Positions 1 through 64,000 of a stretch of DNA of 64,000 nt are shown here, in pieces. The DNA lies in NCBI GenBank assembly GCA_008632985.1, contig QPGO01000157.1, positions 1 through 64,000 on the forward strand. The letters are read 5' to 3'. This DNA comes from Psammoneis japonica (taxonomy: Eukaryota). Position numbers and translations under genes: made by a program. Each line of letters begins with the position of its first letter. Position 1 is the first letter of the stretch. The notes beneath the pieces were generated by a model. It was not told the origin of the DNA. It saw only the letters and a program-made list of their open reading frames with translations, and made no database searches.

Positions 1-1449
1 AAAAGCAATCGAAAGATTTGTTGGTGTTTGTGCATGCTCCTCGAGTGCAGACTTTTGCTTCAAGGGCAGGGTCTGGTGAGGCAGGCACCAGACGTGCTCT
101 CGCCACTCTGACATTTCCACAAGAGAAACGACTCATTTTACATGTCTCATGTCAGATCAGTCAGCACAGCAGTTGATTGAAGGACCACAAATCTGACTGA
201 CAATGACTGAGCACTGGAGCAGACAACATCAGGCAACAAAAGGCCTGTGTGTGACACGGAAGAGCAGGCGGGTCAAGCAGCAGCAGCAGGATGGCGGCAC
301 ACACCTTGGAGCCCACTGAAGATCACAAATCACCTGTCCAACACTCACTTTGTCAACATGTTGTGACCCATGCCCAACAGTTTTTTTGTCAGGGGCTGTG
401 CTTGACAGGCGGGAACTTTCGGCGCAGTGATTTTTGTGTGGCTTTGCGCCATCTTGTCATGATGGACAGTGAATTCAGGCCAATGAGCACTTCACATGCC
501 AAGACCTGGTTGATCCAATTTGAGGGGTGACAGCAATTTGCCCAAGCAGCATTGCAAAAGGTGTTGTGAGAGTTGTTTCAAGAAATGAACATGTGCTGTG
601 TGCCACAGGAGTGAGTCCCCACATTTGCTCCACTTGTGGCCTGCTGGACACAGCAACTGCTTCCCAGCCACTCAACCTCCTGTTGCCATCATGCCACAAA
701 TGCTTGCCAAAACCATGCATCAATCTGTTGACCCATTGCACATTGCAGCAGTCACCTCTTTCCTTTGCCATTGCATTTGGTGTCCTGCTCCCACTCTTCC
801 ATGGACAAGCAGACTGAGAGCTCCAAACACACACCCAAATTGTTTGCAGCTTCTGCATTGGACAGCTGCCCAGAGAGTGTGCACATGCTTGATGACAATG
901 TCACCTCCCTTCAACAACAAGCTCCCCATGACATGTGAGTCCTCCAAAAGTCAAGAACATGTCAGATTGTTCCAAGCTGGACCTGCTCAACCAATCTGGA
1001 TGTGATGCCTCCAGTGGACAATGACATGGTGGGAAAAACAAACCATGGTGCAGAGAGGACAACAAGTTCAGGGCATGCACTAAACTCAAGCACTCGGCAT
1101 GCAACATTGCTGCCAAAACAAGGACACCTTCCTCAAGACCACCCAGGCCATCGCTGAGCACAACATTGGTTGGGAGCATGATGATGTGGGTGTGATGACA
1201 ACTGGCATGGCAGAGTTGAGACTCCCAGCCCTCATGCCCCCCCCACAACACAGTTGCAACGGCCACCATGGCTGAGAAGGCAGAGCATTAGAAGGTTGCC
1301 CTCAGAATCCACCATGGAGTCCACCATGATGACAGCATCAAGATGCACCACACCAACTTTTCCAATTAATTTGCCTTGACTCTTGGGCAGTGCTCACAAG
1401 ACCTGTGAAACAGGGCAAAATCATGTCCAGACTGGGCCACTGTTAAAAC

Positions 1450-2780
1450 AAAAATTCAGATTTGACAGCACTCCCACGTGCCTCATTTAAACTCATTGCA
1501 TGGCACAATGCCAGACAAGGCATTGCCCAGAGCACACCATCATTGAGACAGAGACTGCCACACTGTCATTCAAACTGGGCAGACCGTGTCAACCAGCAAA
1601 TGTTTTTGGAAAAGTTTGAAGACTCAGAGATTCTTGGTGGCAAGACTGGGCATCAGGAACTGTGAGTCACCATTGGCACCATCTCTGGCAGATGTGGCAG
1701 CAGATGCTGACATGCCCACAAATGTTGAGCAGGACCAAGCCTGCCAACAGGTTCTCAATCAACAGCAAGAACAAGTGCAGCATGGCAACCCAGCATGCGG
1801 CATTAAGAACAAGAATGCCAGTGGTGCTGACAAACATCCTGCAGCTTTTGATGTGGCCTGTGACTTCCGAGCAAGTTTCAACAAAGCCCCACATCAGCTG
1901 GCGCCAGCACCCCATGTCAATCAGCAAGAATTGACCTTCACCACAGATGGCAACAGGGCTGGATGTGGCAGTGGACACAGGAGCAGTGGTTGAGGATGCA
2001 GTGGTCATGGNCATGGTGGGGATGGACACAGGATCAGATCCAAGGAAGACACCCTCTGAGGCAACCCAAATGCCCACGCTGATCAACCAGCACCCAGTGT
2101 GGCAGATGGTGCCATGGACAAGACACAAGACTCAGGATGATCAAGGCAGGAGGGGTCCAATTCCCACTGGACAGCTCCTGTGACCCCCCAGAAAACTCCA
2201 TTGAAGGCCACTTGCTTGATCTAGATGAATGCTGCCAACTGCACTTGGGTCAATGACCCTCAAGATTCAAAGGCTGAAGACCTCACAGTGACTCAACAGC
2301 TGCTCCACAGTGTGTCTGGCATCAAACAAGAAGCCAATCCACAGTGCACATGCTGTCCCTGTGATGCACAAGGACTCTGCATGCACATGTTTGCAAACCA
2401 AGCAGATGCTGTCAAGAGTGAGTGCAGCAAGCATGCAGTGCAGGATGCTGCCATTGCTGGAAGAGCAATGGACATCATCATGCACCTGAGTGACCAGACC
2501 CACAACAAGATCATCCAGTCAAACAGACTCTTCAATTGATCAGTCCCAACATTGCTTTGCTCAAGGGCAAGACTCCTCATCAACAAGGCATGCGCATGTG
2601 TCTGGGGCTGCAGAGCCCATTTGCTGGTCTGTCACTGAGTGCAATCCTGAACCCAGCCCCCCATGTGATGTCATTTTGTCAACAAGCTCGCGTTCTAGAT
2701 CATGTTGTGCAAATTCCTCAAGTTTGGAATGGCGGTCAACCTGCCAAATGGACAACTGTTGCAAGATTTTTCTCTGCGGG
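1450..2780 (+). mobile_element. Degenerate Ty1/Copia (diatom CoDi-like) gag-pol remnant
   Basis: Broken frames read FLEKFEDSEILGGKTGH, KNKNASGADKHPAAFDVAC (cf. LxNxYxxGxDxYPxTLxxAY), a decayed Gly/Arg-rich tract, AVKSECSKHAVQDA, KIIQSNRLFN and SPNIALLKGKT (cf. GPNIxSLKGKT), in the order I recall for CoDi elements. Confidence 0.55.
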
Positions 2781-2855
2781 GTCCAGTGATGTGAAAAACT
2801 GCTGGCAACAAAGACACCAGTGTGCAGGAGGCACTTCTAGCAGCTGCCACGTCAT

Positions 2856-3054
2856 TGGATGCTTGTGGCTAATGTTCTTGAATCGTTTGCAGTTGCAATC
2901 ACCCACCTGGCATGGAATGCCAGCTGCGCACGTGCTCGCAGTTGTTTTGTGTTGGCATTGAAAATGTCTTCCCAGAGAGCATGCACACAGTCTATCTGGA
3001 GATGTCTTGGGACAACCTCATGCATCAATCTCGAGGGACAAGAAAGCAGTTGAA
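2856..3054. repeat. Dispersed ~200 bp repeat, hypermutated copy (inverted homolog at 40418-40598)
   Basis: tggatgcttgtggctaatgttcttgaatcgtttgcagttgcaatc... aligns with the reverse complement of 40418-40598. Confidence 0.9.
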
Positions 3055-3559
3055 GCTCAGCCACCACATGCTCTTGATGCCAGCACCTCACATTCACAGA
3101 TGAACGTTTCAAGAGCCACCTTTTGGCTGAAGTGCTTCAAGCCCGCACGAGCATGTCCACGAGTGGCAACGTTGGACAAGCGTCACAAGTTTCCAGAATG
3201 GTGAATCAAGTTGGACAGTCCATGTGCGACAGCCCATTACGTGATGGATTCCATTGCCATGAATGTTGAGTCGTCCTTGCCGCCATCAGATTGCCAGATT
3301 GTGGAATGGCCAAGTTCTGTCATCGGCAATGTTTAACTCCAGTGGCCCACTCAGCCACCCCCTCTTATTTTCGCGCAGTTCAGAAAAAAATCTTACATGT
3401 GCATCCCTCAGTCACCACGAACACAGCTTGCATTATCGTTGAAGAGAATGCTGATCGTATGAGCGGTTCTTGGTTGAGAGAAACATGAATCAATCGAAAT
3501 AAATTTTCGCCCGCCCATCCACCACATCGGCCCGCCCAGCCATCGCCCGCGCGCTTCGG

Positions 3560-6370
3560 GTTGTTTCAAAGTGTCTCCTTCAGTCACGAATAACGGGTAT
3601 ATTTCATTGCTTAAATGTTGTTTTTGGCGATCGGACATTTTGGCAACAGTTGTCTGGTATGATATTCTCGCACATTTCTACGATGAACCCGATGTCACAA
3701 AAAATCAAACCCACCGGTTTCAAACAAGATCTCTTTACGCAAAAACCACACAATCTCATGATGCTTTCAATCACGTCCACAATGTCCAAACAAACAATGA
3801 GATACAACCTTTCTTCCCGCACCGTTCCAATGGAGAGCATGGGGCGTGCTCGCATGAGCGTCGGCGACAAACGCAGCAGGCTGTTGACCGAAGACGAGGT
3901 TTCCCGCGACATGAAGCTTTCGACAAGCGGACGTCCTTCGAAACGTCTCCAATGGCAGTCATCGGTTCAGTTGAGCGTCATTCTAAGCAAACACGATACC
4001 TCCGATGTGTGCTTGCTAGGACGAATTGACAAGCATTAATGCATCCTCAACAACATCCGAGCATGAATCACGACAAGGCATTTCGAAACCATCTCGTCTG
4101 GAAGTTCAGCCGGAGCTTTCAGACTGGTCACCGATATACTTGGGTTCAGACGAATCGTCATCGCTACTCCGATGTTACAATGAGCACTCTCAGCACGATC
4201 ACTTTGCAAGTGTTGTGCAACAGATTGCCAGCCAGTCTTCAAGCGAATGCCTGTTCATCGATCCGAGTTCTGGTCACAAGAGGAGGTTGCGGCACACATA
4301 CAGTACGGATCTTGGTTCACGCAAACGTCGTCGGACTTCCTACAAGCAAGATGATGAGGTCGTTCTTGTTCGTTCCAGTCACGAGGAGACTTGTGACAAC
4401 GGAAACAGTCATCTGGCATTCGGCTGGGGTCGCCCAAAGCCTTGCTCGTGTGTGAACCACACTTGCTTTCCTCGCACGCGTCGAGACCTCCGCCAAAAGA
4501 CTATCCGCGCCCCAAGAAAATGTCGCATGGACGAGCACTCAAAGCCTGATCATTTATTGTACCTCATGGAGAAGTTACCTGTTCAAGGATCTTCGAATGA
4601 ACGTTTCATCGACGCCTTCTCCGGCGAAAAAAGGAAGTATCAGCACAGAGTGTTGGGTTCTCGGAAACGGCGCCTAATCACACGTGATCAAGATGACGTA
4701 TGCGGTGGTATTGGCCTCAGCGCTAGTCCCGAGGAGAGAAGTCAGAGAGTAAGTCATTTTATCATTTGTATTATCACTCCTTTTCATTGACAATTGACTA
4801 AAACCTATTTCTACTTCTACTTTACTCTCTACAATCACAGCTTGCACCTGATACATCAATTCAACACGAGACATCTTCCATTGCGTCTGTTGCAGCAGAG
4901 AATCCTCTCGATGCGATTCTTTTAGATGATGATCACGTCCAAGAGGTGACGGTTCCTGCAGTGGCGAGTACGGTGCAAGATGACCCTTCCGATTTCGACG
5001 CGTTTGGTCCAGATCAACACAATGACTTGCATGAAGTGTTGATTGGTGAACAACAATTGGAAGGGTCTTACTTACCTGCTTCGGACAAGGATGGTCCCTT
5101 CCACAATATGGCATCAGCATGGCGGTGCCTTCGGCGTGCGAGGTTCCGTCTGACGATGAGGCTTCCGTTCCAAACCAACACAATGGCGTGCCTGAAGCCT
5201 TGGGAGAAGATCGAGAAGAAGAAGGGTATGTCGAAGTGCGGGAATCCCTCACTGCGGATCACCGTGCTTTTGATAGCGACGATCCTATCCACGAGACGGC
5301 GTCAGCAGTGGTAGCACCTTCGCCACAAGAGATCCCTTCCGACGAAGGCAATGAGCGCATTCCAGACCAGCACGTTGGTGGAGACGGGTTGATGGTGGAG
5401 ACGGAACAGGCAGAAGATCAGCACGCTATTTCACCTACATCCCTCATTACGGATTCCGTCATTCCAAGGCGGTCTGCTCGGCTTAGAGAAGCTTTGGGAA
5501 GCGTGTATGTCCTCTCTGCTGATGGGAGAACTGTTCGAAGGTCCGCTAGAATCTTGAACCGGCGATATGGCACCGTGGGGTAGTTCGAGTGCTTGAGGGA
5601 ACGAAGAAAAACATGGGAAGAGAGAAAAGTGGCAATTGAAGATAGAAAGAAAGGAGCGGGAGTTAGAGAAAGGGAGTGGAGTATTTAGAAAAGAGAGAAA
5701 AGGAATCGGGGAAATGGCGAGGCGGGACGAAGACTGGGTTCGGAAAGGACTGTAGGTAGTAACACTCACACTTGCTTTTGTTTGCTTTGCCAGTTCCAAA
5801 GGGAAGAATTGAGTCTGGCGGCGGGTTTTCTGACCATTTGCTGGATCCGTGTGTATGAATCATCATGGTGCAGTTGCTTTTGTGATCGTGTCGATCGGTA
5901 AGTCTCGGGTGAGCAGCGATATTCTATCGAGTACAGAATCTTCGTGGCGCCTGCAGTTCGGCCCATATTACACACAACACGTACCTTTACATTCAACATA
6001 ACGGATTCAGCTTTGTGGGGGATTGAAAACTCAAAGCCCGATTCGATGATTCCTTTTTGGGCCTGAACAAGCACAATTGGCCGTGGACAGTGTGCTGCTT
6101 GCACCGTAGACGGATTCAGCATTGGTTTTGCGTGAAGTACTTGATGACTTTGAATAACTCTACTAGTCGGGAAGTTTTCTGTTGTGGTTTCAAGTAGTCT
6201 GTGAATGTGTTAGGATATTAGGCACATGGCGAGTTTTGAAGCTAACTGTTTTTCGAATACATGATGAAAGCTCGTACCTTTATACTCATTCTGTAGGGTT
6301 TGTTTATTCAGCGTGTAGTCCAACAAGCATCAACTTTGTCCAACAGTTCTCGCCTTTTGTAGTTTATGTA
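3560..6370 (+). repeat. ~2.8 kb dispersed duplicated segment, copy 1 (inverted copy at ~40840-43640)
   Basis: Continuous high similarity to the reverse complement of 40840-43640, including shared peptides such as MRYNLSSRTVPMESMGRARM and LGSVYVLSADGRTVRRSARILNRR. Confidence 0.95.
3758..5583 (+). pseudogene. Frameshifted copy of the two-exon orphan gene (basic N-half, acidic C-half, RRSARI tail); intron 4749-4840
   Basis: Peptide matches the intact copy at 41643-43428 but changes frame near 4020 and near 5118. GTAAGT donor at 4749, CACAG acceptor at 4840. Confidence 0.8.
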
Positions 6371-7443
6371 GTTCGATCTTATTGGTCGCTGCTCCCACTT
6401 ACTGCATCGAAATTGACGAGAGTCGGGAACCCTTTGCAAATGAACACTAACGACTCTTCAGAGCGAGATCAATCGTCTTGACCGCAGAGATAGCATGTAA
6501 TGAGACTGGTAGCGATTAGTGGCGTATGGCTGCGGATAATCTGTGTGAATGTGTTATGAAATTAGGCATATGGCGAGTTTTGAAGCTAATCGTTTTTCAA
6601 ATACATGATGAAAGCTCGTACCTTTACACTCATTCTGTAGGGTTTGTTTATTCAGCGTGTTGTCCACCGATTCAGCATTGGTTTTGCGTGAAGTACTTGA
6701 TGACTTTTAATAACTCTACTAGTCGGGAAGTTTTCTGTTGTGGTTTCAAGTAGTCTGTGAATGTGTTAGGATATTAGGCACATGGCGAGTTTTGAAGCTA
6801 ACTGTTTTTCGAATACATGATGAAAGCTCGTACCTTTATACTCATTCTGTAGGGTTTGTTTATTCAGCGTGTAGTCCAACAAGCATCAACTTTGTCCAAC
6901 AGTTCTCGCCTTTTGTAGTTTATGTAGTTCGATCTTATTGGTCGCTGCTCCCACCTACTGCATCGAAATTGACGAGAGTCGGGAACCCTTTGCAAATGAA
7001 CACTAACGACTCTTCAGAGCGAGATCAATCGTCTTGACCGCAGAGATAGCATGTAATGAGACTGGTAGCGATTAGTGGCGTATGGCTGCGGATAATCTGT
7101 GTGAATGTGTTATGAAATTAGGCATATGGCGAGTTTTGAAGCTAATCGTTTTTCAAATACATGATGAAAGCTCGTACCTTTACACTCATTCTATCTGTAG
7201 GGTTTGTTTATTCAGCGTGTTGTCCAACAAGCATCAACTTTGTCCAACAGTTCTCGCCTTTTGCAATTTTGGTAGTGCGATCTTATTGGTCGCTGCTCTT
7301 ACCTACTGCATCGTAATTGACGAGAGTCGGGAATCCTTGGCAATTAACACTCACGACTCTTCAGAGGGAGATCAATCGTCTTGACCGCAGAGATAGCATG
7401 TAATGAGACAGGTAGCGATAAGTGGCGTATGGCTGCGGATAAT
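6113..7443. repeat. Higher-order tandem repeat: 556 bp duplication built from ~345 bp subunits
   Basis: gattcagcattggttttgcgtgaagtac recurs at 6113 and 6669. The subunit starting tgtgaatgtgtta...ggcgagttttgaagctaa occurs at ~6198, 6541 (partial), 6754 and 7097. Confidence 0.95.
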
Positions 7444-8158
7444 CTCCAAAAAAATTGAAGCCCATCAAAAGCACCTTCTCCGTCTAGCCATTAGTTGTAG
7501 GTGAACCGTGATGGATATCCTTTAATGACATTGACAATACCGTCAGATCTACAGCCTCTCGCTCGCTCGCTCGAGAGAAGCTATGAGAGCTGCGTGCTGC
7601 TTGTTGTGCCCACGTTACGTCGGAATGAATTGGCAGTGCTGTCCGTTCCTGTTAAGTGTGCACGATCACGGTGACGCCCAGACTGGAAGAGCTTGTTCAG
7701 CATCGTTCGTGTAAAAACCCGAGATTCCTTTTCTAGGTATGTGCCGGGTACTAAGTACTAAGTCTCATCAGAGAAATCTGGTTGCGGACGGCATGATACT
7801 GTTTTATTATGATGGAACTCAGATTGGGAGGAAGTGATATGGATCGAACTAGACGTCCACTGGAGGCTCTGGACGTGAGCTTGACACCACCCATCCGTTG
7901 AAAACAGTCATTTACAGCCGCAGTACAGAGTACAGGGCGCTCCATCAAACGAGCGTTCCTGAAGCGTGCCAGATGATTCCAACGAGAAAAGTCATCTGTT
8001 CTACTATCAGGGGATACAGAACCAACTGTAAGGGACCGTATCCGTCGAGAGACACAAGAATTGGGCTCAGTCGTGGTCAAACGCAAAGTGCCGGTGCCGG
8101 ATGCATGGCGACTTGAGTCGAGACGTCAGGTCAACGAGGGTGGTTTCGTCGTCAATTG

Positions 8159-8537
8159 NNNNNNNNNNNNNNNNNNNNNNNNNNNNNNNNNNNNNNNNNN
8201 NNNNNNNNNNNNNNNNNNNNNNNNNNNNNNNNNNNNNNNNNNNNNNNNNNNNNNNNNNNNNNNNNNNNNNNNNNNNNNNNNNNNNNNNNNNNNNNNNNNN
8301 NNNNNNNNNNNNNNNNNNNNNNNNNNNNNNNNNNNNNNNNNNNNNNNNNNNNNNNNNNNNNNNNNNNNNNNNNNNNNNNNNNNNNNNNNNNNNNNNNNNN
8401 NNNNNNNNNNNNNNNNNNNNNNNNNNNNNNNNNNNNNNNNNNNNNNNNNNNNNNNNNNNNNNNNNNNNNNNNNNNNNNNNNNNNNNNNNNNNNNNNNNNN
8501 NNNNNNNNNNNNNNNNNNNNNNNNNNNNNNNNNNNNN
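8159..8537. other. Assembly gap (N run); single Ns also at 2011, 38118 and 49706
   Basis: Run of n characters. Confidence 1.
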
Positions 8538-10290
8538 AGCACACAAAATCCCTTTCCACATTCAAAACACATCGTTTTCGTTGATTGCCATGGTTGCTTT
8601 GTTCAGCAGAAAAAGGTGAGTCGATCGTCTCGTTGTCGTTGCGAATTAGATCTGCTGGAGTTAAGTCATTGAATGTCGTCCGCACACGATTACCATGTAG
8701 ACCTGAAGGCTTGGGTCCTTGACGGTTTTCCTCTGTGCGTTTGATTGCGTATATCTTTGGAAGTCGGTTCGAGGCGAAATGACGATTGCCTGTCAGAGTA
8801 GTCCGTGGTTCCGACGGAGATACACCACGATTGCCAGCAAACTCGCTTCTTGCGTGTACGCTGAATGCTTGTAAACGTCCAATACGGCAGTAACCCGGTG
8901 CCAACCAACGCACTTTTTAGTGCAACGGTTGTTTAAGCAGGAACCATATGAGGGCCAGCCTCTGCTTTCTTTTTTGAATGCATGCTGAACGCCTGTAGAC
9001 GTCGTGGACTAAGACGGTGTGCTTGATAACCCCGAAGGGCAGCCTTTTTCGTGAAGGTTGTAAGGTGGTTCAGACCGCTTGAGTTGCTCATTGAGCATCT
9101 CATATCTGATCCCCCGTAGGTTTAATACTCCTATGGGTCGCCGGCCCGTTATATCAGCTATATTCTCCACGTCCCACAGCGTTTGAAGATCTGTTTTGTT
9201 GCGTTTGCGATTGCGACCGTCTCGCTGAGTGATACTGTATAACTCACACTCTTTTTTCAGAATTGATCTCTATCATTTTGAGGAGAAGATATGCATTTGC
9301 AGTCGCATCTACGTTTGCTAGTGATATTGAAAGGACAGTAGCGTTCTCATGACTCTCTTTAATGTGGTCATCCCATGTCGTCTGCAAGAATACATGGCGT
9401 TTAGTCAGATCGACAAGGGTTTTCCACGTGTACATCCAAGTATCTGTCATTCGTTTCACTCGGTTTGAGACGTGATACCGAAAGCATATCTACATCCGAT
9501 CCTTTTCTAATCCAAGCAGCAGATGGCGTTCTTATGCAACGGCCGCGTCTCTGGCCCTTGGCGGTTGACGTGTTCCCCGACAAATATCCTTCTCGCGACA
9601 CTCCTACAAATGACGCGACTCTCTGAGCCTTGGTGGCTACTTTGTTTGAAACTAGAGAGATAATATAATCGAGAATGCCGCCCAATCGCTCCATCCATTT
9701 TATGTAAAAGCGGTTCTGTGTTGCGAGCAGTCGACCCAAGTGCGTTCTCCAAGACACAGCAGTCACTTTGATCAATTTCACTAAGCACTCGCATTATCAC
9801 GGCCGCCGCCCCAATCCCATTCACCGTGATCGCCCCTTCTTCTCGTGGCTCCTTGCATAACAAAACAGATCGTTTTCGAAATTGCAGAGGGCTGCACCAT
9901 TTGCTGCGTAGGTAAAAGACGCTATACAACGAAGGAGGCGATGCGGTGGACGTAGCGAAGCACTGCCTCCCTCGTTTGAGCTATCAACGCGCTTTGCGGG
10001 TCGACTTCAGTAGCCCTGAAACAATCCCTTATACTGTAACTTGACTGGCGAGCAATGCTACAACCCCTTTTTGCACTTCGGACACTAGACCGATTTAAAT
10101 GCATCTTCTAGCTACAAGCATTTCAAACGGTTTAACATACTTGCAAGCATCCCGATTCTACCATAGAGAAGTTGTATTCATACAACATGCCAGTAAACCT
10201 TTTAGCTATTTAGTAGTCTACAACAAGAAAAAATACAATGTTGAGTGTGTGAGAGAGAGATGTAATAAACGAGTCAGATTGAGTTCCTAA

Positions 10291-10735
10291 CTACGCACCT
10301 GGAATACCGGGACCAATGCCTGCTCCCGTGGCTTTTTTCGTCAAACATCCTCTGCTTATCCTCTTCGCTCATCTCAGTCGGAATTTCCGTCACTAGTAGG
10401 CCTTCAGTTGTGAGAACCAATCCAGCCACACTGGCCGAGTTTTCAATGGCGTTAATAGTCACCTTGGCTGGGTTTATGACACCTCTCTCCATGAAGTCGC
10501 AGCATTCAAGGGTGGCAGCATCCCAGCACCAACCAAACTGCAAGGACAAAGGATAACGAGAAGATTCCGTGAGGATGCCTCATAACAATACTAGAGGGCG
10601 GCCGGATACAAAGACAACTTACTCCCTTTTCTTCCGTAAGAGATTGAATCTTGGCTAGAACCACGGCTCCTTCGATACCTGCATTCTCTGCAACTTGCAT
10701 GGCAGAAGCCGACAATGCCTTGAAGAGAATCAAGG
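10291..10735 (-). pseudogene. cpn60: Chaperonin 60 (GroEL/Hsp60) C-terminal fragment with retained intron 10538-10622
   Basis: KALSASAMQVAENAGIEGAVVLAKI ... GVINPAKVTINAIENSASVAGLVLTTE matches the GroEL C-terminus. GTAAGT/TTGCAG intron. Frameshift before the GAGIGPGIPGA* tail. No upstream cpn60 sequence. Confidence 0.85.
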
Positions 10736-10769
10736 TAGGGAATAGACTTCTTTGCCGAAAGTCAAAGTA

Positions 10770-11303
10770 GTCCGGGACATTAGCGTTTGCTGGTTGGTCC
10801 GAGCAGCTGCCTGGATGAGACGCGCTGTTGAGGGGAAGACTGCTCTTCCAGTCGGCAAAGCAATTGGCAAGACCTGCGTCAAAGCCGTTGAGAAGTAGGC
10901 TTCACGGTAATTCTGGCATTCGCCGACACAGTGAGTCCCTCATCTGAAATTACAATAGATACCAAGTCTTGAGGGCCCGCAGTTCTCACCAATTTGACGG
11001 ACCTGAGAACAGTATTGCAAAAAGACGAAATAGCTAACTGCAGGGGCGGATCGCCTTTGCAATAGTGCCGCCGAACGTCCCAGCAGTGGGCTTTTGTGCC
11101 TAATTGAGGCGCAGCAAGCTCCACCCGCATACGATGCTAACGTTCGGCTCGATTATGAACAAGCAATTCAACCAGCGCCGCAACCGCGGCTCTCGGTCTA
11201 CCAAAGTAACTTTGTGGCCGGCAAGAAGAATCTCTGTTGCCAAGAGGGATCCATAGGAAGCACCGAGTATCAATACATTGTACAATGTGACATCATGTTC
11301 CAA
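10770..11303 (-). pseudogene. Fragment of an NAD(P)-binding Rossmann-fold (ketopantoate-reductase-like) gene
   Basis: YNVLILGASYGSLLATEILLAGHKVTLV is a clear beta-alpha-beta dinucleotide-binding start. The ORF collapses after ~40 codons, so the downstream extent is uncertain. Confidence 0.5.
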
Positions 11304-11854
11304 GGTGGCGTGTCATCGTCTTTGACAATCTCTGCTGGAAAGAGCATTTACTCGACCTAATACTGTATCATACCGGTAGTCCCAATAGTCCCTTGGAGTT
11401 TCAGGTGAGGTTATCTTACAGCAAGATTAATGCTTTTCTCTTCATCGGATCTATTTTGCATTCGCCGTTACGTGTTTGAATGAGTTGTTGAAGTTGTTGT
11501 TGCTCCATTTCTCATACCGCCATCGGCCATTGTGAATTGCGAAGACATCGACAGCATCGTCGTTCGACTAAATCAATGTTACAATCAATAATCATATGCT
11601 TCCTGCGGTAGTGTATAGAACGAGTGCACTACGTATCGTGTGCCAAATCGTTATCGTTACAGCGTTGCACTCGCCATTGAGGTGCATCCTTTGGACGCTG
11701 AGAATAAAGTGCCGATCGACAAATCAGCGAACGACGGTCAGTACATACACGATGAAGAAAAACACCGCACCGCATGTGACAAATAATACGGTTACAAGTA
11801 TTACACTTTGAAGCACCATCATACCTGGTAACCTTACACCGTCAGAACCGAACA

Positions 11855-13440
11855 ATGGATGATGGCAGCAGTGGAGACGAGAGTGGCGATGATTCTTCCC
11901 ATGACGGTTTGTCTTCGGAAGAGGAGGAGGAAGATTCATTGTTTGAAGACGAGGAGGACAAGAGCTCGCAGTTTCTGTACGAATTGACAGATCGAATCGC
12001 TTTATTTGGCGATTCGAAATGGGCGCTTTCCATGGCATTTGCTGTACTTCTTGTTGCAGTGGCTGTAGCTATTGTAACCAACGATGATGAGCTTTTTCAT
12101 GCATTCGAGACCCGGCTAAAATACCGAGCTCCCCTGGGCAAGGCCCCAGAAATTGATGATCCAATCATACATAATGCGACTGTAGGAAGTGGGAAGCTAG
12201 TTACGAACGATATCAGATCCGCCTATGCAAAAGATGGTGTCGTTGCTGTCAGGGGCCTATTGACGGACGATATGCTTCTACGACTAGAACATGCTTCTGC
12301 CCAGCTCGTTAGTGAGCAACGCATTGTTGACGAGAAGCGGAATCAGAAACGATCCAAGACACAGTTTCACATGGTTCGAATGGGAGCTGCTTTTCTTGAT
12401 CCTCCATCTTCAAATGACGAAAACGGTGAAATAGGAAAGGACAATGTCGGACCTTCTGACGATGAGAGACAAAGCCGCGATTTATCTGCATTCAGAGAAG
12501 TGGCTCTCACCTCTGCTGTACCAGAGTTTGCGGCTGATCTTCTTGGCTTATCAACTGACAAGAACCAAACCCTGCGCCTAATGAGGTGACGAAATTGTTT
12601 GTCTAATTTGTCGTGTGTTGCTCGAAGCCATCTTGTTGTTCATGCTAAGCTTTCTCTTGCTTGCGCGTTAGGGATATTTTTCTTACAAAAGACGACGAAG
12701 AGTACGTTTGTGGTTGGCACGTCGATGATCTAGGCTTCTGGCCCGCAACTGCCTCTTCTCCCGGTGTGAATGCCTGGATAGCCATCGACGATATGCCCAT
12801 TGCGAATGGGGGTGGATTCGCTCTGGCGGTAGGCTCACACAGTGCCTCATGGCGTCATGATGCTCACCGTGCAATAGGATCTACTCTTACGTTCCCGACA
12901 GAAGGATTTCAGTCAGTGGCTGACATGTTTGAGAACCGAATTGGTGCAGGTACATGTAACCTGGAGGTGGAGGCACCGCATATCCATCGACGCATGGAAG
13001 AGACCAGGCGAGTTTATGATTTGAAACGAGGAGACATCATATTTCACGAGAGATGGGTTTTTCATCGAACGGTCCCGTTTGAACGGAGTGTGGTACAAAA
13101 CCATAACCACGTCCACGACAAGGCTCTGGTATATCGAAGGTATTCCATACGGTATGGCCCGGGAAGTTCTGTAATACCCCGTGGGTATGGGACGGAATTA
13201 AGCGTTTTGTGGAACGAAGAAAACGGTGCACGTAGCGCAGATGAAGTCGCTGAGCTAGATGGACCGTGGTATCCAAAATGCTGGCCAGAAGTGAGCAAAG
13301 AGGAGATGGACCAACTAAAGAATCTCGTGGAGAACAAGATTTCTGTTGCCGAAAAGCGTCGAACGAAGAGGCAGAAGGAGATGCAACCTTACTTGAAGAA
13401 AGCCGCCAAGGCTCAACACGAACGCAGCAATCGCAGATGA
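11855..13440 (+). CDS. Phytanoyl-CoA dioxygenase (PhyH)-like Fe(II)/2OG dioxygenase with N-terminal membrane anchor; exons 11855-12585 and 12672-13440
   Basis: YAKDGVVAVRGLL, WHVDD (HxD), VNAWIAIDD and GDIIFHERWVFHRT (distal His). The 86 bp GT-AG intron joins LMR/DIFL in frame. Start codon uncertain. Confidence 0.85.
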
Positions 13441-16400
13441 CAGACACTGGTATGGGATTTCCTTCCTGTTTTCTTGAACGGTGTCATATTCAAAGACAAG
13501 CTTCGTTGACTGCACGAGATCAAACGTCGCGGGCATTATAAGAGTACCGTGATACGACTTACTGTAGCCTCTAGAGAGAGAAGCCTTGCATACTAGGTAC
13601 TGTAGAACAGAGATAGATAGCCAGAGTAGCGTTGAGTAACATTATGCCAACCGCTCCCAACATGGGAGGTCTGGTGTTGACCTAGCATAATTGAAACAGC
13701 AGGCTGTCCATCATCCGGCGACGCTCCACCAAAAGTATGTATTGTACGACAAACAAAACGGACCAGATGACTAGTGATGTCGCATTATGAAGCTCTCCTT
13801 TGTACAGAATTATTGTTATCAATATATTCTACTATCTACTCCGTGTCGTATCCACATTCTCCATGTCTAAAGAGGGTGAGTCACATTTGCCACCCCCATC
13901 AATGCAATCGGCAATGCTTCATTTCAATGTCAGCTGACCGAGTGATGTACGGTGCTCGGACACAGCAGATCTCCATCCGAGATTTGCTTCTCATTTTTTC
14001 TTCTTAGCTAGCACACACGTGTTGTCGCTGTCATCAGTTTGCAGGGAGGTCTCACACGTGTGTCACCCTTGCTGTCGCTGCTCCGTTAGGTTGTGGCCTT
14101 GTGCCATCGCATGTTCATTTGCGCTGCAAATCCCATCTTGCCTTGATCATTTTGTGAGCCTATCGAGTCTGCCTCACTTTTCTGCTCCCGCAAGCACCTT
14201 TTTCTCAGAACCAAGGCATTTTCTGAGACACAAAACAGTGCTAAAATCATCATCCCGTTTGTGCCACTGAGCTGGTTTTTGCAACAAACTTGGCATCACT
14301 GTTGAAGACTGGAGTGGCACCAGTGGCTTGCTGACAAATGGCAACATTGGCTTTTCCTGAGTGCAAATCAAATGGCTGTGCATGACCACCTTTTTGTGCA
14401 CCTGAGAACCATGGTGCCAACTGAGAGTGAAAAGCACACCACCAACAGCCTCCGAGAGGTTCAAATCATGTTTCCAGCACACCCACATCTCTCTGAGGTC
14501 TCAAAGCACATGGGTGAAGTTTGCAGCAAGTTGCCACTTGATCTTGATCCTTTCATGATGATGCCAAACACACCCAATCCAAAGATGGCATTGTTGCTGC
14601 CTCTGTTGAGAGAGCACATCCTCAAGAACATCCTCATCGCTCCCACAGACATGAGACCCTGCTGATGCCAAGTCAGTGGAATCTCCATTCAAGCAGGGGC
14701 TCCTCTTCTTGTCTGAACTCCAGTGGTTGATGATGTCTCTCATGACAGATGATGTTTGACTGCAAGAATGAAGTGGCCTTAAAGAATTGTGCTCAGAAAG
14801 TGACCATTGTCACCAGCACTTTGGAGATGCACTTTGACCCAAGCATGAAACACAGCTGCCAGGATTGGAACAAACTCTCTGACAATTCATTCCCACAAAA
14901 ATGCACATCAGCACCTCCACCTGTGACAACATCAGGCACTTCTGCAATGGCAGATTTCAAGGACCTTGTTGGTGATGAGCTTGACTGCAACTGCGCTGCA
15001 TCAAAAATGTCCCCTTTGTCCTGCACACCCAACACTGTGACATCTTTGATGCCTCTGCAATCCAAGTGTCTGTTTGATCCAGATGCTCCACCCAAGGATG
15101 TCTGCCAATGGTTTGACTGTCATGTTGTTGACAAAGCCATTTTCTCTAAACCTCATTTGTGCCATGTGACAGTGGCTGTTTGCACCATTTGCATGGTGTG
15201 GATCATCTTGTCCTTGCAAAGGGATCCCTGTTTGCAGGTGGGTCTAACTCTGGATCACCAGGCACTCCTTTGCAAGCCAAGTTTGTGACATGATGCTTGT
15301 CTCTGGTGCTTCAATTTCCAGCCTCATGCCACTGATTGTGGGTGCTGCATCCACCCCCTTTGGTGTTTCCTGCAAAACCAGACAGGAGACAGGGTTTTGC
15401 CATTGGAAATCACCCTCTCAATGATCTCTCACAATGCTGGCACATCCATTGCTTTGAGGCATTGCACATGCCATGCAAGCCATTGTCCTGTGCTGACACC
15501 ATGTTTCTCAAGAACAGCTGACCACATCAGATTGTTGCTTTCTGCCATGGACATGCCACAATTGAACAACAGGACAGATGGGCCATGTTTGATGAGTGTC
15601 AGATCCGTTGCCAGCCAGCCTCTCCTGCTTGCATCATGATCTCACAGCATCTGCAGAGACTTCAAATAATTGCATGCCAAATTTTACAAGGTGGAGCTTT
15701 TTCATCACATGGATCCAAATCTGCACCATGCATCATTTTGCATTTCAAAAATCAACATCCATTGGTGTTGTTGGTGCCACCCACATGTGGCAAGGCATGC
15801 TGTGCAATGGCATGCATCTGCTTTGTTTTGTTCCTCTTGTTCTTGTCAATTTTAGCTTGATCTGGCTGCTCTTGTTTTTGATGCATGCTCTTTTGTCACT
15901 TTTTAAGATTTTGCCATGAGCTCTGTTCTCTGAACACTGCTTTTGCACCCTCCCCTCACTCTGTGATCTGCAGTTTGCTTTCCGCATTTTTGGCACTTGT
16001 CAATGACAGCCTTTAAAACAATGTTCTTGCATGTGCACTTCATTGATGCAATGGTGAAAGGAGCAGCTTGACAACAAAGAATTTTCTCTGCTGGAGAAGA
16101 TGTCAATGTTTGATGCCAGTGTTGGCAGATTGCTGGGTGACAAAACAAAAAAAACCTCAATGAGTGCACCCATCAGCATGCAGAGTTTTGGCAGGTGATG
16201 AAGGCTGCAAACTTTTCCAGCTGTCATTTGGGGAGCAGCAAGGATGAGATGGGCTGCTCAAGTGAATTGTCTGGCAGCAGCAACAGTGACTGAGGGGAGT
16301 TGCCAGGTGGCTGCTGTGAAACTCATTTTCAAAAAACATTGTTGACGTGCAGTTTGTTTCTAACTGCACATGTGGTGTCTCATGGAAACATTGTTGTTGC

Positions 16401-17299
16401 CTTGCCAGATTGCAGATCCAGTCCAAATCCCCATCTCATTCAAAGTGTCACACAGTCATTCACAGCTCATCTGACAGAACCCCCTGGGGGTGGCATTTCT
16501 GCTTGGCGCCATCCTGCTGCTTGACTTAAATTTGTTTTGAAAAATGTCATTGACAAGCAGTTTGTTTCCAACTGCACACAGGGTGTCTCATGCAAACATT
16601 GTTGTCATCAGTTGGCAACATCCAACCAGAACAGATCCCCATCGATGCCTGTCCCATGGCAGCAATCATGACAAACAACAAGAAAGATGGCAACAGCTTG
16701 TGAACAATGGAGCTCAAAAAGAACTGTTGTCATCATGCTGCTCTCTGCTTGCATCTGAACTTTTGCTTTCTTGGGCTGTTGTCATGTTTCATGTCATCAA
16801 GTCAACAACAGGGTTTTCTTGTTTGTGTGCACCATGATGATGGTGCTGATGGCAAACATTGCACATGCAGTGACAAGCAACACAACAGCATTCAAGTGTG
16901 CTCAAAGAGAGCAAGGAGATGGGAATGCAGCCAAGACATTTTGCAAAGTGCCTGCGGTGTGCCACCACAAAAGTTGCATTGTTGTGCACCTGTTGTTTCT
17001 GACATGCAGCATCAAAAATGCATCGGTGGTCAGAGAAAGCCACTGCAATGGGCTTTGCTGTTTATGACCTTGATTGCCTTGGCCTCTCCTCACAAATCTG
17101 TTGATGCTGAAGTCTTTGTCTTGTTTCACCTTGCACTGTAATTGCAGTCAACAGAGGAATTGGATGGAAACTGGGGTTGTTCCCAACTGATTGACATTTG
17201 AAACAGAGAAAAAGAGAGCTGCAAGCAAAAACAGCAAACTGGGCCATTCAGCACAAGAAAAGGAGCGAGACAACATAATTGCCAAGAACAAGATTTGGC

Positions 17300-18600
17300 A
17301 ATCCAATGGCAACAATTGGAGAGAAAGGTGGAGCCCTCAGAAAGGACCATTGTGTGATTGCGTTTGATCTTTGACAATGAGTGAATCATTGAAGGAGCCC
17401 TGCATTGACTGTGAGGCAAAATTTGAGCATTCTCACTTGGACAGTGTAAAATTAACTCAATTGCATGATGATGGCACTGCTCATGCTAAGAAGTGTCCTT
17501 GTTTTGATGTCTTTCACGGCATTGAATTATCGCTGTTTGTTGAAGATTGAATTTGTAAGATTGCTGCAAAATTGGAGTTCACGACTGGTGCAGAATTGTT
17601 TGAAAATTTTGAAGAAGTGCTGACGGATGCTGCTGAGGACAAGTGTGGGCTGATTTGACTGATTCGATTTCAGACCCTCAGAAAATGGTGGTGTGCTTTG
17701 ATCAAGAGATGAGTTGCTTTTGTTTGTCTTGTTCTGACAATGAGGCACATGATGCAATGCTTGAATGCTTGCCAACTTTGAAAAAAACCTTTTCAATCCC
17801 AAGTGCAGGCATGTGCAGATTGCATGGAGATGTTGATGCATTGTTCAAACAAGCTCCCAGGAAACATGTCTCAAGCCAACAATGCCCAGAAGAAGAAGAT
17901 GATTTTTGACAGTTTTCCTTGACCCTGGCATGAGAAGCATGCCAGAGCTGGATGGAGATTGCCAGTTGCATGAACAACAAGAAGTTGTTTGCAGACACAA
18001 GGGAAACACCAAGAAACAACAAGATGAGAAGAGGAAAGGAACTTTCTCATCCAATCAAGCCTCAAGATGCAGCCACAGCAATGGCGCTTGTGTCAAAGCA
18101 GAGTCCAGATGCCTGGCACATTCCAGTCATTGCCACAAGTGGAAGGATTGCATCTTAAATCCTGAGAGTCAAAATTGTTGGCCAAGGACAAACTGAGGTG
18201 GATGCAACAATGGCTGTGGTGGAGGCCAAGGTGGCTGTCAAGGTTGTGGTCCACAAGGTTGTGGTGGCCAAGGTGGACACCCATGTTGAGAACAATGGAG
18301 CTGTTGTAATCAAGGTGGTTGTGGTGGTCATGGCTGTGGAGGCTGTGGTGGCCAACAGAACTTGCAAGGTGGTGATTCATGTCAGCACCAGAATCAAAAT
18401 GGCACCCAAGCCAATGGTGAATCCCAAGGCTGTGGCATTCCAACTGGACAAGCTCCTCCAGGTGGCTGGCACATCCCAATCATTGCCACAAGTGGAGGGA
18501 TTGCATCTTAAATCCTGAGAGTCAAAATTGTTGACCAAGAACAAACTGAGGTGGGTGCAACAAGTGGTGAAGGCCAAGGTGGCTGTCAAGTGCAAACTTC
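17300..18600 (+). mobile_element. Degenerate Ty3/Gypsy gag remnant with a duplicated knuckle-like/Gly-rich block
   Basis: AELFENFEEVLTDAAEDK, FDSFP*PW, SHCHKWKDCILNPESQN and a decayed GGQGG/GRG tract resemble diatom Gypsy Gag. The block at ~18110-18250 repeats at ~18465-18590. Confidence 0.6.
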
Positions 18601-19959
18601 CAAAGAAACGGGCTCTGCATTGAAACCCTCTGGAACCTGCAAACCCCATTTGTGACAGTGCAAAACTGGGTCTTGTGTGCAGGAGATTTTTGTGTCAGAT
18701 GATTTTCCATCAAGACAGATTTCTGATGCAGGGTGGGCCATTGTTGCCACCTCTCTTTGTCTCTGTGTGATGCAGTGGCAAATCTTGTTCGAAACCTTGT
18801 TGTGGAGCTCCTGCATTTTGAGCTGCAACATGGATGTGGGCAGATCTTCCAATGATGAAAAGTGGTCCACAGTTTTTCTCTGTGTGTCCTTTGGTGGTGC
18901 ATTTGGGTCATTTTTCATCATGAGCTGCACACATGCAGTTTTGCCAATGGAGGAAGACCCCACAAACCTTTGGCAAGAATGTGCTCCCACCAAGTTTTGG
19001 GGTTGTGGCCATCATGGCCACAGATCACTTGCAACTTGCAGGGGCTTGTCCTTGATGGCGCAGCAACAATGTTCTTGCTTTGAAGTGACAACCCGGCATT
19101 TTGTGGCTAAACTTGCTCATTGCAGGAACAGACAGATTTTTCTTCTTCTTGGCCTTGTTGTCATTGCAGTTGGATTTAGCATCTGGATCAAGAAATTGTT
19201 GGGCAGCTTTGAACAATGGGAAAAAATCTCCAGGAAACAACTCAAGAGCAGGAGTCAAGTGGGCAGAGGTGGTCAATGCCAAAGCTGTCTTGGACACAGG
19301 ATTGCAGTCCTTTTGGACTTGTTCTGCTTGCACAGCATTTGGAGCATGAGAGGAATCTTCTCCCATCATGCTTTGTTTTGCTTGTTGGCTCACAAAGTTG
19401 TCACAAACAAAGGCAATGAGTTGCTTGGCTTTGGGAGATGGCAGAAGCTCTGCGGCATCTGTGACAAAGTTGACTCTCTGCATGAATGACTTGGTTTGTG
19501 GAGAGAGAAAGTTTCTCAGCTCCGTGGCAATGTTGCATGCCACAACATCAAGGCAAGCACCCCGGCTGCTGCTGACAGCCATCCTGGTTGCCACCTTCTT
19601 GACCCTTGTTCCAGGAGATGGCAAGGGCGGCTTCCCCCCATTGGACATGAGGGGCCAAAAGGAGCTGAATGCAAAAGCACACAAGAGACCATGCAGCATG
19701 GCTGGCAATGAAGATTTGTGGGAAGCAAACTCAAAAGTTCAGGAGGGTGGCTGTGGACAGCAAATTGGGGCCATGTTGGAGGGAAGTTTCCCGCCAAAAC
19801 AAGAATTTCCTGCCAGTGCCTCACTCCACAACAGAAACCATCATTGCAGCACAATTTTTGACAGCTCAAACAACTGGTTTGTAGAGACACTTTGTTTTGC
19901 ATTGTCTCAGGAAAATTTTGAATCCAGTCCATTCAGGGAAATGAACTTTCTCCATCCTC

Positions 19960-20900
19960 TGGAATGAATGCTGAAAATGAGTGATTGAGCTGCCCAACCA
20001 AGTGCACTGTAAAGAGGGAGTCCAGACAACGATTCAGACACAAGCCTGCATTCATGAACTCTGTTGCTTCTTCCAGTGGAATTTGCACCCACCTGCAGCA
20101 CCTTGTCTCCAACTCAAGGTGTGTTCTTTGGTGAGTTGTTTTTGACGCGCCTTCATGGCGGGCTTCTCACAACCATCGACACAAAAGCTTTTCATCCTGT
20201 GAGCACACTTGAATCTGAGAAGACACACCCATCATGCGGCTGTCAATTGGAAAGTGTCCTTGGTCCAAACTGCTTCAGAAACAAACTTTTGGCATCTTCC
20301 TCTTCTTCAGTTGGCAAATGAAGTTTGCCAGTGGACTCAACAGTTTGTTCAAATTCATCATCATCTTCCACAACAACATCGTTCTTTGTGCTCAGCAGCA
20401 GTGCAGGAACTGTCTTCTGGCAAAGGCACTTGTGGCACATCAACTCAATTGAAAGATCTTTCAGATTGTGCATTGCATGCCAAATGAATGCACTCTTGAC
20501 TTCAGGATTGCCACTGAAAAAAGGTGGGAGTGCAGGCTTGCCTCTTTTGATTTTTGAGGGAAGTGGTCTCCCACTTGTGCCAAACATTGATGCCAATGCT
20601 GCACAGCAAGCCAGTTCGTGATGGCAATGACGCCATCCTCCTCCAGTCTTTTTGATGCATTCCAGCTCTGGGTGGGACCTTGCACTGCTGACCTGTGACA
20701 AAATGTTTTTCATCATCCGATGCATGTTTCGTGCGCACATTTCTGCGTGTTGCATTGTAAAAAATTGTTCCACGCTCTGCCTGTTTTGCGAAGCCAAAGG
20801 CTTTTTATTTTCTGCACTTGTGACAATAAAAATGCACTGGGTGTGTTCTTCAATGTCTGAAGAATGCACCCGGGCACAATGTGAACAATGCACTTCAAGT
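19960..20900 (-). mobile_element. Degenerate DNA transposase fragment (IS630/Tc1-mariner-related type)
   Basis: WVCLLRFKCAHRMKSFCVDGCEKPAMK fits the WxxxLGFxYxxxKKxYYVDGHEK motif once Tyr->Cys decay is allowed. Confidence 0.5.
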
Positions 20901-21298
20901 GTGGAGGAGGAGATGCGTTCACAAAATTGCCTCTTTTTCTGTTGGCGGTCATTTGCATTTTAATCACTGAACAATTTTGCTGCAGAGCTTGCACGCAGAA
21001 TTGTGCAGGCCAAATGTCACAAAAAGTCCCACCTGGGACTGGAGCCCATCTTTTGCAGCATGTCAACAGCACTTGCCTCAAGTCACATTGCCCTCAATCT
21101 CTTTTCCTTCCCCCTTGAGGTTGTCAAGTGCAGCCTGAAGCACTGCCATGATGTGAAGTGCACGATGCCAAATGGACACATTTTTTCACAGTCAGCAGCC
21201 AGATTCTTGTCATCCTGATCAGGCAACACTGACTTAAAGCCATGTGGATGATTGACAACAGCAGACAAAATGTCAACGCGATCTTGTGCAACTGTCTT

Positions 21299-24200
21299 TA
21301 CACAACCGTCGTCTGGGTAAACCGAGGTCGGTGCAAAAATGCTGTGCACTCAAGTCGAATCCCAACAGTCATGTCGAGGTGCAATTTGTCAACTGACAGA
21401 ATCCAACTCTTCAACTGACATCCCATCATCATCTTTTTCTTCAGAAAGATGTTGTTTCTTCTTTGCTCATTGTGCTTTGTCACTGTTGAGTGTGTCTGGA
21501 TCTGTGTTGGGTGGCATTTCGGTGTGGTCAAGTGCAGTTCTTCCAAATTTTGTCTTGACAGATCCACTTTGCAGCCACACTTCCACAGAGTCATTGCCAG
21601 CAGCTGGTGGTGGACGAAGGTGCCAATGGGGCTTGCCAACAATGACAAAAAGAAACATTTGTTGTGACAGTTTTCCACCCTTCTCAAGGCCACATGAGCA
21701 CTCCGTTTTGCACAGATTCTCACTTCGTCAGCAACAACATTGTTCTCCTTTGCAACATTTGAAATGCCACTGACACTTCCACACTGCTTTTTCAACTCTC
21801 TGCCCATGATTTGCACCCCCTCATCATTGACATTGAATTTTGCATTGTGGTGCTCTGCTGGCATCTATTGATTCTGAACGCAAGAATCCAAGAACAGCCA
21901 ATGCATGTGTTTTGATGCAAACAATTTTTGGACATCAGACATGATGGGTTTTTGCACTTCGGCCCTCAGGGAGCTTTGCAGGTGGGTTGGCAAGGTGGGC
22001 ACAGGTCGCAGTGCCAAAAGCCAAGGATTTTCAAGAAGCTGTGAACATCGTCGTTGAGCGACCAGGCACATGACAATTCTCATTCTTTTTGTTTTCCCTC
22101 CAATGAAATTAACTTCAACTTGGTGACGTGTTGTGCTGTTTGCGCAGAAATCTGCACCGAATTTCGAACAATCAATTCCAGCCACAAGCCACACCCAACA
22201 AGGAACCTGCATCCAAGGATCTGGGATCTTTGTTGGATGCCGCACGCTCGCAGCACATGCAGCAGGGACCTTTCTTCATTTCAAGATTTTTGCCTGGGTG
22301 CAGACAGACTGCACATCAAGCAGAATTTTGCTTGCCGCACTCACTCACATGCATGCACACAGGTGCTCACAATGATTGATCATGTTGTTTCCATGCGTGG
22401 TCCAGGTCAGTGGTCGGCGGTGTGTGGGATGATGAAGGTTCAATGCACCAGCAGTCACAAGATGGCGGTGGAGCACTGCACTTGTTCATTGCCTTGGCAA
22501 ACTCAAGGGACCAGTGAGGCAAGCGCGGGCACTGCTCAAGAAACTTGATCTTGCCAATCTCCATCGGAATGGAATTTAGAAGCAGTTCCCACTGATTCTC
22601 AGATCTTTTTGAACGTGCAATCCCTGAAATGCATTCCTTGCAAGCCCAAGTTCAAAATGTCAAGGACAAGCAAATCCGTTGGCTTGGAACTCTTGGGAGG
22701 GATGCATTCGCAGATGAAGTCATTTGAGCCAACATCATTCAAGCAACGCAGGTTGCCACACTCAGCTCTTTGAGAAGAAAGCATGCCGGTCGTCTCTGAC
22801 ACAATGCCTTTCCAAGCACATTCTTCTGTGTTCGACAGTCATTTGTCCGCTGAAATCCAGGCATGACAATTTTCCACGTGTGACTCTTCTTTTGCCAGAG
22901 CGTCTTTCAAAGAACAATGCATGCATCAGGATCCTTGTTGCTGGGACAGTGTGCAACAGGGAGGCAGGTGAGGCAGGCATCCCAACAGCAACACTTCTTC
23001 TTCTTCTTCTTCTTCATCATTTGGGTCAGAAGCAATGGCTGAGTTCATTGTGTCACACGAGGATCCCGAACTCGTTCAACTTAAATCCTTTGGTGGATGA
23101 GCGTCTCCAGCTCCATTGTTTCAAATTGGGACAGGCAAAGCACAATCGAGTTGCAAAAAGATCCTGATCCTTGTGCGCTTCTTTCCTAAGAAGACGCTTC
23201 CGGCTCTCACATTGCAATTCATGCCTTGCCAACTTGATTTGCTGGTGAAGGAATTTGATGCCCAAACTGTGCATCTGTTGCCACTCCTCTCTGGACAAGC
23301 CAACTTTGGCCCAACTCGCTTCGATGACAGCTTCTCCTGCTTTTTGCAAGCATTTCCCGTGAGCTTCGCATCATGGTGTTGTTTTTTCACCCCACTCTGA
23401 GCAGAAGCAGGGCTCGGTGATGTCACTGCAGGGTGGAGTGACAGTGCATGCATTTGAGTTGGAATGGCCATTCTGCTTCTGCTGTGTCTGTTGAGTCTTG
23501 CACCAGTTGCTTCTGAAGGGCTCGGTTTCTTGCAAGCACTCTCGATCCAGTTGTTCAGCCATGGCCAGAAGAGTTTCCAGCATTCGACCTGGCTGTCCCT
23601 GCAACCTTGTGATGCCGACACCTGGATGCCAACACACCAAGGCTGGATGAATCATCATGAAAAACTGCAGATTGATGAAACTGGGGTGCAAAGCAACCAT
23701 CATTGAGAACTTTGTTTCCATGCAAAGTGATTGCTGCCCTTGTCACTTGTTGTCAACAACAGCACATGGATGGCGTCGCTGCAGCATTGCTCGGTTGTGC
23801 GTCCTCCTTTCAACAATGCCACACAAGAAATCTCGGAGTTTGATGGCAGTGGCGTTGGGTTGTGCCCCATTGGGGTGAGGGTGAAGGCAGTTTCCATGGA
23901 CCTTGTTTGGCATCGCAAAAGTGCTGGCAGCAGGATCAAACAGGAGCAAGTTGTTTGAGCAAGGCTTTGCAGGACTGTCCTCCCACCCCACACGATGACA
24001 GGGGCTTCATTGCTCGGACAAATGGCAAACATGTCATGGCCCTTGTGTGGTGCATGATTCTGCATGGGCGGTTTCGATGACATCAGCTGCATTTTCCTGC
24101 TCACGCTGCATTGGTTGGAGTCACGCGTGTCCATTTCTCTTCCCATGTGCCATCTCATCGTGAGAGTCAGTGGAAATGATGAGATCGCTGACAGGAAATG

Positions 24201-25138
24201 GAGTGTTGTTGCAAGTTTCACTCTCTGCCAGCGGACCACTCCAGTGCCCACCAAACACAAAGGCATCCACACAATTGTTTGATTTGTCGTGAAGTGCCAC
24301 TTCAAACAAGGCAATGAGTCAAATGTGCAAGAGCATGTGCTGGAGTCTTGTCGTTGTTTGTGTCAAAACAAGCTCTCTTGGACAGTGCTGTGCAATCATT
24401 TGAGTTTGTCGAGATTGGTTTAAAATCTCAGGTTGACGTCATGGTGGTCCCAAAGGACCACAAGGTGCCAATGGTGCAGCATGTGCCAGACTCGCAACGC
24501 GAATGTCCACAGTCACCTTGGCATGGGAAAGTGTCAGCCCGATTCTCGAAATTCCAGAGCCAAGGCCAGAAAAAGCAACTGACAAGCACATGGCAAGGTG
24601 GACACACACCAGATGATTTGGTTCACTGCTGCCTGCATCATTTTGGCATCAAGGTTGACAAAATGTCAGGATCCACCAGCTCATGACTCAACAACAACCG
24701 CCCACCAAAGCCCTTGCCACTGACTGATGGTTTCTGCAACATCTCATTTTCTGTTCTTGCAAATGCTGCTGGTCTCAGATCAGAAGAGCACAATGCACCC
24801 AGAGTGCAAAGTCTGCAGTGTCGAAATGGAGGGATGACAACTTGTCAAGCCCACCAGTGGTCGAATGGTGGCAACACGGACCGACCCCTTTGCTGGTGAT
24901 TTGCCCTGACTGGAGCAGCTGAGCTTGCGTCATTGTCGAACAACCCATGCCCCACCTAACGCCAGAACGGTCCTTTCTCGTTTTTCGTCACATTGAGAGG
25001 AAAAAGGGAGCTGTTGCACCCATCAAATGTTTTTTTGAAACAATCCAAGGCAAGGAGAAAGAGAACGACCGGAGTGAGAGCCGACTGGCATGCGCAGGGC
25101 ACACTGCAGTTTTCGACGCAAGGGAGCAATCTGTGTAG
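21299..25138 (-). mobile_element. Probable decayed DNA transposon (unclassified); TA-free but partly CpG-retaining block
   Basis: Long interrupted protein-like minus frames and composition distinct from the flanks. Only a 6 bp inverted terminus (tacaca...tgtgta). Family not recognised. Confidence 0.3.
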
Positions 25139-25684
25139 ACTTTTTCTTTGAGTCTGTCCGCCATCAAAACTTCCCGTGCTTATACAGTAGTAGTGAGTAG
25201 TGCGAGAAAAAACAAGCCAACCATGAAGAATACATCGTTTGCGAAGGCGTATGCATTCAAGTCTGAGTTGGTATCATAGCAGTAATCTCTCTTATGGCAC
25301 TGTGTAAAGGTTATGGTAAGTTGGTATCAACGGAGACTTGCAACGACAAGGCTATTTTTTGAAACTTCAACTGACAGCACGTTTTCCATCGTTGTTGTTG
25401 CTTCCATACCGTCGGACATTGTTTGCAGTGGCCAAAATTGATGGCATCGTGTAGTGTGACAACACTTCATCAATATGTGTCATTAAGATAATCGGGAAAG
25501 GTGTCATTTGTTTCTGTTCTGGTCGAAGTGCAAGAAGTACCTTACAAAGAAAAAAATTTAAGGTGATGTTTGATTCGCCGGCAACTCCGCCATACCATGA
25601 AGAGAATCGGTAAGTCAAATGGTCGAATGACCAGCACAATTGAAAAGTCTATTATTCTTGTACATTGTTCCCTTATTTCACCCC

Positions 25685-26160
25685 TTATTCTGTTCTGTGT
25701 CTTTTTTCCAACTTAGATGCAATTGTTGGATGACACTGCATGAAGCACGTGTACTTACCCGTGATCTGCTGCTTTCCGTCTTGACACGTCGCGGCGTCTT
25801 CGAAATAGGGAGGTCCTGTGTTGCTGGGGTGTGACTTGTAATAACAAAACCAGTTCCTGCAGTCTGAACAGTAGAAGTTGGTCTTTTTTTTTTGCAAAGA
25901 ACGCAACGTCCCACGGTCCCGGATCCAGACTCGCTACCAGTGTTTGGACACACTCGAGGAACCGGCATACCTTGGCAGTTCTTTGAAGCGCTTGGAAGCA
26001 AACTCTTGGTCAAGAGTCTTGGGATGGCTTGTGAGAGCACGAAGTATGCCACGCTTTAGTGACTTAAAGTCTCTCATGACCAAGTCTTCCGCATGTACAG
26101 AGCATGTGGATGTGTGTCGTAAGCTAAATTCTATGATAGAATACCGTACTCTACTATAGA
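25685..26160 (-). pseudogene. Cys-rich transposase C-terminus (piggyBac-like CRD) fragment
   Basis: GRCVLCKKK / TNFYCSDCRNWFC ... TCFMQCH across a frameshift in a poly-A run matches the CxxC...YCxxC...C...CFxxxH pattern. Confidence 0.5.
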
Positions 26161-26187
26161 ACACTCTACAATAGACTGAGATACAAT

Positions 26188-26465
26188 GCAACAATAGCAG
26201 CAGCAGTCACAACAGCAACAATAGCAGCAGTGGTCACAATAGCAACAACAGTAGTAGCAGTCGCAATAGCAACAACAGTGGCAGTAGTCGCAACAGCAAC
26301 AATGGCGGTGGTAGTCACAATGGCAACAATGGCAGTAGTAGTCGCGATAGCAACAATAGCAGTAGTAGTCACAATAGCAACAATAGTAGTAGTAGTCGCA
26401 ATAGCAACAATAGCAACAATAGCAGTGGCAGTCACAATGGCAACAATGGCAGTGGCAGCAGTAGA
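26188..26465. repeat. Degenerate minisatellite (~24-27 bp unit, approx. AATAGCAGTAGTAGTCRCAATAGCAAC)
   Basis: About 11 imperfect units visible directly. Confidence 0.9.
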
Positions 26466-26889
26466 GTGGAGTAATAACACACCAGAGCAGTGTCAGGTCT
26501 TGTGTTGACCTCAGACCGCCGTCGTCGGATCAACCTTTAAACAGTCGTATGATTCAAATGCTTTGATGCTGGATTGGCTGACGTACAAATTATACTGTAG
26601 ACAGTGTAGATTAGACATGCTTTCCTATCCGTTGGCAGCTATATATATATTTAAGGCTGATTACTAAATATATTTGTAAACTACCCACGTATGATAGAAT
26701 TACGATCTGTAGAAGACCATAAATTTTGAAAAATCATAGCAGCCGCAGTGCCCGCCAAAATTTCATCATCCATCGGTCCATCGGCATCCACATTATCGTC
26801 GTCGCAACTCGCAACCACATTTTCAATTTTGTTTAGGTCAGCATTGTTGTGGTTGTTGGCAGATCTGTAAGAAGTGAAGCCCACACTGA

Positions 26890-28973
26890 ATGCAAAATAC
26901 CATGTTATCAAAATCAAAGTCGATTGTCCGCAGACCGAGGAATGATGCAAGCTTGCCGCTGTTGCTGGCTTGTATTTCCCTAGTATTTCTATCTTGGTGT
27001 GCCCCAACCTTAGCTGTTCAAACCGATTGTATGAACCTCCGATTCAGCAATACTCTCGGTCGCTCAATGGTTCTTCAGCGCGAGCCTGAAGCTGCTGCTG
27101 TGTATGGGACATTTGAAAGTACACTCCTAGGTACAGCTTCACCCTACACAGTACGGGTCACCGTGACGGTTGCGAATTTCACTGGAGTCTTGTACAGCGT
27201 CGAGGCTACAAACACATTTCTAACCTCGTTTAAGGGTAGCCCTGTCCGTGCGTACAAGTTCAAGGCTCTGTTGCGTCCCATGCCTACTGGTGGATCGTAC
27301 AGAATTACGGCGCAGTGTAATACTTACAAGAGTGCAACGTTGGGTACCCCGGCTCATGGGAACTCACCCGTCGCAATTGGCGAAACTGCAAAACTTACTC
27401 GAGTTTCCTTTGGGGACGTGTGGTACTGCGGGGGGCAAAGTAATATGGCCCTTTGGATGCGTTATTCAGTGATGCGAAATGAAAGCATCGCTGCTGTCGA
27501 GGCTGGGAGATACAGAAACATTCGATATTACGGAGCCGGGAAACAATCCGGTACGACCCGAATCCCATGGTGGTCAGCCGCCGTCGCTATGAGACAAAAC
27601 TACTTTAACAAGTTTAGTTCCACATGCTGGTACTTTGCCCAGGCACTGACGGACGAGCTTGTGAGCATGAATGAAGAAGTACCTCCAATATAATTGGTTC
27701 ATACAGCGATCGGCGGATCGACCATCGAAGATTGGCTGGACGACGCAACGCTGGACTTATGTAGTGACGGGTGCGTGCACAACCAAGGCGGACTGTTTTA
27801 CCAGTTTGTGGAGCCGTATTTGGATATGACCATCAAGGGATGGGTGTGGTATCAGGGGGAGGCGAACATGGCGTCTTGGTCTTGCAAGCACGGAAATTAC
27901 CTTAGAAAAAGTGGGTATAGTTGCCACATTGCTGCGTTGGTGAAGTCGTGGAGAGCGTTATGGAGTGCGACACCAGGAACTACCAATCCCGAGGCACCGT
28001 TTGGCACTGTTGCGCTACCAGAAAGCGGCAGTCTTGGCGGAAGTGATATCGGCACAATGCGTTTAGCTCAAACCGCGGTGAGTATCACAACTCGATCAAG
28101 TTGAAATGCGCGTTCTTGATATTGGCGAGTCTGACGTGCGTTCATCTCCTACTTCACTTGACCCTGCAGGGTTACGGTGTGCTACCGAATCCAGCAATGC
28201 CAAACACATTCCTAGTACAATCATACGATCAAGATGATCCCTATTTTGGCTTGGCTAGATCATGTAACAGAGACCAGTGTATCAATCTCTATAGAAAGGG
28301 AACGTGCGGGGATGATTGTGACAAAAGGTGTCGTGGGTTTTGCTTGTATGCGTCAGCCACTCCAATCTTTATGGGTCTTCTTCACCCTCGAACCAAGAAA
28401 ATAATTGGGCGCAGGCTTGGGAGGGCTGCTGCTATTACGGTGTACGGTACCAATGGAAGGCCAACTACTGGACCTACCCTTTCAGGCTGTACAAAATCAC
28501 GTGCAGACAACACGTTGACGATCGCTTTCAATCGTACACTCCTTGTCAAAGAAACAGTCAGAGTCCAAGGTTATTCTCCTGGTCGCAGTAAGATGGAAGT
28601 GCTGGTCAATTCCTCCCTATTTTGCCTGCAAACCATAAAAGGCGTGTGCGTCGATGACGGGGACGGCAAAAGCTATGAAAAACCCGGGTTAAAGCATGAG
28701 GGCTGGGTCCCTGTTGATTTTTGGGAGCACCCAACGGAACGGGCTAAAGTCGTCGTGGATCTGTCCAGCACTGGTGGTGTTGCCTACGCCGTTCGATATG
28801 TTTGGCATGGTACGTGCTGCAACAACGATTTTTCGGGTCCTTGTCCACTGGGTTCCTGCCCCATTGTGACGAGCACTTCAAGACTACCGGCCAATCCATT
28901 TATAGCCAAGGTTGGTAACGATGGAAGGTGCCAGTGTATTCCTCCCCAAGTTTGTGACGAGACTCCAGTTTAA
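26890..28973 (+). pseudogene. Sialate O-acetylesterase (SASA/SGNH) family, secreted; in-frame TAA at 27691-27693; intron 28078-28169
   Basis: Hydrophobic leader, FSNTLGRSMVLQR, FGDVWYCGGQSNM, IKGWVWYQGEAN, LHPRTKKIIGRRL. PPI*LVHTAIGGS occurs where PIGL is expected. Confidence 0.85.
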
Positions 28974-29221
28974 AAACGAGGTTACAATAAGTACGGTCGT
29001 GGAATAGATAAAGAGTAAAATTCTTGCTACTAGCTGTATTTTCCTTCCCACATGTACGAGTAGACACGTCTCCGGTTGTGACATGAGACAGTAGGAGAAG
29101 AACATGAATAGGATAAACAGGGGGAAACAAAGCCAATAATTTGAAAGCGCTATGTGTGTATGCTTCTCTCTAGAGAGCTGATGCCTCTATCTACCGGTAC
29201 GTCACACTCGACTCGGTATCC

Positions 29222-32200
29222 TCACGTAGATGGCTGCTGAGGATCGATATCAACAACCTCGACATCGTCGTCATCTCCGTCGAAAAACGATATGGACTCT
29301 TCAACGACTTCGGTAGACTCAATCATTACGATATCATCTGTCGTATCTTGCTCTTGGACATGCTTTTTGGAGTTCGCTCTCATTTTTCGAAGCTGATTCA
29401 TGCCGAGATTAGCAAAACGGTTCGTGACAGCACCGTCGCCGGTTGTTTCGTCTGTGGTATTGGCATCTCCTTGCTTGGCGACGGCAGCACCTCCAGCACC
29501 ACCGAATCTTGCGAAAGGATTATTCCGCCTAGGTTGAGTCGAACTGCCACGCTTCGCAGCACCAAGAGCAGAGCCCAATCCTGCAAATCGGTTTTTCTTG
29601 CCACCTGCTGCCTGTGTATTTACACCAAAGCCGGCGAACCGATTCTTCATTCCCTTTGACGCCGAGGAAGAAGCCTCCACTTCCTCCTCCCCAGATTCCT
29701 CGGATTTCGGTTGTTCCTCAGACGTTGAAGCTCTTGGTGAGGATGCAACTTGCTTAAGCTTTGCAAACGAATTCGCAATAGAAACTGAGGGCTCTGTAGT
29801 TGACGGCGTGGCATCGATTGTAGCAACCTTATCCTTTTCATCGTTCTTTCTGGCGAAGGGGTTGCGGAAGCGATTTACCTCGCTTCCCCCCTCTCCCTCG
29901 TCCTTCGCATCGCGATCCTTCTTGATACTATCAGCGAGACCAGCTAACGAGAAGCGTGAAGATTCTTCGTTCGGCTTGACTGTTTCTGAAGTCTGGCTTT
30001 CCTCTCTTCCTGCTCCCTTTTTCTCCGGCGATGCTACCGTCGGCTCGGGTTTGGCTGCCTTTTTGCTAAAGAGCTTCGAAACGGATTGGCGGACCTCAGA
30101 TTGACGACGGTCGGCTTTAGAGTTACTTTCTCCACTCTTGTTTGGTTGCTTCTTGTCAAAAATGTTAGACATGGATTTGCGAATCCTCTCTTGTTCGATT
30201 TTGAATGACATTTGCTCTAAACGCTGCTGGCTTCTAGTGAGAGATGCCAAGGACCCATCAAAGAGGTTTTGCATTGCATGCTGAGTCTTTTCTCTCGTAG
30301 ATGCGCTCGCCATTGCTTCGTGTTCTCGATACGCATCCTCAAGTTGTGCAAACAGAGAAATACCAGCGTTGTAGTCGACAAGGGCAGTATTAGGATCAAG
30401 ACCCTGTTTCGGTCCCTCGCGAGAGAGCCAAGCATGAGCCGCTGCAAACCCCCCGTCCAAAATTGAAACGAAAGGAAAGCCCTTCTTCACCAAAAACAAG
30501 GCGCAAAGACTCGTCCTTGAATCATCTTCTTTAATCAATTCCTGGAGTTTGGAACTCATCTTCTGGCCATACAGCTCCGGAACTGCCTAAAATCCTTCGC
30601 CCTAGTTGATTTCAAACAACCACACACATGACAAACAGCTTAGCCGAAACATACAAAACATGATAAGTCAGCTCAGAATACAGCGTGCTTACCATCACAC
30701 AGATATGTACAGCTCCGCGGAGCGATTCAAACGTCTCTTCGAGCTGTTGAATACGATCCGGATCCAGCAATGTTTCGGGAGATAGATTGGCTGCTGTCGG
30801 AAAGCGTCCTTGTTCAAGACATGTATCGGCCGGACGACTATCCACCAAAAAGAACTTTATGGGTATCCTTTCCCCATCATCTTGGTCATTTCCCTTGAGA
30901 CGCTGCTGTCGTTTCGTGAGTATTTGCCTTCCTCTCGATGTAGATCCACTTTGCTTGCTCCAACACAGGACGGGCAACACTTCTGCGGGGGAGACTGCGA
31001 CAGTCACTTCATGATGTTGGTCTTCAAACCCTGTTAACTGTCTGTCGCTATTTCGTTTTGCCAAGGCATCGGCCATGCGTCGTTTAGTCTCATTAATGCT
31101 TTGGTTCATGGTACTCAACAATTTATTCTTCTCTGGTTGCTTTGGTCGCAAAGCTGGGTTGAAACCCTCCCCATACTTCTTCTTCAGCTTTGCATCCAGA
31201 ACCTCCAACCGACCATCAAAAGTCTTCAATATTTTGTCAACCGTGTCTTCTTTTTCCGGGTTGTATTTACGGTAGTATGCAACCAACCTTGCTCGTGTCA
31301 GTTTGGCGCGCGCCTCGTCCATTTTTCGCTCCTTCTCAGCTTGCACAGCTTGAACGTGTTCCTTCGCCTCCAATTCCAAGCGCTCCTGTAACGCAACTTC
31401 CTTGGCCTGCTGTCGCTGCACAAGTGCTGTTGAGACGGCTTCGTCCTCTGCCGCACGGAGGTGTAACGTGACTGACTTTGGAGTCGACTCCCACAAGTTT
31501 CGAGCACAGTCACACCATTCCTGCACCCAATCGACAGCCTCTTGACTCGAGGATTCCTCTTCTGGCTCGATCGCAAACCCTTCCAATGTCGTTTCTTCTT
31601 TGAATTCCAGTATTCGTTTCAATTCCTTTCTAAGTGTTTCGCCGGTAACCATTAGAAGAGTATCCGAGTTCTTTTCCAACAGCGCCAGCGAGAAAAAGAA
31701 TCGAAGGGAGTTGTTGTTGCTAATGAGAATCAAATCCCACAAAGCCACCAGCCATTTGGGGTTCATCAGTGTCCCATCGCATTCACCAGCCAAGTGAGAG
31801 ATGAACCACGACTGTGGAATGAGTCCTTGAGATTCCAAATTGCGATTGCGAAGAGTCGCGTTGTCTTCTTTACCGTGGCTGGTATTCACCTTTGGCCAAT
31901 ACCATCCCGGTAGATATCGATCTAAATGATGAACCAAAAGTGGCAAGTGATAGGATGCCAGCAAATAGAACTGTGTGTGCAGGGGCCTTGAGGCTTCCAG
32001 TCGTTCTGTATTGGCCAACGCCAAAAGAGGCATAAAGGTCGGGACAATGTTTGAGAGCATGACACTTGCCACAGCCGTTGGTATTCCTGCAGTCAGTAAC
32101 GCACAGGCTACGGGTGGCAACAAGGGGTCCAAATCCACCTCCTTGTCTGTACTGGTGTTGCTGGATTGATAGTGAAACAGCAACAAACGCGTCAACTCCT

Positions 32201-33203
32201 TGGTGGCTTGTTCCAACGTCACGTTCGTGACGGTGGGTGGTAAACCATCCCCGTCTTCATCGTCTTCTTGTTGTTGACACTGCTTGTTGTTGTGATCTAC
32301 AACAGCCACAATCCTATCCGCCAATATCGAAGATTCCTTAAGAATCCACTTCTTGATACGTTCCTTCACGTGGGTAGTGCCGTGCTCGGAGTATTCCTTC
32401 TCCCACTCGATATACGAGTCAGCGTTGCTACTTTCACGGACTTGCTCGAGGGGTTTACCGCAAACGGAGCGACACCATAAGTAAGGACGAATTCTTGGGT
32501 GCAAGTGGAATTTTGACTTTATGAATAAGCGTCGAATTTGGTCCATGGTGGAATGCGGCGAAGCAATGGCCTCTTCCAACGTTACAAACGGACTGCCCAA
32601 TTCTGGTGGGTCTGGTTTCGCGTCATCCTCTGTAGGATCCTTTGATTGTTCTTCACTCGTCTCTTTGTTGTCAACGTTGGATTCTGTCGGGTCAGCCGGC
32701 GATGATTTTTCTTCGTCAGTCTCTTTCTGTTTCTCTCCGTCAGCGTCCGTCTTCTCGGCTGTTGTCGATGGCTTATCTAACCAATCTAGAATTTCCTGCG
32801 TATCTGAACTTTGAATAGGAGCATCTTGAGCTTCCTCGACGAGTCCTTCCGTTTCTTCGGCCGATGACGACAGCACTACCAAGTCGGTTTCGTCTTGATC
32901 CAACAGACCGAGAACAGAATCACTTGTATCAGTTCTTGAACGTCCAATAGGCTGCGGCCCGAACAGATCTTCCTCGTCTTCCTCTGGCAAGCCTTTCATA
33001 CCATCAGGAGTATCGTTACTTATCGCATCCGTGGAAGCAGCGGCACTGCTTGCAGACGTTGCCACGTTTGTCGACAATGACGACTCTTTTTCTGCCGTCG
33101 ACTTGTTGGACTCGGAATCTGCGTTGGGCTGTGCTTCTGTGGCAGGACTCGCAGCACTGAACGAGAACAAGTCCGCAATTTCATCGTCGTCGGAATCACT
33201 CAT
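29222..33203 (-). CDS. TBC (Rab-GAP) domain + rhodanese-like protein (TBC1D23-like); intron from 30692 to an acceptor at 30602 or 30587
   Basis: IRPYLWCRSVCGK, FYLLASYHLPLLVHHLD, VALWDLIL (TBC); FFLVDSRP...GRFPTA...HICVM and KGFPFVSILDGGFAA (rhodanese). GTAAGC donor. An in-frame TAG lies just after the first acceptor (see findings). Confidence 0.8.
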
Positions 33204-33449
33204 GGTAAATCACGCTGTTACTGTACAATGTCTCTCTTGAGAGATACCGGTACAATGCAAGTCGCCCTTGCCCACCTTGCCCCTTGACTACGGAACGGTA
33301 CGAGCCTTGACGTCGACAACGACAACACCAACAACAACACAGGGTGTGTGGCAGGGACATGTTTATGGGGGGAGGGACAGACGCTGACGAGGGGTGGCAC
33401 TTACCGGTGCCGAGTAAGTCACATTTAACATGGGCAGGGAAAGGGATGG

Positions 33450-34200
33450 AATTGGGGTTGGGAGTAGCGAGCTGGGACAGCAGTTTGGCGGAGTGGCGGG
33501 TGAGTTGGTCAGCAAGAGATTTGGTCATCGCAAAGCCAAGGCTTCAAAGGCCCCATTGTGATGGAGTCGAAGTGTGGTGGGGGTCAAGCCAAAATGTGCG
33601 GGGGTGTGTGTTTTTCCAAGTGGCAGCGGCAGTGGGGAGGATGGCAGATGGGGACAGTTGTGTGAAGGCCCAGGCAGCATGGGCAGTGGGGTGTTGGAAG
33701 GAGGATTTGGTGGTCCAAGGGGGGAGCAGGTGGGGCAGAGATGGGGTGTTGTTGGTCGGCTCCAAAGGGCCTCAGAGAGGAGGCGGTGTTCAAAGCAGCC
33801 AGTTGCTTCAAAGTGATCAATGGAGAAGGGGACAAGGTGGATGCCAGCATCATTGAGGGCATGTGCAAGGGTTGCTTTGTGTTGAGTTTTGTGTGTTCTG
33901 TCTGACTTCTGTTTGGTGCTCGTGCACATGGTGTGCCTTGGCGCACAAGGTTTGAGGATGGGGCAGGCAAGCCAGGAGCAGGCAGTGGAGGAGGTTTGGG
34001 AATGGCAACGTTGATTGCAAGGCAGTGGTGGCCACAGGGGGAGGCAGTGGAAGCAGCTGGATTGAGCTGGATGCCTGCATCAGCGGGGTGTTTGAGGGGT
34101 GAGTGGGGTTCGAGGTTGGTGGGTTCATGATGGACGGTGGAAGAGTCGGTGCAAATGCCGGAGAGGGGGGCGAGGGTCTGAAATGTGGGCTGTGGTCCAC
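33450..34200 (-). mobile_element. 3' end of a non-LTR retrotransposon with restriction-like endonuclease (CRE/R2-type), decayed
   Basis: KHPADAGIQL...LAINVAIP (cf. RPAD...LAIDVTI), followed by LVPFSIDHF (cf. PFxxDxFG). Confidence 0.45.
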
Positions 34201-34439
34201 CAGGAGGTTCTGACAAGATGTCAGAAGGAATGGACATTGAAGTTGACAGCACCATTGCCGTTGACACAAATGCACCAATTGAACACAAGCCTTCACATGA
34301 CACACATTTGTTGCATGAAAACCAAATCACAAATGAGAAAAATGAAGATGAACAAGTGGAGTTGAGCTGCAGTGGAGTGCCAGTGCCCAAGGCAAAAAGC
34401 ATGAATGCTGACATGCATGGCACCCACATCAGTCTTGGC

Positions 34440-35760
34440 TGGTGTGCAAACAAATGAGTGGAGCTCACTCATCTCGTTTGTTGAGAGTGTTGTTTGATTC
34501 AGGCAGTGCAGCTGCTCTCATTCATGAATGATGTTTGGCACACGGAGCCACTCCAAGTCTGTGCAAGAAGACAGTTGCATGCAATGTGGCTGCAGGACCA
34601 ATGAACAGCAATGGAGTGATTGGTTTGGAGACAATTGCATCACCTGAATTTGACAGGTCAAGGAGCATTCACTGTCAACAAGCGCTGGCATTTCAAATGC
34701 TGTGTCAATGCAACATGATTCTTGGATTGGATTTTTTGACCAAAGCAGGGACAGATGTAAATTTTTCATCAAGAACAGCAAAATGGTTGGACAAGTCCAT
34801 GCCTGTGAAAGAACTCACCTTTTGGGACAATGCAGAGAATGCTTGTTTTGCTCTTGCAGGTCCAGAAGCAGACAAGGAGGACATTGACAAATTTGAGTTT
34901 CATTCATGCGCTGCTCAAATTTTGGATGCCAAGTGTGAGTCAGCATCTCCAGAAGAAGTGGCCAAGAAGCAAAAGCATCAATCAAGAGAGCAGCAATTGG
35001 AGTTGCAACAAGTGCTGGCCAAATTTTCCAAGCTGTTTGACAGAGAATGGGGTCAGCATCCACACATGTTGGTTCACTTGGAAATTGATGCCAAAGCAAT
35101 TCCTGTCCATGCTCAAGCATGTGCTGTTCCAAGAATTCACCAAGACATTTTCAAAAAAGAACTTCAGCATCTTGTCTGAATGGGGGTGTTGAGGCCTTGT
35201 GGTCCCACTCAGTGGGCATTTCCTGCATTTGTCACACCTAAAAAGGATCAACAAGTGTGGTGGGCATCCAATTTTTGCATGCTCAACAAGGTGCTAAAGA
35301 GGTTGATCTGTCCTTTGCCAAGAATTCAAGACATTTTTAAGAAGAGAAAGGGACACAAGCATTTCACCAAGTTGGACTTGTCCATGTTCCACTGCAATTT
35401 GGAGCTGGATGAAGAATCCAAGGAACTGTGCACTGTTGTTGCTCCTTGTGGCAAGCTCCAATGTTGTCAACTTGAGATGGGATTAAAGCCAGCTCCAGGC
35501 ACCATTGCTCAAGTGGTGATTGAGGAAGTGCTGACTGACATGGATGCAGACTGCTTCATTGATGATGTTGGTCTCTTCTCAATCCTTTGGTTGGATCATC
35601 TGGCAGTGTTGAGTGCGATGCTGAAACAGCCAGAAGAGAATGGTTTGAAAGTAAATCCACTCAAGTGTGAATGGGCCATTCAAAAAACCGATTTTCTCAG
35701 GTGTTGGATGACTCCAGAAAGTGTCAAACCTTGGAAAAGAAGGTTTTGGCATGGCATCTT
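34440..35760 (+). mobile_element. Ty3/Gypsy pol remnant: aspartic protease and reverse transcriptase
   Basis: LRVLFDSGS (34481), CNMILGLDFL, WAFPAFVTPKKD, PLPRIQDI, FTKLDLSMFHC, DCFIDDVGLFS (YxDD region), NGLKVNPLKCEW. Confidence 0.92.
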
Positions 35761-36639
35761 TGTCACAGCACATCCATTTTACAACCTTGAGCTGCCCTCA
35801 AGATCTGAATCTGCATTTTGAGCTCCTGCCTGTTGGCAGCACGTCTTTGGTGGGGGTGGGGGGCAGACACAGGAGGCTCAGACCAAGTGAAGAGACAGGT
35901 GGGAGTGCAAACAATTGCTGCCAGCAGTCTTGGGCTCTGTTGGTTGCACCCAGTGCCATGTCTTGAAAAGTCATGACCTCCTGTCATTCTGCTGGAGACA
36001 TGTCCTGTGCGGTGCATTGTAAAGTTTCCCCCCTCCAGCTCAAAAGACTGTGTGTGCTCTTGTTGAGATCACGTAAAAACCACGCCAGGAGGGCTCTGCA
36101 TGGGATTTCACCATCTGACCCCCTGTGCTCATGCACAGCTCTGAACTGCAGTCAGTCTGATGGCACACTCTCTCTGCCCGGTCAAGCAAATTTTGTTTGA
36201 AGGATCACAAAAAAGCACCCAAATGAACCCAGCCCCCAGCGAGCATCCTGAAATGCACAACTCACACTCAACCTTGCCAGAGACTGTGTCAATGCAATGA
36301 CACCAAGTTGGGATTCTCACAGGATGGTGACATTGTGATGCTGACTTCCACCTCTGTCATTTCAAATGTTGCTGACACTGTGTCAGTCTCACTTTGCTCT
36401 CCCCACTGTGCCGCCACATGCCACAAACAATGGCCAAGGTTGCAAAGCATGAACAGGCCGCAAATGTGCAAACAGAGCTTTGCAGCAAATCCTGACATGG
36501 TTTCCTGGCCCTTTGATGAAATGCCAGTGTTCTTGTTCACATTGAGGTCCATCTTAATGGACACAGTGAGAGTCAGAATTGCGGGTGCACCAGCCCCAGA
36601 TTGCGGGTCTGTTTTGTGACTGCTGCCACCTTCAAGGCT

Positions 36640-36830
36640 GCCCCGTTGTCAAGATGGCCAAGCCCAGCACTTGAGAGGTGACATCATGCACATGTGGTCT
36701 TTGTGCATGAGCCAAGATCCACTTTTTGTGAAGCTGTTTCTTGATGGAAACCACTCTTGAATCCACCCCACTTGCAACCACAAGCAACTTGCTCATCTTG
36801 AGAATCGCTCTGACTGATTGCAGCTTGAAA
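36640..36830 (-). pseudogene. Captured, hypermutated fragment resembling UTP4/cirhin WD40 protein
   Basis: VVASGVDSRVVSI...WILAHAQRPHVHDV resembles the UTP4 SGVD...W...RxHTHDV motif. Confidence 0.5.
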
Positions 36831-36987
36831 TGAGTGTTCCTGTTGGCATGGATCTTCCCAAGCACTCCACCATCGTGCAAAATGCAGGCAACCATTTCAT
36901 GTTGTTGTCACCTGAAAGAAGACTCACAACACCGAATGGCTCCAACGGCAATGCTGCCGCCTCTCTAGCTAGACGGCGATGCTGTGG

Positions 36988-37464
36988 GTCTTACTTGCGC
37001 CGCAGGTGCAGGGGGCGGGCGCGAGGGACCGACAGGACAGGAGTGCGTTTCGCCTGCAATTTTTTTCGCGGCATCACATCGCGGTCTGCAGAGGTGTGAC
37101 AGTGAGTGAGTGCTCTCAGCTCTTAGTTGCACCCCACTCTAGAGAGTGTCGTCAATGGCTTTCATTTCGTAACAACTTCAAAAGGCTAGAGCACAGATTG
37201 GCCAAATCATTCGTCCGCTGTTCTCTTTTTTTCCCTGTCGGGCCGTCAACAACATGAGTCAAGAGCGTGCTCCGAATGCTGCGCAGAACGAGGATGATGA
37301 ACATCTCTTTCAAGCGGTGGAATGTCTCAGTGAAGAATCGATGGATTCTGTGTCGCCCTTGCTATGCCCATCAGGTGCATCTCGACCGTTGAAACATCTC
37401 CACAAGTCAACCATCATCTCAGCAGCATCCGTTACGTCGCATAAGGTCCAGATCCCTTGGTAAC
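36988..37464 (+). repeat. Direct duplicate (copy A, partly mutated) of 38119-38585
   Basis: Near-identical over ~470 bp, with 11 substitutions and 3 small indels. Confidence 0.97.
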
Positions 37465-38117
37465 TGGCTAGCAGGGGGGTCAGACGGTCGGTGATGACGT
37501 TTCGTCACTTAAAGGGGTCATTTCATTACTTAAAGGGTTCGTTGAGTGCCGAGGCGAGTGACCGGGTGCCGAGGCGAGTGACCCAAATATGACGTCAGTA
37601 ACAGGCTAGTGACCGAGTGCCGAGGCGAGTGACCCAAATATGACGTCAGTAACAAGGCGAGTGACCGGGTGCCGAGGCGAGTGACAAATTTACATAACGT
37701 AGCTGATAAATTCACATAACGCAGCAATTTATTACAGACTATGACCGTAGACTAGTATAATGTATATACATATAAATATTAAGTTTATGCAATTTGAATT
37801 TATACATTATTATGTCTATTAAGTTTATTATTATGAAGTTGGAATGCCAACGGTAAAAGCCACACGAATGCAGTGCGAGTCATCACGCTGATGCTCCGAC
37901 GAACCGGATTGAGCCACGATGACACCCAAAGCGCCGCAAAACAGCAACAGTGAGCCAAAAAGACGCAACAGGAAAGCACAATAGTGGGGTATCGTTGCAC
38001 CACTATGAGTAGTTGAAGCGAGCAAAAAAGAGGCGCGCCGCGACGAACAAAAGCAACAGCAACACGCACCATGCACGAAACTCATCGAAACGGCGTCAAA
38101 ACAGCACAACGCAACGC
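37465..38117. mobile_element. Probable DNA-transposon terminus with subterminal repeats
   Basis: Starts where homology with copy B breaks. CAGGGGGG (hAT-like) start, GTGCCGAGGCGAGTGAC x4, CCCAAATATGACGTCAGTAACA x2. Ends at a single-N join. Confidence 0.5.
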
Positions 38118-38374
38118 NGTCTTACTTGCGCCGCAGGCGCAGGGGCGGGCGCGAGGGACCGACAGGAGTGCGTTTCGCCTGCAATTTTTTTCGCGGCATC
38201 ATATCGCGGTCTGCAGAGGTATGACAGTGAGTACTCTTAGCTCTTAGTCGCACCCTACTCTAGAGAGTGTCGTCAATGGCTTTCATTTCGTAACAACTTC
38301 AAAAGGCTAGAGTACAGATTGGCCAAATCATTCGTCCGCTATTCTCTTTTTTTCCCTGTCGGGCCGTCAACAAC

Positions 38375-40180
38375 ATGAGTCAAGAGCGTGCTCCGAATGC
38401 TGCGCAGAACGAGGATGATGAACATCTCTTTCAAGCGGTGGAATGTCTCAGTGAAGAATCGATGGATTCTGTGTCGCCCTTGCTATGCCCATCAGGTACA
38501 TCTCGACCGTTGAAACATCTCCACAAGTCAACCATCATCTCAGCAGTATCCGTTACGTCGCATAAGGTCCAGATCCCTTGGTAACATACTGTCAACACTA
38601 TCGCCTTCACTGCTCTTTCCAAGTAATCACGAACTTGGACAATCGGACCGCTCCGCATTTCTCTCTGCAGACTCTGACGTTGCCGACGATGCTGAATGCA
38701 GTGGAGGAGTCTGCGAAACTGCTTGGGGAATAAAAGGACAATCATGACACCATAACGACCGATCCTGTGCCTTTTTCTCAACAGAGACAGAGCGATGCTG
38801 ACGAAAACAATGTTTTCAAGCGAAAAGAGCCGAATCCAATTTTGGTTTCCATACTCTACGGACTCATCAACACCAGCATTGTACTACCGTATGTACCCGT
38901 CCTCATGTCGTTTGGGAGCATTATTTATTGCGATCCCGTCTTTGCTCCGTACATGTCAAGTTTGATCAAGCTCACAATAGTATCGGGTATGGTTCATCAA
39001 GTTTGTTTTTCGTCTCTGTCGACTTTGCCTTTTGCCGTGGAACAAGTGCAGGATGCGGGTCTTATCTTTTTGTCACAAATGGCTCGGACCATGGCTCAGT
39101 ACTGTAAGAATAATATTTACGCTGACGACGAAATGCTGGCAACCATCACGGTTGGGTTGGGGCTTTCTACTGCTTTTGTTGGGATGCGGTCTAATTCTGA
39201 TTGGCAAAGCACAACTCGCGCAGTGGGTTCAAGCCTTACCTACACCCGTGGTGGGAGGATACCTCGCATTTATTGGCTGGTTCTGCGGACTATCTGCTTT
39301 CAAGCTCATGTGCATTGATATCGACGACACGAATGCTGATTCTCTTTTTGAGTCACAGTGGATGTTTTGGTTGCCGGGTGTTGCTGGGGGGTTGTTGATT
39401 TACGTGCTTATCAGATCACTGCGACGTATGGCGGTGTTGCCTAGATGCATCCTCTTTATTCTGATGTTGTTCTATGCCAGTCTTTGGATAACAAACACAT
39501 CCATAGCTCAAGCTACAGAACTGGGATGGATCACGCATTTGTGGTATTATACTTGGGACTATGTCCGGTTGAACAAGGTTTGTTTGGTCAGCCTTGCCAC
39601 AACAAGCACTTACGTTGTGCAGCATGATTTTTGTCGTTGCTATTTCTAGTAGCTTGGATGTCGCGGCGATTGAATTGGAACTCAAGAACCAGCCGCTAGA
39701 CTACAATCGGGAACTGCAAATGGTGGGAACGAGTAATTTGGTTTCAGGACTGGCGGCCGGGTATACTGGAAGCTACATTCTTAGTCAAAGTGTCTTTTCT
39801 CTTCGAGCGGGAATCACTTCAAGATTAGCTGGTTTCGTTATCGCCGGCTGCGAATTGATTGTCTTTGTTCTCCCCTTCTCGGTTTTGTCGTTTGTTCCCA
39901 ACTTCTTTTTTGGAAGTCTCTTGATCATGATTTGCATTGATCTAATGTACGAATGGCTATGGGACGTTCGATCAAAATTCACGAGTGCGAGCTACATTAC
40001 ATGCCTTGGTACCTTTGGTTTGATCCAGGTGTTGGGGGTCGAGTATGGTATCATTGCCGGAGCTTGTCTGTACTTGCTGGCATTCAAGTTTGGATTCAAC
40101 ATGAGTGATCGTAGCACCGTTGACAACGACGTCAGAAATGCTACGACATATCATCAACTTGCGTCGAAGCTAGATTCCTA
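38375..40180 (+). pseudogene. SulP/SLC26 anion (sulfate/bicarbonate) transporter, disrupted
   Basis: QVQDAGLIFLS, LPTPVVGGYLAFIG, SSSLDVAAIE, DYNRELQMVGTSNLVSG...GYTGSYI. Frameshifts at ~39180 and ~39590, stops in the 5' part, no STAS domain seen. Confidence 0.88.
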
Positions 40181-40417
40181 TCCAATCAGGGCACGGCAAG
40201 ACGCAGGAAAAATAGATGATGTGGCTTGCGAGAAATCCCAGGGAACCCCGTGCGAAGTACCAAGGATAAGTTGTTGGATACCAAGGATGTGCAGTGGGCA
40301 CTCAGCGCTTCTCCAAATCGCTTCCCTCAGGCAGCGAGCTACTCTGATATACGGCGCTATTACTCGTGGCGGCGTCTCTAAAGCGAAGTCAAATAGTACC
40401 AGGTAGGGCGTCGTCTT

Positions 40418-40598
40418 GAACTGCTTTATCGTCCCTTGAGATTGACGCATGAGGGCGTCCTGAGACATCTCTAGATAGTCCATGCGCATGCTCTCTGGAA
40501 AGACACAAACAGCAGAAAACAACTACGAGTACAAGCATTCCATACCATGTAGGCGATTGCAACTGCAAACGATTCAAGAACATTAGCTACAAGCATCC
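40418..40598. repeat. Unmutated inverted homolog of 2856-3054
   Basis: Direct alignment; retains TA and CG sites lost in the other copy. Confidence 0.9.
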
Positions 40599-41642
40599 AC
40601 TCAAGGACGTCCCCTCTCGAAGCGACTTTTGAAGAAGAGCGTCACCATTGGCGTTTTTTGCGCTTCTGGTTGATAACACAAAAGATGCTACCGCCGTCAG
40701 TCCAAAAACAAAAAAAGACCTTTCAATAAAATAGGTTTGCACCGTACCGTACTGTCCACGGCCAATGGTGCTTTTTCAGTCCCAAAAGGGATTCATCGAG
40801 TCCGACAAGATCGAACGGCAAGCATTGCGATGGACGATACTTACAAGACAAAGTCGATGCTCGAAGGACATCGTACCGATGCTTGAAGAACTACACACTG
40901 AGTTAACAAAGCCTACGTTGCGATTGTAGAAGGTATGAGCTTTACGCATGTGCATTTGAACGTGCGGCTTCAAAACTCTCCGTACGCCTACCGAATTTGC
41001 TAACACAACCATACTATTTTTTTTTGTTTCTTTGAAACCCCACAGAAATCTTTCCGACTAGTAAAGGTATTAAAATCATCAAGTACTCCATTGCAGAAAC
41101 AAGTCTGGATCCGTCCACGGTGCAAGCACCACACTGACTGTCCACGGCCAATCTTGCTTTTTCAGTCCCAAGAAGGAATCATTGAATCAGGCATTGAGCT
41201 TTCCATCGCCAAAAAGCTGAATCCAAAATGTTGAATATGGAGGTACGTGCTGTGCGTTATATGTGCCGAACTGCAGGCGCCACGAAGATTCTGTTGGATA
41301 GAATATCGCTGCTCACCCGAAACTTACCGATCGATACGATCACAAAAGCAACTGCACCATGCTCATTCATACACACGGATCCAGAGTATGGTCAGAAAAG
41401 CCGCTGCCAGACTCAATTCTTCCATTCGGGAACTTGTAAAGCAAGCAAAGGCAAGTGTGAGTGTTACTACCTGCAGTCCTTTCCGAACCCAGTCTTCTTC
41501 CCGCCTCGCCACTTCCCCGATTCTTTTTCTCTCTTCTACAAATGCTCCACTCCTTGTCTCTAACTCCAGCTCCTTTCTCGCTATCTCTAATTCCCGCTCT
41601 TCTCTCTTCCCGTGTTTTTCTTCTTTCCCGCATGCACTCGAA

Positions 41643-43428
41643 CTACCCAACGGCGTCATGTCGCCGGTTCAAGATTCTAGCGGACCTTCGAACAGTTCTC
41701 CCATCGGCAGAGAGGACATACACGCTTCCCAAAGCTGCTCTAAGCCGAACAGACCGCCTTGGAATGATTGAATCCGTAATGAGGGATGTAGGTGCTTGAA
41801 CGTGTTGACCTTCTGTCTGTTCCGTCTCCACCAACAACTCGTCTCCACCATGCTGGTCTGGAAGGTTCTCATTGCCTTCGTCGGCAGGGATCTCTTGTGC
41901 CGAAGGTACCACCACTGCTGACGCCGTCTCGTGGATAGGATCGTCGCTGTCAGAAGCACGGTGATCCGTAATGAGGGATTCCCGCACTTCGACACGCCCT
42001 TCTTCTTCTCGATCTTCTCCCAAGACTTCAGGCAAGCCATTGTGTTGATTTGGAACGGAAGCCTCATCGTCGGACGGAACCTCGCACGCTGAAGGCACCG
42101 CCATTGCTGATGCCATATTGTGGAAGGGACCATCCTTGTCCGAAGCAGGCAAGTGAGACCCTTCCAATTGTTGTTCACCAATCAACACTTCGTGCAAGTC
42201 ATTGTGATGATCTGGACCAAACGCATCGAAATCGGAAGGGTCATCTTGGACGTGATCATCATCTAAAAGAATCGCATCGAGAGGATTCTCTGCCGCAACA
42301 GATGCAATGGAAGATGTCTCGTGTTGACTCGATGTATCAGGTGCAAGCTGTGATTGTAGAGAGTAAAGTAGAAGTAGAAATAGGTTTTAGTCAATTGTCA
42401 ACGAAAAGGAGCGATAATGCAACGATAAAATGACTTACACTCTGACTGCTCTCCTCAGGACTAGCGCTGAGTCTACCGGTAATACCACCGCATACGTCAT
42501 CTTGATCACGTGTGATAATGCGTCGTTTCCGAGAACCCAATGCTCTGCGCTGATACTTCCTTTTGTCGCCGGAGAAGGTGTCTATGAAACGTTCATTCGA
42601 TGATTCTTGAACAGACAGCTTCTCCATAACGTACAATGAATGGTCAGGCTTGGAGTGCTCATCCATACGGCGTTTCCTCGGGGCACGGATAGTCTTTGGG
42701 TGGAGGTCTCGACGCGTGCGAGGAAAGCAAGTGTCGTTCACACATGAACAAGGCTTTGGACGTCCCCAGCCGAATGCTAGATGGTTGTTTCCATTGTCAC
42801 TACTCTCCTTGTGAATGGAACCAACAAGAACGCTGTCACCAACTTGCTTGTAGGAAGTCCGACGACGTTTGCGTGAACCAAGTTCCGTACTGCATGTGTG
42901 CCGAAACCACCTCTTGTGACCACAACTCGGATCGACAAACAAGCATTCGCTCGAAGACTGGCCAGCAATCTGTTGCACAACACTTGCAAAGTGATCGTGC
43001 TGGGAGCTCTCATTATAACATCGGAGTAGCGATGACTCGTCTGAACCCAAGTATATCGGTGACCAATCTGAAAGCTCCGGCTGAACTTCCAGACGAGATG
43101 GTTTCGAAATGCCTTGTCGTGATTCCTGCTCGGATGTTGTTGAGGATGCATTGATGCCCGTCGATTCGTCCAGCAAGTACACGTTGGAGGTATCGTGTTT
43201 GCTTGGAATGACGCTCAACTGAACCGATGACTGCCATTGGAGACGTTTCGAAGGACGTCCGCTTGTCGAAAGCTTCATGTCGCGGGAAACCTCGTCTTCG
43301 GTCAACAGCCTGCTGCGTTTGTCGCCGACGCTCATGCGAGCCCGCCCCATGCTCTCCATTGGAACGGTACGGGAAGAAAGGTTGTATCTCATTGTTTGTT
43401 TGGACATTGTGGATGTGCTTGAAAGCAT
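41643..43428 (-). CDS. Intact two-exon orphan protein (~564 aa); exons 43428-42439 and 42347-41643
   Basis: 990 bp + 705 bp open frames joined in phase by a 91 bp GTAAGT...CACAG intron conserved in copy 1. Ends RRSVRLRAALGSVYVLSADGRTVRRSARILNRR. Confidence 0.75.
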
Positions 43429-44700
43429 CGTGAGATTGTGTGGTTTTTGCGTGAAGAAGAGATCATCATCTTGTTTGAAACACGAGTGGGTTTGATTTTT
43501 TGTGACATCAGGTTCATCGTAGAAATATACGAGAATATCATACCACAGAACTGTTTCCAAAATGTCCGATCGCCAAAAACAACATCAAGTTTAAAAAAAT
43601 ATACTGGTATACGTGACTTAAGGATACATTTTGAGAAACAGCTAGCCGGCCGCGGCCGGCCAGGAGAAATTTGGGAGGTCTGTCAGTGGTGCGGACGAGG
43701 AAAACGAAAAATTAAAATTCCACGAAGAACGCAGAATTTGCGTAGCCACCATGGCGAATTTGCGTCGCGTCCACCGTCGTTGCCACCGTTTTTCACAAGG
43801 TGAGTCACTCGTGATGTTGTCGTCATTTATCTTTAGCACCATTTACGTGTTGGATCGATTTTGACAAGTGCCACTCCACGCAAGAAAATCGGTTTCGACT
43901 CCTTCGGTGTGTGAGTCTGTGAGTCTGCTGCTGTTGTCGTCGTTCCGGTATGTTTCGTCGAGTTTGTTATTATTTCCCTCCTCTCATCCCTTTACCTATG
44001 CCTCATTCGTTTCATAATAAATATAGATAAAAGGCGCTGATGTGTGGGGCACCTTTGGAGTGTTTGAGACGAGCTCTGGACGTCGCGGCTCGTGGTTGGT
44101 GTGTTTCCAAAAGACGTTAGCGGTCCGGCACTTATTCTGTTTCTTTCGGGATACTGATATTGTTCAACGTGCAACATTTGCAAACCACCAAGATCCAAGC
44201 ATTGCAACTCATGCAATGTCTGTGTTTATAATTTGATCAGTACGTATATCTTATCGTTGGGGTCTGGCTTTTGCAAATGATAATATCTCTATGCATTTCA
44301 CTCAGTCGTTTTGCAAAGCGAAAGATTATTTGTTACTTTGAGCGCTTCTCCTTGTGCCCACCATGCATTTCTATGTTTTTCTCTCAAACTCTTTGTAAAA
44401 TTACTGAAATAACGAATCTGATCCGTACAGGTAAGACGGATCTCTCAAAGCCTTCCAGTTGTGATGGTAGAATCCATTAGATGGAGAGTTGTCCTGGCCC
44501 GCGACGCCGAAGAAATCAGGATCTGCTGCAACGCAATCCCAGTAATCGTTGAGACCCTTTTGCGTCCACGGTATGGGCATGGGGGAAGCGGAATGATCAT
44601 GTACATGGACGGTACGTTGTCTGGATGATGTTTTCGTCAGCACATCTTGTTTCTCTAGAAACTTATTATAAGCACCGCTATCCCCAAAAGAAGCGGGGCG

Positions 44701-46274
44701 ATGAGAAACATGATGTATAATCTGCCGAGCGAACGACAAACTTTGTTGTTTTCTGCAACGCAGACGAAACGAGTTTCTGATTTGGCTGCCTTGTCGTTGA
44801 AAACGCCTAAATACCTTGGTGTACACTACAAGGAGTCAACATCTACTCCATCCAATCTGGTTCAGTCTTTCGTTGTGGTTCTCCTCGAGCACAAGCTCAA
44901 CATGGTGTATTCCTTTATCAAGTCACATCTCAAGTCAAAATCGATTATATTCTTGGCGTCATGTTCCCAAGTACGCTTTGCGTGACAGCTCTTTTGTGTG
45001 CTTCATCCCGGTACTCCCGTCATGGCGTTGCATGGCAAGCTGGTGCAAACCAAACGAACCTCTATTTATTTTGACTTTGTACATCGACCAAAGGCCGTCT
45101 TAATTGCCACAGATGTCGTGGCGCGCGGGCTACCGGTAGACTTTGTAAGCGTCGATTGGGTGGTTCAAGTGGATGCGCCCAAAGAACAAGACATGTATAT
45201 TCAACGTGTCGGACGAACAACACGGTACAATTGTGGTGGAAAGTCGTTGTTGCGTGTCACGCCACAGGAATAAGCCGGCATCTTGGAATTGCTGAGCAAG
45301 TCTCTCGTGCCGTTGAAAAAGCTGGCCATGAACCCATCCAAGACGGTTCTTTTTACCCAACATGCAGCCTCGCTTGTCGCGTCAATCCTAAGCCACAATC
45401 GCTCGCCAAAAATGCATTTCAGTCTTATCAACGATCGATTCATATAATGCCAAACAAGGACATCTTCAAGGTGAATGACTTGACCGTGGACGAGTTTGCC
45501 CCTTCTCTGGGACTACGCTTTGAAATCAAGGATCGAACGCAAGTGCGCTAATCCAAAAACGTCGATCACAAGCTTCAAAAGCTCAAAGAGCGAGCCAAGG
45601 CGGAAAAGTTGGCGAAAAAGATTGCTAAGCTCCACTACAAGAAGCGTCCGCTGGAAAGCACAAACAAGGAGGAAAAAGAAGAGGACGACCTGTTGGTTGT
45701 AAAGCAACGGCACGAGTGGAGCCATGAGGATGTACCGGTAGACGCAACCGAGGGTGGCATTCATGAAGTTAACAAATCTCGAAAGGCCACGAGAATCAAG
45801 GTCGATGGAGGCTCAGATATCAAGAATACTCGAATCGTCTTTGATGACGATGGGCAGGAACAGGATCCTACCATGCTTTCTTTGAAAAATACGGACACCA
45901 TGCATGAGGAACGGGACTCATTGGCGGATGCTTATGTCGACAAGGTGCGTCAGCGGTTGGAGGATAATATGAAGCAGGGTCGTCGACAGGAAAACGAGCG
46001 AGTACGGGAAATGCACAAACAGAAACGAATCAAAGCAAAGGGTGCTTTGGATGAGCAGCAGCAGGATACTGGCATGATGGTGACTCTTGGTGGACATAGT
46101 GACGACGAGGTGTCTTCTAGTTCTAGTAGTAGCAGCAGCAGCAGCAGCGACGAAGAGAGCGATTCAGAATCGTCGTCGTCGTCATCAAGTAGCGGTGACC
46201 AGGATACTGGCGGCAGCATTGACATCAAGGTGCAAGAAGACATGGCTCTGGCCATGATTCGAAAAAGCTTGTAG
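44701..46274 (+). pseudogene. DBP4: DEAD-box RNA helicase DBP4/DDX10, 5'-truncated and disrupted
   Basis: RQTLLFSATQT, SFIKSHLKSKSIIFLASCSQVRF, LHGK, ATDVVARGL, VDWVVQVDAP, YIQRVGRT. In-frame TGA (~44983) and TAA (~45271), frameshifts, no Q/I/II motifs. Confidence 0.9.
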
Positions 46275-47039
46275 CTACCGTGTTGGACCTATGAGAACAC
46301 GGAAATACGTCTGATTTCCTTCGTGTAGTAATTTTTCATGGCAACATAGAATTACTTCGTACGCAAGCTTTACACAATATCTGACGACACAGGACGGGAA
46401 TACAAAATTAAAGTACCACTACACAGTTAAACCCCGGTCCTACTAATATTACTAGACGCCACGGAATACGTAGCAACAATGGAGCCGCTATCCTTTGACG
46501 TCCGATTCCGTTTTGTCACTACTACCGTATTTTAATTCATATTTCTCCGCATCCGACATTCAAAGTTATAGGGGTTGGTCCCACGGGTCTCGAGCAGATA
46601 CGAACAGAGTATTCTTGATGTTGAAAGACCAATCATGCCTGGTACACATTTTGTTTGAAAAAACGTAAGTTGCGGGGCGGGACCCACGGTTACTTGAACC
46701 TTAGTAGTTCAACAAGGACTGTCTGTCGTACATATCGTTTCAAGTCGGGTGGTCGAACCGGGTAAAGGGCATATTTCTATGTTGTGAAATGAAAACAAAA
46801 AACAGGTCAGTAAACAAGTCTCGCATGAAAAGGGAAAGGAGGCACGAAATTGACTTACATTGGGGGTGCAATCGAATGTAACGTGACACAACGAGTGCAC
46901 CCCATGGTACACGACAAAGTCGTGCAATGTTGGCGAGTCTTTGATGCGCATCAAAGCTGCATTGTACCGTAAAATGGAATCGAGAGATGCCCCCGTGCAT
47001 GCTCGATTTCCAAGGGTACAAAAGAAGCAGTTAATGAAT

Positions 47040-48635
47040 CTAGCGGCGACTCATGATCCTTGCGGATCTACGCACGACACGCCCGGTATTCGACGAAAGA
47101 AAGACACTGCCAGTGGCTTGACGGAGCCTAGGCGAGCGTCTCAATGGGACAGTGTGGGCTTTCTTTTCCTTGTTTCTCACAAGTACAGCATCAGGAACAA
47201 CATCCTCCTCTGTCACTGGATTGTTGTCGGCAGCCATATCCTGAATGTCGAATGTATCGTCAGGCTCCTCCGCTACAACTCCAAGAACGACTTCCTCGTC
47301 GTCTTGTGTAGCCATCGCATGATCGTCCGTGGCGTCAGCAACAGCAGGTTCCTCAACGTCAGCACCGGGAACGCCCACCCCCGCATCGACTGGAGCATTG
47401 CCAATAGCCATAGCAGGTTCCTCAGCATCAGCAACAGGAACGCCGACCTCCGCATCGACTGGAGCATCGTCAATAGCCATAGCAGGTTCCTCAGCATCAG
47501 CAACAGGAACGCCCACCTCTGCATCGACTGGAGCATCGTCAATAGCCACAGCAGGTTCCTCAACGTCAGCACCGGGAACGCCCACCTCCGCATCGACTGC
47601 AGCGTCGTCAACAGCCACAGCAGGCTCGTTCAAGGCATCCCAAGGCTCTTCAGCAGCAGCAGCAGCAGCAGGAACTACTTCTGCCGCCGCAATAGGATTG
47701 TTTTCCATAGCATCAGCCGGTTCAATCGCCACTGCAGTCCGTACCCAGCCCCGCCAGTGATCATATATTGGGTGAGTTTGATATTCACGAATATACAGGT
47801 TTTGTTTCGAGTCAAACTCAAGCAGTGCCGCAGTCAACTGCTGATCATTCAGGACGGGAATAATACGAGTGTAACGTGGACGTCGAAGAACAGGTTTAGC
47901 AACCACGCCGGTATGGGTTGGGGGAAGGTCGCCGACAAAGACATTCCTGACCAGTTCTTCGTCCGGCAGCCACTTTAAATGCGGCTGACGATACTGCCGA
48001 GCCAGCTTGTCTTGCTCCTTGTCGATTCGTCTCAATGCAAAGTCCAACCTCTGATCCAATAGCACTGGAATCTTGGTTGTATACTTTGGATATCGAAGAA
48101 CTTTTGGAGCAGCCACGCCGGTTCGGACGGGACGATCGTGAACGACACCGTACAGGTTCTCCAGTCCTGCAGGTCTCCATCTGACACGCCCGCGACCAAA
48201 GCATTTGCGTTTCCAGAAGAGTACCCAAAGGATCACAAATTGAAAAGCAATGTAGACGAAGTAGAAGAACCAATACACGGTCCATACAACCACAGCAACC
48301 GCGAGAGCAGCCGCAACAGCATCGCACGCTCGATTCCAAAAAAGAGTCGTCAGGTCGTCAATTTCCATAATTCGGCGGTACAGAAAATAGACAACCGACT
48401 TCAACGAGGAGTATACGAACAACACAGCATATAAAGCGAGGAGAGCTGTACAGACTCCTACAATGAAGGACGCCAGTTCTTCAATCATGCAGCGGATCCC
48501 GTCCATTGCAACGCACGAGAATATCCAAAGTTCCCAAAGAAAACCGCTGACGATTCGGCCGTGGTTCTGCTTACCGTGAAATATGCGTAGCAGGAGGTTC
48601 ATAAAGAGAATGAGTAGTGCAATATATGCAATCAT
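47040..48635 (-). CDS. 531 aa orphan: N-terminal transmembrane helices, duplicated basic motif, acidic 23-aa tandem repeats, RRSPRL/RRSARI tail
   Basis: Single long ATG-started ORF in normal-composition DNA with a coherent modular layout. Confidence 0.75.
   Translation of the reverse strand: MIAYIALLILFMNLLLRIFHGKQNHGRIVSGFLWELWIFSCVAMDGIRCMIEELASFIVGVCTALLALYAVLFVYSSLKSVVYFLYRRIMEIDDLTTLFWNRACDAVAAALAVAVVVWTVYWFFYFVYIAFQFVILWVLFWKRKCFGRGRVRWRPAGLENLYGVVHDRPVRTGVAAPKVLRYPKYTTKIPVLLDQRLDFALRRIDKEQDKLARQYRQPHLKWLPDEELVRNVFVGDLPPTHTGVVAKPVLRRPRYTRIIPVLNDQQLTAALLEFDSKQNLYIREYQTHPIYDHWRGWVRTAVAIEPADAMENNPIAAAEVVPAAAAAAEEPWDALNEPAVAVDDAAVDAEVGVPGADVEEPAVAIDDAPVDAEVGVPVADAEEPAMAIDDAPVDAEVGVPVADAEEPAMAIGNAPVDAGVGVPGADVEEPAVADATDDHAMATQDDEEVVLGVVAEEPDDTFDIQDMAADNNPVTEEDVVPDAVLVRNKEKKAHTVPLRRSPRLRQATGSVFLSSNTGRVVRRSARIMSRR
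47340..47630 (-). repeat. 69 bp coding tandem repeat x4 (EEPAVAIDDAPVDAEVGVPVADA)
   Basis: cagcaggttcctca...gcatcgactggagcat units visible directly. Confidence 0.95.
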
Positions 48636-51600
48636 AATGGGGGTAGTGGTATCAATAAAGATAGATTGGTAATAACAGTGTTTGATTCAATGCAAGCAAA
48701 ACTTGAAATTGTGTGGTGACTTGTTGCTTCTGGCCCATTCGTGAATGCGTAGAAACTGTACCGGAGAAGCCCGTAGGAAATCCGACGGAGTCCGCCGCTC
48801 ACGATTTTCGATTTCGCGGGAGTTGGCAGGTTTGCATGTCGGGTTACTCGTACCGGTACGACTGCCGGCGGGGCTCTAGCTGGCTGTGGAAGAGGTGAAA
48901 GCAATCAGACACGGAGACTGATGTTGGATGTATCCATGATGAATGCATCAACTTTGGAGCTGACATCTACAATGACACACCCAGTGTCACTTCGACAGAG
49001 CTCATTCTGCTGCAGGAGGAGTGCTGCACATGAGACCTTCGAACACACTTTGCAAAGGTCGCCAGTCAAAAAGTGCTGCAGTCTGCAGATTTTCGATGAC
49101 ATGTGTCCCAACTCCCACGTGTGAAGTCCACCTGGCATTCTTCTGTTGATTCTTCTTCCTCTTCTTTTGCCACACTTTGCCTCTGTTGTGCCCCAAATTT
49201 CATTTCTTCTTTCCCTTCCTTCCAGTTGCATCCACAATTGCACTTCATCTCTCCCTTTTGCAAATCGGACCAAACAGAGCCATGAGTGGATTTTCTCTCC
49301 TGTTCCTGCCTTTTGGGTTGTCAACGGATGACCCATCATTCTTGCTGTTCTGGGCCACTGCTCCCTTCTTCCGGCTGGAGCCACATCCTGCCATGATGCA
49401 CTCAGCTTCGTCATCGTCATTCAGGAGACATGCATCAATGATGATGCCAAGCAAGGAGCAGTCCAAGACTGCTGATGCCTTTTCAAAATGTTGCATTTGC
49501 TGCATGAGCCATGAGCAAGCAGTGTTGCTAGAGTGTTGTGCAAATTCGTCTGCAGCATCAAGAGCAACGGCAGAGGCAACTGGCCTCCAGGCCTGCGCTC
49601 CGTGAACTCTGATTTTTTGTGTTCTGCGGCACATCCACAGAACAGTGTTCCACAATGGTGACACCACCTTCACCTCAAGTTGTGCCAAGTGAGCCTTGGA
49701 GCAAANTCTTTGCCTTTCGATCCATTGCTGATCACAGTCAAGAATCACAACAGAGCCCTCCAACGTCATCTTCTGCAATGTTCCCAATCACAAAAATTCA
49801 TTTGATGCACAACAGAATCCCCAACAGAAGCACGACACTGCCAACAGCAAATGCAATGAACAATTCTCTTTTGAGCTCAATCCCATTGATCTTGTCCCTT
49901 TTAATTCTTTTCTTCTGAAGGGTGAAGCCGCAAACCCAATCACTGTGCAAACCAAAGCACAGCCCCAATGAATCAATCCAAAGACTGCATGCAATGCAGC
50001 AGAAGCAGCAGCATTTGATGTGACACAGAAGCTAAAAGTGCCACAAGCAAGACCTGCAAAACTTTGTTGCTCATGATTTGATGAATCATGGCACCCAACC
50101 GTGTTTGCAAAGTTGAAGCCATGACTGCATGCACCATCCAAAACAGTGTGCTGCCACATGAAACACCCCAGGGGATTGGGGAAAGCTCTGCCAACTGATG
50201 TTGCATTGAAAAAGACAGCCATGGCAAAAATGCCACAGACAGCCACAATTTTGCACCTTGGAGCAAATTTTCATTCTTCCATCATTTCAGTCAACAGTGT
50301 GGCCTCTCTTGCATCTTGACTGTTGTTCATTTGCTTGTCATTCTTCTGTCCTCCCAGTTTGGCTGCAGAACCTTCAAATGCGTGCATTGCCTGACAAGCC
50401 AATGTGACAGCCACATGGTCTGTCCATTGATCCCCAGATGCTTCTGCCAAAACATTCCCATCATTTTTTTTGAGTTGAGCAATGCACTTGCCTTTGGCAC
50501 TGTAATTTTTTGCCTTTTTTAAGAGTTCAACACAACACAGAAGCTCAAAGTGCCACAAGCAAGACCAGCAAAACTTTGTTGCTTGTGATTTGATGAAGCA
50601 TGGTGTCCGACAGTGTTCCTGCCAGCATCACAATGACAGTGCCCATGTCAATCATGGGTCAATCTGCCAGTGGGTGCTTCACTTGACTGTCCAAAAGAGT
50701 TGAGGCCACAGCTGCTCCAAGAACAGTGACAGTGGTGAGAGGACTCACGATGCTGGCTGGTGCAGTCACAATCATTGGAAAAATGAGCAGGATCATCCTC
50801 CTGCTAAAAAAAATGCAGCCATTGCCCATTGCTGCAATCACAACCACAAGCAGCCAATCAACCAGAGAGCCAGCAGCAGGCAGACAGAGGATGACGTGAT
50901 GACACAATTTTTTGTGAGGACATCTGCCCTTCATCATGTGTCACGTGTGCCCACGTCATTTGTGAAGCAGCATGACTTCAAAGACATGGGTGCCCTGGCT
51001 TGGGAGGGCCAACAGCTTCAGGCTTGTTGCATTTGACAGTGTGTCACAGGTGCGAATGTAAAAGCAGTTTGTGTCATGCATGCAGTGCAGCTCTGGCAGA
51101 GAGGAGGCAAGGGGTCATTGACACTTTGGAGGTGGCCCAACAAATTGCACCTGCCATTTGTCAAACAGATGGACAAATGTCCAAACTGGCAGCTCCCACC
51201 TCAGCTTCTTTCATCCTTGTTGGTCACATTTGATGCAGAGAATCAGTGGCACCAAATCTGTTTGTTCATTTCAGAGAGAGAGAGACCCCAAGCAAACACC
51301 TGACAGAGCTCCCATCAGATGATCCACAATGTTGGAGAATGACAAAGGTGGCACAGTTCTTTGTGGTGCAATGAACTTTTTTTGCTTTTTGTGTGTTTGA
51401 CAGAACAGCTGTGCACAGACACAAACCAACTTGACTGATTGTCTCTGAGGGACAGCAAGGCACACTGAGCTGATGTGGTGCCAAGGATTTACAAGGCAAA
51501 CTTGTAAATCCTGGTGGCACACAGCGCTGGTGGCAATGCTGTGTGCAGCATCAAATCAGCACCACGCATGTCATCTCCACATTGACTTGCAGCAGATTTG

Positions 51601-52949
51601 TTGAATGGCAGGGTCATCAAACCCTGCATGACACAGAGTGGCACAGCTCAACTTCAGCAAAACAGGGAGCAACAGGTGCCAGCCCAGATGACACATGAGA
51701 GGACACAAAGGCTTGTCATTGTTGCAAATCATTGTTGCAAACAAAATTTTGCAGGCTGGAATCACCCTGCAGTGATGAAATTCTGCACATCAGAGTTGAA
51801 CCTGCACGCTTGAATCATTTGACATTTCCCAGGGCAAAAGTTTCAGCCCAAGTCTGGAGAATGTCCAAAACTGGTGTGATGAGAAGCAAATCTCATGTGG
51901 GAAAATGCAGTCTGGTGCCAAGTTGACATGCACTCAGCAAGCAGAATTTCATGCAAGTTGTGTGGCAACAGTTGCTGATCTTGAGAAGCACAAAAGATGC
52001 AGGCTTGCAATTTGGCAAAGTGCAGTTGGCAAGTTGTGAGCCAACATTGTTGGGTTGTCAGAATGGGATTTCCATCAATGACACCGCAGTGCTCAGATTT
52101 GAGACCATGCATCTCTGCCAGCATGCTTGCCAGAGAGGAGGATGTTGTGACATTTGGTTTTGTCATTCAAAAAATCCTCAATCATTTCCAGTCACTCAAA
52201 GAAGGGCTTGAAATGTTCTTGGTCTTGGCCTCACAACCAAAACAGGCAAGAAGATGTGCTGGAAAGCTGTGCCAGCATGTGATGATGGGGGGCACATGGC
52301 AAGCTGCCTGTCCATTTCCTGACAACATGGAAAGGACAAACAACATTTTGCATTGCCTTGTCACACAACCAGCTGTCACTTGGGTGTGTTTGATGCTTTG
52401 TGGCACATTTTGCACTCAGAGTTAAGCAGGTTTTGACAGGTTCTTAGTGATTGCCTTCATTGCATGTGGAGTGCCTGCTGTCACTTTGGCCATTTGGGAG
52501 GTTCCTTGAAGCTCTGTGACATGAGCCACACTTGCAAATGCAATGCTTGAGACTCTTGACAAGCACTCCTCTTGCATGCAAGCCTGCTTGTCTGCCACAA
52601 TTTTGGCTCTTGCTGACAAAAGCAGGAAGGTGAAAGCCAGAGTTTGGCAAGTCATGACCTGCTTGCCTGCTCCCCCACTAAAGAGTCATCTGTGACATGT
52701 TTCTGTGCTGAACCAGAGTGATGCTTGTCAACAATTGAAGTTCCTAAATGTCTGCCCATTGTTTCTGTCAATCTTCATCACACATGGACATTGGCTGTTC
52801 TTCTTGATGGCTGTCAAGTTGCAAATGATTCAATTGTTTTCACTTGTTTTGAGTTGCCAGTTTTGCTTTTTGTGTGTGCATCATCAAACTTGTTAAGTTT
52901 GCATGCATTTCATCCCTTCTCTTTCTGCCAACCCAAAATCTGCCAATGA

Positions 52950-55900
52950 CAATGGCGCACCCCTGTCACAATCCACTCTGTCCCAGTCAGATGTCTGACA
53001 ACAATGACCAGCATGCTCTCCACCGACATTTCCAAAGACATCCCCAGTGCTCTTTTTTCTTTTGTTGTGGCCTCAACAATGTGTCTTCCTCTCCCAACCA
53101 CTTTTGTGTGACAACGGTGCCTCCATCTCTTTTGATGCATCAGCGCCTCTCAACCGTTCCCTTGATTCAAGTGCCAAATGATTCTTGTCCCTGTCTCTTG
53201 GTTGGGGTGGTGATCCATCCTGCCTTTTCCGAATGGCAGTGATCAAGAGTTTCAATTGTCCACCCATGTTGATCCCTTCTCCAATGAACTGCCATTGGAT
53301 TTTTCCTCCAACAACAATGTTGTTGATTCTCATCATGCGCCACTGCCAGAAGAACTCAGTGTTGGGTCTCTTGCCCCAGACCCTTCTGATGGTGGCATCT
53401 TCTGTGATGATGTCTTTTTCCTGGAGAAGGAGTTTGACGTTCTCTCAGCACAACACTCTGTGTCATCCTCTTCCCTCCCCAATGATGACAAGGATGATGA
53501 TGGATTGCACTGCTTTGACGCACTTAGATGGAAGAAGCTCAGCTGTTGCAACCTCCATGCATTTGTGTGACCAACAGCAGCAGCACCAAGAAGCTTCATT
53601 CAGTGGAGGAAGAGCTGGTTGTGATGATGAAGAAGCATTGTCTCTCCCATGGTTTGTGCAAGAAGCATTTTCTCTCCCCTGGTTTGTACAAGGCTTTTTG
53701 TTTTTGGGCCAAACATGCCAAGGAGAGTGGCTGTGAGTGCAAGTCTCTCTTGAAAGCTGAGCATTTTGGTTTTGGTGGCCCAGAGCACATTTGCTCCACA
53801 GTGCATGTGGACCCCGAGATTTCCCCCCAATGCATGTGCACTGATTTTCCTTTCTGCACTGTGTGAGAAGGGTTTTCTGCAATCCCCAGGTTGTCCAGTC
53901 TTGTCAGTGGTTGTGCAATGAGAAGTGCTGCCCCAAACTAAACAAGCACATTTGTGACTCTCTTGACACTGGAAACTGGTGGAAGCAAGTGGAGCATGAT
54001 CTCTCAAATCTTCCCTTGATCAACTTGGCAATGACTGGATCACACTTTGTTTGCCCAGTTGTGCTGTTTGACAACTCCACCCTCCTTTGTGAAAACATGG
54101 GTCATTTGCAGTCACAACCCATTCTTGTGACATTGGGCAATTTTAATGATGAGTGTCATTGCAGCCACTCCCTTTGGTCAACACCAGGAATGGTGCCGCC
54201 ACACCCAAAGACAAGCATTGAGTGCACTGCCAACTTTCAGTCAAAGCTCAGACAGGCGACATGCATCAAGTTCCACCACAGCACTTTGCACAAGATGTTC
54301 ACAGAGTTGCTTCAACTGTCAAAGCAAAAGACTGGTTTCCCAATTGTGGTGCCATCTCTCAGCTTTGTTCATCTCCACTTTTGATTTGTGCACGACAATC
54401 AGCCATGCAAAAGGTCACGACAACATGGCTTGTCACCACAACCCCATTCAAGCAACATCTCCTGGATGAACAGGGACTGTGACACACCACAGCATTTTGG
54501 TGACAATCCCTTGCTGCTTGGCTGCATTTTGGCGGAACAAGAGAACATTGAGGAGACAGTGGAGGCTGCCATGACAGCCATGGAGGAGGAAAGGCATCAT
54601 GGCAAGGCAACTGCTGCTTGTGAACAGTGCAAGGACATTTCTCAGCACTTCACTCATCCCATGTTTTGGGACATCTCTCATGGTGGAGGAAAGCACAGCA
54701 TTTTTGTCATGCTCCCCTGGAACCTGTTGCATGCCTTGCACTTTGGTCTTTGCAAGCATCTGCCTTGTGCCTTCTTCAACCTGCATCAAGTCCCAGAAAA
54801 CATGTTGTCATGGTGTTGCAAATGTCATGTTGCTGGGAATGCACAATGGACAACTGATCATCCATCACATTCAAGGAGCTCCCTGAGCTGTTTGACAAAG
54901 CTGAGTTTGAGAGATGCTTCAGAGTTGCCACACATGCACCCAGGAGGCAAAGCGATTGGAAGGTGCCAAGAGCTCCATTCAAGAATGGAGTCACCAACCA
55001 GACTCATCTTTCTGGCCAAGAGCATCCAGGTTTGTTGCTTGCAACACTTGTGCAATGAAAGGCATGCTTTCGAAGGAAGATGAAAGCCTCAAGCCACTGG
55101 AGAGTCAACTTTCCCACCTGATGTTCATGTCTTTGGGATTGGACGCAGCACTGTCCATGTCCTCCAACAAGGAAAGCTTCCTTCTCACTTGGCTTCAGAA
55201 ATGCATCCTCAAGCATCTCCAATTGTTTTGATTTGCAGTCAGCCCATTCAGAGAGTGCCACTCTTGTTCCAGACTTTGCACACCCAAGTTCCATGTCCTT
55301 CTTCACTTCCTTTTTTGTGTTTGTCAGCGGGGCAATGCCAACACTTTTTTGGTGGATTCTGTGAAGCTCTCCTCAAGATGCTTTTTTGAAGCAACTCACT
55401 AAAAACACAAGTCATTGGCAAGATGGGCTCAACCTGGATGTGATGAATTGCCACTGTGAGGACCTTGTGGTTGGGAAATGATCAGAGAAGCATTTGCTGG
55501 AGGTGGGTTGGCTGCATGCACAAGAGGAAGAGGCTTGTCCTGACTCTCCACCATCAAATTGTGCATGCACTGACCCTGCAAGTGGATTCAAACCATGTGA
55601 ATCTGTCTTGGTGACTGCTTGGGTTACAAGCATGGATCACAACAATGCCACATGGTCTGTAAAATGTGGCAACAAACAGCTGGAGACACTGTCATGTCCT
55701 TTTGTTCCTGACCATTGCAGCAAGGAGTGGGTCACCTCCTTGCTGGATCATGCGGAACATTGCAAAGGTTTCCCAGTTGACATTGTGAATTTTCATTTGT
55801 TTTGGATGCAATGCTCTGGGCCCTGTCAATGACAAACATGACATTCTAAGATGCCACCCTCACTTTCACTCCTGCCCATGGGAACAAAGGAGTTGGCACA
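52950..55900 (+). mobile_element. Plavaka-type transposase remnant
   Basis: LDTGNWW...FVCPVVLFDNST...GHLQSQPILVTLGNF...W...GMVP, ISHAKGHD, NRDCD and SIFVMLPWNLLH follow the Plavaka motif order. Confidence 0.7.
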
Positions 55901-57439
55901 GCTGGTCCATGGTGAACTGGGACAAGAACAAAATGAGCCATTTCTGTTGCAACTCATGTGTTGTTGGGCAACCTTGGAAAATAAAACGAAGGAGTGCAAA
56001 TCCACAATTTGTGCAATCCAATCACTTTGGAGCTTCGTGCCATCCAAAGATTTGCTGCTGACCTTTTTCTTCAGCACTGAAACAGAGTCAGAAATCAGAG
56101 TTGTTGAAATTTCTGACACATTGTCTGTTGTCTGCTGCCTTTGTTCTTCCATTGATTGGGTTGCCACAAGACCCCTTTCCTGACAACCCAGAGGATGTCA
56201 CTTGTTTTGTCGTTGGACAAAAGGTGTTGATTGAAGTCCTGGAGATGGGAGTGTGCAGGCACGAGTGTGAAAATTCCAATCTTAACAAGAACACATCAAC
56301 ATGATAAAATCAAACTTGTTGAATGCATGCATGTGACATTGATGACCAAATGATTCATTGAGGTTGTTTCAAATCATTTGAACCATCACATTGCAACAAA
56401 AAGATTGAATTTTAAAACAAAATTGTTGCTGAAAAAGAGATGCTGGTGGGAATCAACTGACAGCAAGGCTTGCATTTTGGTCAAAAACATGAATTGTCAC
56501 TCCCCCCACAAGACACAAAAATGCAATCTCAAGTCACATGCAATGCATGAGAGCAGTGGTGACAGGCAGCGAAGTTGTGAATGGGATGGAACAAAATGCA
56601 GGACACAAGGTGAGAAAGAGGAAACAAGTGGCGAATGCATGGAGATGGGCCCACAAGCAAATGACTGACACTTGTGCACATCTTTGTGCACAGATGTCCA
56701 AACACATGTCCTGAGCTGCAACGCAAGATGGGCAATGGGGAAGGGCACAAAGGTGAGCAGAAGCAGTGCATGAAACAAAATTGTAAGAAACACAAAACAT
56801 GCACAAAAATTGATCATTGAGACAAAGTTTTTTCTCCAGTTTTGCGGGCGATGCTTTGGCCAGCCAAACAGAAGGAATGCAAGATTGACCATTGGAGGAC
56901 AATGTCATTGCCTGGTGTGGATGGTTGTGGAGAGAGCAAGAGTGGTTGCAAGGGAGGCCACAAGGGCTGAAAACATCACACCCATGGTTGGGGACTGTGA
57001 AAGACAACAGGAACTGGTGGAACACAGGAAAAAAAGAACAGGAAAAAGGGAGCATTTTGCAGCATGCAGTGTGGAAACAACAAAACAGAACAACTGCACA
57101 TCAGACAACAAGCAGCATGGAGGACAATTGAACATCATGGTTGTCAGAAGTGGACAATGTCAGAATGTTGTTGCAAACACATGGTTGTTGAGATGGAAAC
57201 AGATGCAAGTGACGCATTTCATTGAGTGTCATTTCCTGCTTGGAAGGTTTGAAATGAGCAGACACAAAGAATTGTCAAGGATGTGTGCACAACAAGACTG
57301 ATTTGCATCAGCTGTTAAATCCCACTTGGAATGTTCAAACAATTGTCAAGCTCCCTTTGTTGACAATCATTTGGAACTTGTTAAGAAAACAGAACCCTGA
57401 ACAAGAGAATGTGAGTTCTGAACAAGAGCCGCGACATTT

Positions 57440-58930
57440 TCCAAATGTGAGCACCCCACATTCCTTTGGCGACCTGCCTGTTCACTCTCTCACACAGCAT
57501 GGAAAGGAAGAACAACATCTTGCACAGGCTGCAGCAGCAATGGCAAAACATGAGCAGCGCTGAGAAACAAGCAACAAAAAAGAATGGGCTGTCACAAACT
57601 CGTCATCTTTGCATGCAAGAAACAGCTTCTGTGATGCCAGCACCTGGTGTTTTCTGCAAGGTCGCTGAAGCTGGAGCTTGTCCTGCAACACAAGCACAAG
57701 AAGCTTGTCAGCTGCACATGCTGGTGGGTCTTAAAAGCCCAAAGAGCACCCACCTTGCTTTGGTGCTCTGCTCTGCTTGTTCATTCCCTGATCATGACAT
57801 GAAAAAAAAGAACAACATGTTGCACAGGCTGCAACAGCAATGGCAAAAAGCAAAAACATGAGCAGCACTGGGAAACAACAGTCCAGTGGAAGCTGTGCTG
57901 GCCATCATGTGGGTGTTGTGCAGGGTGGCTGAAATGACAAGCACCCCTCTTGCATGCAGGCTTGCTTGCCTCCCACAGTTTTTGATTCTGCTGACAGAAG
58001 CAAGCAGGTTGTCAAATGTGGAGCTGATGGGTTGGGGCCTCCTTGCCTGTGAATTGTTTTTTGCCTCTGTTCATCATGAAAAAACCAAAAGCTGATGCTG
58101 CAAAAAACACAAGCAGCTGAGCAGCTGTGCAGCCAAGCATGTGCTTGCCTTTTCCACAGATGTCTGTCAGGGTGCAGCACATGGTGAGCTGCTTGCTTGT
58201 TTCCTGACAACAAGGACAAACAACAACATCTTGCTGCACCTTGTCACATCTTTGGCAGTTACCTGGTTTCCAAGACTTGTTCATTCCCTGACAACAAGGG
58301 CAGAAAGAACAACATCTTGCACAGGCTGCAACACCAGCTGCAACAGCAAACACAAAAAGGAGTGGGGAACAAGCAATGAAAAAGAATGGACAGTCAGAAG
58401 CTCAACACCTCAGCCCACCACAAGCAGCTTTTGGCTGAAGCTTGAGCTCCTGCAGCTCAAGCCATGCAAGAAACTGAGCAGCTGCACACTTGCTCATCTG
58501 CTCAGCTTCCTTTGTTTGTCTTGCAGGAGCTCCAGCTTTGGCCACTCTGCACAAAGTGCCACATGCTGGCCAGAGCAAAAAAGCTGCTTGTGGTGAGTTC
58601 TTGAGGTGTTCCAGCAGCCCTCCTCTTGGGTGTCATGAGGCCTTCTTGAAGCCAGCACAGAGAAGCTGTTTGTGAGTTGAGGTGGCTGTTGAGCTTGTGA
58701 CAGCACACTCTTTTTCATTGCTTGTTCCCCAGTGCTGCTCATGTTTGCTGCCACCAATGCTGCTGCCAGCACAGCCTGCAGCACCAGATGTCACTCTTCC
58801 TTGGTTTGTGGACCAAGAAGCACCCACCTTCCTTTGGCTGTCTGCTTGTTCACTTCCTGACAAAGCAGAGTGAAAGAACAGCATCTTGCACACAGAAGCA
58901 AGCAACCGCAGCAGCAACAGCAGCAGCAAG
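57440..58930. repeat. Cluster of decayed ~150 bp repeats in direct and inverted orientation; related pieces at ~52290-52630
   Basis: aagaacaacatcttgcacaggctgca...aaacaagcaa..aaaaagaatgg at ~57508, 57808 and 58305; inverted at ~58690-58790; partial at ~58845. Confidence 0.75.
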
Positions 58931-58944
58931 AGATTGGTGGCATT

Positions 58945-59415
58945 GAGTCCTTCCATTCCTTTGGCAGATGATGAAAGCACCACAAAGCTGGTTTCATTTT
59001 GATCCAACAGACCAAGAACAGCACCACACTTGTGTTGGCTCTTAAGAATGTCAAACAGGCTACAGCCCAAATGGATCTTCCCCTTGTCTTCCTTGGGCTT
59101 TGGCAAACATGCTGTCTCATGCTGTCAGGAGTGTTGTCACTTGTTGCATCCATGGAAACAACAGTGCTGCTTGCGAACATGGCTGCATTTGTCAACAACA
59201 ACACTTTCTCTGCCATTGACTTGTCAGACTCAGAATCTGCCTTTTGCTGTGTGTTTCGGCAGCAGGACTTGCAATGCACTGAGCATCAAGAACAATCTTG
59301 CAGCTTCATTGTCATCAGAATCACTGTGGCAAATCATGCTGTTCCTGTGCAAGGTCTCTCTTGAGAGTTGGTGTCCCCCCCTGCCCCTTGACCATCAATG
59401 ATGTCAACAACCACA
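58945..59415 (-). pseudogene. Hypermutated duplicate of the 5' end and upstream region of the TBC gene (32841-33330)
   Basis: Colinear same-orientation alignment, e.g. gatccaacagaccaagaacag vs gatccaacagaccgagaacag, and shared tctctcttgagag. Confidence 0.92.
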
Positions 59416-59599
59416 GGCAACAGAATGCTTTTCTTTTTTGCCAAAAACACATCTTTTCAGTGCACCACAGTTCAAGTTCTGTGTGAGGTGATGGCATGGG
59501 CATTGAATCATGTGACCAAAATTGTTTTGTGTCACTTGAAGATGATTGGAGGGAGAGTGCAGAATCTGTGAGCAAAACACACTGCAATTGCATTGACTG

Positions 59600-62500
59600 A
59601 TGAGTGAAAGCCATGGCATGATGTTGGGCAAAGGTGTGAGAACACTCAGTGTGATGGCCCTGCACAGGAACCTTGACACATGTTGGCTCACATGGGAAGC
59701 CTTGACCAAGTGTTGGAAGCGAGAACATTGTGGCTGCCACTGACACTTTTTTGGAACCCTGTTTTGAAAATCTTTCTGCAGCTGACCAACACATTTTTTG
59801 TGGCTTGTTTTGGCACAGAGACAGAGGCTTGGTTGGAGCCTTTCATTGCTCACATGAAAAGAATCAAGGGCAGGGAGTTTTAACCTGGGAAACTGTGGTG
59901 GCCTCCCCAAGCTCAACAAGAACAAAAAAATCGCTTCCCCAAGGCTGTCACACTTCTGGAGCAGCTCGACATCTCCAAGAAGGCATTTGACTTGGTGCTC
60001 ACTAAGAATTTGAAATTGTTGCTTGAACAAGCTTCTTGCAAGATTCCCAATGCTCAGACTTGGTGATTGTTCTGGTGCGTTCTTCATCACCATGCTGGAA
60101 CTCAGGGATGAGAACAATTTCACCCCAACTTCATCAAATTGTGCACTTGCAATCTTGTCGTTGCTTGCAACAAGGATCAAATGGGTTTCCCCTCCTCTCC
60201 TGCAGCTGGCATGGTAACACAGTTGCTTGCGACAGTGTGCACTGAGAAGGATTTTCTGCCATTTGTAGAACTGCAGGCACTTGCCCATCCAGTTCTGCAA
60301 TCATTGTCCGATAAGACAGGAAATGCAATCACGAAGTTGACCGTCCTAGACAAGGCAAATCGCAAAACTAAGAGACTTTACGCAGTGCTGCCAAAACACG
60401 AAAACCTGTAGCGAAAACAAAGACAGTCAACCAAATAATTGAATTGCTTGAAGAGAGCAGCGATGAGGACCACGCCCTTTTGAAACTGGTTGCAAGCAGT
60501 TTCGATTATGCTCTATGTAGCACACAAGATCTCGTGCTCGATGAGTCAAAGGTTATAGCGCTTAGGGACTACGTTAAGATGAGTCTAAACGGAGTGCTAC
60601 GGCTGGACAGTAGGTTTATCCAGGCTCATCTCAACATTCGAATATTCTCTACCCAGCTGAAGAAGATAATCTCACGATGTGAATCAGAAGGGAGTTTGGC
60701 GCATGGAGCAACTCTAATACCCGTGATCATAGACAAGAATGGAAACAAAAAAGCTTTAAGGGCTTTTGGTGGATAAAGCAACCGCGACGGGTTTTGGAGA
60801 AGCTCACCGAGGTATGCCACGTTGCTGGCAAATTCGAGGAATCCGAATCCTTCAGTTCCGAAACGAACGAACTCGTCGTAGTATTCGGCGGTGACAAAGG
60901 AGGTGATGCATTCACCCTTTTGATTCGAATAGCGAATCACAGAGACGGAAATAAAGGGACAAATTGCCAGCCCCAGTGCCAGTACGAGTGTGCAGCGGAA
61001 TGCGAGTTCAGCCGTCGAGCCTCTGCCTACAGTATTGTGATGTTTCCAATGACAGCATTCTTGCAAGATCTGGTGGACGATGCCCTCCACATCATCACAT
61101 TCGACGCCGGCAATGGATGCAGCTGTTGCAAATGCGCTTCCATCAAGTTTATCGCCTCTTCCAGTAACGGTGAATATTCATTGACGTTTGATAGCATTGT
61201 AGTCGACGCCTCCTTTTCAAATGCCGCTCTGCCGGCAGAGGAAGAAGAAATGAAGAACAGCCTGACACGTTGGATCTCTCAAGCTACACGACTGCTACAG
61301 GGAGCAAGATTGAGCTCATTGCCACGTTGGTAAAGTCGAGTGAAACTTCTAGTGACTGTGACGGCTTCAGACTTTCCGTCGGTGCCACCGGGCCAATTGT
61401 GTGTCGCCATGAATTCGAAGAAGGTAAACTCGTAGTTGGGGACAACGCAAACATCAATGTGACATTCCAGCAAAAAGTTGGGTTTCCGAGCAACGATACA
61501 AAGCAGTCGTTGATAGTTTCTGGCCAAGGCACTGCATCCAATCAATGTAACTGATTTGCGCGGAAGATCACATTTACTTTACAAGCCACGCCCCCAAATG
61601 GATACAAGAAATGGATGTCGAAAATAAGATAGTGACAGTCGAATACACACCAGCCCCTGTACGTGAAGGAGACTTTGCCAATCACTTGCTTTACCAAAAG
61701 TGGGCCGAACGCACCCACAACGGCAACGTACCGTCATCCAACAAAGAAGACAGACTTGAATGCGGAAGCGTTCACAAGGCTCCGCTTTTGAGAGTGCCAC
61801 CTCACAAGGAAACGATGACAGCCATGCACACACCACAAGGCGTTTTCACTCATTTTGCTGATGAAATCAGGAAGCGCATTTGTTTCATTGAAAAGAATTC
61901 AGCGTGGAGCGCTGAGGTCGAACGTGAACATGCCGCGGTAGAGAATCGCATCAGGAGAAGTGTCCAGGATGGCTCAAGGCGAGACGGAATTCAAGTCAGT
62001 ATGTTAAGTCCCAAAGGAAATTAGAAAAGGATTTTGAGAGGGAAATGGCAAGTGGGAACCAAGATGAAGAAACAATATACATAGACTCCGAGAAGAATTG
62101 CAGCATGCCATCATGCTACCGTGATGACGAACTTGGGACAGGAGCATAGGTTGCAGGAGGGACTTACTCGATTTGTCTCATCTATGCAATCATATTGCTC
62201 CAAGAATAGCATGAAGCCAAAAGGGAGAGGTGAGTTTGTATACAACAAGAGCTTTGAGGTTTTGGTGCAGGTAAGGTTTCGCGCTGAGCACAGCGGTTAC
62301 GAGTTGAGCCACGCAGACGGAATGACAGCTCAGAAAAGTGAGACACCATTTGTGAGAATGTGGCGCAGTGCTATGCATGGTATGACCAGCATCAAAACTT
62401 ACATGATGCTTTAATAGAGCTAGGTAATGGAAAGCTCTGAAAAAGTTGCGCGGCCTTTGCTTAAAGTATCAAAAAGATTCTGAAATCCCAAAAGAAACCA

Positions 62501-63020
62501 ACAGACCGAGATCTTGGGTAAGTGTGTTCCTGAAGTTTCATCATCTTGAAGCTCACGTGTACAGCTTTTTAGAACGGTGGCGGATGTACCGGTATGGTAG
62601 ATTGTCGGAGGAGGGCTTTGAGAATGCTCATCCAGTCGTTAATGAAATCCGACACATACTAAGTCTATGTCATCCACAATACAACGAATCAACACAATAT
62701 GTCAGAGACTAGACTACACAATGGATTGAAAGAAGAAGTGTCGGAGGCAAAAGCAGTTGATGAAAAGAGGGTTACAAAGAAGAAGCGCGTTACTTACAAC
62801 GTTTCAAGCCAAACAAGAGCGAATGATGAGGTGGTGGTGGCGAATCGATTGACTACGCTGGTGGAGGAGGGGAAACACTTCCAGACCCCCGATGGCACCC
62901 TCATGTGTGTAGACTGGAAGGAAGTATACCACATGGCCGAACGGGAAAGGTGCCGGATCGTGGTGGGCTCCGTTTGATGCTCGCACCGACCTAAGCACAG
63001 CATCAAAAGAAAAGGCAAGA
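59600..63020 (+). mobile_element. Transib/RAG1/Chapaev-like DDE transposase pseudogene
   Basis: VVFGGDKGG, MHTPQGV and KFHHLEAHV...GRLSEEGFENAH motifs; many stops and frameshifts. 5' extent approximate. Confidence 0.65.
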
Positions 63021-64000
63021 TTTAGTCAATAGTAAAATCTCCAAACCATACATTCGCATTTTTACAAATCCAAAGAACTACACAAGAGCTTTGCACCACA
63101 ATGAAACAAAAACTAGAGAATCGACCGGTGAAACAACTGGTATAAAACGGAGGAAGCAACAAACCAGCGGATCAACAATGCAGCACTTGATCCACCATAG
63201 TCGCATTCTTTCATCTTCAGACGACAGTATTAGACCTTGCTAGTGCAACAGAAGCGAAAAGCAATCGAGTACTCTTGCTTCTTCTTCCGAGTGCAGAAGA
63301 GAAACGAAACTGTAAGTGAGAAATTGGAAAAGCACATATCAACATTTTGGCATTGTTTGGAATTGCAGTAGCCGCATTTAACTCACCTCGTGTATTCGAT
63401 AGAAGCAATGTTCTAGCTCTCGGTTCAATAAGATGAACCGACACGAAACGCCGCCGTATTACTTGATCAGCGCCCTAAAAAAAATGCTCAACATTTCTTC
63501 CCCATTTTTGGCAGCTGAATTTCTTTACTTTTCAAGCAATTTCAAGAAAACAAGCAAGGTGAGGCATTCCTTCGAATGTTAATAATACAATGACCTGATA
63601 GTACATGTTACGCTACTTACAACGGCCGTCGGAACACTTCCCGCGTCATGGTGAAGGCTTGCAGCTTGCAGACAGAAAATAAAATGTACAGTACGTAATG
63701 TGCGCGCGTACGTGCGACGTTCACCTGCGGTCTTGCCGTCACAAGTCTACACAAAATCTTTGTACTATTTCTACCTACTGTACCGCACCGTATGTAGAGA
63801 AAGCAGTCACAAAAGAAAAACAGTGACTGCTTTCACCATGGCGGCGATTTCAGGTCAGCAACCCCGCCGTCAGCGCAGGCGGAGACCTGAACCCTCACCC
63901 GAAGCATCGACGGGACTTATAGCAGCCATACTGACTCTTGTGTTGGTGGTGGTTTTGTTTCTCCTGTCTCCAACAAAAAGTGCTGGGTCTCCCAATGCCG

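Follow-up and report, generated by a model that had tools for sequence, protein, structure and literature searches.

Islands of mobile-element relics in the diatom Psammoneis japonica, probably rewritten by TpA-directed transitions together with CpG decay

Composition and extent of the islands

The window analysed here is a stretch of 64,000 nucleotides from Psammoneis japonica (GCA_008632985.1 QPGO01000157.1:1-64000) that includes Ns and one gap. Genes, among them a conserved diatom gene and a sulfate permease, lie beside four domains, or islands, in which the dinucleotide TA is nearly absent. Island 1 (1-3330; TA observed/expected ratio, o/e, 0.07; CG o/e 0.20) is truncated by the start of the window. 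Island 2, the focal domain, occupies 14010-25135 (TA o/e 0.05, CG o/e 0.26). Island 3 (33470-36966) contains a Ty3/gypsy-like relic, and island 4 spans 48970-60215 (TA o/e 0.05, CG o/e 0.12). In a sliding 1-kb scan of the window, the four domains have TA o/e of 0.00-0.10, CG o/e of 0.02-0.49, and TG and CA o/e of ~1.5-2.3, against 0.4-0.9 for TA and 0.7-1.2 for CG in the flanks between them. A preliminary description of this DNA had recognized TA- and CG-poor, TG- and CA-rich domains next to normal neighbours, and the scan and the pooled counts below agree with it. At its coordinates (1-3360, 14030-25135, 33340-36960 and 48930-60300), TA o/e is 0.069, 0.054, 0.065 and 0.049, and CG o/e is 0.20, 0.26, 0.21 and 0.12, respectively. 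Its example, 15001-15300, was exact: there are 0 CG and 2 TA, together with 43 TG and 30 CA.

Pooled over 26.4 kb, the island cores hold 89 TA (o/e 0.05) and 244 CG (o/e 0.16), together with 3050 CA (o/e 1.84) and 2997 TG (o/e 1.83). The corresponding ratios in 32.9 kb of pooled flanks are 0.63, 1.00, 1.19 and 1.15. At flank density the cores would be expected to have ~1135 TA and ~1489 CG, and the Poisson probability of the counts found underflows to zero. Base composition and G+C are equal in cores and flanks, so the islands are invisible in a G+C plot. A significant strand skew of the products is seen in the core of island 1 alone (TG 267 versus CA 361, p 2e-4), the other three islands having none.

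TA edges were placed by maximum likelihood at 3330, 14010, 25135, 33470, 48970 and 60215. The right edge of island 3 (36966) was set by eye because a TA-poor stretch beyond it pulled the computed value out to 37430. The edges are step-like, and TA depletion spans entire multi-element islands up to a shared edge. The earlier view that the changes are restricted to sharply bounded islands is thus borne out by the edge analysis.

Relics and repeats within the islands

One relic is a reverse transcriptase (RT) of the Ty3/gypsy type at 35180-35818 (+) in island 3, which matches Pfam RVT_1 (E 1.3e-11) and the Ty3 RT 4ol8 (E 1.1e-13). A single Tyr is left in its 213 aa. None of the six conserved Tyr columns is kept (three are now Cys, and one each His, Leu and Phe), and only one of the four conserved Arg columns is, the rest being Trp, Cys and Gln, while 52 of the 73 other conserved (non-Tyr) columns are retained. 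The ancestral coding sequence of this relic did contain TA codons, which answers the concern, raised in the preliminary description, that the active elements might themselves have been TA-free. In island 4, a DNA-transposase relic of Plavaka (KDZ) type lies at 53845-54381 (+) and matches PF18759 (E 2.2e-8, 34.1 bits, cut-off 26.3).

When all 116 ORFs of at least 70 aa in islands 2 and 3 were compared with Pfam, the RT was the sole match; none of the 87 such ORFs in 14030-25135 had one. In a Pfam comparison at E<=1 of 39 ORFs (32 of the 125 in islands 1 and 4, and 7 from islands 2 and 3), Plavaka was the sole convincing match. The domains had been called filled with transposable elements; this is documented in part, by the RT and Plavaka relics, which pass the curated Pfam cut-offs, but not for island 2, where there is no match.

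Island 2 contains a dispersed repeated segment at 20201-21400 (TA o/e 0.07, CG o/e 0.31). Contigs from a public DNA run, X1, give it a summed word depth of 7,828-22,857, which is not a copy number; the other bins of the island have ~100-340, except for 573-706 at 21401-22600. A tandem repeat was sought in 20201-21400 and none was found. The segment seems to represent a repeated family that was already TA-poor, so some of the composition may have been brought in with the insertion.

Direction of the changes and their sequence context

Two pairs of duplicates have one copy in an island and the other beside or within a gene, and so polarize the changes. The island copy of pair A, at 58944-59367 (+), lies ~900 bp inside island 4 and is a copy of the 5' end of a host gene. 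Its unmutated counterpart, 32840-33243 (+), has normal CG and TA densities and is the 5' end of an 865-aa ORF (30615-33209, -). This ORF is a conserved gene with homologues across diatoms, e.g., at 48% identity in Fragilaria crotonensis, some of which are named by their sources 'rhodanese domain-containing' or 'TBC1 domain family member 23'. The two copies are 73% identical, and 90% identical in purine/pyrimidine coding. In pair B, the mutated copy is at 2856-3051 (+) in the rim of island 1, and the unmutated one, at 40419-40599 (-), is directly beyond a sulfate-permease exon; they are 79% identical, and 89% in purine/pyrimidine coding. For pair A, the comparison demonstrates that a host-derived fragment within island 4 has been mutated and its genic copy spared.

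The genic copies of the two pairs are untouched, with 38 CG and 19 TA present in 585 bp. The island copies have lost 36 of the 38 CG (21 to CA and 13 to TG) and 17 of the 19 TA (8 to TG and 7 to CA). The two pairs offer only 555 aligned sites in all, among which there are 89 transitions and 21 transversions. With strands pooled, C>T is found at 33/75 CpG sites versus 19/197 elsewhere; it needs a 3' G and is barely sensitive to the 5' base (TCH 6/63 versus VCH 13/134). A>G is found at 14/32 T-A-B sites, 1/6 T-A-A sites and 22/245 sites not preceded by T. Transitions at TpA are about five times commoner than in other A>G contexts, an excess on which the preliminary description had made its case depend. 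Within the islands, ten pairs of repeats contain 30 swaps between TG and CA, accounting for 60 of their 158 transitions; these pairs overlap one another and hence are not independent. Together with pairs A and B, they confirm the proposal that both CG and TA go to TG or CA, on both strands. All the evidence on direction consists of fixed differences, with no mutation caught in progress.

Which TAs are left depends on their neighbours. Relative to the flanks, the residual density in the cores is 0.008 for VTAB, 0.08 for TTAB, 0.21 for VTAA and 0.71 for TTAA, the ancestral distribution of contexts being taken from the genic flanks and not from the elements' own ancestors. TAA or TTA make up 83 of the 89 surviving core TAs, which are distributed over all four islands. 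Judged from the sequence, TA followed by A is spared in this window.

A 2.8-kb inverted duplicate (3564-6334 versus 43636-40875), both copies of which have normal composition, was checked for a TA-only signature and set aside; the differences between its copies are ordinary.

Partial uncoupling of the two depletions

The loss of TA is partly uncoupled from that of CG. Over 25 core bins of 1 kb, the o/e values of TA and CG correlate with r = -0.35, and in four 1-kb bins of island 2 (20300-24299) CG o/e is 0.31-0.45 while TA o/e is 0.00-0.07. The rims, taken as 250 bp inward from each of the seven TA edges, already have the core density of TA (3.4 per kb), and their CG density is 29.7 per kb, versus 56.4 in flanks and 9.2 in cores. 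The rim at 24885-25135, for example, has 1 TA and 12 CG. Change-point edges of TA and CG were also tried as a measure, and gave offsets of mixed sign, from 60 to >1,300 bp; the rim count was used in their place. The partial uncoupling fits a second, separate mutator. The earlier argument that CpG deamination alone is insufficient for the loss of TA also holds.

Related loci in metagenomes

A similar state is found in a metagenome contig, L025, whose host genes are most like those of raphid pennate diatoms. One of its islands has TA o/e of 0.00-0.26 and CG o/e of 0.41-0.61, and the other has 0.04-0.21 and 0.61-0.77. The rule that the target TA is not followed by A did not reappear there: VTAB contributes 9 of the 14 residual core TAs, though the numbers are small. 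Among 50 related metagenome loci, strong TA depletion is present in L024 and L025 alone, and these represent one element: L024 matches the L025 island at 98.8% over 4.5 kb and is therefore not counted as independent. On these counts, strong TA depletion is not general to the related metagenome elements. In loci L028-L050, CG o/e is 0.24-0.86 (L044, at 1.01, excepted) and TA is normal at 0.52-0.91.

A model for the origin of the islands

The islands are probably made of relics and captured host fragments that have been rewritten in place by two context-specific transition processes. The setting would be the nuclear genome of a pennate-type diatom, in which old mobile-element relics and captured fragments of host sequence would have been altered at the DNA level, on both strands. 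The first process, CpG to TpG or CpA, would be the usual decay expected for methylated CpG in diatom transposons, and would still be continuing. The second, TpA to TpG or CpA, would amount to A>G on either strand. In this window it would favour an A with T before it and any base but A after it; it would be nearly complete, and would stop abruptly at the island edges. Because both processes would end in TG and CA, which neither of them attacks, these dinucleotides would accumulate with G+C constant. The second process may be directed at silenced foreign DNA, and the comparison below suggests that it is the same kind of targeted hypermutation as that seen in mutation-accumulation lines of Bigelowiella natans.

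For the chemistry, our leading guess, offered tentatively, is that an enzyme, ADAT2/TadA-like or another deaminase, deaminates adenine in the DNA. A-to-I deaminases of the ADAT/TadA-derived and ADAR types favour an adenine that directly follows U or T, as would be the case here. Their established substrates are RNA, and the action considered here would be on both strands of chromosomal DNA.

It is unlikely, but deserves to be weighed, that the reactive base is instead thymine. The T at TpA would be oxidized or modified (e.g., to TET/JBP-type 5-hydroxymethyl- or 5-formyl-uracil) and mispair with G, giving T>C, with the same targeting. In sequence alone, A>G on one strand and T>C on the other look alike, and 'A not followed by A' is equivalent to 'T not preceded by T'. 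The Plavaka/KDZ relic within an island bears on this chemistry too. Transposons of this class travel with TET/JBP genes in fungi, and in dinoflagellates 5hmU is enriched at TpA. Against this stands the sole experimental precedent, B. natans, where the authors propose adenine deamination as the cause (bioRxiv 10.64898/2026.01.13.699255).

Relation to other mutational systems

The closest known system is the TpA-only hypermutation of integrated viral DNA in B. natans (bioRxiv 10.64898/2026.01.13.699255). In that alga, the mutation rate in the affected regions rises by orders of magnitude in mutation-accumulation lines; of 231 mutations in two viral inserts, 230 are A>G or T>C changes, every one of them at TpA. 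In both algae, T:A>C:G at TpA gives TpG or CpA depending on the strand (15 of the 17 TA lost from pairs A and B became TG or CA), and it is restricted to discrete regions, of foreign origin in B. natans; here these are the four islands, with the RT and Plavaka relics and with island 2 lacking a documented mobile origin. The long-term footprint described for B. natans is likewise one of clustered windows that are TpA-poor, CpA- and TpG-rich, and enriched in RT and DDE domains. The two cases differ in lineage, a stramenopile diatom here and a rhizarian alga there, and in evidence, a fossil signature here versus measured mutations there. TA has been depleted much further here (o/e 0.05 versus 0.45 for the B. 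natans viral insert, as given in the preprint). A 3'-neighbour rule is found here, and the accessible preprint text gives no flanking context. CpG decay accompanies TpA loss in P. japonica but goes unmentioned in that text, where the spectrum is almost purely AT>GC. We read the extra CpG loss (36/38 CG) as probably an accompanying second process and not as a difference in the TpA process.

The idea of a second mutator holds, but a TpA process of this kind has already been described, in the 2026 B. natans preprint (bioRxiv 10.64898/2026.01.13.699255), and the earlier statement that no description was known is outdated. No report of TpA-directed hypermutation in a diatom was found in the literature searched, most subscription journals lying outside the search. 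Apparently, this is the same TA-targeted hypermutation as in B. natans, and one not yet described in diatoms.

Two better-known processes resemble it in part. Fungal RIP, too, hypermutates particular regions by transitions in a specific context and so ruins mobile elements. Its polarity is opposite, however: under RIP, CpA turns into TpA, and in the islands CpA builds up as TpA is lost (TA o/e 0.05, CA 1.84). RIP also mutates both copies of a duplicate, and pairs A and B have kept their genic copies intact. The decay of methylated transposons by deamination of 5mC resembles the CpG component, with CpG going to TpG or CpA in the islands and little other dependence on neighbours; CpG methylation of diatom transposons is documented in other species. 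However, 5mC decay cannot remove TpA, and the metagenome loci L028-L050 mostly have low CG with normal TA.

TpA-specific hypermutation of foreign DNA appears to have been reported once so far, in a chlorarachniophyte (the 2026 preprint). A saturated footprint in diatoms would carry the phenomenon into another major lineage, which dominates ecologically and contains genetically manipulable species. The diatom case would also let the TpA process be separated from the decay of methylated CpG, and would supply a candidate three-base motif. It is conceivable, if on balance doubtful, that DNA-level, TpA-directed editing of adenine (or thymine) marks and destroys silenced foreign DNA widely in SAR or beyond, and that in diatoms it is independent of CpG methylation, faster than CpG decay, guided by a T-A-not-A motif, and has erased ~99% of its best targets. 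If so, eukaryotes would have an editing pathway for genome defence that differs from both RIP and APOBEC-type restriction. For annotators, a footprint of this kind would be a warning that diatom transposon relics can become unrecognizable, with Tyr turned into Cys or His, Arg into Cys, Trp, His or Gln, and extra TGA stops, while G+C is unchanged. TA o/e together with TG+CA o/e in 1-kb windows makes a simple screen for other protist genomes.

Alternative explanations

There is a small chance that the composition was inherited, the element lineages having been TA- and CG-poor before insertion. The TA-poor segment at 20.2-21.4 kb, which draws a very large pile of near-identical contigs, is what such lineages would leave, and 5 of 150 representatives of RT homologues likewise have no Tyr. 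However, a functional RT cannot be Tyr-free, and the conserved Tyr and Arg codons of the relic are converted as expected. The fragment of a conserved host gene in island 4 bears the complete signature; the gene from which it derives is normal. The swaps between TG and CA in island repeats also point away from inheritance, since they imply that, after duplication, the copies resolved one ancestral CG or TA independently.

Rewriting in place by two processes has also to be set against rewriting by one, a dual-specificity deaminase responsible for C>T changes at CpG as well as A>G changes at TpA, for which we see only a slight chance. The two changes share islands and end products, and ADAT2 enzymes are reported to accept A as well as C in DNA as deamination substrates, as cited in the B. 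natans preprint (bioRxiv 10.64898/2026.01.13.699255). The B. natans spectrum as given there is nearly without C>T, however, and in P. japonica the two losses are uncoupled at the island rims as well as farther inside. In L025, the second island retains CG at 0.61-0.77 with TA at 0.04-0.21. The C>T changes here, needing a 3' G and hardly responding to the 5' base, behave as 5mC decay predicts.

Editing of retroelement RNA or cDNA before integration, by an ADAR- or APOBEC-like activity and not on chromosomal DNA, is very improbable. One island element is a retroelement, and ADAR-type editing favours a 5' U, but the products are strand-symmetric (TG 2997 versus CA 3050) with skew in island 1 only, the host-gene fragment and the DNA-transposase relic are also affected, and TA depletion fills multi-element islands to a common edge.

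Support for the assembled bases

A sequencing or assembly artefact has a negligible probability: although the window has its Ns and a gap and the sequence comes from one study only, contigs of a public DNA run agree with it over island and flank, bar sparse SNP-like differences, the island copies also carry indels and transversions relative to their counterparts, like old duplicates, and unrelated metagenome assemblies contain an island of similar kind. Agreement with raw data had been named in the preliminary description as a check. The contigs in question, from run X1 (possibly of the same project as the assembly), cover islands and flanks alike with ~1-3 differences each and so support the assembled bases; one of 1584 bases spans the left edge of island 2 (13904-15487) with 3 differences.

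A second run, X2, gave contigs on the flanks only, with intron-like GT..AG joints in the flanking genes and next to no cover in island 2; missing cover is no evidence, and no conclusion on silencing of the island is therefore drawn from it. Inside island 2, a partial list of differences between the window and run X1 has 20 entries, 9 of them CpG alleles.

Dinucleotide Composition of the Islands

Four islands are present in the window, at 1..3330, 14010..25135 (the focal one), 33470..36966 and 48970..60215 (islands 1 to 4). In a 1-kb sliding count, the observed/expected ratio (o/e) falls to 0.00-0.10 for TA and 0.02-0.49 for CG, with TG and CA rising to about 1.5-2.3, as against 0.4-0.9 for TA and 0.7-1.2 for CG in the genic flanks. 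The preliminary description had reported this double loss next to genes of normal composition, and both the sliding counts and the ratios over the domains as it delimited them bear it out (TA 0.069, 0.054, 0.065 and 0.049; CG 0.20, 0.26, 0.21 and 0.12, in window order); its example of 0 CG and 2 TA in 15001-15300 is exact. The island cores (inner parts; 26,401 bp) hold 89 TA (o/e 0.05), 244 CG (0.16), 3050 CA (1.84) and 2997 TG (1.83), compared with 1415 (0.63), 1856 (1.00), 2422 (1.19) and 2375 (1.15) in 32,904 bp of flanks. Base composition is the same in cores and flanks, so that the islands are invisible in a G+C profile. Apart from TA and CG, no word is notably depleted; the first-order Markov ratios of trinucleotides fall between 0.86 and 1.15, save for words containing TA. 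The products are strand-symmetric overall, with a skew in island 1 only (TG 267 vs CA 361).

The assembled bases are genuine. Contigs from a DNA sequencing run (X1) of the one public study found to contain the stretch span islands and flanks alike, one of 1584 bases (13904-15487) crossing the left edge of island 2 with 3 differences from the window. The differences are sparse and SNP-like, indicating that X1 is no mere copy of the assembly, although the two may stem from one project. At 20332-20333 the window has TG and the X1 contig CA; two sets of sequence from one organism differ here by a TG<->CA swap.

Genes and Mobile Elements

The flank genes are intron-bearing and eukaryotic (a sulfate permease, a DEAD-box helicase and a PhyH-domain protein), and, among named relatives, those closest to the permease and to an 865-aa ORF come from pennate diatoms (48-72% identity). 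Among the island ORFs scanned, only two families score above the Pfam cut-offs, one a Ty3/gypsy-type reverse transcriptase (RT; 35180-35818, island 3) and the other a Plavaka (KDZ) transposase relic (53845-54381, + strand, island 4). The latter is the middle one of three same-strand ORFs in 53182-55080 (+). Pfam finds no family match in the 87 ORFs of island 2, where a large pile of X1 contigs indicates that 20.2-21.4 kb is probably a dispersed repeat. The suggestion that the domains are filled with transposable elements is thus plausible, though documented only in part.

Direction of Change

Self-alignment of the window in a purine/pyrimidine code exposes duplicates masked by transitions. Two pairs match an unmutated copy outside the islands with an island copy: pair A (32840-33243 vs 58944-59367) has a DNA identity of 73%, rising to 90% in the two-letter code, and pair B (40419-40599, - strand, vs 2856-3051) 79% and 89%. 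Together they show 89 transitions and 21 transversions over 555 sites. Among 38 CG of the unmutated copies, 36 are gone from the island copies (21 to CA, 13 to TG), as are 17 of the 19 TA (8 to TG, 7 to CA); no TA became CG. In pair A, the unmutated member forms the 5' end of a gene that is conserved among diatoms and lies 100 bp from island 3. A host-derived fragment in island 4 therefore took on the full signature whereas the gene did not, which argues against a composition inherited from the elements and against a RIP-like rule striking both copies.

The RT relic, aligned with 60 homologues, tells the same direction. Tyr is lost from all 6 of its conserved columns (3 Cys, 1 His, 1 Leu, 1 Phe) and Arg from 3 of 4 (Trp, Cys and Gln); of the remaining 73 conserved columns, 52 are retained. 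Tyr to Cys or His is expected from TAY>TGY/CAY, and Arg to Cys, Trp or Gln from CGN>TGN/CAN. Ten repeat pairs internal to the islands, which overlap and are non-independent, contain 30 TG<->CA swaps, making up 60 of 158 transitions; such swaps are the sign of a single ancestral CG or TA that went different ways in the two copies. Pairs, RT columns and swaps all agree with the transitions first proposed, CG and TA to TG/CA on both strands.

Separation of TA Loss from CG Loss

In the cores TA is uniformly exhausted (o/e 0.00-0.10) while CG varies (0.04-0.45), and over 25 core bins the two are correlated at r = -0.35; four bins in 20.3-24.3 kb have CG at 0.31-0.45 with TA at 0.00-0.07. Within 250 bp inside each of the seven TA edges, taken together, TA has already reached its core density (3.4 per kb). 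In the same zone CG stands at 29.7 per kb, compared with 56.4 in flanks and 9.2 in cores, and declines to 14.9 and then 12.6 per kb deeper inside. TA drops in a single step at the edge; CG slopes off gradually. The 20 differences with the best support between the window and X1 in island 2, ahead of 152 further rows, include 9 with a CpG allele and 1 TG<->CA swap, and none of the 20 is TA-only, suggesting that CpG decay goes on after the TA targets are exhausted.

The context rates, pooled over strands in pairs A and B, differ with the neighbours (V, not T; B, not A; H, not G). C>T is tied to a 3' G and hardly to the 5' base, as expected of methyl-CpG decay: 14/26 in T-C-G and 19/49 in V-C-G, compared with 6/63 in T-C-H and 13/134 in V-C-H. 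A>G changes are found at 14/32 sites in T-A-B, 1/6 in T-A-A, 7/65 in V-A-A and 15/180 in V-A-B. These patterns point to two processes rather than one.

Neighbour Preference of the TA Process in the Window

The survival of residual TA depends strongly on the neighbours. With the ancestral context distribution borrowed from the genic flanks, the density in cores relative to flanks is 0.008 for VTAB (6 in cores, 896 in flanks), 0.08 for TTAB (16, 243), 0.21 for VTAA (37, 222) and 0.71 for TTAA (30, 53). The survivors, 83 of 89 being TAA or TTA, are scattered through all four islands. These ratios fit a rule in which the target would be an A with a 5' T and without a 3' A, changed to G independently on each strand. 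VTAB would then offer two good targets, the one-sided classes one and TTAA none. From the rates of the two extreme classes, a survival of about 0.075 is expected for the one-sided classes; about 0.14 is observed. TGA is the least enriched product (1.39, vs 1.51-1.80 for TGC, TGG and TGT), as expected under the rule.

Related Elements outside the Window

Tyr makes up less than 1% in 5 of 150 representatives of the RT homologues in a public protein library (P0146, P0226, P0139, P0174 and P0246), P0146 having none in 699 aa; the five could represent translated relics from other assemblies that were hypermutated in a similar way. A metagenome scan with P0146 as query returned 50 loci, most with ordinary TA (o/e 0.5-0.95). 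The more distant RT-bearing loci L028-L050 have CG at 0.24-0.86, except L044 (1.01), with TA at 0.52-0.91, and TG exceeds CA in all except L037. CpG decay alone leaves TA in place there, and these loci are a natural control showing that it need not bring TA loss.

One locus, L025, carries an island of its own. From 7.5 to 13.5 kb TA is at 0.00-0.26, except in one 500-bp bin (0.50), CG at 0.41-0.61 from 9 kb inwards and 0.13-0.38 at both ends, and TG and CA at 1.4-2.0, with normal flanks; from 20 kb onward TA is again at 0.04-0.21, with CG at 0.61-0.77. In its island cores 9 of the 14 residual TA are VTAB, small numbers in which the neighbour rule is not reproduced. The flanking genes are closest to raphid pennate diatoms (Seminavis robusta, 62%); L025 may come from the window's species or from a different one. 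L024 is the same element as the L025 island (98.8% identical). Intermediate TA depletion is seen in L007 (3250 bases; TA 0.39, CG 0.96), which could be an early, TA-only stage, and in L020 (1058 bases; TA 0.41, CG 0.34).

Mechanism and Relation to Known Systems

The signature of the islands is real and striking: a DNA-level, region-bounded process converts TpA to TpG/CpA on both strands, and CpG decay accompanies it. The TpA process appears to be aimed at silenced foreign DNA. The mutational reading of the preliminary description was right, but its claim of novelty has been overtaken by a bioRxiv preprint of April 2026 on mutation-accumulation lines of the chlorarachniophyte Bigelowiella natans (10.64898/2026.01.13.699255). 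There, the mutation rate of two integrated viral regions is about a thousand-fold above that of the remaining genome; of the 231 changes, 230 are A>G or T>C and fall without exception at TpA, and the genome has 124 window clusters in which TpA is depleted and CpA and TpG are enriched. In their sequence-level features, the window islands behave like those of B. natans, and are a case of the same, very recently described kind. They differ in lineage (a diatom), in depth (TA o/e 0.05 vs 0.45), in what is hit (relics of transposons and one captured piece of host sequence, not viral regions) and in the CpG decay that overlies the TA process. The text of the preprint is silent on diatoms, on CpG and on flanking context, and a literature search, with most subscription journals outside its coverage, found no description of TpA hypermutation in diatoms. 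The window adds to the known kind the uncoupling from CpG decay, the abrupt edge of the TA loss and a candidate target motif of three bases.

The B. natans study proposes that an ADAT2-like deaminase acts on adenine in DNA (10.64898/2026.01.13.699255). For the window, adenine deamination is the leading but tentative candidate chemistry. Thymine modification, inseparable from it by sequence alone, is rather unlikely. The Plavaka (KDZ) relic of island 4 could be relevant to the thymine route; KDZ transposons in fungi carry TET/JBP dioxygenase genes. Repair bias as the cause of the TpA change is remote, being bounded by the polymerase error rate, which it could not surpass. RIP is ruled out by the reversed polarity and the spared genic copies, and editing of RNA or cDNA before integration by the strand-symmetric products and the affected non-retroelement DNA.

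Other Repeats in the Window

An inverted, ORF-rich segmental duplication of 2.8 kb (3564-6334 vs 43636-40875) has normal composition; its copies are 87% identical, with TA o/e 0.49 in both and ordinary differences. Direct repeats, each some 556 bp long and 92-99% identical, occupy 6110-7445, just ahead of an assembly gap (8159-8537). Immediately outside island 3 lies a 477-bp direct duplicate (36988-37464 vs 38119-38585, 95.6% identical), whose second copy begins at the base following a lone N (38118). Over 36966-37430 TA is scarce and CG normal. Two tandem repeats with periods divisible by three are found in DNA of normal composition, one of 27 bp x 8.7 copies (26183-26458) and one of 69 bp x 4.2 copies (47337-47624), the latter within a 548-aa ORF (47040-48686, - strand).

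Follow-up and report, generated by a model that had tools for sequence, protein, structure and literature searches.

Probable partial TpA-specific conversion of host DNA beside a retrotransposon relic in Psammoneis japonica

In a 64,000-nucleotide stretch of Psammoneis japonica DNA (hereafter, the window), one of two copies of a host sequence, copy A, has probably been partially converted at TpA, and the tetranucleotide preference that governs this conversion, with RTAY fast and TTAA spared, also governs four TA-depleted domains of the window. Within those domains TA, and more slowly CG, has been converted to TG or CA. Most likely, copies A and B are allelic, two haplotypes of one locus that the assembler has put in tandem, and, given allelism, the process that erased TA from the neighbouring dead transposon most likely also struck host DNA on one chromosome. 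The features concerned are the following.

1 to 3238, unstranded: domain 1, TA- and CpG-depleted, with a decayed copy (2794-3055) of 40415-40658
14242 to 25136, unstranded: domain 2, TA rho 0.03-0.06 throughout, CG rho in three blocks of 0.10, 0.31 and 0.46
33465 to 36966, unstranded: domain 3, a Ty3/gypsy retrotransposon relic that adjoins copy A
35180 to 35821, forward strand: reverse-transcriptase fragment (RVT_1) in domain 3, with altered Tyr codons
36988 to 37464, forward strand: copy A, the probable haplotype-A allele of the 5' region upstream of the SulP gene
37465 to 38117, unstranded: sequence found only after copy A, with a 51-bp tandem repeat (37552-37685) and an AT-rich core
38118, unstranded: single N, marking a false scaffold join; the contig before it ends in the probable haplotype-A insertion, and the one after it begins with copy B
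38119 to 38585, forward strand: copy B, probably the unconverted allele, which runs on into the SulP gene
38586 to 40406, forward strand: SulP (sulfate permease family) gene body downstream of copy B, with Pfam PF00916 on 39573-40406
48968 to 60215, unstranded: domain 4, TA- and CpG-depleted, which includes the relic of a Plavaka-type transposase (53845-54381) and, at 58916-59392, a decayed copy of 32814-33288

Our alignment of the two copies (477 columns, 95.6% identity) returned exactly the limits given for A and B in a preliminary description of this DNA, and the same 11 substitutions, nine at TA, two at CG and none elsewhere; it also contains three small indels that the description had not mentioned. 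All 11 substitutions are transitions, the first at 37007 and the last at 37426. Ten lie in ungapped columns, and the eleventh (GTAC in B, GTGC in A) falls within the 4-base indel at 37108-37112. In this indel and in the other two (G at 37011, GACAG at 37031-37035), it is A that has the additional bases. At nine of the 11 sites B has TA where A has CA or TG. Nine of the 18 TA dinucleotides of B are kept in A, five have become CA and four TG, which bears out the strand symmetry proposed earlier from the presence of both products in one copy, and no TA is present in A that is absent from B. Thirty of the 32 CG dinucleotides are kept and two have become TG (37007 and 37128), and the other approximately 367 positions carry no substitution. 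Placed uniformly, at least nine of 11 substitutions would fall on the 36 TA bases of the 467 with P = 4.6e-9. TA loss in A exceeds CG loss (9/18 versus 2/32, Fisher P = 7e-4), so that TpA conversion outpaces CpG loss, as had been claimed. The two CG>TG changes would need no special process, being close to ordinary allelic CpG divergence. Copy A holds a 69-codon open reading frame (ORF), and the ORF at 37173-37463 is intact with two residue changes.

We used an older duplicate within the window as a control for this spectrum.

3531 to 6394, forward strand: control, older inverted duplicate of 40813-43664, with 87% identity and an ordinary substitution spectrum

The 297 substitutions of the control pair (3531-6394 versus 43664-40813) comprise 131 transversions, 79 other transitions, 51 changes of the CG class and 36 of the TA class, the last divided 17 and 19 by direction. 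With 131 of 297 changes in the control being transversions, the firm A/B spectrum is not that of the background.

The four domains together hold 103 TA and 306 CG in 28,883 bp (28.9 kb), against 1472 TA and 1952 CG in the 34,735 bp outside them. TA per kilobase is thus reduced 12-fold, and TA in the contexts that are fast to convert about 90-fold (8 inside, 863 outside). In domain 3, TA rho is 0.05, CG rho is 0.20 and fast-context TA is absent, and the run free of fast-context TA extends from this domain through A to 37363. Domain CG rho ranges from 0.05 to 0.46; TA loss is both faster and more complete than CG loss. The direction of change inside the domains, loss of TA, follows firmly from the codons of the reverse-transcriptase relic together with the gene-fragment copies. 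Of nine Tyr residues conserved in homologues of the relic, four are now Cys (TGY), three His (CAY), one Phe and one is kept; among conserved Arg residues, three have become Gln, one Trp and one Cys (CGN to CAN or TGN). Gene-fragment copies inside the domains have lost 16 TA and 37 CG, against four changes in the opposite direction, and the old pseudocopies there also carry many transversions. Removal of TAA and TAG has left long open frames in all six frames, and only 2 of 58 domain ORFs have Pfam matches: RVT_1 in domain 3 and the Plavaka transposase in domain 4. The Pfam search of these 58 ORFs found no recognisable transposon protein in domains 1 and 2, and little similarity was found among the domains within the window. 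With TAA, TAG and all Tyr codons lost, decayed elements mimic long ORFs and evade domain searches, as the 56 of 58 frames with no match illustrate.

TA survival in the domains depends strongly on the flanking bases, at 0.68 in TTAA, 0.28 in CTAA, 0.16 in GTAA, 0.09 in CTAG and 0.05 in ATAA, and reaches its lowest values in the fastest contexts: 0.026 in CTAC, 0.015 in ATAG, 0.01 in GTAC, 0/247 in ATAC and 0/105 in ATAT. The same order holds in copy A, where eight of nine fast-context TA but only one of nine slow-context TA have been converted (Fisher P = 0.003; rank test P = 0.0037). This shared rule, and with it the identity of the A signature with that of the domains, is secure. The eight slow-context TA that survive in A compare with about four expected, by our own estimate from a constant-rate model scaled to the domains. 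We also considered a strict per-strand rule in which the hit A is preceded by V-T. Flank factors taken from the four T/A-protected contexts gave a rough prediction of the six others, with 28.2 survivors expected and 13 observed. Product direction in asymmetric contexts gave two cases for the strict rule and two against, so that it was not borne out, and we state the rule at the tetranucleotide level only.

The preliminary description took A for a young duplicate of B, while allowing that the N at 38118 could make them alleles. The single N stands immediately before B, whose start is 19 bp ahead of the first A/B difference. We compared the region with assembled contigs of one sample (runs X1 and X2), possibly the assembly's own, and all statements about them concern the matches listed. 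One X1 contig (35443-37076) leads without a break from domain 3 to the start of the copy and into it; it has the B letters at 37007, 37011 and 37031 and ends just short of the first TA difference. At the other end, an X1 contig (37656-38117) goes on for 102 letters unlike B and an X2 contig (37895-38117) for 13, neither run of letters being present in the window, while a further X2 contig (38213-39627) leads from B into the SulP gene. Among the matches listed, no contig joins 38117 to B, and only domain 3 precedes the copy start. Because contigs pass 38117 into sequence other than B, and the sequence upstream of A runs into a B-type start, the N is a false join, and this in turn makes A and B most likely alleles. 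Thus, the spectrum, its single direction, its action on both strands and, as argued below, the probable polarity from B to A all survive from the earlier interpretation, whereas the duplication does not. In the available text of a study of diatom haplotype assemblies, LTR-element insertions present in one haplotype only split assemblies into two locus versions (Filloramo et al. 2021, PMC8147415), which fits A with its insertion against B, although that study concerns Phaeodactylum and Thalassiosira. The sequence at 37465-38117 is probably where a repeat or transposon inserted on haplotype A begins; with a TA rho of 0.99 and 17 fast-context TA, it has not been TpA-converted. Word depth over it (208-228) is roughly double the value for adjacent contigs (about 113), and A-type contigs, at about 54, come near to half the 113 of the shared contig; both are weak hints, since depth is not copy number. 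Beside the other single N's of the window (2011 and 49706) we found no local duplication. Where such assemblies show tandem copies beside a single N, the possibility of two haplotypes should be considered.

If A and B were instead true paralogues, A might have been mutated because it was duplicated, in a homology-triggered process like fungal RIP but aimed at TpA. The copies do stand in tandem in the window as assembled, and the mutated stretch (37007 to 37426) matches the duplicated one and leaves the flanking insertion untouched. However, this coincidence of limits is forced, since B's contig simply begins there. Both copies were not found on one molecule: an N joins them, and the X1 and X2 contigs leave the window sequence at 38117, evidence from contigs only and so not final. 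The absence of a listed contig from 38117 to B, the sole left neighbour of the copy start and the restriction of mutation to one copy all argue against paralogy, as does the single-copy state of the hypermutated region described for Bigelowiella natans in the available text of a preprint (bioRxiv 10.64898/2026.01.13.699255), and we consider it unlikely.

One might suspect an artefact, whether errors of consensus or base calling where bases are modified or poor quality at contig ends, from the closeness of A to a contig end and from the unrecorded library type of the confirming run. Random errors would not be confined to TA and CG, the X1 contigs over A and B list no differences at the nine TA sites, and the domain 3 stretches 34479-34813 and 34929-35239 are reproduced letter for letter. 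This makes an artefact scarcely credible.

The polarity of the A/B differences is likely to be from B to A, as described previously, judging from composition and context. B has ordinary TA content (rho 0.64) and nine fast-context TA in 467 bp, like the rest of the non-domain sequence, whereas A lies far below (rho 0.34) with one fast-context TA remaining, and the sites changed in A are in the contexts wiped out in the adjoining domains. In the opposite case A would be ancestral and B would have gained TA by a RIP-like change of CpA or TpG to TpA. Nine of the 11 differences would also be expected from C>T at CpA, and we found no outgroup to set against this: the 68-residue B peptide had no homologue among longer proteins, a 29-base pattern across one variable site was absent from the metagenome contigs searched, and the closest relatives of the SulP protein, diatom homologues with 59-72% identity, are too distant to serve as an outgroup to the 5' region. 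Yet it is B whose TA and fast-context densities equal the non-domain background, and the domains here lose TA rather than gain it. Reversal would also turn both CG differences into TG>CG, although the X1 contig has CG at 37007, as in B, and the extra bases of A at 37108-37112 lengthen a GTGA/GTGC repeat that the TA>TG change had first to create. We therefore regard the reverse polarity as barely plausible. A small ORF in the 5' region (38375-38584) ends in TAA, and no in-frame splice from it to the SulP body could be fixed from the sequence, for which reason we write of the 5' region rather than of exon 1.

The reading that we favour, and consider fairly probable as a whole, is allelic TpA hypermutation in a diploid alga. 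Two haplotypes of one locus would have been set in tandem at the one-N join, and on haplotype A some 450 bp of host DNA between the dead Ty3/gypsy element of domain 3 and a haplotype-specific insertion would have been hit in place. The hypermutation would be dinucleotide-specific, changing A:T pairs of TpA to G:C (TA>TG or CA, on either strand) with RTAY strongly preferred and TTAA spared, and the identical process would have run to saturation in the four transposon-type domains, with slower CpG>TpG/CpA decay following. The likeliest chemistry may be enzymatic adenine deamination in DNA at 5'-TA-3', aimed at silent or foreign chromatin as has been proposed for B. natans; a thymine-modifying route is a possible alternative. 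The chemistry, the enzyme and the role of chromatin state are all inferred. Silencing of A by the insertion beside it fits poorly, since the insertion keeps its fast-context TA and should itself have been hit unless it is younger.

Alternatively, gene conversion could have brought in the A-type letters from a decayed pseudocopy of the region, lying in some other transposon domain of the genome. Domains 1 and 4 do contain decayed host gene fragments, but we found no second copy of this region within the window, and the substitutions in A are at TA and CG only, whereas old pseudocopies also carry many transversions. This origin is very unlikely, and the ultimate cause would remain the same hypermutation.

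If hypermutation in place on one haplotype is the correct reading, the A/B pair captures action on ordinary host DNA, and so no tie to retrotransposition, and TpA conversion that precedes CpG decay. Its early stage exposes the context order (RTAY first, TTAA spared), a fingerprint usable in a hunt for the enzyme. In the domains, where the process is saturated, none of these three features could be read. More tentatively, diatoms and chlorarachniophytes may share an enzymatic, chromatin-guided DNA editing defence that converts TpA to TpG or CpA in silent inserted DNA, prefers RTAY and probably acts by adenine deamination; its boundary would be epigenetic and not fixed by sequence, shifting by hundreds of bases between haplotypes and eroding the host allele. 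The present locus would then be a natural, still heterozygous read-out of such a shift.

We found a single precedent for hypermutation of inserted DNA at TpA only: a preprint of 2026 describes mutation-accumulation lines of one rhizarian alga, B. natans, in which A:T>G:C hypermutation at TpA alone affects integrated viral DNA (Mettrop et al., bioRxiv 10.64898/2026.01.13.699255) at a de novo rate about 1000-fold over background; our comparison extends as far as its available text. In both cases change is nearly confined to A:T>G:C at TpA, giving TpG or CpA by strand; here nine of 11 A/B substitutions are of this kind, with both products, and the other two are CpG transitions. Both show affected blocks with sharp limits, of inserted DNA in B. 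natans and probably so here, long-term TpA depletion with a gain of CpA and TpG, and apparently no tie to copy number, and the enrichment of TpA-poor B. natans genes in reverse transcriptase and DDE transposase resembles the relics described here. The signature of the window is that of B. natans at saturation, on retrotransposon and DNA-transposon relics and with CpG decay: TA rho is 0.03-0.1 here, against 0.45 in the B. natans NCLDV region. The lineages differ, this one probably being a diatom (stramenopile) and B. natans a chlorarachniophyte, as do the targets, Ty3/gypsy and Plavaka-type relics here but giant-virus and virophage DNA there. As to confinement to inserted or silent DNA, domains 3 and 4 hold transposon relics, only two domain ORFs have a Pfam match, and copy A is host DNA. 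Such a hit on host DNA of one haplotype beside an element is unlike what the available text describes for B. natans, and the tetranucleotide rule is not reported there. De novo events were observed in B. natans; the process here is known from sequence traces. Its presence in a second lineage suggests that a genome defence widespread in SAR lineages has been overlooked. In full-text literature searches we met no description of TpA-depleted transposons from diatoms, and there is none in the available text of Maumus 2009 (PMC2806351), Hoguin 2023 (PMC9998398) or Veluchamy 2015 (PMC4504042).

Other systems resemble the process in part. Fungal RIP in ascomycetes is likewise a hypermutation by transitions at one dinucleotide; it destroys transposons where they lie and may extend into neighbouring host DNA. 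However, RIP acts by C>T at CpA, which produces TpA, the dinucleotide that is destroyed rather than raised here. RIP also creates stop codons, whereas TAA and TAG are removed here. It requires duplicated DNA and a sexual cycle; A and B are probably alleles, and the domains share little similarity within the window. Decay of CpG driven by 5mC, a putative modification here, would account for CG>TG/CA in the same domains, where 6 of 12 allelic differences in domain 3 are CpG transitions, and for the altered Arg codons, but it cannot yield TA>TG/CA, the faster and more complete of the two losses. ADAR (A>I) and APOBEC (C>U) leave a comparable deamination-type transition signature on retroelements.

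ADAR favours U 5' of the edited A. The same preference is stated in the B. natans preprint (bioRxiv 10.64898/2026.01.13.699255). Edits by ADAR or APOBEC become permanent only when a new retrocopy is made, and they concern a single strand, whereas here both strands have been hit (Tyr>Cys and Tyr>His) and non-transposon host DNA has been changed in place.

Local alignment recovered, at exactly the limits given in the preliminary description, two copies of the 5' region of a SulP (sulfate permease family) gene, copy A at 36988-37464 and copy B at 38119-38585. They differ by 11 substitutions, ten ungapped and one within a 4-base indel (GTAC in B, GTGC in A), and all 11 are transitions. As the preliminary description had it, nine fall on TA and two on CG, with no substitutions outside these sites; its list left out three small insertions in A, of 1, 5 and 4 bases. 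Every TA of A is also present in B, and the products bear out the claim of strand-symmetric loss. If changes were placed uniformly, at least 9 of the 11 would hit the 36 TA bases among 467 with a probability of 4.6e-9.

Dinucleotides of copy B and their state in copy A
TA: 18 in B; 9 the same in A; 5 altered to CA and 4 to TG
CG: 32 in B; 30 the same in A; 2 altered to TG

As a control we used an older inverted duplicate in the window, with ORFs on both copies and an ordinary substitution spectrum. Its 297 substitutions comprise 131 transversions, 79 other transitions, 51 CpG-class and 36 TA-class changes, the last split 17 versus 19 by direction. Because this spectrum differs, that of A and B is not ordinary for the genome.

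3531-6394 (+) versus 40813-43664 (-): the control duplicate (3531-6394 aligned to 43664-40813), 2.8 kb, 87% identity
2794-3055 versus 40415-40658: an additional piece, not collinear with the 2.8-kb duplicate
6110-6666 versus 6666-7226: tandem repeat, 98.8% identity, with related units at 6756-7445 (about 92%)
47337-47627: periodic array of about 69 bp within long ORFs

Copy A adjoins the third of four TA- and CG-poor blocks, or domains, which together cover 28,883 bp (45% of the window) and whose edges are sharp to within about 100 bp. TA rho in the blocks is 0.01-0.1 and CG rho 0.02-0.49, and CA and TG are almost twofold enriched (rho about 1.6-2.1).

Domain 1: 1-3238
Domain 2: 14242-25136
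Domain 3: 33465-36966, containing a Ty3/gypsy reverse-transcriptase fragment (RVT_1; 91 homologues)
Domain 4: 48968-60215
53845-54381 (+): Plavaka-type (KDZ-type) DNA-transposase relic within domain 4 (E = 2e-8)

Dinucleotide counts in the blocks (28,883 bp) and outside them (34,735 bp)
TA: 103 in blocks; 1472 outside
CG: 306 in blocks; 1952 outside

Loss of TAA and TAG leaves all six frames of the domains (for example 33300-36900) with open stretches of 100-300 codons that overlap one another. Gene finders would predict false genes from these long ORFs: in a Pfam search of 58 domain ORFs of at least 120 residues, 56 had no match.

The direction of change inside the domains can be read from the reverse-transcriptase relic, taking as conserved those residues shared by 6 or more of 8 homologues. 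Nine conserved Tyr have become Cys in four cases (TGY), His in three (CAY) and Phe in one, with one Tyr retained; conserved Arg have become Gln (three), Trp (one), Cys (one) or other residues (two), with four unchanged. A functional element needs its Tyr codons; the TA loss therefore postdates insertion, and it affected both strands. Duplicated fragments of host genes in domains 4 and 1 have likewise lost 16 TA and 37 CG compared with the source sequences, against 4 opposite changes. One of them, 58916-59392 in domain 4, is a decayed copy of 32814-33288, the 5' end of an 865-codon gene (30612-33209, minus strand), with losses of 30 CG and 10 TA and 2 changes in the opposite direction.

Survival of TA in the domains varies with the flanking bases.

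TA survival by context (per-kb ratio, domains relative to outside)
TTAA: 0.68
CTAA/TTAG: 0.28
GTAA/TTAC: 0.16
CTAG: 0.09
ATAA/TTAT: 0.05
CTAC/GTAG: 0.026
ATAG/CTAT: 0.015
GTAC: 0.01
ATAC/GTAT: 0 of 247
ATAT: 0 of 105

Each flank acts more or less independently of the other: factors fitted on the four contexts in which a T/A flank is protective and applied to the other six predict 28.2 survivors, against 13 observed. A strict per-strand rule for which base pair changes was rejected, two of four informative events fitting it and two going against it.

Copy A obeys the same context order. Each of the six RTAY sites in B has been converted in A, and all four TTAC/GTAA and both CTAG sites are unconverted; overall, conversion reached 8 of 9 sites in fast contexts (those nearly wiped out in the domains) and 1 of 9 in slow ones (P = 0.003), and a rank test using the survival values from the domains gives P = 0.0037. 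Fast-context TA number 8 in the domains and 863 outside; B has nine in 467 bp, an ordinary density, and A has one. Judged by these sites, the TA-free run of domain 3 continues past 36966 and through A up to 37363. Context and composition, rather than an outgroup, thus support the earlier suggestion that A would be a sequence caught mid-process.

TA loss in A (9 of 18) exceeds CG loss (2 of 32; Fisher P = 7e-4). Domain 2 shows a later stage of the same TA-before-CG order, TA rho being 0.03-0.06 throughout while CG rho differs between its three consecutive blocks (0.10, 0.31 and 0.46). Conversion of TA therefore outpaces CpG decay and is separable from it, as had been proposed. The two CG to TG changes in A are probably about what ordinary allelic CpG divergence would yield. 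Over 35443-37007, a contig from X1, one of three sequencing runs (X1-X3) of a single sample, differs from the window at 12 positions: six are CpG transitions (CpG lost in the window at five, in the contig at one), one is a transversion with CG in X1, and none is simply TA-class. The adjacent differences at 35545-35546 (TG in the window, CA in the contig) fit one ancestral TA or CG that decayed separately on each haplotype.

Whether A and B are duplicates or alleles was judged from these runs, which are stored as assembled contigs rather than reads; the sample is possibly the assembly's own, its library type is not on record, and the result comes from the contig pieces listed. A 1630-letter X1 contig spans 35443-37076 unbroken, from domain 3 across 36988 into the copy, and matches B at 37007, 37011 and 37031, the first three sites of A/B difference, ending one base short of the first TA difference. 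The X1 contig covering 37656-38117 runs on for 102 letters and an X2 contig passes 38117 by 13, in both cases unlike B and with no occurrence anywhere in the window. B itself starts right behind the single N at 38118, 19 bases ahead of the first A/B difference. In this sample, the copy start thus has a single left neighbour, domain 3, and what lies beyond A does not continue into B. This is most simply explained by a single locus present as two haplotypes, domain 3-A-extra sequence and domain 3-B-SulP, joined in tandem at 38118. The 'young duplicate' of the preliminary description therefore most likely represents two alleles wrongly joined, the alternative it had itself raised. The extra sequence (37465-38117) contains a 51-bp tandem repeat, and its word depth, only a weak hint, is roughly double that of the contigs next to it. 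For other diatoms, passages of PMC8147415 document transposon insertions on one haplotype and mosaic reference assemblies.

The SulP ORF is 59-72% identical to many sequences, and all eight named matches among the 120 listed are diatoms; the closest named relative of the domain 3 reverse transcriptase is also a diatom. A further fast-context TA/TG polymorphism lies in the SulP coding region at 39792 (GTGT in the window, GTAT in an X1 contig). Around 40328-40415, X1 and X2 contigs diverge from the window on either side, their ends hanging loose ahead of 40328 and past 40415, and the assembly at the SulP 3' end may be rearranged or collapsed.

Together, these data show an A:T to G:C process that is dinucleotide-specific and strand-symmetric, follows an order from RTAY to TTAA, is restricted to the blocks and saturates there, and acts on host DNA of one haplotype beside a block. 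Editing of retroelement RNA or cDNA is ruled out: A is not transposon sequence and both strands are affected, which indicates action in place on chromosomal DNA. The chemistry would be adenine deamination at TA to inosine, read as G, and targeting would follow a silent or foreign chromatin state reaching about 400-450 bp farther on haplotype A than on B. The private insertion is perhaps the cause of this longer reach. However, the insertion is itself unconverted (TA rho 0.99, 17 fast-context TA), which argues against a simple account of insertion-driven spreading. It may be younger than the mutation episode, and mutation may have come in bursts.

The process is of a kind described once before, in a different supergroup lineage: a full-text literature search returned a single matching report, by Mettrop et al. 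(bioRxiv 10.64898/2026.01.13.699255), and the passages retrieved on diatom transposons and DNA methyltransferases contain no such signature. According to the parts of that report available, 231 of 302 nuclear point mutations in Bigelowiella natans mutation-accumulation lines lie within two integrated viral regions; nearly all there are A>G or T>C, those all at TpA, at about 6e-7 per site per generation. Activity was limited to 11 of the 15 lines, TpA-poor genes are enriched for reverse transcriptase and DDE transposase, and an ADAT2-like adenine deaminase is proposed. Diatoms, CpG and wider sequence context do not figure in those parts. Relative to B. natans, what is new here is the transposon targets, the saturation, the spatial coupling to CpG decay, the tetranucleotide rule and the spill-over onto a host allele.

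What the first reader, a model, noticed from the sequence alone, without database searches (positions are those of the whole stretch)
48930..60300. Sequence-context rule: surviving TpA sites are nearly all TAA/TTA
Residual TAs in the domains are overwhelmingly ttaa, gtaa, ctaa, ttta, ttac or ttag. GTAC, GTAT, ATAC and ATAT are essentially absent. In the young duplicate every GTAY/ATAT site was converted, while GTAA, ATAA, TTAC and CTAG survived. This suggests a preferred target close to RTAY, with A-tract contexts slower but not immune (ttac>tcac occurs in the TBC copy). Such a 4-mer preference points to an enzyme or DNA-shape-dependent chemistry (inference).
Basis: partly seen in the sequence, partly recalled or inferred. 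Interest (0 to 1): 0.72.

Follow-up and report, generated by a model that had tools for sequence, protein, structure and literature searches.

The report
TpA erasure spares A-tract flanks
In the transposon-rich blocks of this diatom genome nearly every TA and CG has been mutated to TG or CA, and the few TAs left sit next to runs of A or T, a fingerprint pointing to a targeted DNA-editing process that I could not find described.

Summary
Four sharp-bordered blocks (28.3 kb of the window) have lost TpA (o/e 0.05) and CpG (o/e 0.18) to TpG/CpA, while base composition is unchanged. Of 97 TAs left in the blocks, 87 are TAA/TTA, against 546 of 1478 outside (p 1e-25). GTAC, GTAT/ATAC and ATAT number 1, 1 and 0.

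After controlling for flank composition, survival is 0.71 for TTAA and at most 0.012 for RTAY. Three copy-versus-source alignments show the conversions directly: RTAY 13 of 13 converted, TAA/TTA-type 4 of 13.

The rule reaches beyond a 4-mer. Protection grows with the length of the A-run 3' (or T-run 5') up to position +3. The two flanks multiply, and one A3+ tract protects both strands, so the duplex or its shape is being read.

In a young duplicate all 11 substitutions are at TA (9 of 18 sites) or CG (2 of 32), with none at 367 other sites. Only the copy next to the block changed.

The process is therefore local, faster than CpG decay, still running and not symmetric like RIP. The best reading is an enzyme-driven A:T-to-G:C editing of TpA in silenced DNA, with the enzyme unknown. 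Ten literature searches found no description of it.

The parts
48930..60200 (.). TA/CG-converted block 4 (the finding's interval). Its left 0.9 kb still keeps some CG.
   Evidence: TA o/e 0.01-0.07, CG 0.02-0.33, CA/TG 1.6-2.1. Borders are sharp within 150-300 bp. 37 TAs, 32 of them TAA/TTA.
1..2800 (.). Converted block 1 (runs off the window). It has a margin at 2650-3550 where TA is low but CG is partly kept.
14150..25000 (.). Converted block 2. In 20000-25000 TA is as depleted as elsewhere while about 40% of CG remains.
   Evidence: The CG-retaining parts (5.9 kb) hold TA 18 and CG 134; the old parts (21.8 kb) hold TA 78 and CG 136.
33550..36900 (.). Converted block 3, holding a truncated Ty3/gypsy remnant.
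34439..35818 (+). Dead gypsy protease-RT remnant. Conserved Tyr codons have become Cys or His codons.
   Evidence: tblastn to P0089 residues 51-480; PF00078. Of 9 conserved Tyr, 6 are now Cys (TGY), 2 His (CAY) and 1 Phe. There are 5 Arg changes of CGN>CAN/TGN type. Tyr is 1 of 429 residues against 3.9% in homologues.
36988..37464 (+). Young duplicate, converted copy, abutting block 3.
   Evidence: 9 of 18 TA and 2 of 32 CG converted, 0 of 367 other sites changed.
38119..38585 (+). Young duplicate, unconverted source copy (5' region of the sulfate-permease gene).
   Evidence: it keeps TA at all 9 discordant sites. PF00916 lies downstream.
58944..59367 (+). Old converted copy of the 5' end of the TBC/rhodanese-type gene, inside block 4.
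   Evidence: 73% nucleotide identity but 90% in purine/pyrimidine code. 11 of 12 TA and 27 of 31 CG converted by transition to CA/TG, none of either kept.
32840..33243 (+). Unconverted source of that copy (gene on the minus strand, ORF 30612-33209).
2856..3051 (+). Partly converted copy at the margin of block 1. Its source is 40419-40599 on the minus strand.
   Evidence: 6 of 9 TA and 5 of 7 CG converted.
53845..55080 (+). Converted remnant of a Plavaka-type DNA transposase (two ORFs in one frame, one stop between them).
   Evidence: PF18759, E 2.2e-8, on 53845-54381.

Best explanation
The window is nuclear DNA of a diatom. In its silenced, transposon-rich blocks and their margins of roughly 0.5 kb, a local process turns TpA into TpG or CpA (an A:T-to-G:C transition on either strand). 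CpG decays to the same two products alongside it, so G+C does not change. The TA process reads the duplex around the step. It is fastest at R-TA-Y, slower with C 5' or G 3', and progressively blocked by an A-run on the 3' side or a T-run on the 5' side. The residual TAs are therefore TTAA, NTAAA and TTTAN. These steps are shown: the direction of change, the flank rule, the restriction to blocks and their margins, speed greater than CpG decay, and persistence. This step is inferred: an enzyme recruited to silent chromatin modifies or deaminates the adenine of TpA, or oxidises its thymine. It would need to deform or open the TpA step, which rigid A-tracts resist. Its effect is to kill transposons (Tyr codons, TAA/TAG stops and TATA-like signals vanish) without making AT-rich DNA.
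For: Mass balance: base composition is identical inside and outside the blocks (A .262, C .237, G .238, T .262). Total YR steps are 0.240 against 0.246. CG falls .056>.010 and TA .042>.0034, while CA+TG rises by .079.

Direction and location: in three copy-versus-source pairs 26 of 39 TA sites went to CA/TG, always in the copy lying in or against a block.

Context: RTAY 13 of 13 converted, mixed flanks 8 of 10, CTAG 1 of 3, TAA/TTA-type 4 of 13. Survivor statistics agree.

Duplex-level reading: a multiplicative flank model fits (deviance 22.1, 14 df, p .08), whereas independent half-sites are rejected (deviance 52.1; delta lnL 15). One-sided A3+ tracts keep 18 of about 29 sites.

Speed: in the young duplicate all 11 substitutions are at TA or CG, with 0 at 367 other sites (p 3e-11). 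TA is converted at 9 of 18 sites against CG at 2 of 32 (p 7e-4). RTAY is 6 of 6.

Persistence: 10 of 86 CA/TG sites in the old copy swapped to TG/CA, against 0.9 expected from independent double hits (p 3e-8). Only 2 RTAY stand beside 1500 RCAY/RTGY in the blocks.

Not an inherent trait of the element: 0 of 78 related gypsy loci have TA o/e below 0.45.

Lethal to the element: 8 of 9 conserved Tyr became Cys or His, including the Tyr of the RT's catalytic Y-x-D-D motif (motif name recalled), which now reads CFIDD.
Against: No enzyme, base modification or chromatin mark was seen; no whole genome is held, so all of that is inference.

The ancestral TA counts for the survival models are proxies (outside DNA, or flank-matched YR sites). 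The fast classes probably sit at a floor set by re-creation, so fitted rates are lower bounds. At least the two TAs in the old TBC copy are newly made, not survivors.

Which strand or base is hit at asymmetric sites is unresolved. Product counts favour VTAA>VCAA (delta lnL 22.6, but only if outside DNA equals the ancestor), while the four direct cases split 2:2.

The A-tract gradient would also fit a non-enzymatic chemistry limited by base-pair opening.

The converted zone of the young duplicate ends somewhere between 37426 and 37587, and the duplication ends at 37464. A duplication-limited trigger is therefore not excluded by position alone.

Everything rests on one 64-kb window and 39 directly polarised TA sites.
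Confidence: 0.6

Rival explanations
1. Spontaneous chemistry dependent on DNA shape or base-pair opening, with no dedicated enzyme. TpA steps in flexible alternating contexts are damaged (hydrolytic deamination, photoproducts), and silent chromatin merely lacks repair.
For: Protection scales smoothly with A-run length, as would be expected from the long base-pair lifetimes of A-tracts (recalled, no call). CG survival is also somewhat higher between G/C flanks: 0.33 for GCGC against 0.13 for ACGA/TCGT and CCGG.
Against: RTAY conversion is at least about 14 times faster per dinucleotide than CpG decay in the same 477 bp, and at least about 57 times the background bound. Spontaneous adenine deamination is slower than that of cytosine or 5mC (recalled). 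Borders are sharp within 150-300 bp. Nearest-neighbour stability does not order the flanks: AA is the most protective, though recalled nearest-neighbour stacking values (no call) would place it among the weaker steps.
Confidence: 0.12
2. A RIP-like mechanism triggered by duplication and acting before meiosis. It would use a RID/DNMT4-type enzyme and detect repeats by homology rather than by chromatin state.
For: Diatom DNMT4 groups with fungal RID and its function is unknown (PMC9998398, passages read). All three polarised cases are duplicates. The converted zone of the young duplicate ends within 160 bp of the duplication end.
Against: Only one copy is hit in each pair: 9:0 in the young duplicate (p 0.004), and the gene copy of the TBC fragment keeps normal TA and CG. 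An 87%-identical 2.8-kb inverted duplicate (3566-6331 versus 43634-40878) shows an ordinary symmetric spectrum. New TA/CG keep being purged in an old copy only 73% identical to its source. The targets are TA and CG, not CpA.
Confidence: 0.1
3. A by-product of repairing deaminated 5mC. Frequent T:G repair in methylated blocks would recruit an error-prone polymerase with a TA/WA hotspot, as in the A:T phase of antibody hypermutation.
For: TA and CG conversion occupy the same blocks. Polymerase eta makes A>G errors at WA (recalled, no call).
Against: 0 of 367 non-TA, non-CG sites changed while 9 of 18 TA did, far more specific than a polymerase error spectrum. AA is not depleted (o/e 1.19 inside against 1.11 outside). 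TA conversion precedes CG loss in the margins.
Confidence: 0.07
4. Selection rather than mutation. The elements or the host would avoid TA and CG, for example to escape RNA- or DNA-level restriction that reads UpA/CpG.
For: Joint CpG and UpA suppression is known in RNA viruses; the paper in the listing (PMC2707012) writes it as CpG and TpA. Only the listing was seen.
Against: Non-transposon gene fragments are converted in place. The conversions destroy conserved Tyr and Arg codons and the RT active-site motif. CA and TG gains are strand-symmetric. Related elements elsewhere are not TA-poor.
Confidence: 0.04
5. A sequencing or assembly artefact, for example modified bases miscalled in long reads.
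For: 5mC and 6mA can cause systematic miscalls on some platforms (recalled, no call).
Against: Contigs built independently from a public run at word depth about 110-130 match the block with 0-13 differences per 0.7-1.7 kb. They have the same depth as the right-hand flanking DNA (the left flank reads several-fold higher, as summed depth over repeats), though that run may be the assembly's own source. The converted copies also carry indels and transversions.
Confidence: 0.02

Closest known systems
Repeat-induced point mutation (RIP) of Neurospora and other ascomycetes (RID, DIM-2)
   Same: Transition hypermutation with a dinucleotide rule. It inactivates transposons and gene fragments caught with them, with fairly sharp limits and some leakage into flanks.
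   Different: RIP changes C to T at CpA, makes DNA AT-rich and TpA-rich, hits both copies of a duplication and stops once copies diverge (recalled). Here TA and CG are both lost, G+C is unchanged, TpA/ApT is 0.058 and (CpA+TpG)/(ApC+GpT) is 2.02, the opposite of RIP indices. One copy only is hit, and purging continues in a copy 73% identical to its source.
CpG decay by deamination of 5-methylcytosine in methylated transposons
   Same: This explains the CG>TG/CA half of the pattern and its weak flank dependence (survival 0.13-0.33). Diatom transposons are known to be CpG-methylated (PMC9998398, passages).
   Different: It cannot remove TpA. One related environmental element (L074) shows CG o/e 0.11 with normal TA 0.76, which is what CpG decay alone looks like.
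Adenosine deaminases of the TadA/ADAT and ADAR types, and the adenine base editors derived from TadA
   Same: A to I (read as G), with a strong preference for U/T 5' of the target and sensitivity to the 3' neighbour (recalled, no call).
   Different: Their natural substrates are RNA. No natural enzyme editing genomic duplex DNA at TpA is known to me. No such gene was seen here. The multiplicative two-flank effect fits duplex recognition better than a single-strand context.
Symmetric N6-adenine methylation at ApT (VATB motif) by MT-A70-type complexes in ciliates, green algae and early fungi
   Same: A palindromic A/T dinucleotide with disfavoured T 5' and A 3' flanks. The motif is recalled; of the preprint 10.1101/2024.10.28.620566 only the listing was seen.
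   Different: The core is ApT, not TpA. It marks active genes, not transposons, and is not known to be mutagenic. ApT is not depleted here (o/e 0.86 inside against 0.92 outside).
Context-specific hypermutation of transposons in basidiomycetes (TpCpG) and APOBEC editing of retroelements
   Same: Transposon-directed transitions with a short sequence rule (PMC3318451 and PMC4866542; listings and abstract starts only).
   Different: Both are C to T only; neither touches A:T pairs.

Membership tests
RIP (ascomycete repeat-induced point mutation) | C-to-T transitions mainly at CpA, giving TpA excess and AT enrichment | tested here: not met
   TpA/ApT is 0.058 and (CpA+TpG)/(ApC+GpT) is 2.02 in the blocks. 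G+C is identical inside and outside.
RIP (ascomycete repeat-induced point mutation) | Both copies of a duplication are mutated | tested here: not met
   9:0 asymmetry in the young duplicate. The gene copy of the TBC fragment is unconverted. The 2.8-kb pair at 87% identity has an ordinary spectrum.
RIP (ascomycete repeat-induced point mutation) | Depends on a RID-type cytosine methyltransferase homologue and acts before meiosis | not testable with these tools
   No whole genome is held. Some diatoms have RID-like DNMT4 (PMC9998398).
5mC-driven CpG decay | CG depleted with matching TG/CA excess in methylated repeats | tested here: met
   CG o/e is 0.18 in the blocks against 0.98 outside. 32 of 38 source CGs changed to CA/TG in two pairs.
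5mC-driven CpG decay | Accounts for all dinucleotide losses in the region | tested here: not met
   TA o/e is 0.05, and TA conversion outruns CG (9 of 18 against 2 of 32).
5mC-driven CpG decay | The blocks are CpG-methylated | not testable with these tools
   No methylation data could be read.
Adenine deamination (TadA/ADAR-like) acting on DNA | A-to-G changes with T required 5' of the edited A | tested here: met
   All conversions are TA>TG or its complement TA>CA. AA, CA and GA steps are not lost.
Adenine deamination (TadA/ADAR-like) acting on DNA | A deaminase-fold enzyme is present and inosine occurs in the DNA | not testable with these tools
   No genome, no chemistry. Pfam scans of ORFs of at least 130-140 aa (74 ORFs; 21 of the 41 outside ORFs listed were not scanned) gave no deaminase.
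Adenine deamination (TadA/ADAR-like) acting on DNA | Per-strand (single-strand context) specificity | tested here: inconclusive
   The independent half-site model is rejected, but product counts hint at strand choice at VTAA. Direct cases split 2:2.
Symmetric 6mA system (MT-A70 type, ApT/VATB) | Target dinucleotide is ApT | tested here: not met
   ApT is unaffected (o/e 0.86 against 0.92). The affected step is TpA.

The most novel reading that the evidence does not exclude
This diatom has a chromatin-targeted enzyme that edits duplex genomic DNA at TpA (A:T to G:C). It would be a natural adenine- or thymine-directed base editor with an R-TA-Y preference and exclusion by A-tracts. Working together with 5mC decay, it would act as a G+C-neutral counterpart of RIP that erases Tyr codons, TAA/TAG stops and TATA-like signals from transposons.
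Probability: 0.4. Interest if true: 0.92.

Novelty: new variant of a known kind. Interest (0 to 1): 0.8.

Why it matters
Transposon-directed hypermutation is known only as C-to-T: RIP, 5mC decay and APOBEC. A process that removes TpA by A:T-to-G:C transitions, at least tens of times faster than background and faster than CpG decay, would be a new kind of genome defence and a new source of mutation bias.

The flank rule measured here (RTAY fastest, protection multiplying with A/T-run length, TTAA almost immune) is the enzyme's fingerprint. It tells an experimenter which duplex oligonucleotides to compare, and which candidate specificities to look for among deaminases, adenine methyltransferases and TET/JBP dioxygenases.

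If the enzyme acts on duplex DNA it would also interest base-editing technology. For annotation, such blocks give long false ORFs in all frames, because TAA and TAG are nearly gone: TAA/TTA 4.2 and TAG/CTA 1.3 per kb, against 16.8 and 17.8 outside.

Tried and rejected
1. Whole genome: none is held, so genome-wide per-context rates and a search for the enzyme were impossible.

2. Additive model of independent half-sites: it fitted the 16 tetramers marginally (deviance 21.9, 12 df, p .04). It was rejected once A-run length was included.

3. The pair 3566-6331 versus 43634-40878 was first taken for the young duplicate. Its spectrum is symmetric and ordinary, so it was dropped as evidence.

4. Reads: one public run holds the stretch. 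Laying its contigs confirmed the sequence, but only 40 of 341 differing places were printed, and many come from paralogous copies. No inside-versus-outside polymorphism spectrum could be made.

5. Pfam on 46 ORFs of at least 130 aa inside the blocks: only RVT_1 and Plavaka passed. The weak DCR hit (E 0.004, below cut-off) was ignored.

6. ORF 23703-24362 (minus strand) of the CG-retaining part: 0 relatives among 1.84 billion representatives, so the origin of that part is unknown.

7. Related gypsy loci from metagenomes: none is TA-depleted. However, the two search peptides need intact Tyr or His, so converted copies in other diatoms could have been missed. This does not show that the process is confined to this species.

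8. Earlier notes of this scan: nothing on this genome. The one hit on words was a CA/TG-rich phage island in another genome, which does not bear on this.

9. Literature: ten searches found no paper describing joint TpA and CpG conversion in transposons of diatoms or other eukaryotes. Subscription journals are not covered. One search failed on syntax and was resent.

10. Nearest-neighbour duplex stability as the sole predictor was considered and rejected: AA is the most protective flank, although recalled stacking values (no call) would place it among the weaker steps.

Full report
WHAT IS THERE

Counting dinucleotides along the window shows four sharp-bordered blocks: 1-2800, 14150-25000, 33550-36900 and 48930-60200, together 28.3 kb. 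In them both TpA (o/e 0.01-0.10 per kb) and CpG (0.02-0.49) are nearly gone, and CpA and TpG are nearly doubled (1.5-2.1).

Outside the blocks TA o/e is 0.61 and CG 0.98. Base composition is the same inside and outside to the third decimal, and so is the total of pyrimidine-purine steps (0.240 against 0.246). CG falls by .046, TA by .038, and CA+TG rises by .079. So CG and TA have been turned into CA/TG by transitions, with no net change of G+C. Borders are sharp within 150-300 bp.

The blocks hold a truncated Ty3/gypsy protease-RT and a Plavaka-type transposase remnant. The genes between the blocks have their best relatives in diatoms, at 48% identity or less. No whole genome is held for this window.

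THE OBSERVATION

The blocks keep 97 TAs. They split as TTAA 31, CTAA/TTAG 25, GTAA/TTAC 23, ATAA/TTAT 8, CTAG 3, CTAC/GTAG 3, ATAG/CTAT 2, GTAC 1, ATAC/GTAT 1 and ATAT 0.

- 87 of 97 are TAA/TTA, against 546 of 1478 outside (Fisher p 1e-25).
Survival runs from 0.71 (TTAA) through 0.15-0.37 (CTAA/TTAG), 0.09-0.22 (GTAA/TTAC), 0.04-0.08 (ATAA/TTAT) and 0.055 (CTAG) to at most 0.012 (RTAY).
- A transposon-based reference gives the same verdict. In 78 related gypsy loci from metagenomes (23,101 TAs), TAA/TTA is 43.9% and TTAA 6.6% of TAs.

CG survival depends far less on context, ranging from 0.13 to 0.33.

DIRECT EVIDENCE FOR DIRECTION AND RULE

Three segments inside or against a block have an unconverted source elsewhere in the window.

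(a) 58944-59367 in block 4 copies the 5' end of the TBC/rhodanese-type gene at 32840-33243. Identity is 73%, but 90% in purine/pyrimidine code.

(b) 2856-3051, at the margin of block 1, copies 40419-40599.

(c) 36988-37464, abutting block 3, copies 38119-38585.

In (a) and (b), 17 of 21 source TAs became CA (8) or TG (9), and 32 of 38 source CGs became CA (20) or TG (12).

In (c) all 11 substitutions are at TA (9 of 18 sites) or CG (2 of 32 sites). None is at the 367 other aligned sites (p 3e-11).

Pooled by class over the three pairs: RTAY 13 of 13 converted; one favourable flank (CTAC/GTAG, CTAT/ATAG) 8 of 10; CTAG 1 of 3; TAA/TTA-type 4 of 13 (RTAY against TAA/TTA p 0.0005).

Protein evidence agrees. 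In the gypsy remnant, 8 of 9 conserved Tyr are now Cys (TGY, 6) or His (CAY, 2). Five conserved Arg are Gln, Trp or Cys. Tyr is 1 of 429 residues against 3.9% in homologues.

REFINING THE RULE

Among survivors, A is enriched at +1, +2 and +3 on the 3' side of the TA: 61, 52 and 43% against 20-28% expected. There is no enrichment at +4.

Survival rises with the length of the A-run 3' or the T-run 5':
- 0.014 with none on either side;
- 0.074 with one on one side;
- 0.215 with two on one side;
- 0.62 with three or more on one side;
- about 0.5 with one on each side.

A model in which each strand's half-site is attacked independently fitted the 16 tetramers only marginally. It fails once run length is included (deviance 52.1, 14 df). 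A model in which the two flanks multiply fits (deviance 22.1, p .08; delta lnL 15). Its relative factors are T 1, C 0.76, G 0.56, one A 0.36, two A 0.24, and three or more A 0.05.

A one-sided A3+ tract keeps 18 sites where independent half-sites allow at most 3.4 (p 2e-8). The process therefore reads the duplex, or its shape, on both sides of the step.

Which base changes at asymmetric sites is open. Product counts favour VTAA>VCAA (under the assumption that outside DNA stands for the ancestor). The four direct cases split 2:2.

KINETICS AND TARGETING

TA conversion runs ahead of CG decay.
- In the young duplicate, TA is converted at 9 of 18 sites against CG at 2 of 32 (p 7e-4).
- In the CG-retaining parts of the blocks (5.9 kb), TA is already as rare (18) as in the old parts (78 in 21.8 kb), while CG is about four times denser (134 against 136 in 21.8 kb).
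- Three borders have margins with low TA and near-normal CG.

From 6 of 6 RTAY against 0 of 367 other sites, the RTAY rate is at least about 57 times the background bound per dinucleotide.

The process is still running. In the old copy, 10 of 86 CA/TG sites have swapped to TG/CA, where 0.9 double hits are expected (p 3e-8). That is what follows if every new CG or TA made by an ordinary transition is quickly resolved to either product. The blocks hold 2 RTAY beside 1500 RCAY/RTGY. The two TAs now present in that copy are newly made.

Targeting follows place, not duplication as such. In each pair only the copy in or against a block changed (9:0 in the young duplicate, p 0.004). An 87%-identical 2.8-kb inverted duplicate lying outside the blocks has an ordinary symmetric spectrum. 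One caveat remains: the converted zone of the young duplicate ends between 37426 and 37587, an interval that contains the duplication end at 37464.

IS IT REAL?

Contigs built from the one public run that holds the stretch match the blocks with 0-13 differences per 0.7-1.7 kb. Their depth equals that of the right-hand flank; the left flank (44001-48669) reads several-fold higher, as summed depth over repeats. That run may be the assembly's own source. The converted copies also carry indels and transversions. Related gypsy elements elsewhere are not TA-poor: 0 of 78 have TA o/e below 0.45. That search needed intact Tyr or His peptides, so converted relatives could have been missed.

HOW IT MOST LIKELY WORKS

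Shown: an in-place, block-limited, persistent, very fast conversion of TpA to TpG/CpA, whose rate is set by both flanks of the duplex. It runs together with ordinary-looking CpG decay.

Inferred: an enzyme recruited to silent chromatin acts on the adenine (deamination, or a modification that is then misread) or on the thymine (oxidation) of TpA. It would need to open or deform the step, which A-tracts resist. The stiffness and long base-pair lifetimes of A-tracts are recalled, not tested.

Rivals, with my odds:
- spontaneous shape-dependent chemistry, 0.12;
- a duplication-triggered RIP-like process, 0.10;
- collateral errors of 5mC repair, 0.07;
- selection against TA/CG, 0.04;
- artefact, 0.02.

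COMPARISON WITH WHAT IS KNOWN

It works like RIP in outcome: transposon-killing transitions with a dinucleotide rule. It fails RIP's defining features. The target and direction differ, the RIP indices are inverted (0.058 and 2.02), the pairs are hit asymmetrically, and G+C is unchanged.

The CG half fits 5mC decay. The TA half resembles the neighbour preference of adenosine deaminases (recalled) and the V..B flanks of ApT adenine methylation (recalled), but it is a member of neither.

Diatom DNMT4 is related to fungal RID and has no known function (PMC9998398, passages read). Ten full-text searches found no description of joint TpA and CpG conversion.

VERDICT

It is refined to a duplex-level rule that extends beyond the tetramer. 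I file it as a new variant of transposon-directed hypermutation. There is a substantial chance (about 0.4) that it reflects an undescribed DNA-editing enzyme.

Noticed in passing
window 53845-55080 (+): Remnant of a Plavaka-type (CACTA/KDZ-like) DNA transposase in a diatom (PF18759, E 2e-8). The contigs laid give 3-5 times the single-copy depth over 52672-57340, so the element is repeated in the genome.
   Followed up: partly
window 3566-6331 vs 43634-40878 (inverted): A 2.8-kb inverted segmental duplication at 87% identity, with an ordinary symmetric substitution spectrum. Both copies lie outside the converted blocks.
   Followed up: yes
window 6110-7445; 26188-26479; 47336-47627; 37545-37685: Tandem repeats: a unit of about 557 bp at 6110-7226 with further copies to 7445, about 54 bp at 26188-26479, 69 bp inside an ORF at 47336-47627, and about 51 bp at 37545-37685.
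   Followed up: no
window 8159-8537, and single N at 2011, 38118, 49706: An assembly gap of 379 N and three isolated N. The window is a scaffolded draft.
   Followed up: no
all four blocks: Because TAA and TAG are nearly gone (4.2 and 1.3 per kb against 16.8 and 17.8 outside), long stop-free frames appear on both strands and in several frames. Gene callers would over-predict here.
   Followed up: partly
locus L074 (metagenome contig, 2005 bp): A related gypsy element with CG o/e 0.11 but normal TA (0.76). This is classical CpG decay without TA loss, in another organism.
   Followed up: no
window 12649-13437 (+): An ORF with a PhyH-type 2-oxoglutarate dioxygenase domain (E 2e-6), 0.7 kb from the left border of block 2. 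It is a generic family and no link to the conversion is claimed.
   Followed up: no
window 20000-25000: The CG-retaining part of block 2 has long minus-strand frames (21301-22275, 23124-24362) with no Pfam hit, and the one frame searched (23703-24362) had no relative among 1.84 billion representatives. What was converted here is unknown.
   Followed up: partly

Follow-up and report, generated by a model that had tools for sequence, protein, structure and literature searches.

The transposon-bearing blocks of a pennate-diatom-like nuclear genome very probably undergo a local, DNA-level and strand-symmetric transition hypermutation that turns TpA and CpG into TpG or CpA; a captured gene piece lying within one such block has been converted, and its parent 26 kb away has not. 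The changes run in one direction and to saturation, they affect both strands alike, they are restricted to blocks with sharp edges, and they leave duplicates outside the blocks unaffected. The process is fast in its TA arm and slower in its CG arm, spares TTAA, causes no net change in base composition and needs no second copy. The evidence base is one 64-kb window, the whole stretch of DNA analyzed here, and the three informative parent/copy pairs that it contains.

If general, these observations would extend to the diatoms, which are major marine primary producers, a defence based on TpA-directed DNA editing for which the only description to date is a 2026 preprint on a chlorarachniophyte, and a defence that has acted for long would be recognizable by blocks with almost no TA or CG and a normal G+C content, which here make up ~44% of the window. 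Parent/copy pairs serve as natural before-and-after experiments, displaying the target rule, the loss of TA long before that of CG and the one-sided action in cis. Block DNA would also, if general, hide transposons from homology searches and escape GC-based masking in diatom genome annotation; long false open reading frames arise in it because it lacks TAA and TAG stops and Tyr codons.

A decayed gene piece and its intact parent

The parent gene is an intact open reading frame of 863 amino acids on the minus strand (30612-33203, with the ATG at 33203). Its designation as TBC1D23-like or rhodanese-domain protein follows the names of its homologues only, one of which is called TBC1 domain family member 23; a Pfam search of the 863-residue frame returned no family. 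The closest relatives are diatom proteins with 41-50% identity (from Fragilaria, Cylindrotheca, Seminavis and Nitzschia), and the residues L12, F13, S14 and F15 at the N-terminus are invariant across 13 diatom homologues. The parental segment of interest (32841-33333, minus strand) comprises promoter-proximal DNA and codons 1 to ~121. Alignments and a Logan DNA contig place its counterpart, a decayed copy of the gene's 5' end with ~130 nt of upstream and ~360 nt of coding sequence, at 58945-59422 on the minus strand. This copy lacks the ATG, and indels break its frame. The initial annotation had taken the parent to be the ancestral member of the pair, and the comparison of an intact frame whose N-terminus is common to 13 diatom homologues with a copy that has lost both ATG and frame supports that polarity. 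An ORF adjoining the copy (59407-60300, 298 amino acids) gave no Pfam match and no homologue among 551 candidates.

Local alignment of the copy with the parental segment yielded 355 matches, 99 mismatches and 63 gap columns (78% identity), and the same pair was recovered by MAFFT and by BLAST. None of the 34 parental CG dinucleotides is kept in the copy (17 are now CA, 13 TG, 3 CC and 1 AG), and neither is any of the 10 parental TA dinucleotides (5 TG, 4 CA and 1 TC). TG or CA is thus the outcome at 39 of the 44 sites, with 18 conversions to TG and 21 to CA, as expected of a strand-symmetric change. The remaining 14 dinucleotides, in contrast, are kept at 260 of 394 sites (50-85% each), so that 44 of 44 CG and TA sites are changed as against 134 of 394 others (Fisher test, p = 1.7e-19). 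The near-saturated CG and TA conversion of the copy against its parent, which had been proposed from a short excerpt, is confirmed by this full pairwise alignment with its context tally, in which transitions are not evenly spread over contexts. The excerpt itself, parent 33004-33036 against copy 59125-59157, was quoted exactly: the two 33-mers differ at six positions, which remove three TA and three CG. The accompanying statement that nothing else had changed is correct within these 33 nt but does not extend to the whole copy, in which 55 of the 99 mismatches fall at sites other than parental CG and TA.

Over the entire pair, the substitutions fall into 74 transitions and 25 transversions, and A:T to G:C changes account for 9 of the 44 targeted changes, about a fifth. 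Recoding both sequences as purines and pyrimidines raises their identity to 90% over 428 columns. A search of the window for older pairs using the same coding returned only the two known pairs above the reversed-sequence control; a third match (49136-49221 against 5638-5719) was rejected as a pyrimidine tract.

The O/E values of the parental segment are 1.17 for CG and 0.49 for TA, and those of the whole parent ORF 0.98 and 0.48, respectively, whereas the copy has 0.08 for CG and 0.06 for TA. Since the segment resembles the ORF of which it is part and the copy does not, neither an even spread of transitions over contexts nor an equal loss of TA from the parent, the two outcomes that would speak against conversion from parent to copy, was found, and the parent can be regarded as untouched, as the initial annotation had stated.

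Blocks almost free of CG and TA

Four blocks, together ~28 of the 64 kb (~44% of the window), alternate with normal DNA. Block A (1-3050) extends past the start of the window, block B spans 14200-24900, block C (33540-36900) lies between the parent gene's promoter and a repeat copy, rep1, that is described below, and block D (49000-60300) contains the gene copy. At the block edges, including those of block D, the transition from one kind of DNA to the other takes place within 100-200 nt. Strand-symmetrised O/E values are 0.12 in the blocks versus 0.99 in normal DNA for CG, 0.05 versus 0.62 for TA, and 1.85 versus 1.17 for CA/TG, and TG equals CA throughout the blocks, indicating strand symmetry. 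The base composition is A 0.263 and C 0.237 in the blocks and A 0.262 and C 0.238 in normal DNA. G+C content does not mark the blocks because the G+C lost at CG is offset by the gain at TA, and scans based on GC would miss the process for the reason that composition is unchanged. The right part of block B (20000-24900) is intermediate, with a TA O/E of 0.04 and a CG O/E of 0.39.

The bases that flank TA and CG influence their loss, so the process has tetranucleotide as well as dinucleotide specificity. Measured as tetranucleotide density in the blocks relative to normal DNA, TTAA is spared (0.74, and 0.59-1.02 across five block segments), followed by CTAA/TTAG (0.29), GTAA/TTAC (0.15), CTAG (0.07), ATAA/TTAT (0.05), GTAC and CTAC/GTAG (both ~0.01), and lastly ATAT, ATAC and ATAG, whose relative density is 0. 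This order of TA contexts repeats in each of the five block segments taken singly, and ATAT, ATAC, ATAG and GTAC are the fastest contexts. Among the CG contexts, GCGC is the best kept (0.37) and TCGA the least (0.06). Of two per-strand flank models, built on the base 5' of T or on the base 3' of TA, neither predicted the direction of 17 asymmetric events better than a coin toss, and a symmetric model gave the best fit.

Two transposon remnants were recognized in the blocks. Block C holds a truncated Ty3/gypsy protease-reverse transcriptase (34439-35746, plus strand) that corresponds to residues 51-480 of 1142-residue polyproteins at no more than 62% identity, and block D holds a remnant of a Plavaka (KDZ-type) transposase (53845-54381, plus strand; E = 2.2e-8). 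Taking as conserved those columns with at least 70% agreement among 44 relatives, the gypsy remnant keeps Tyr at only 1 of 10 conserved columns (6 Cys, 2 His and 1 Phe in its place) and Arg at 3 of 12, the replacements being Gln, Trp or Cys, and residues besides Tyr and Arg are mostly kept. Loss of these two residues is the expected effect of TA to TG/CA and CG to TG/CA changes on TAY and CGN codons. Over three reverse transcriptase copies, replacement of Tyr by Cys outnumbers replacement by His 23 to 7. As a separate observation, this Cys excess sits against the symmetric flank model.

The window assembly contains runs of N and single Ns. The gene copy and the right edge of block D are both covered by a 1704-nt Logan DNA contig (58803-60504, 13 differences), and the left edge of block D is reproduced by another contig of the same public DNA run. 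The word depth of these supporting contigs is ~113-130, and the run may be the source sample of the window and hence not independent of it. Summed contig depth over the gene copy is ~130, like that of the single-copy flanks. Around the Plavaka remnant (52.7-57.3 kb), it is 350-850, or 3-6 times that of the flanks, and this part of block D is probably repeated. Another run, X2, contains a GT..AG joint and appears RNA-like; it has almost zero cover over block D and was not counted as evidence.

Duplicates outside the blocks and partly converted copies

A 2.8-kb inverted duplicate in normal DNA served as control. Its arms (3566-6331, plus strand, and 40878-43634, minus strand) are 87% identical, lie 37 kb apart and are both wholly outside the blocks. 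They show no loss specific to CG or TA: 126 of 158 CG and 59 of 86 TA are retained, and the changes are symmetric. With 109 transversions in 2811 columns, their load is comparable to the 25 in 454 aligned bases of the gene pair. Duplication alone therefore does not trigger conversion. The same duplicate provides a reference for double swaps between CA and TG, seven of which occur in the gene pair, where they make up 14 of the mismatches outside CG and TA in the BLAST alignment. Such swaps are found at 7 of 62 CA/TG sites in the gene pair, the control having 3 at 396 sites (p = 5e-5), an excess that is expected if TA and CG that arise anew through ordinary transitions are themselves resolved in turn, and that points to a chronic activity continuing after capture of the gene piece.

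The second informative pair is a 477-nt repeat of which one copy, rep1 (36988-37464, plus strand), adjoins block C and is partly converted, and the other, rep2 (38119-38585, plus strand), lies 1.1 kb from it, upstream of a sulfate-permease-like gene, and is unconverted. The two differ by 11 substitutions, each of which is a TA (9) or a CG (2) in rep2 and a TG or CA in rep1, with none of ~369 other bases differing and no case in the reverse direction (p = 2e-8). The TA O/E is 0.64 in rep2, which is the normal level, and 0.33, about half of that, in rep1, identifying rep1 as the changed copy. TA conversion is ahead of CG conversion (9 of 18 TA versus 2 of 31 CG; p = 8e-4), and the order of flanking contexts derived from the blocks predicts which TA were hit: 8 of 9 fast-class sites are converted in rep1 versus 1 of 9 slow-class sites (p = 0.003). 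Change at 8 of 9 fast-class TA as against 0 of ~369 other bases also provides indirect evidence of the rate. The repeat thus captures an early stage of the process, which is far faster than background and targeted one of two near-identical copies. The 653 nt directly past rep1 are wholly unconverted although rich in fast-class TA, so the target may be an inserted unit and not a spreading domain; this boundary suggests that what is marked is a unit rather than a gradient from the domain edge.

In the third pair, the partly converted copy lies at block A's edge (2856-3055, minus strand) and its partner in normal DNA (40415-40599, plus strand). Seven of nine TA and five of seven CG are changed in the edge copy, no TA is gained, and six of the seven changed TA have become TG or CA.

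Conversion had been described initially as one-sided and tied to the block, and its targeting as looking positional rather than based on homology pairing. This interpretation is partly supported, in that the pairs bear out the one-sidedness and show that homology alone is not a sufficient trigger: CG and TA are normal in the parent, the 11 changes between rep1 and rep2 are matched by none in reverse, and the 87% identical duplicate outside the blocks keeps its CG (126 of 158) and TA (59 of 86). The sparing of the parent would, on its own, be weak evidence, because 480 nt of homology could miss a pairing threshold and because selection protects a coding parent.

Mechanism, competing readings and relation to known systems

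The gene piece very probably landed in the block and was converted along with it. The TA arm may consist of enzymatic adenine deamination in DNA, with A becoming inosine and being read as G, and the CG arm of deamination of C or 5mC to U or T, carried out by the enzyme of the TA arm or resulting from the ordinary decay of methylated CpG. Both deaminations would yield TG on the deaminated strand. Recognition of the target would depend on a mark in cis that labels a unit as silenced or foreign, not on homologous pairing, and chromatin, which the initial annotation proposed, is a possible targeting signal. The presumed effect is inactivation of transposons, as Tyr would be replaced by Cys or His, and Arg encoded by CGN by Gln, His, Trp, Cys or a stop. 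Diatom transposons have been reported to be CpG-methylated through DNMT5a (PMC9998398). The CpG loss could just as well be ordinary decay of methylated CpG that is unrelated to the TA arm; the CpG to TpG/CpA pattern is present in the gene copy as well as in the blocks, but such decay leaves the TA loss unexplained.

A related reading places the initial lesion on thymine. A modified base at TpA, such as 5-hydroxymethyl- or 5-formyl-uracil, would mispair with G and produce T to C changes, and the CG arm would be a separate decay of methylated CpG. Change of T to C on one strand looks the same as change of A to G on the other, and the two arms do differ in speed, both in rep1 (9 of 18 TA versus 2 of 31 CG, p = 8e-4) and in the right part of block B (O/E 0.04 for TA and 0.39 for CG). 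Two gypsy polyproteins from other assemblies, P0116 and P0130, show loss of Tyr with Arg kept, in line with two separable arms. The hydroxymethyluracil of dinoflagellates is enriched at TpA, and fungal Plavaka/KDZ transposons are associated with TET/JBP genes. Conversely, a mutagenic pathway of this kind was not found for diatoms in the literature searched, and we consider thymine modification unlikely.

Fungal repeat-induced point mutation (RIP) would have detected the duplicates by homology pairing and mutated both copies, the gene piece having been carried in a multi-copy transposon and the parent having escaped owing to short homology or selection. RIP of the Neurospora/ascomycete type, as far as the sources describe it, resembles the process seen here in that it is rich in transitions, ruins transposons, has sharp limits and exerts some effect on adjoining DNA. 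The excess of transitions over transversions in the gene pair (74 versus 25), the sharp block edges and the probably repeated part of block D at 52.7-57.3 kb, with 3-6 times the depth of the flanks, would fit. RIP needs a RID/DNMT4-type protein and operates before meiosis. Diatoms are reported to have DNMT4 enzymes related to fungal RID (PMC9998398). RIP, the process chosen for comparison in the Bigelowiella natans preprint (bioRxiv 10.64898/2026.01.13.699255), is, however, characterized as a duplication-dependent change of C to T mainly at CpA that affects both copies and gives rise to TpA and AT-rich DNA, and in the window TpA is destroyed rather than created (TA O/E 0.05), composition is unchanged with no AT enrichment, and A:T to G:C changes make up 9 of 44 targeted changes in the gene pair and 9 of 11 in the rep1/rep2 pair. 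Mutation of both copies upon duplication is likewise not what was found, as the 2.8-kb duplicate with arms 37 kb apart, rep2 and the parent are all unconverted, and the 11 changes of the repeat pair are all in rep1. Depth over the gene copy, moreover, equals that of single-copy flanks (~130). Taken together, these findings make RIP very improbable.

Editing of the RNA or cDNA intermediates of retroelements, with A to I changes of the ADAR type and C to U changes of the APOBEC type being fixed by reverse transcription, has a comparably small probability. ADAR and APOBEC enzymes act on RNA or on single-stranded cDNA and leave strand-asymmetric traces. Such editing shares with the present case a clustering of deamination-type transitions in mobile elements, block C does contain a gypsy retroelement remnant, and the preference for Cys over His as the replacement of Tyr in the reverse transcriptase copies (23 versus 7) is in its favor. 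ADAR enzymes also prefer U 5' of the edited A, according to the B. natans preprint (bioRxiv 10.64898/2026.01.13.699255). In contrast to what editing would leave, namely strand-asymmetric changes limited to reverse-transcribed elements, the traces in the window are symmetric (18 TG versus 21 CA in the gene copy, and TG equal to CA across the blocks) and extend to the remnant of Plavaka, a DNA transposon, and to the promoter region upstream of the ATG. In addition, rep1 is a local DNA duplicate only 1.1 kb from rep2.

Selection instead of mutation bias, in which transposon transcripts or DNA poor in CG and TA evade a host nuclease or sensor, is scarcely credible. RNA viruses and vertebrate mRNAs do jointly avoid CpG and UpA. 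Nevertheless, a dead, frameshifted gene piece of 480 nt and decayed remnants have no fitness of their own, yet 44 of 44 sites in the piece were converted; the loss from rep1 of 8 of 9 fast-class TA with no other change requires a rate and not a filter; and ATAT, ATAC and ATAG are depleted to zero copies. Lastly, a sequencing or assembly artefact, whereby heavily modified bases in the blocks would be miscalled as TG or CA, has next to no probability: the window assembly is indeed unfinished (N runs and single Ns), but the copy and both edges of block D are reproduced by contigs of a public run at a depth of ~113-130 (which may be the source sample), the gene pair shows in addition 63 gap columns and 25 transversions, as is typical of old divergence, and the Tyr to Cys/His pattern recurs in proteins of other assemblies.

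Local deamination of block DNA, the reading that we prefer, has a close parallel in the chlorarachniophyte Bigelowiella natans, in which a TpA-specific hypermutation of integrated viral DNA has been described (Mettrop et al., April 2026, bioRxiv 10.64898/2026.01.13.699255). According to this preprint, two integrated viral regions in mutation-accumulation lines mutate ~1000 times as fast as the rest of the genome, nearly all of the changes are A>G or T>C and all fall at TpA, and clusters elsewhere in the genome, as well as transposon-like coding sequences, are depleted of TpA and enriched in CpA and TpG. Its authors see in the process a genome defence that works through deamination of adenine in DNA, name an ADAT2-like enzyme as candidate, and cite ADAT2 enzymes able to deaminate A as well as C in DNA (bioRxiv 10.64898/2026.01.13.699255). 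The TpA arm of the present window matches the B. natans hypermutation: in both, as far as the preprint describes its system, TpA changes to TpG or CpA on either strand, particular integrated foreign regions are affected (one of those in B. natans being single-copy and silent), and long-term depletion of TpA is accompanied by a gain of CpA and TpG. Conversion to TG or CA at 9 of the 10 parental TA in the gene copy is likewise as in hypermutation of the B. natans type.

The two cases also differ. The host here is diatom-like and belongs to a separate SAR branch, and the affected DNA consists of blocks with transposon remnants and a piece of a host gene, whereas the B. natans account concerns giant-virus and virophage inserts. 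Depletion is near saturation here (TA O/E 0.05), compared with a rho of 0.45 reported for the giant-virus region of B. natans. A CpG arm is present here with composition unchanged (0 of 34 CG kept, CG O/E 0.12), and the B. natans description is of TpA only; the CG arm here is slower and may be a process separate from a TpA arm of the B. natans type. The flank rule and the parent/copy pairs come from the window, and a measured mutation rate from the B. natans preprint only. The main text of that preprint contains zero occurrences each of CpG, TTAA and diatoms (bioRxiv 10.64898/2026.01.13.699255).

Among other systems, RIP contrasts with the process described here, which destroys TpA, leaves G+C as it was, affects only one copy and spares a 2.8-kb duplicate. 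ADAR/APOBEC editing contrasts with it in that the traces seen here are symmetric and also occur in DNA-transposon remnants and in promoter DNA. Basidiomycete transposons have been reported to undergo a CpG (TCG) hypermutation (Horns et al. 2012, PMC3318451). In the published account, that process resembles the present one in a loss of CpG to TpG/CpA confined to transposons, and TCGA is among the most depleted contexts here, but it leaves unexplained the TA arm, which is the faster one in the window. The literature searched contained no report in diatoms of blocks depleted of CG and TA or of RIP-like mutation, and the diatom setting, the CpG arm, the saturation and the flank rule were not found in print.

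A more far-reaching proposal may be put forward tentatively, although we regard it as doubtful. Diatoms might possess a chronic editing system, perhaps a single enzyme of the ADAT2/TadA type, that is targeted in cis and deaminates the A of TpA and the C of CpG wherever DNA lies inside a marked foreign or transposon unit, destroying its coding capacity but leaving G+C unchanged. It would represent the same ancient defence as in chlorarachniophytes, widespread in SAR algae and overlooked by composition and RIP-index scans.

Occurrence beyond the window was considered at the levels of DNA and protein. A metagenome scan with the gene alignment yielded 17 loci (~100 kb in all) that surround its homologues in other diatoms, and none showed a CG/TA-free stretch; these contigs are short and mostly genic, and the sample is too small and too genic to infer absence. 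A scan of viral_contigs with the gypsy proteins returned six pattern matches, none of which was confirmed. At the protein level, the signature of Tyr loss in two gypsy polyproteins offers a hint, from sequence comparison, that the process may occur more widely. P0116, from another public assembly, keeps Tyr at 3 of 19 (10 Cys and 4 His) and Arg at 18 of 24, and P0130, also from another public assembly, keeps Tyr at 4 of 17 (7 Cys, 1 His and 5 Phe) and Arg at 20 of 20. Three control relatives keep Tyr at 22 of 24, 8 of 11 and 18 of 23.

Tyrosine replacement and a possible strand preference of conversion

Alignment of two gypsy polyproteins from other public assemblies, P0116 and P0130, revealed that the conserved tyrosine residues are retained at 3 of 19 positions in P0116 and at 4 of 17 in P0130, with cysteine or histidine among the replacements in both, while the conserved arginines are kept at 18 of 24 positions and at all 20, respectively. 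As read from the protein sequences, this is the signature of the TA arm of conversion without the CG arm, in elements from outside the window. When these two proteins are taken with the gypsy remnant at 34439-35746, Tyr to Cys replacements (TA>TG on the sense strand) outnumber Tyr to His replacements (TA>CA) by 23 to 7. The excess could reflect an effect of flanking bases or of the strand; in the gene copy at 58945-59422, TA>TG and TA>CA are even (5 versus 4). At 22001-24000 and 33001-35000 the excess of CA and that of TG are locally unbalanced (for example, CA 1.88 versus TG 1.47, and 1.92 versus 1.26), which suggests that conversion is biased toward one strand in some regions.

Host-gene pieces and their surroundings

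The two host-gene pieces lying in or beside the converted blocks, 36988-37464 (rep1) and 58945-59422 (the gene copy), are alike in size (~480 nt; 477 and 478 nt) and in content, each spanning promoter-proximal DNA and the initial coding stretch of a gene, which hints at a shared capture route or a favored fragment size. Immediately upstream of the gene copy, repeats of 75-150 nt, both direct and inverted, are clustered at 57449-58892 (57449-57601, 57744-57878, 58276-58403, the inverted 58691-58802, and 58819-58892); they may represent DNA-transposon subterminal repeats. Between rep1 and its unconverted partner rep2 (38119-38585) lies a 653-nt spacer (37465-38117) in which GC-rich short tandem units give way to a very AT-rich segment (TA O/E 0.99). 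Despite its contact with converted rep1, the spacer is wholly unconverted, and it may be a recent insertion.

Duplications, a probable splice joint, and assembly gaps

The inverted segmental duplication (3566-6331/40878-43634 and 2856-3055/40415-40599) is non-collinear, the short piece (2856-3055/40415-40599) flanking the long arm on opposite sides in the two copies; this arrangement implies a rearrangement that would postdate the duplication. Two tandem repeats were also located in normal DNA, one of 27 nt in nine copies (26161-26468) and one of 69 nt in four copies (47337-47681), the latter within overlapping long open reading frames on the forward (46887-47975) and reverse (47043-48686) strands.

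In sequencing run X2, a joint from 44239 to 44306 skips 66 nt with GT..AG ends, so X2 probably contains spliced RNA, and a 66-nt intron is probably present here, near the helicase-like gene. The assembly carries a gap of 379 nt at 8159-8537 and three single Ns, at 2011, 38118, and 49706, the second of which falls exactly at the start of rep2.
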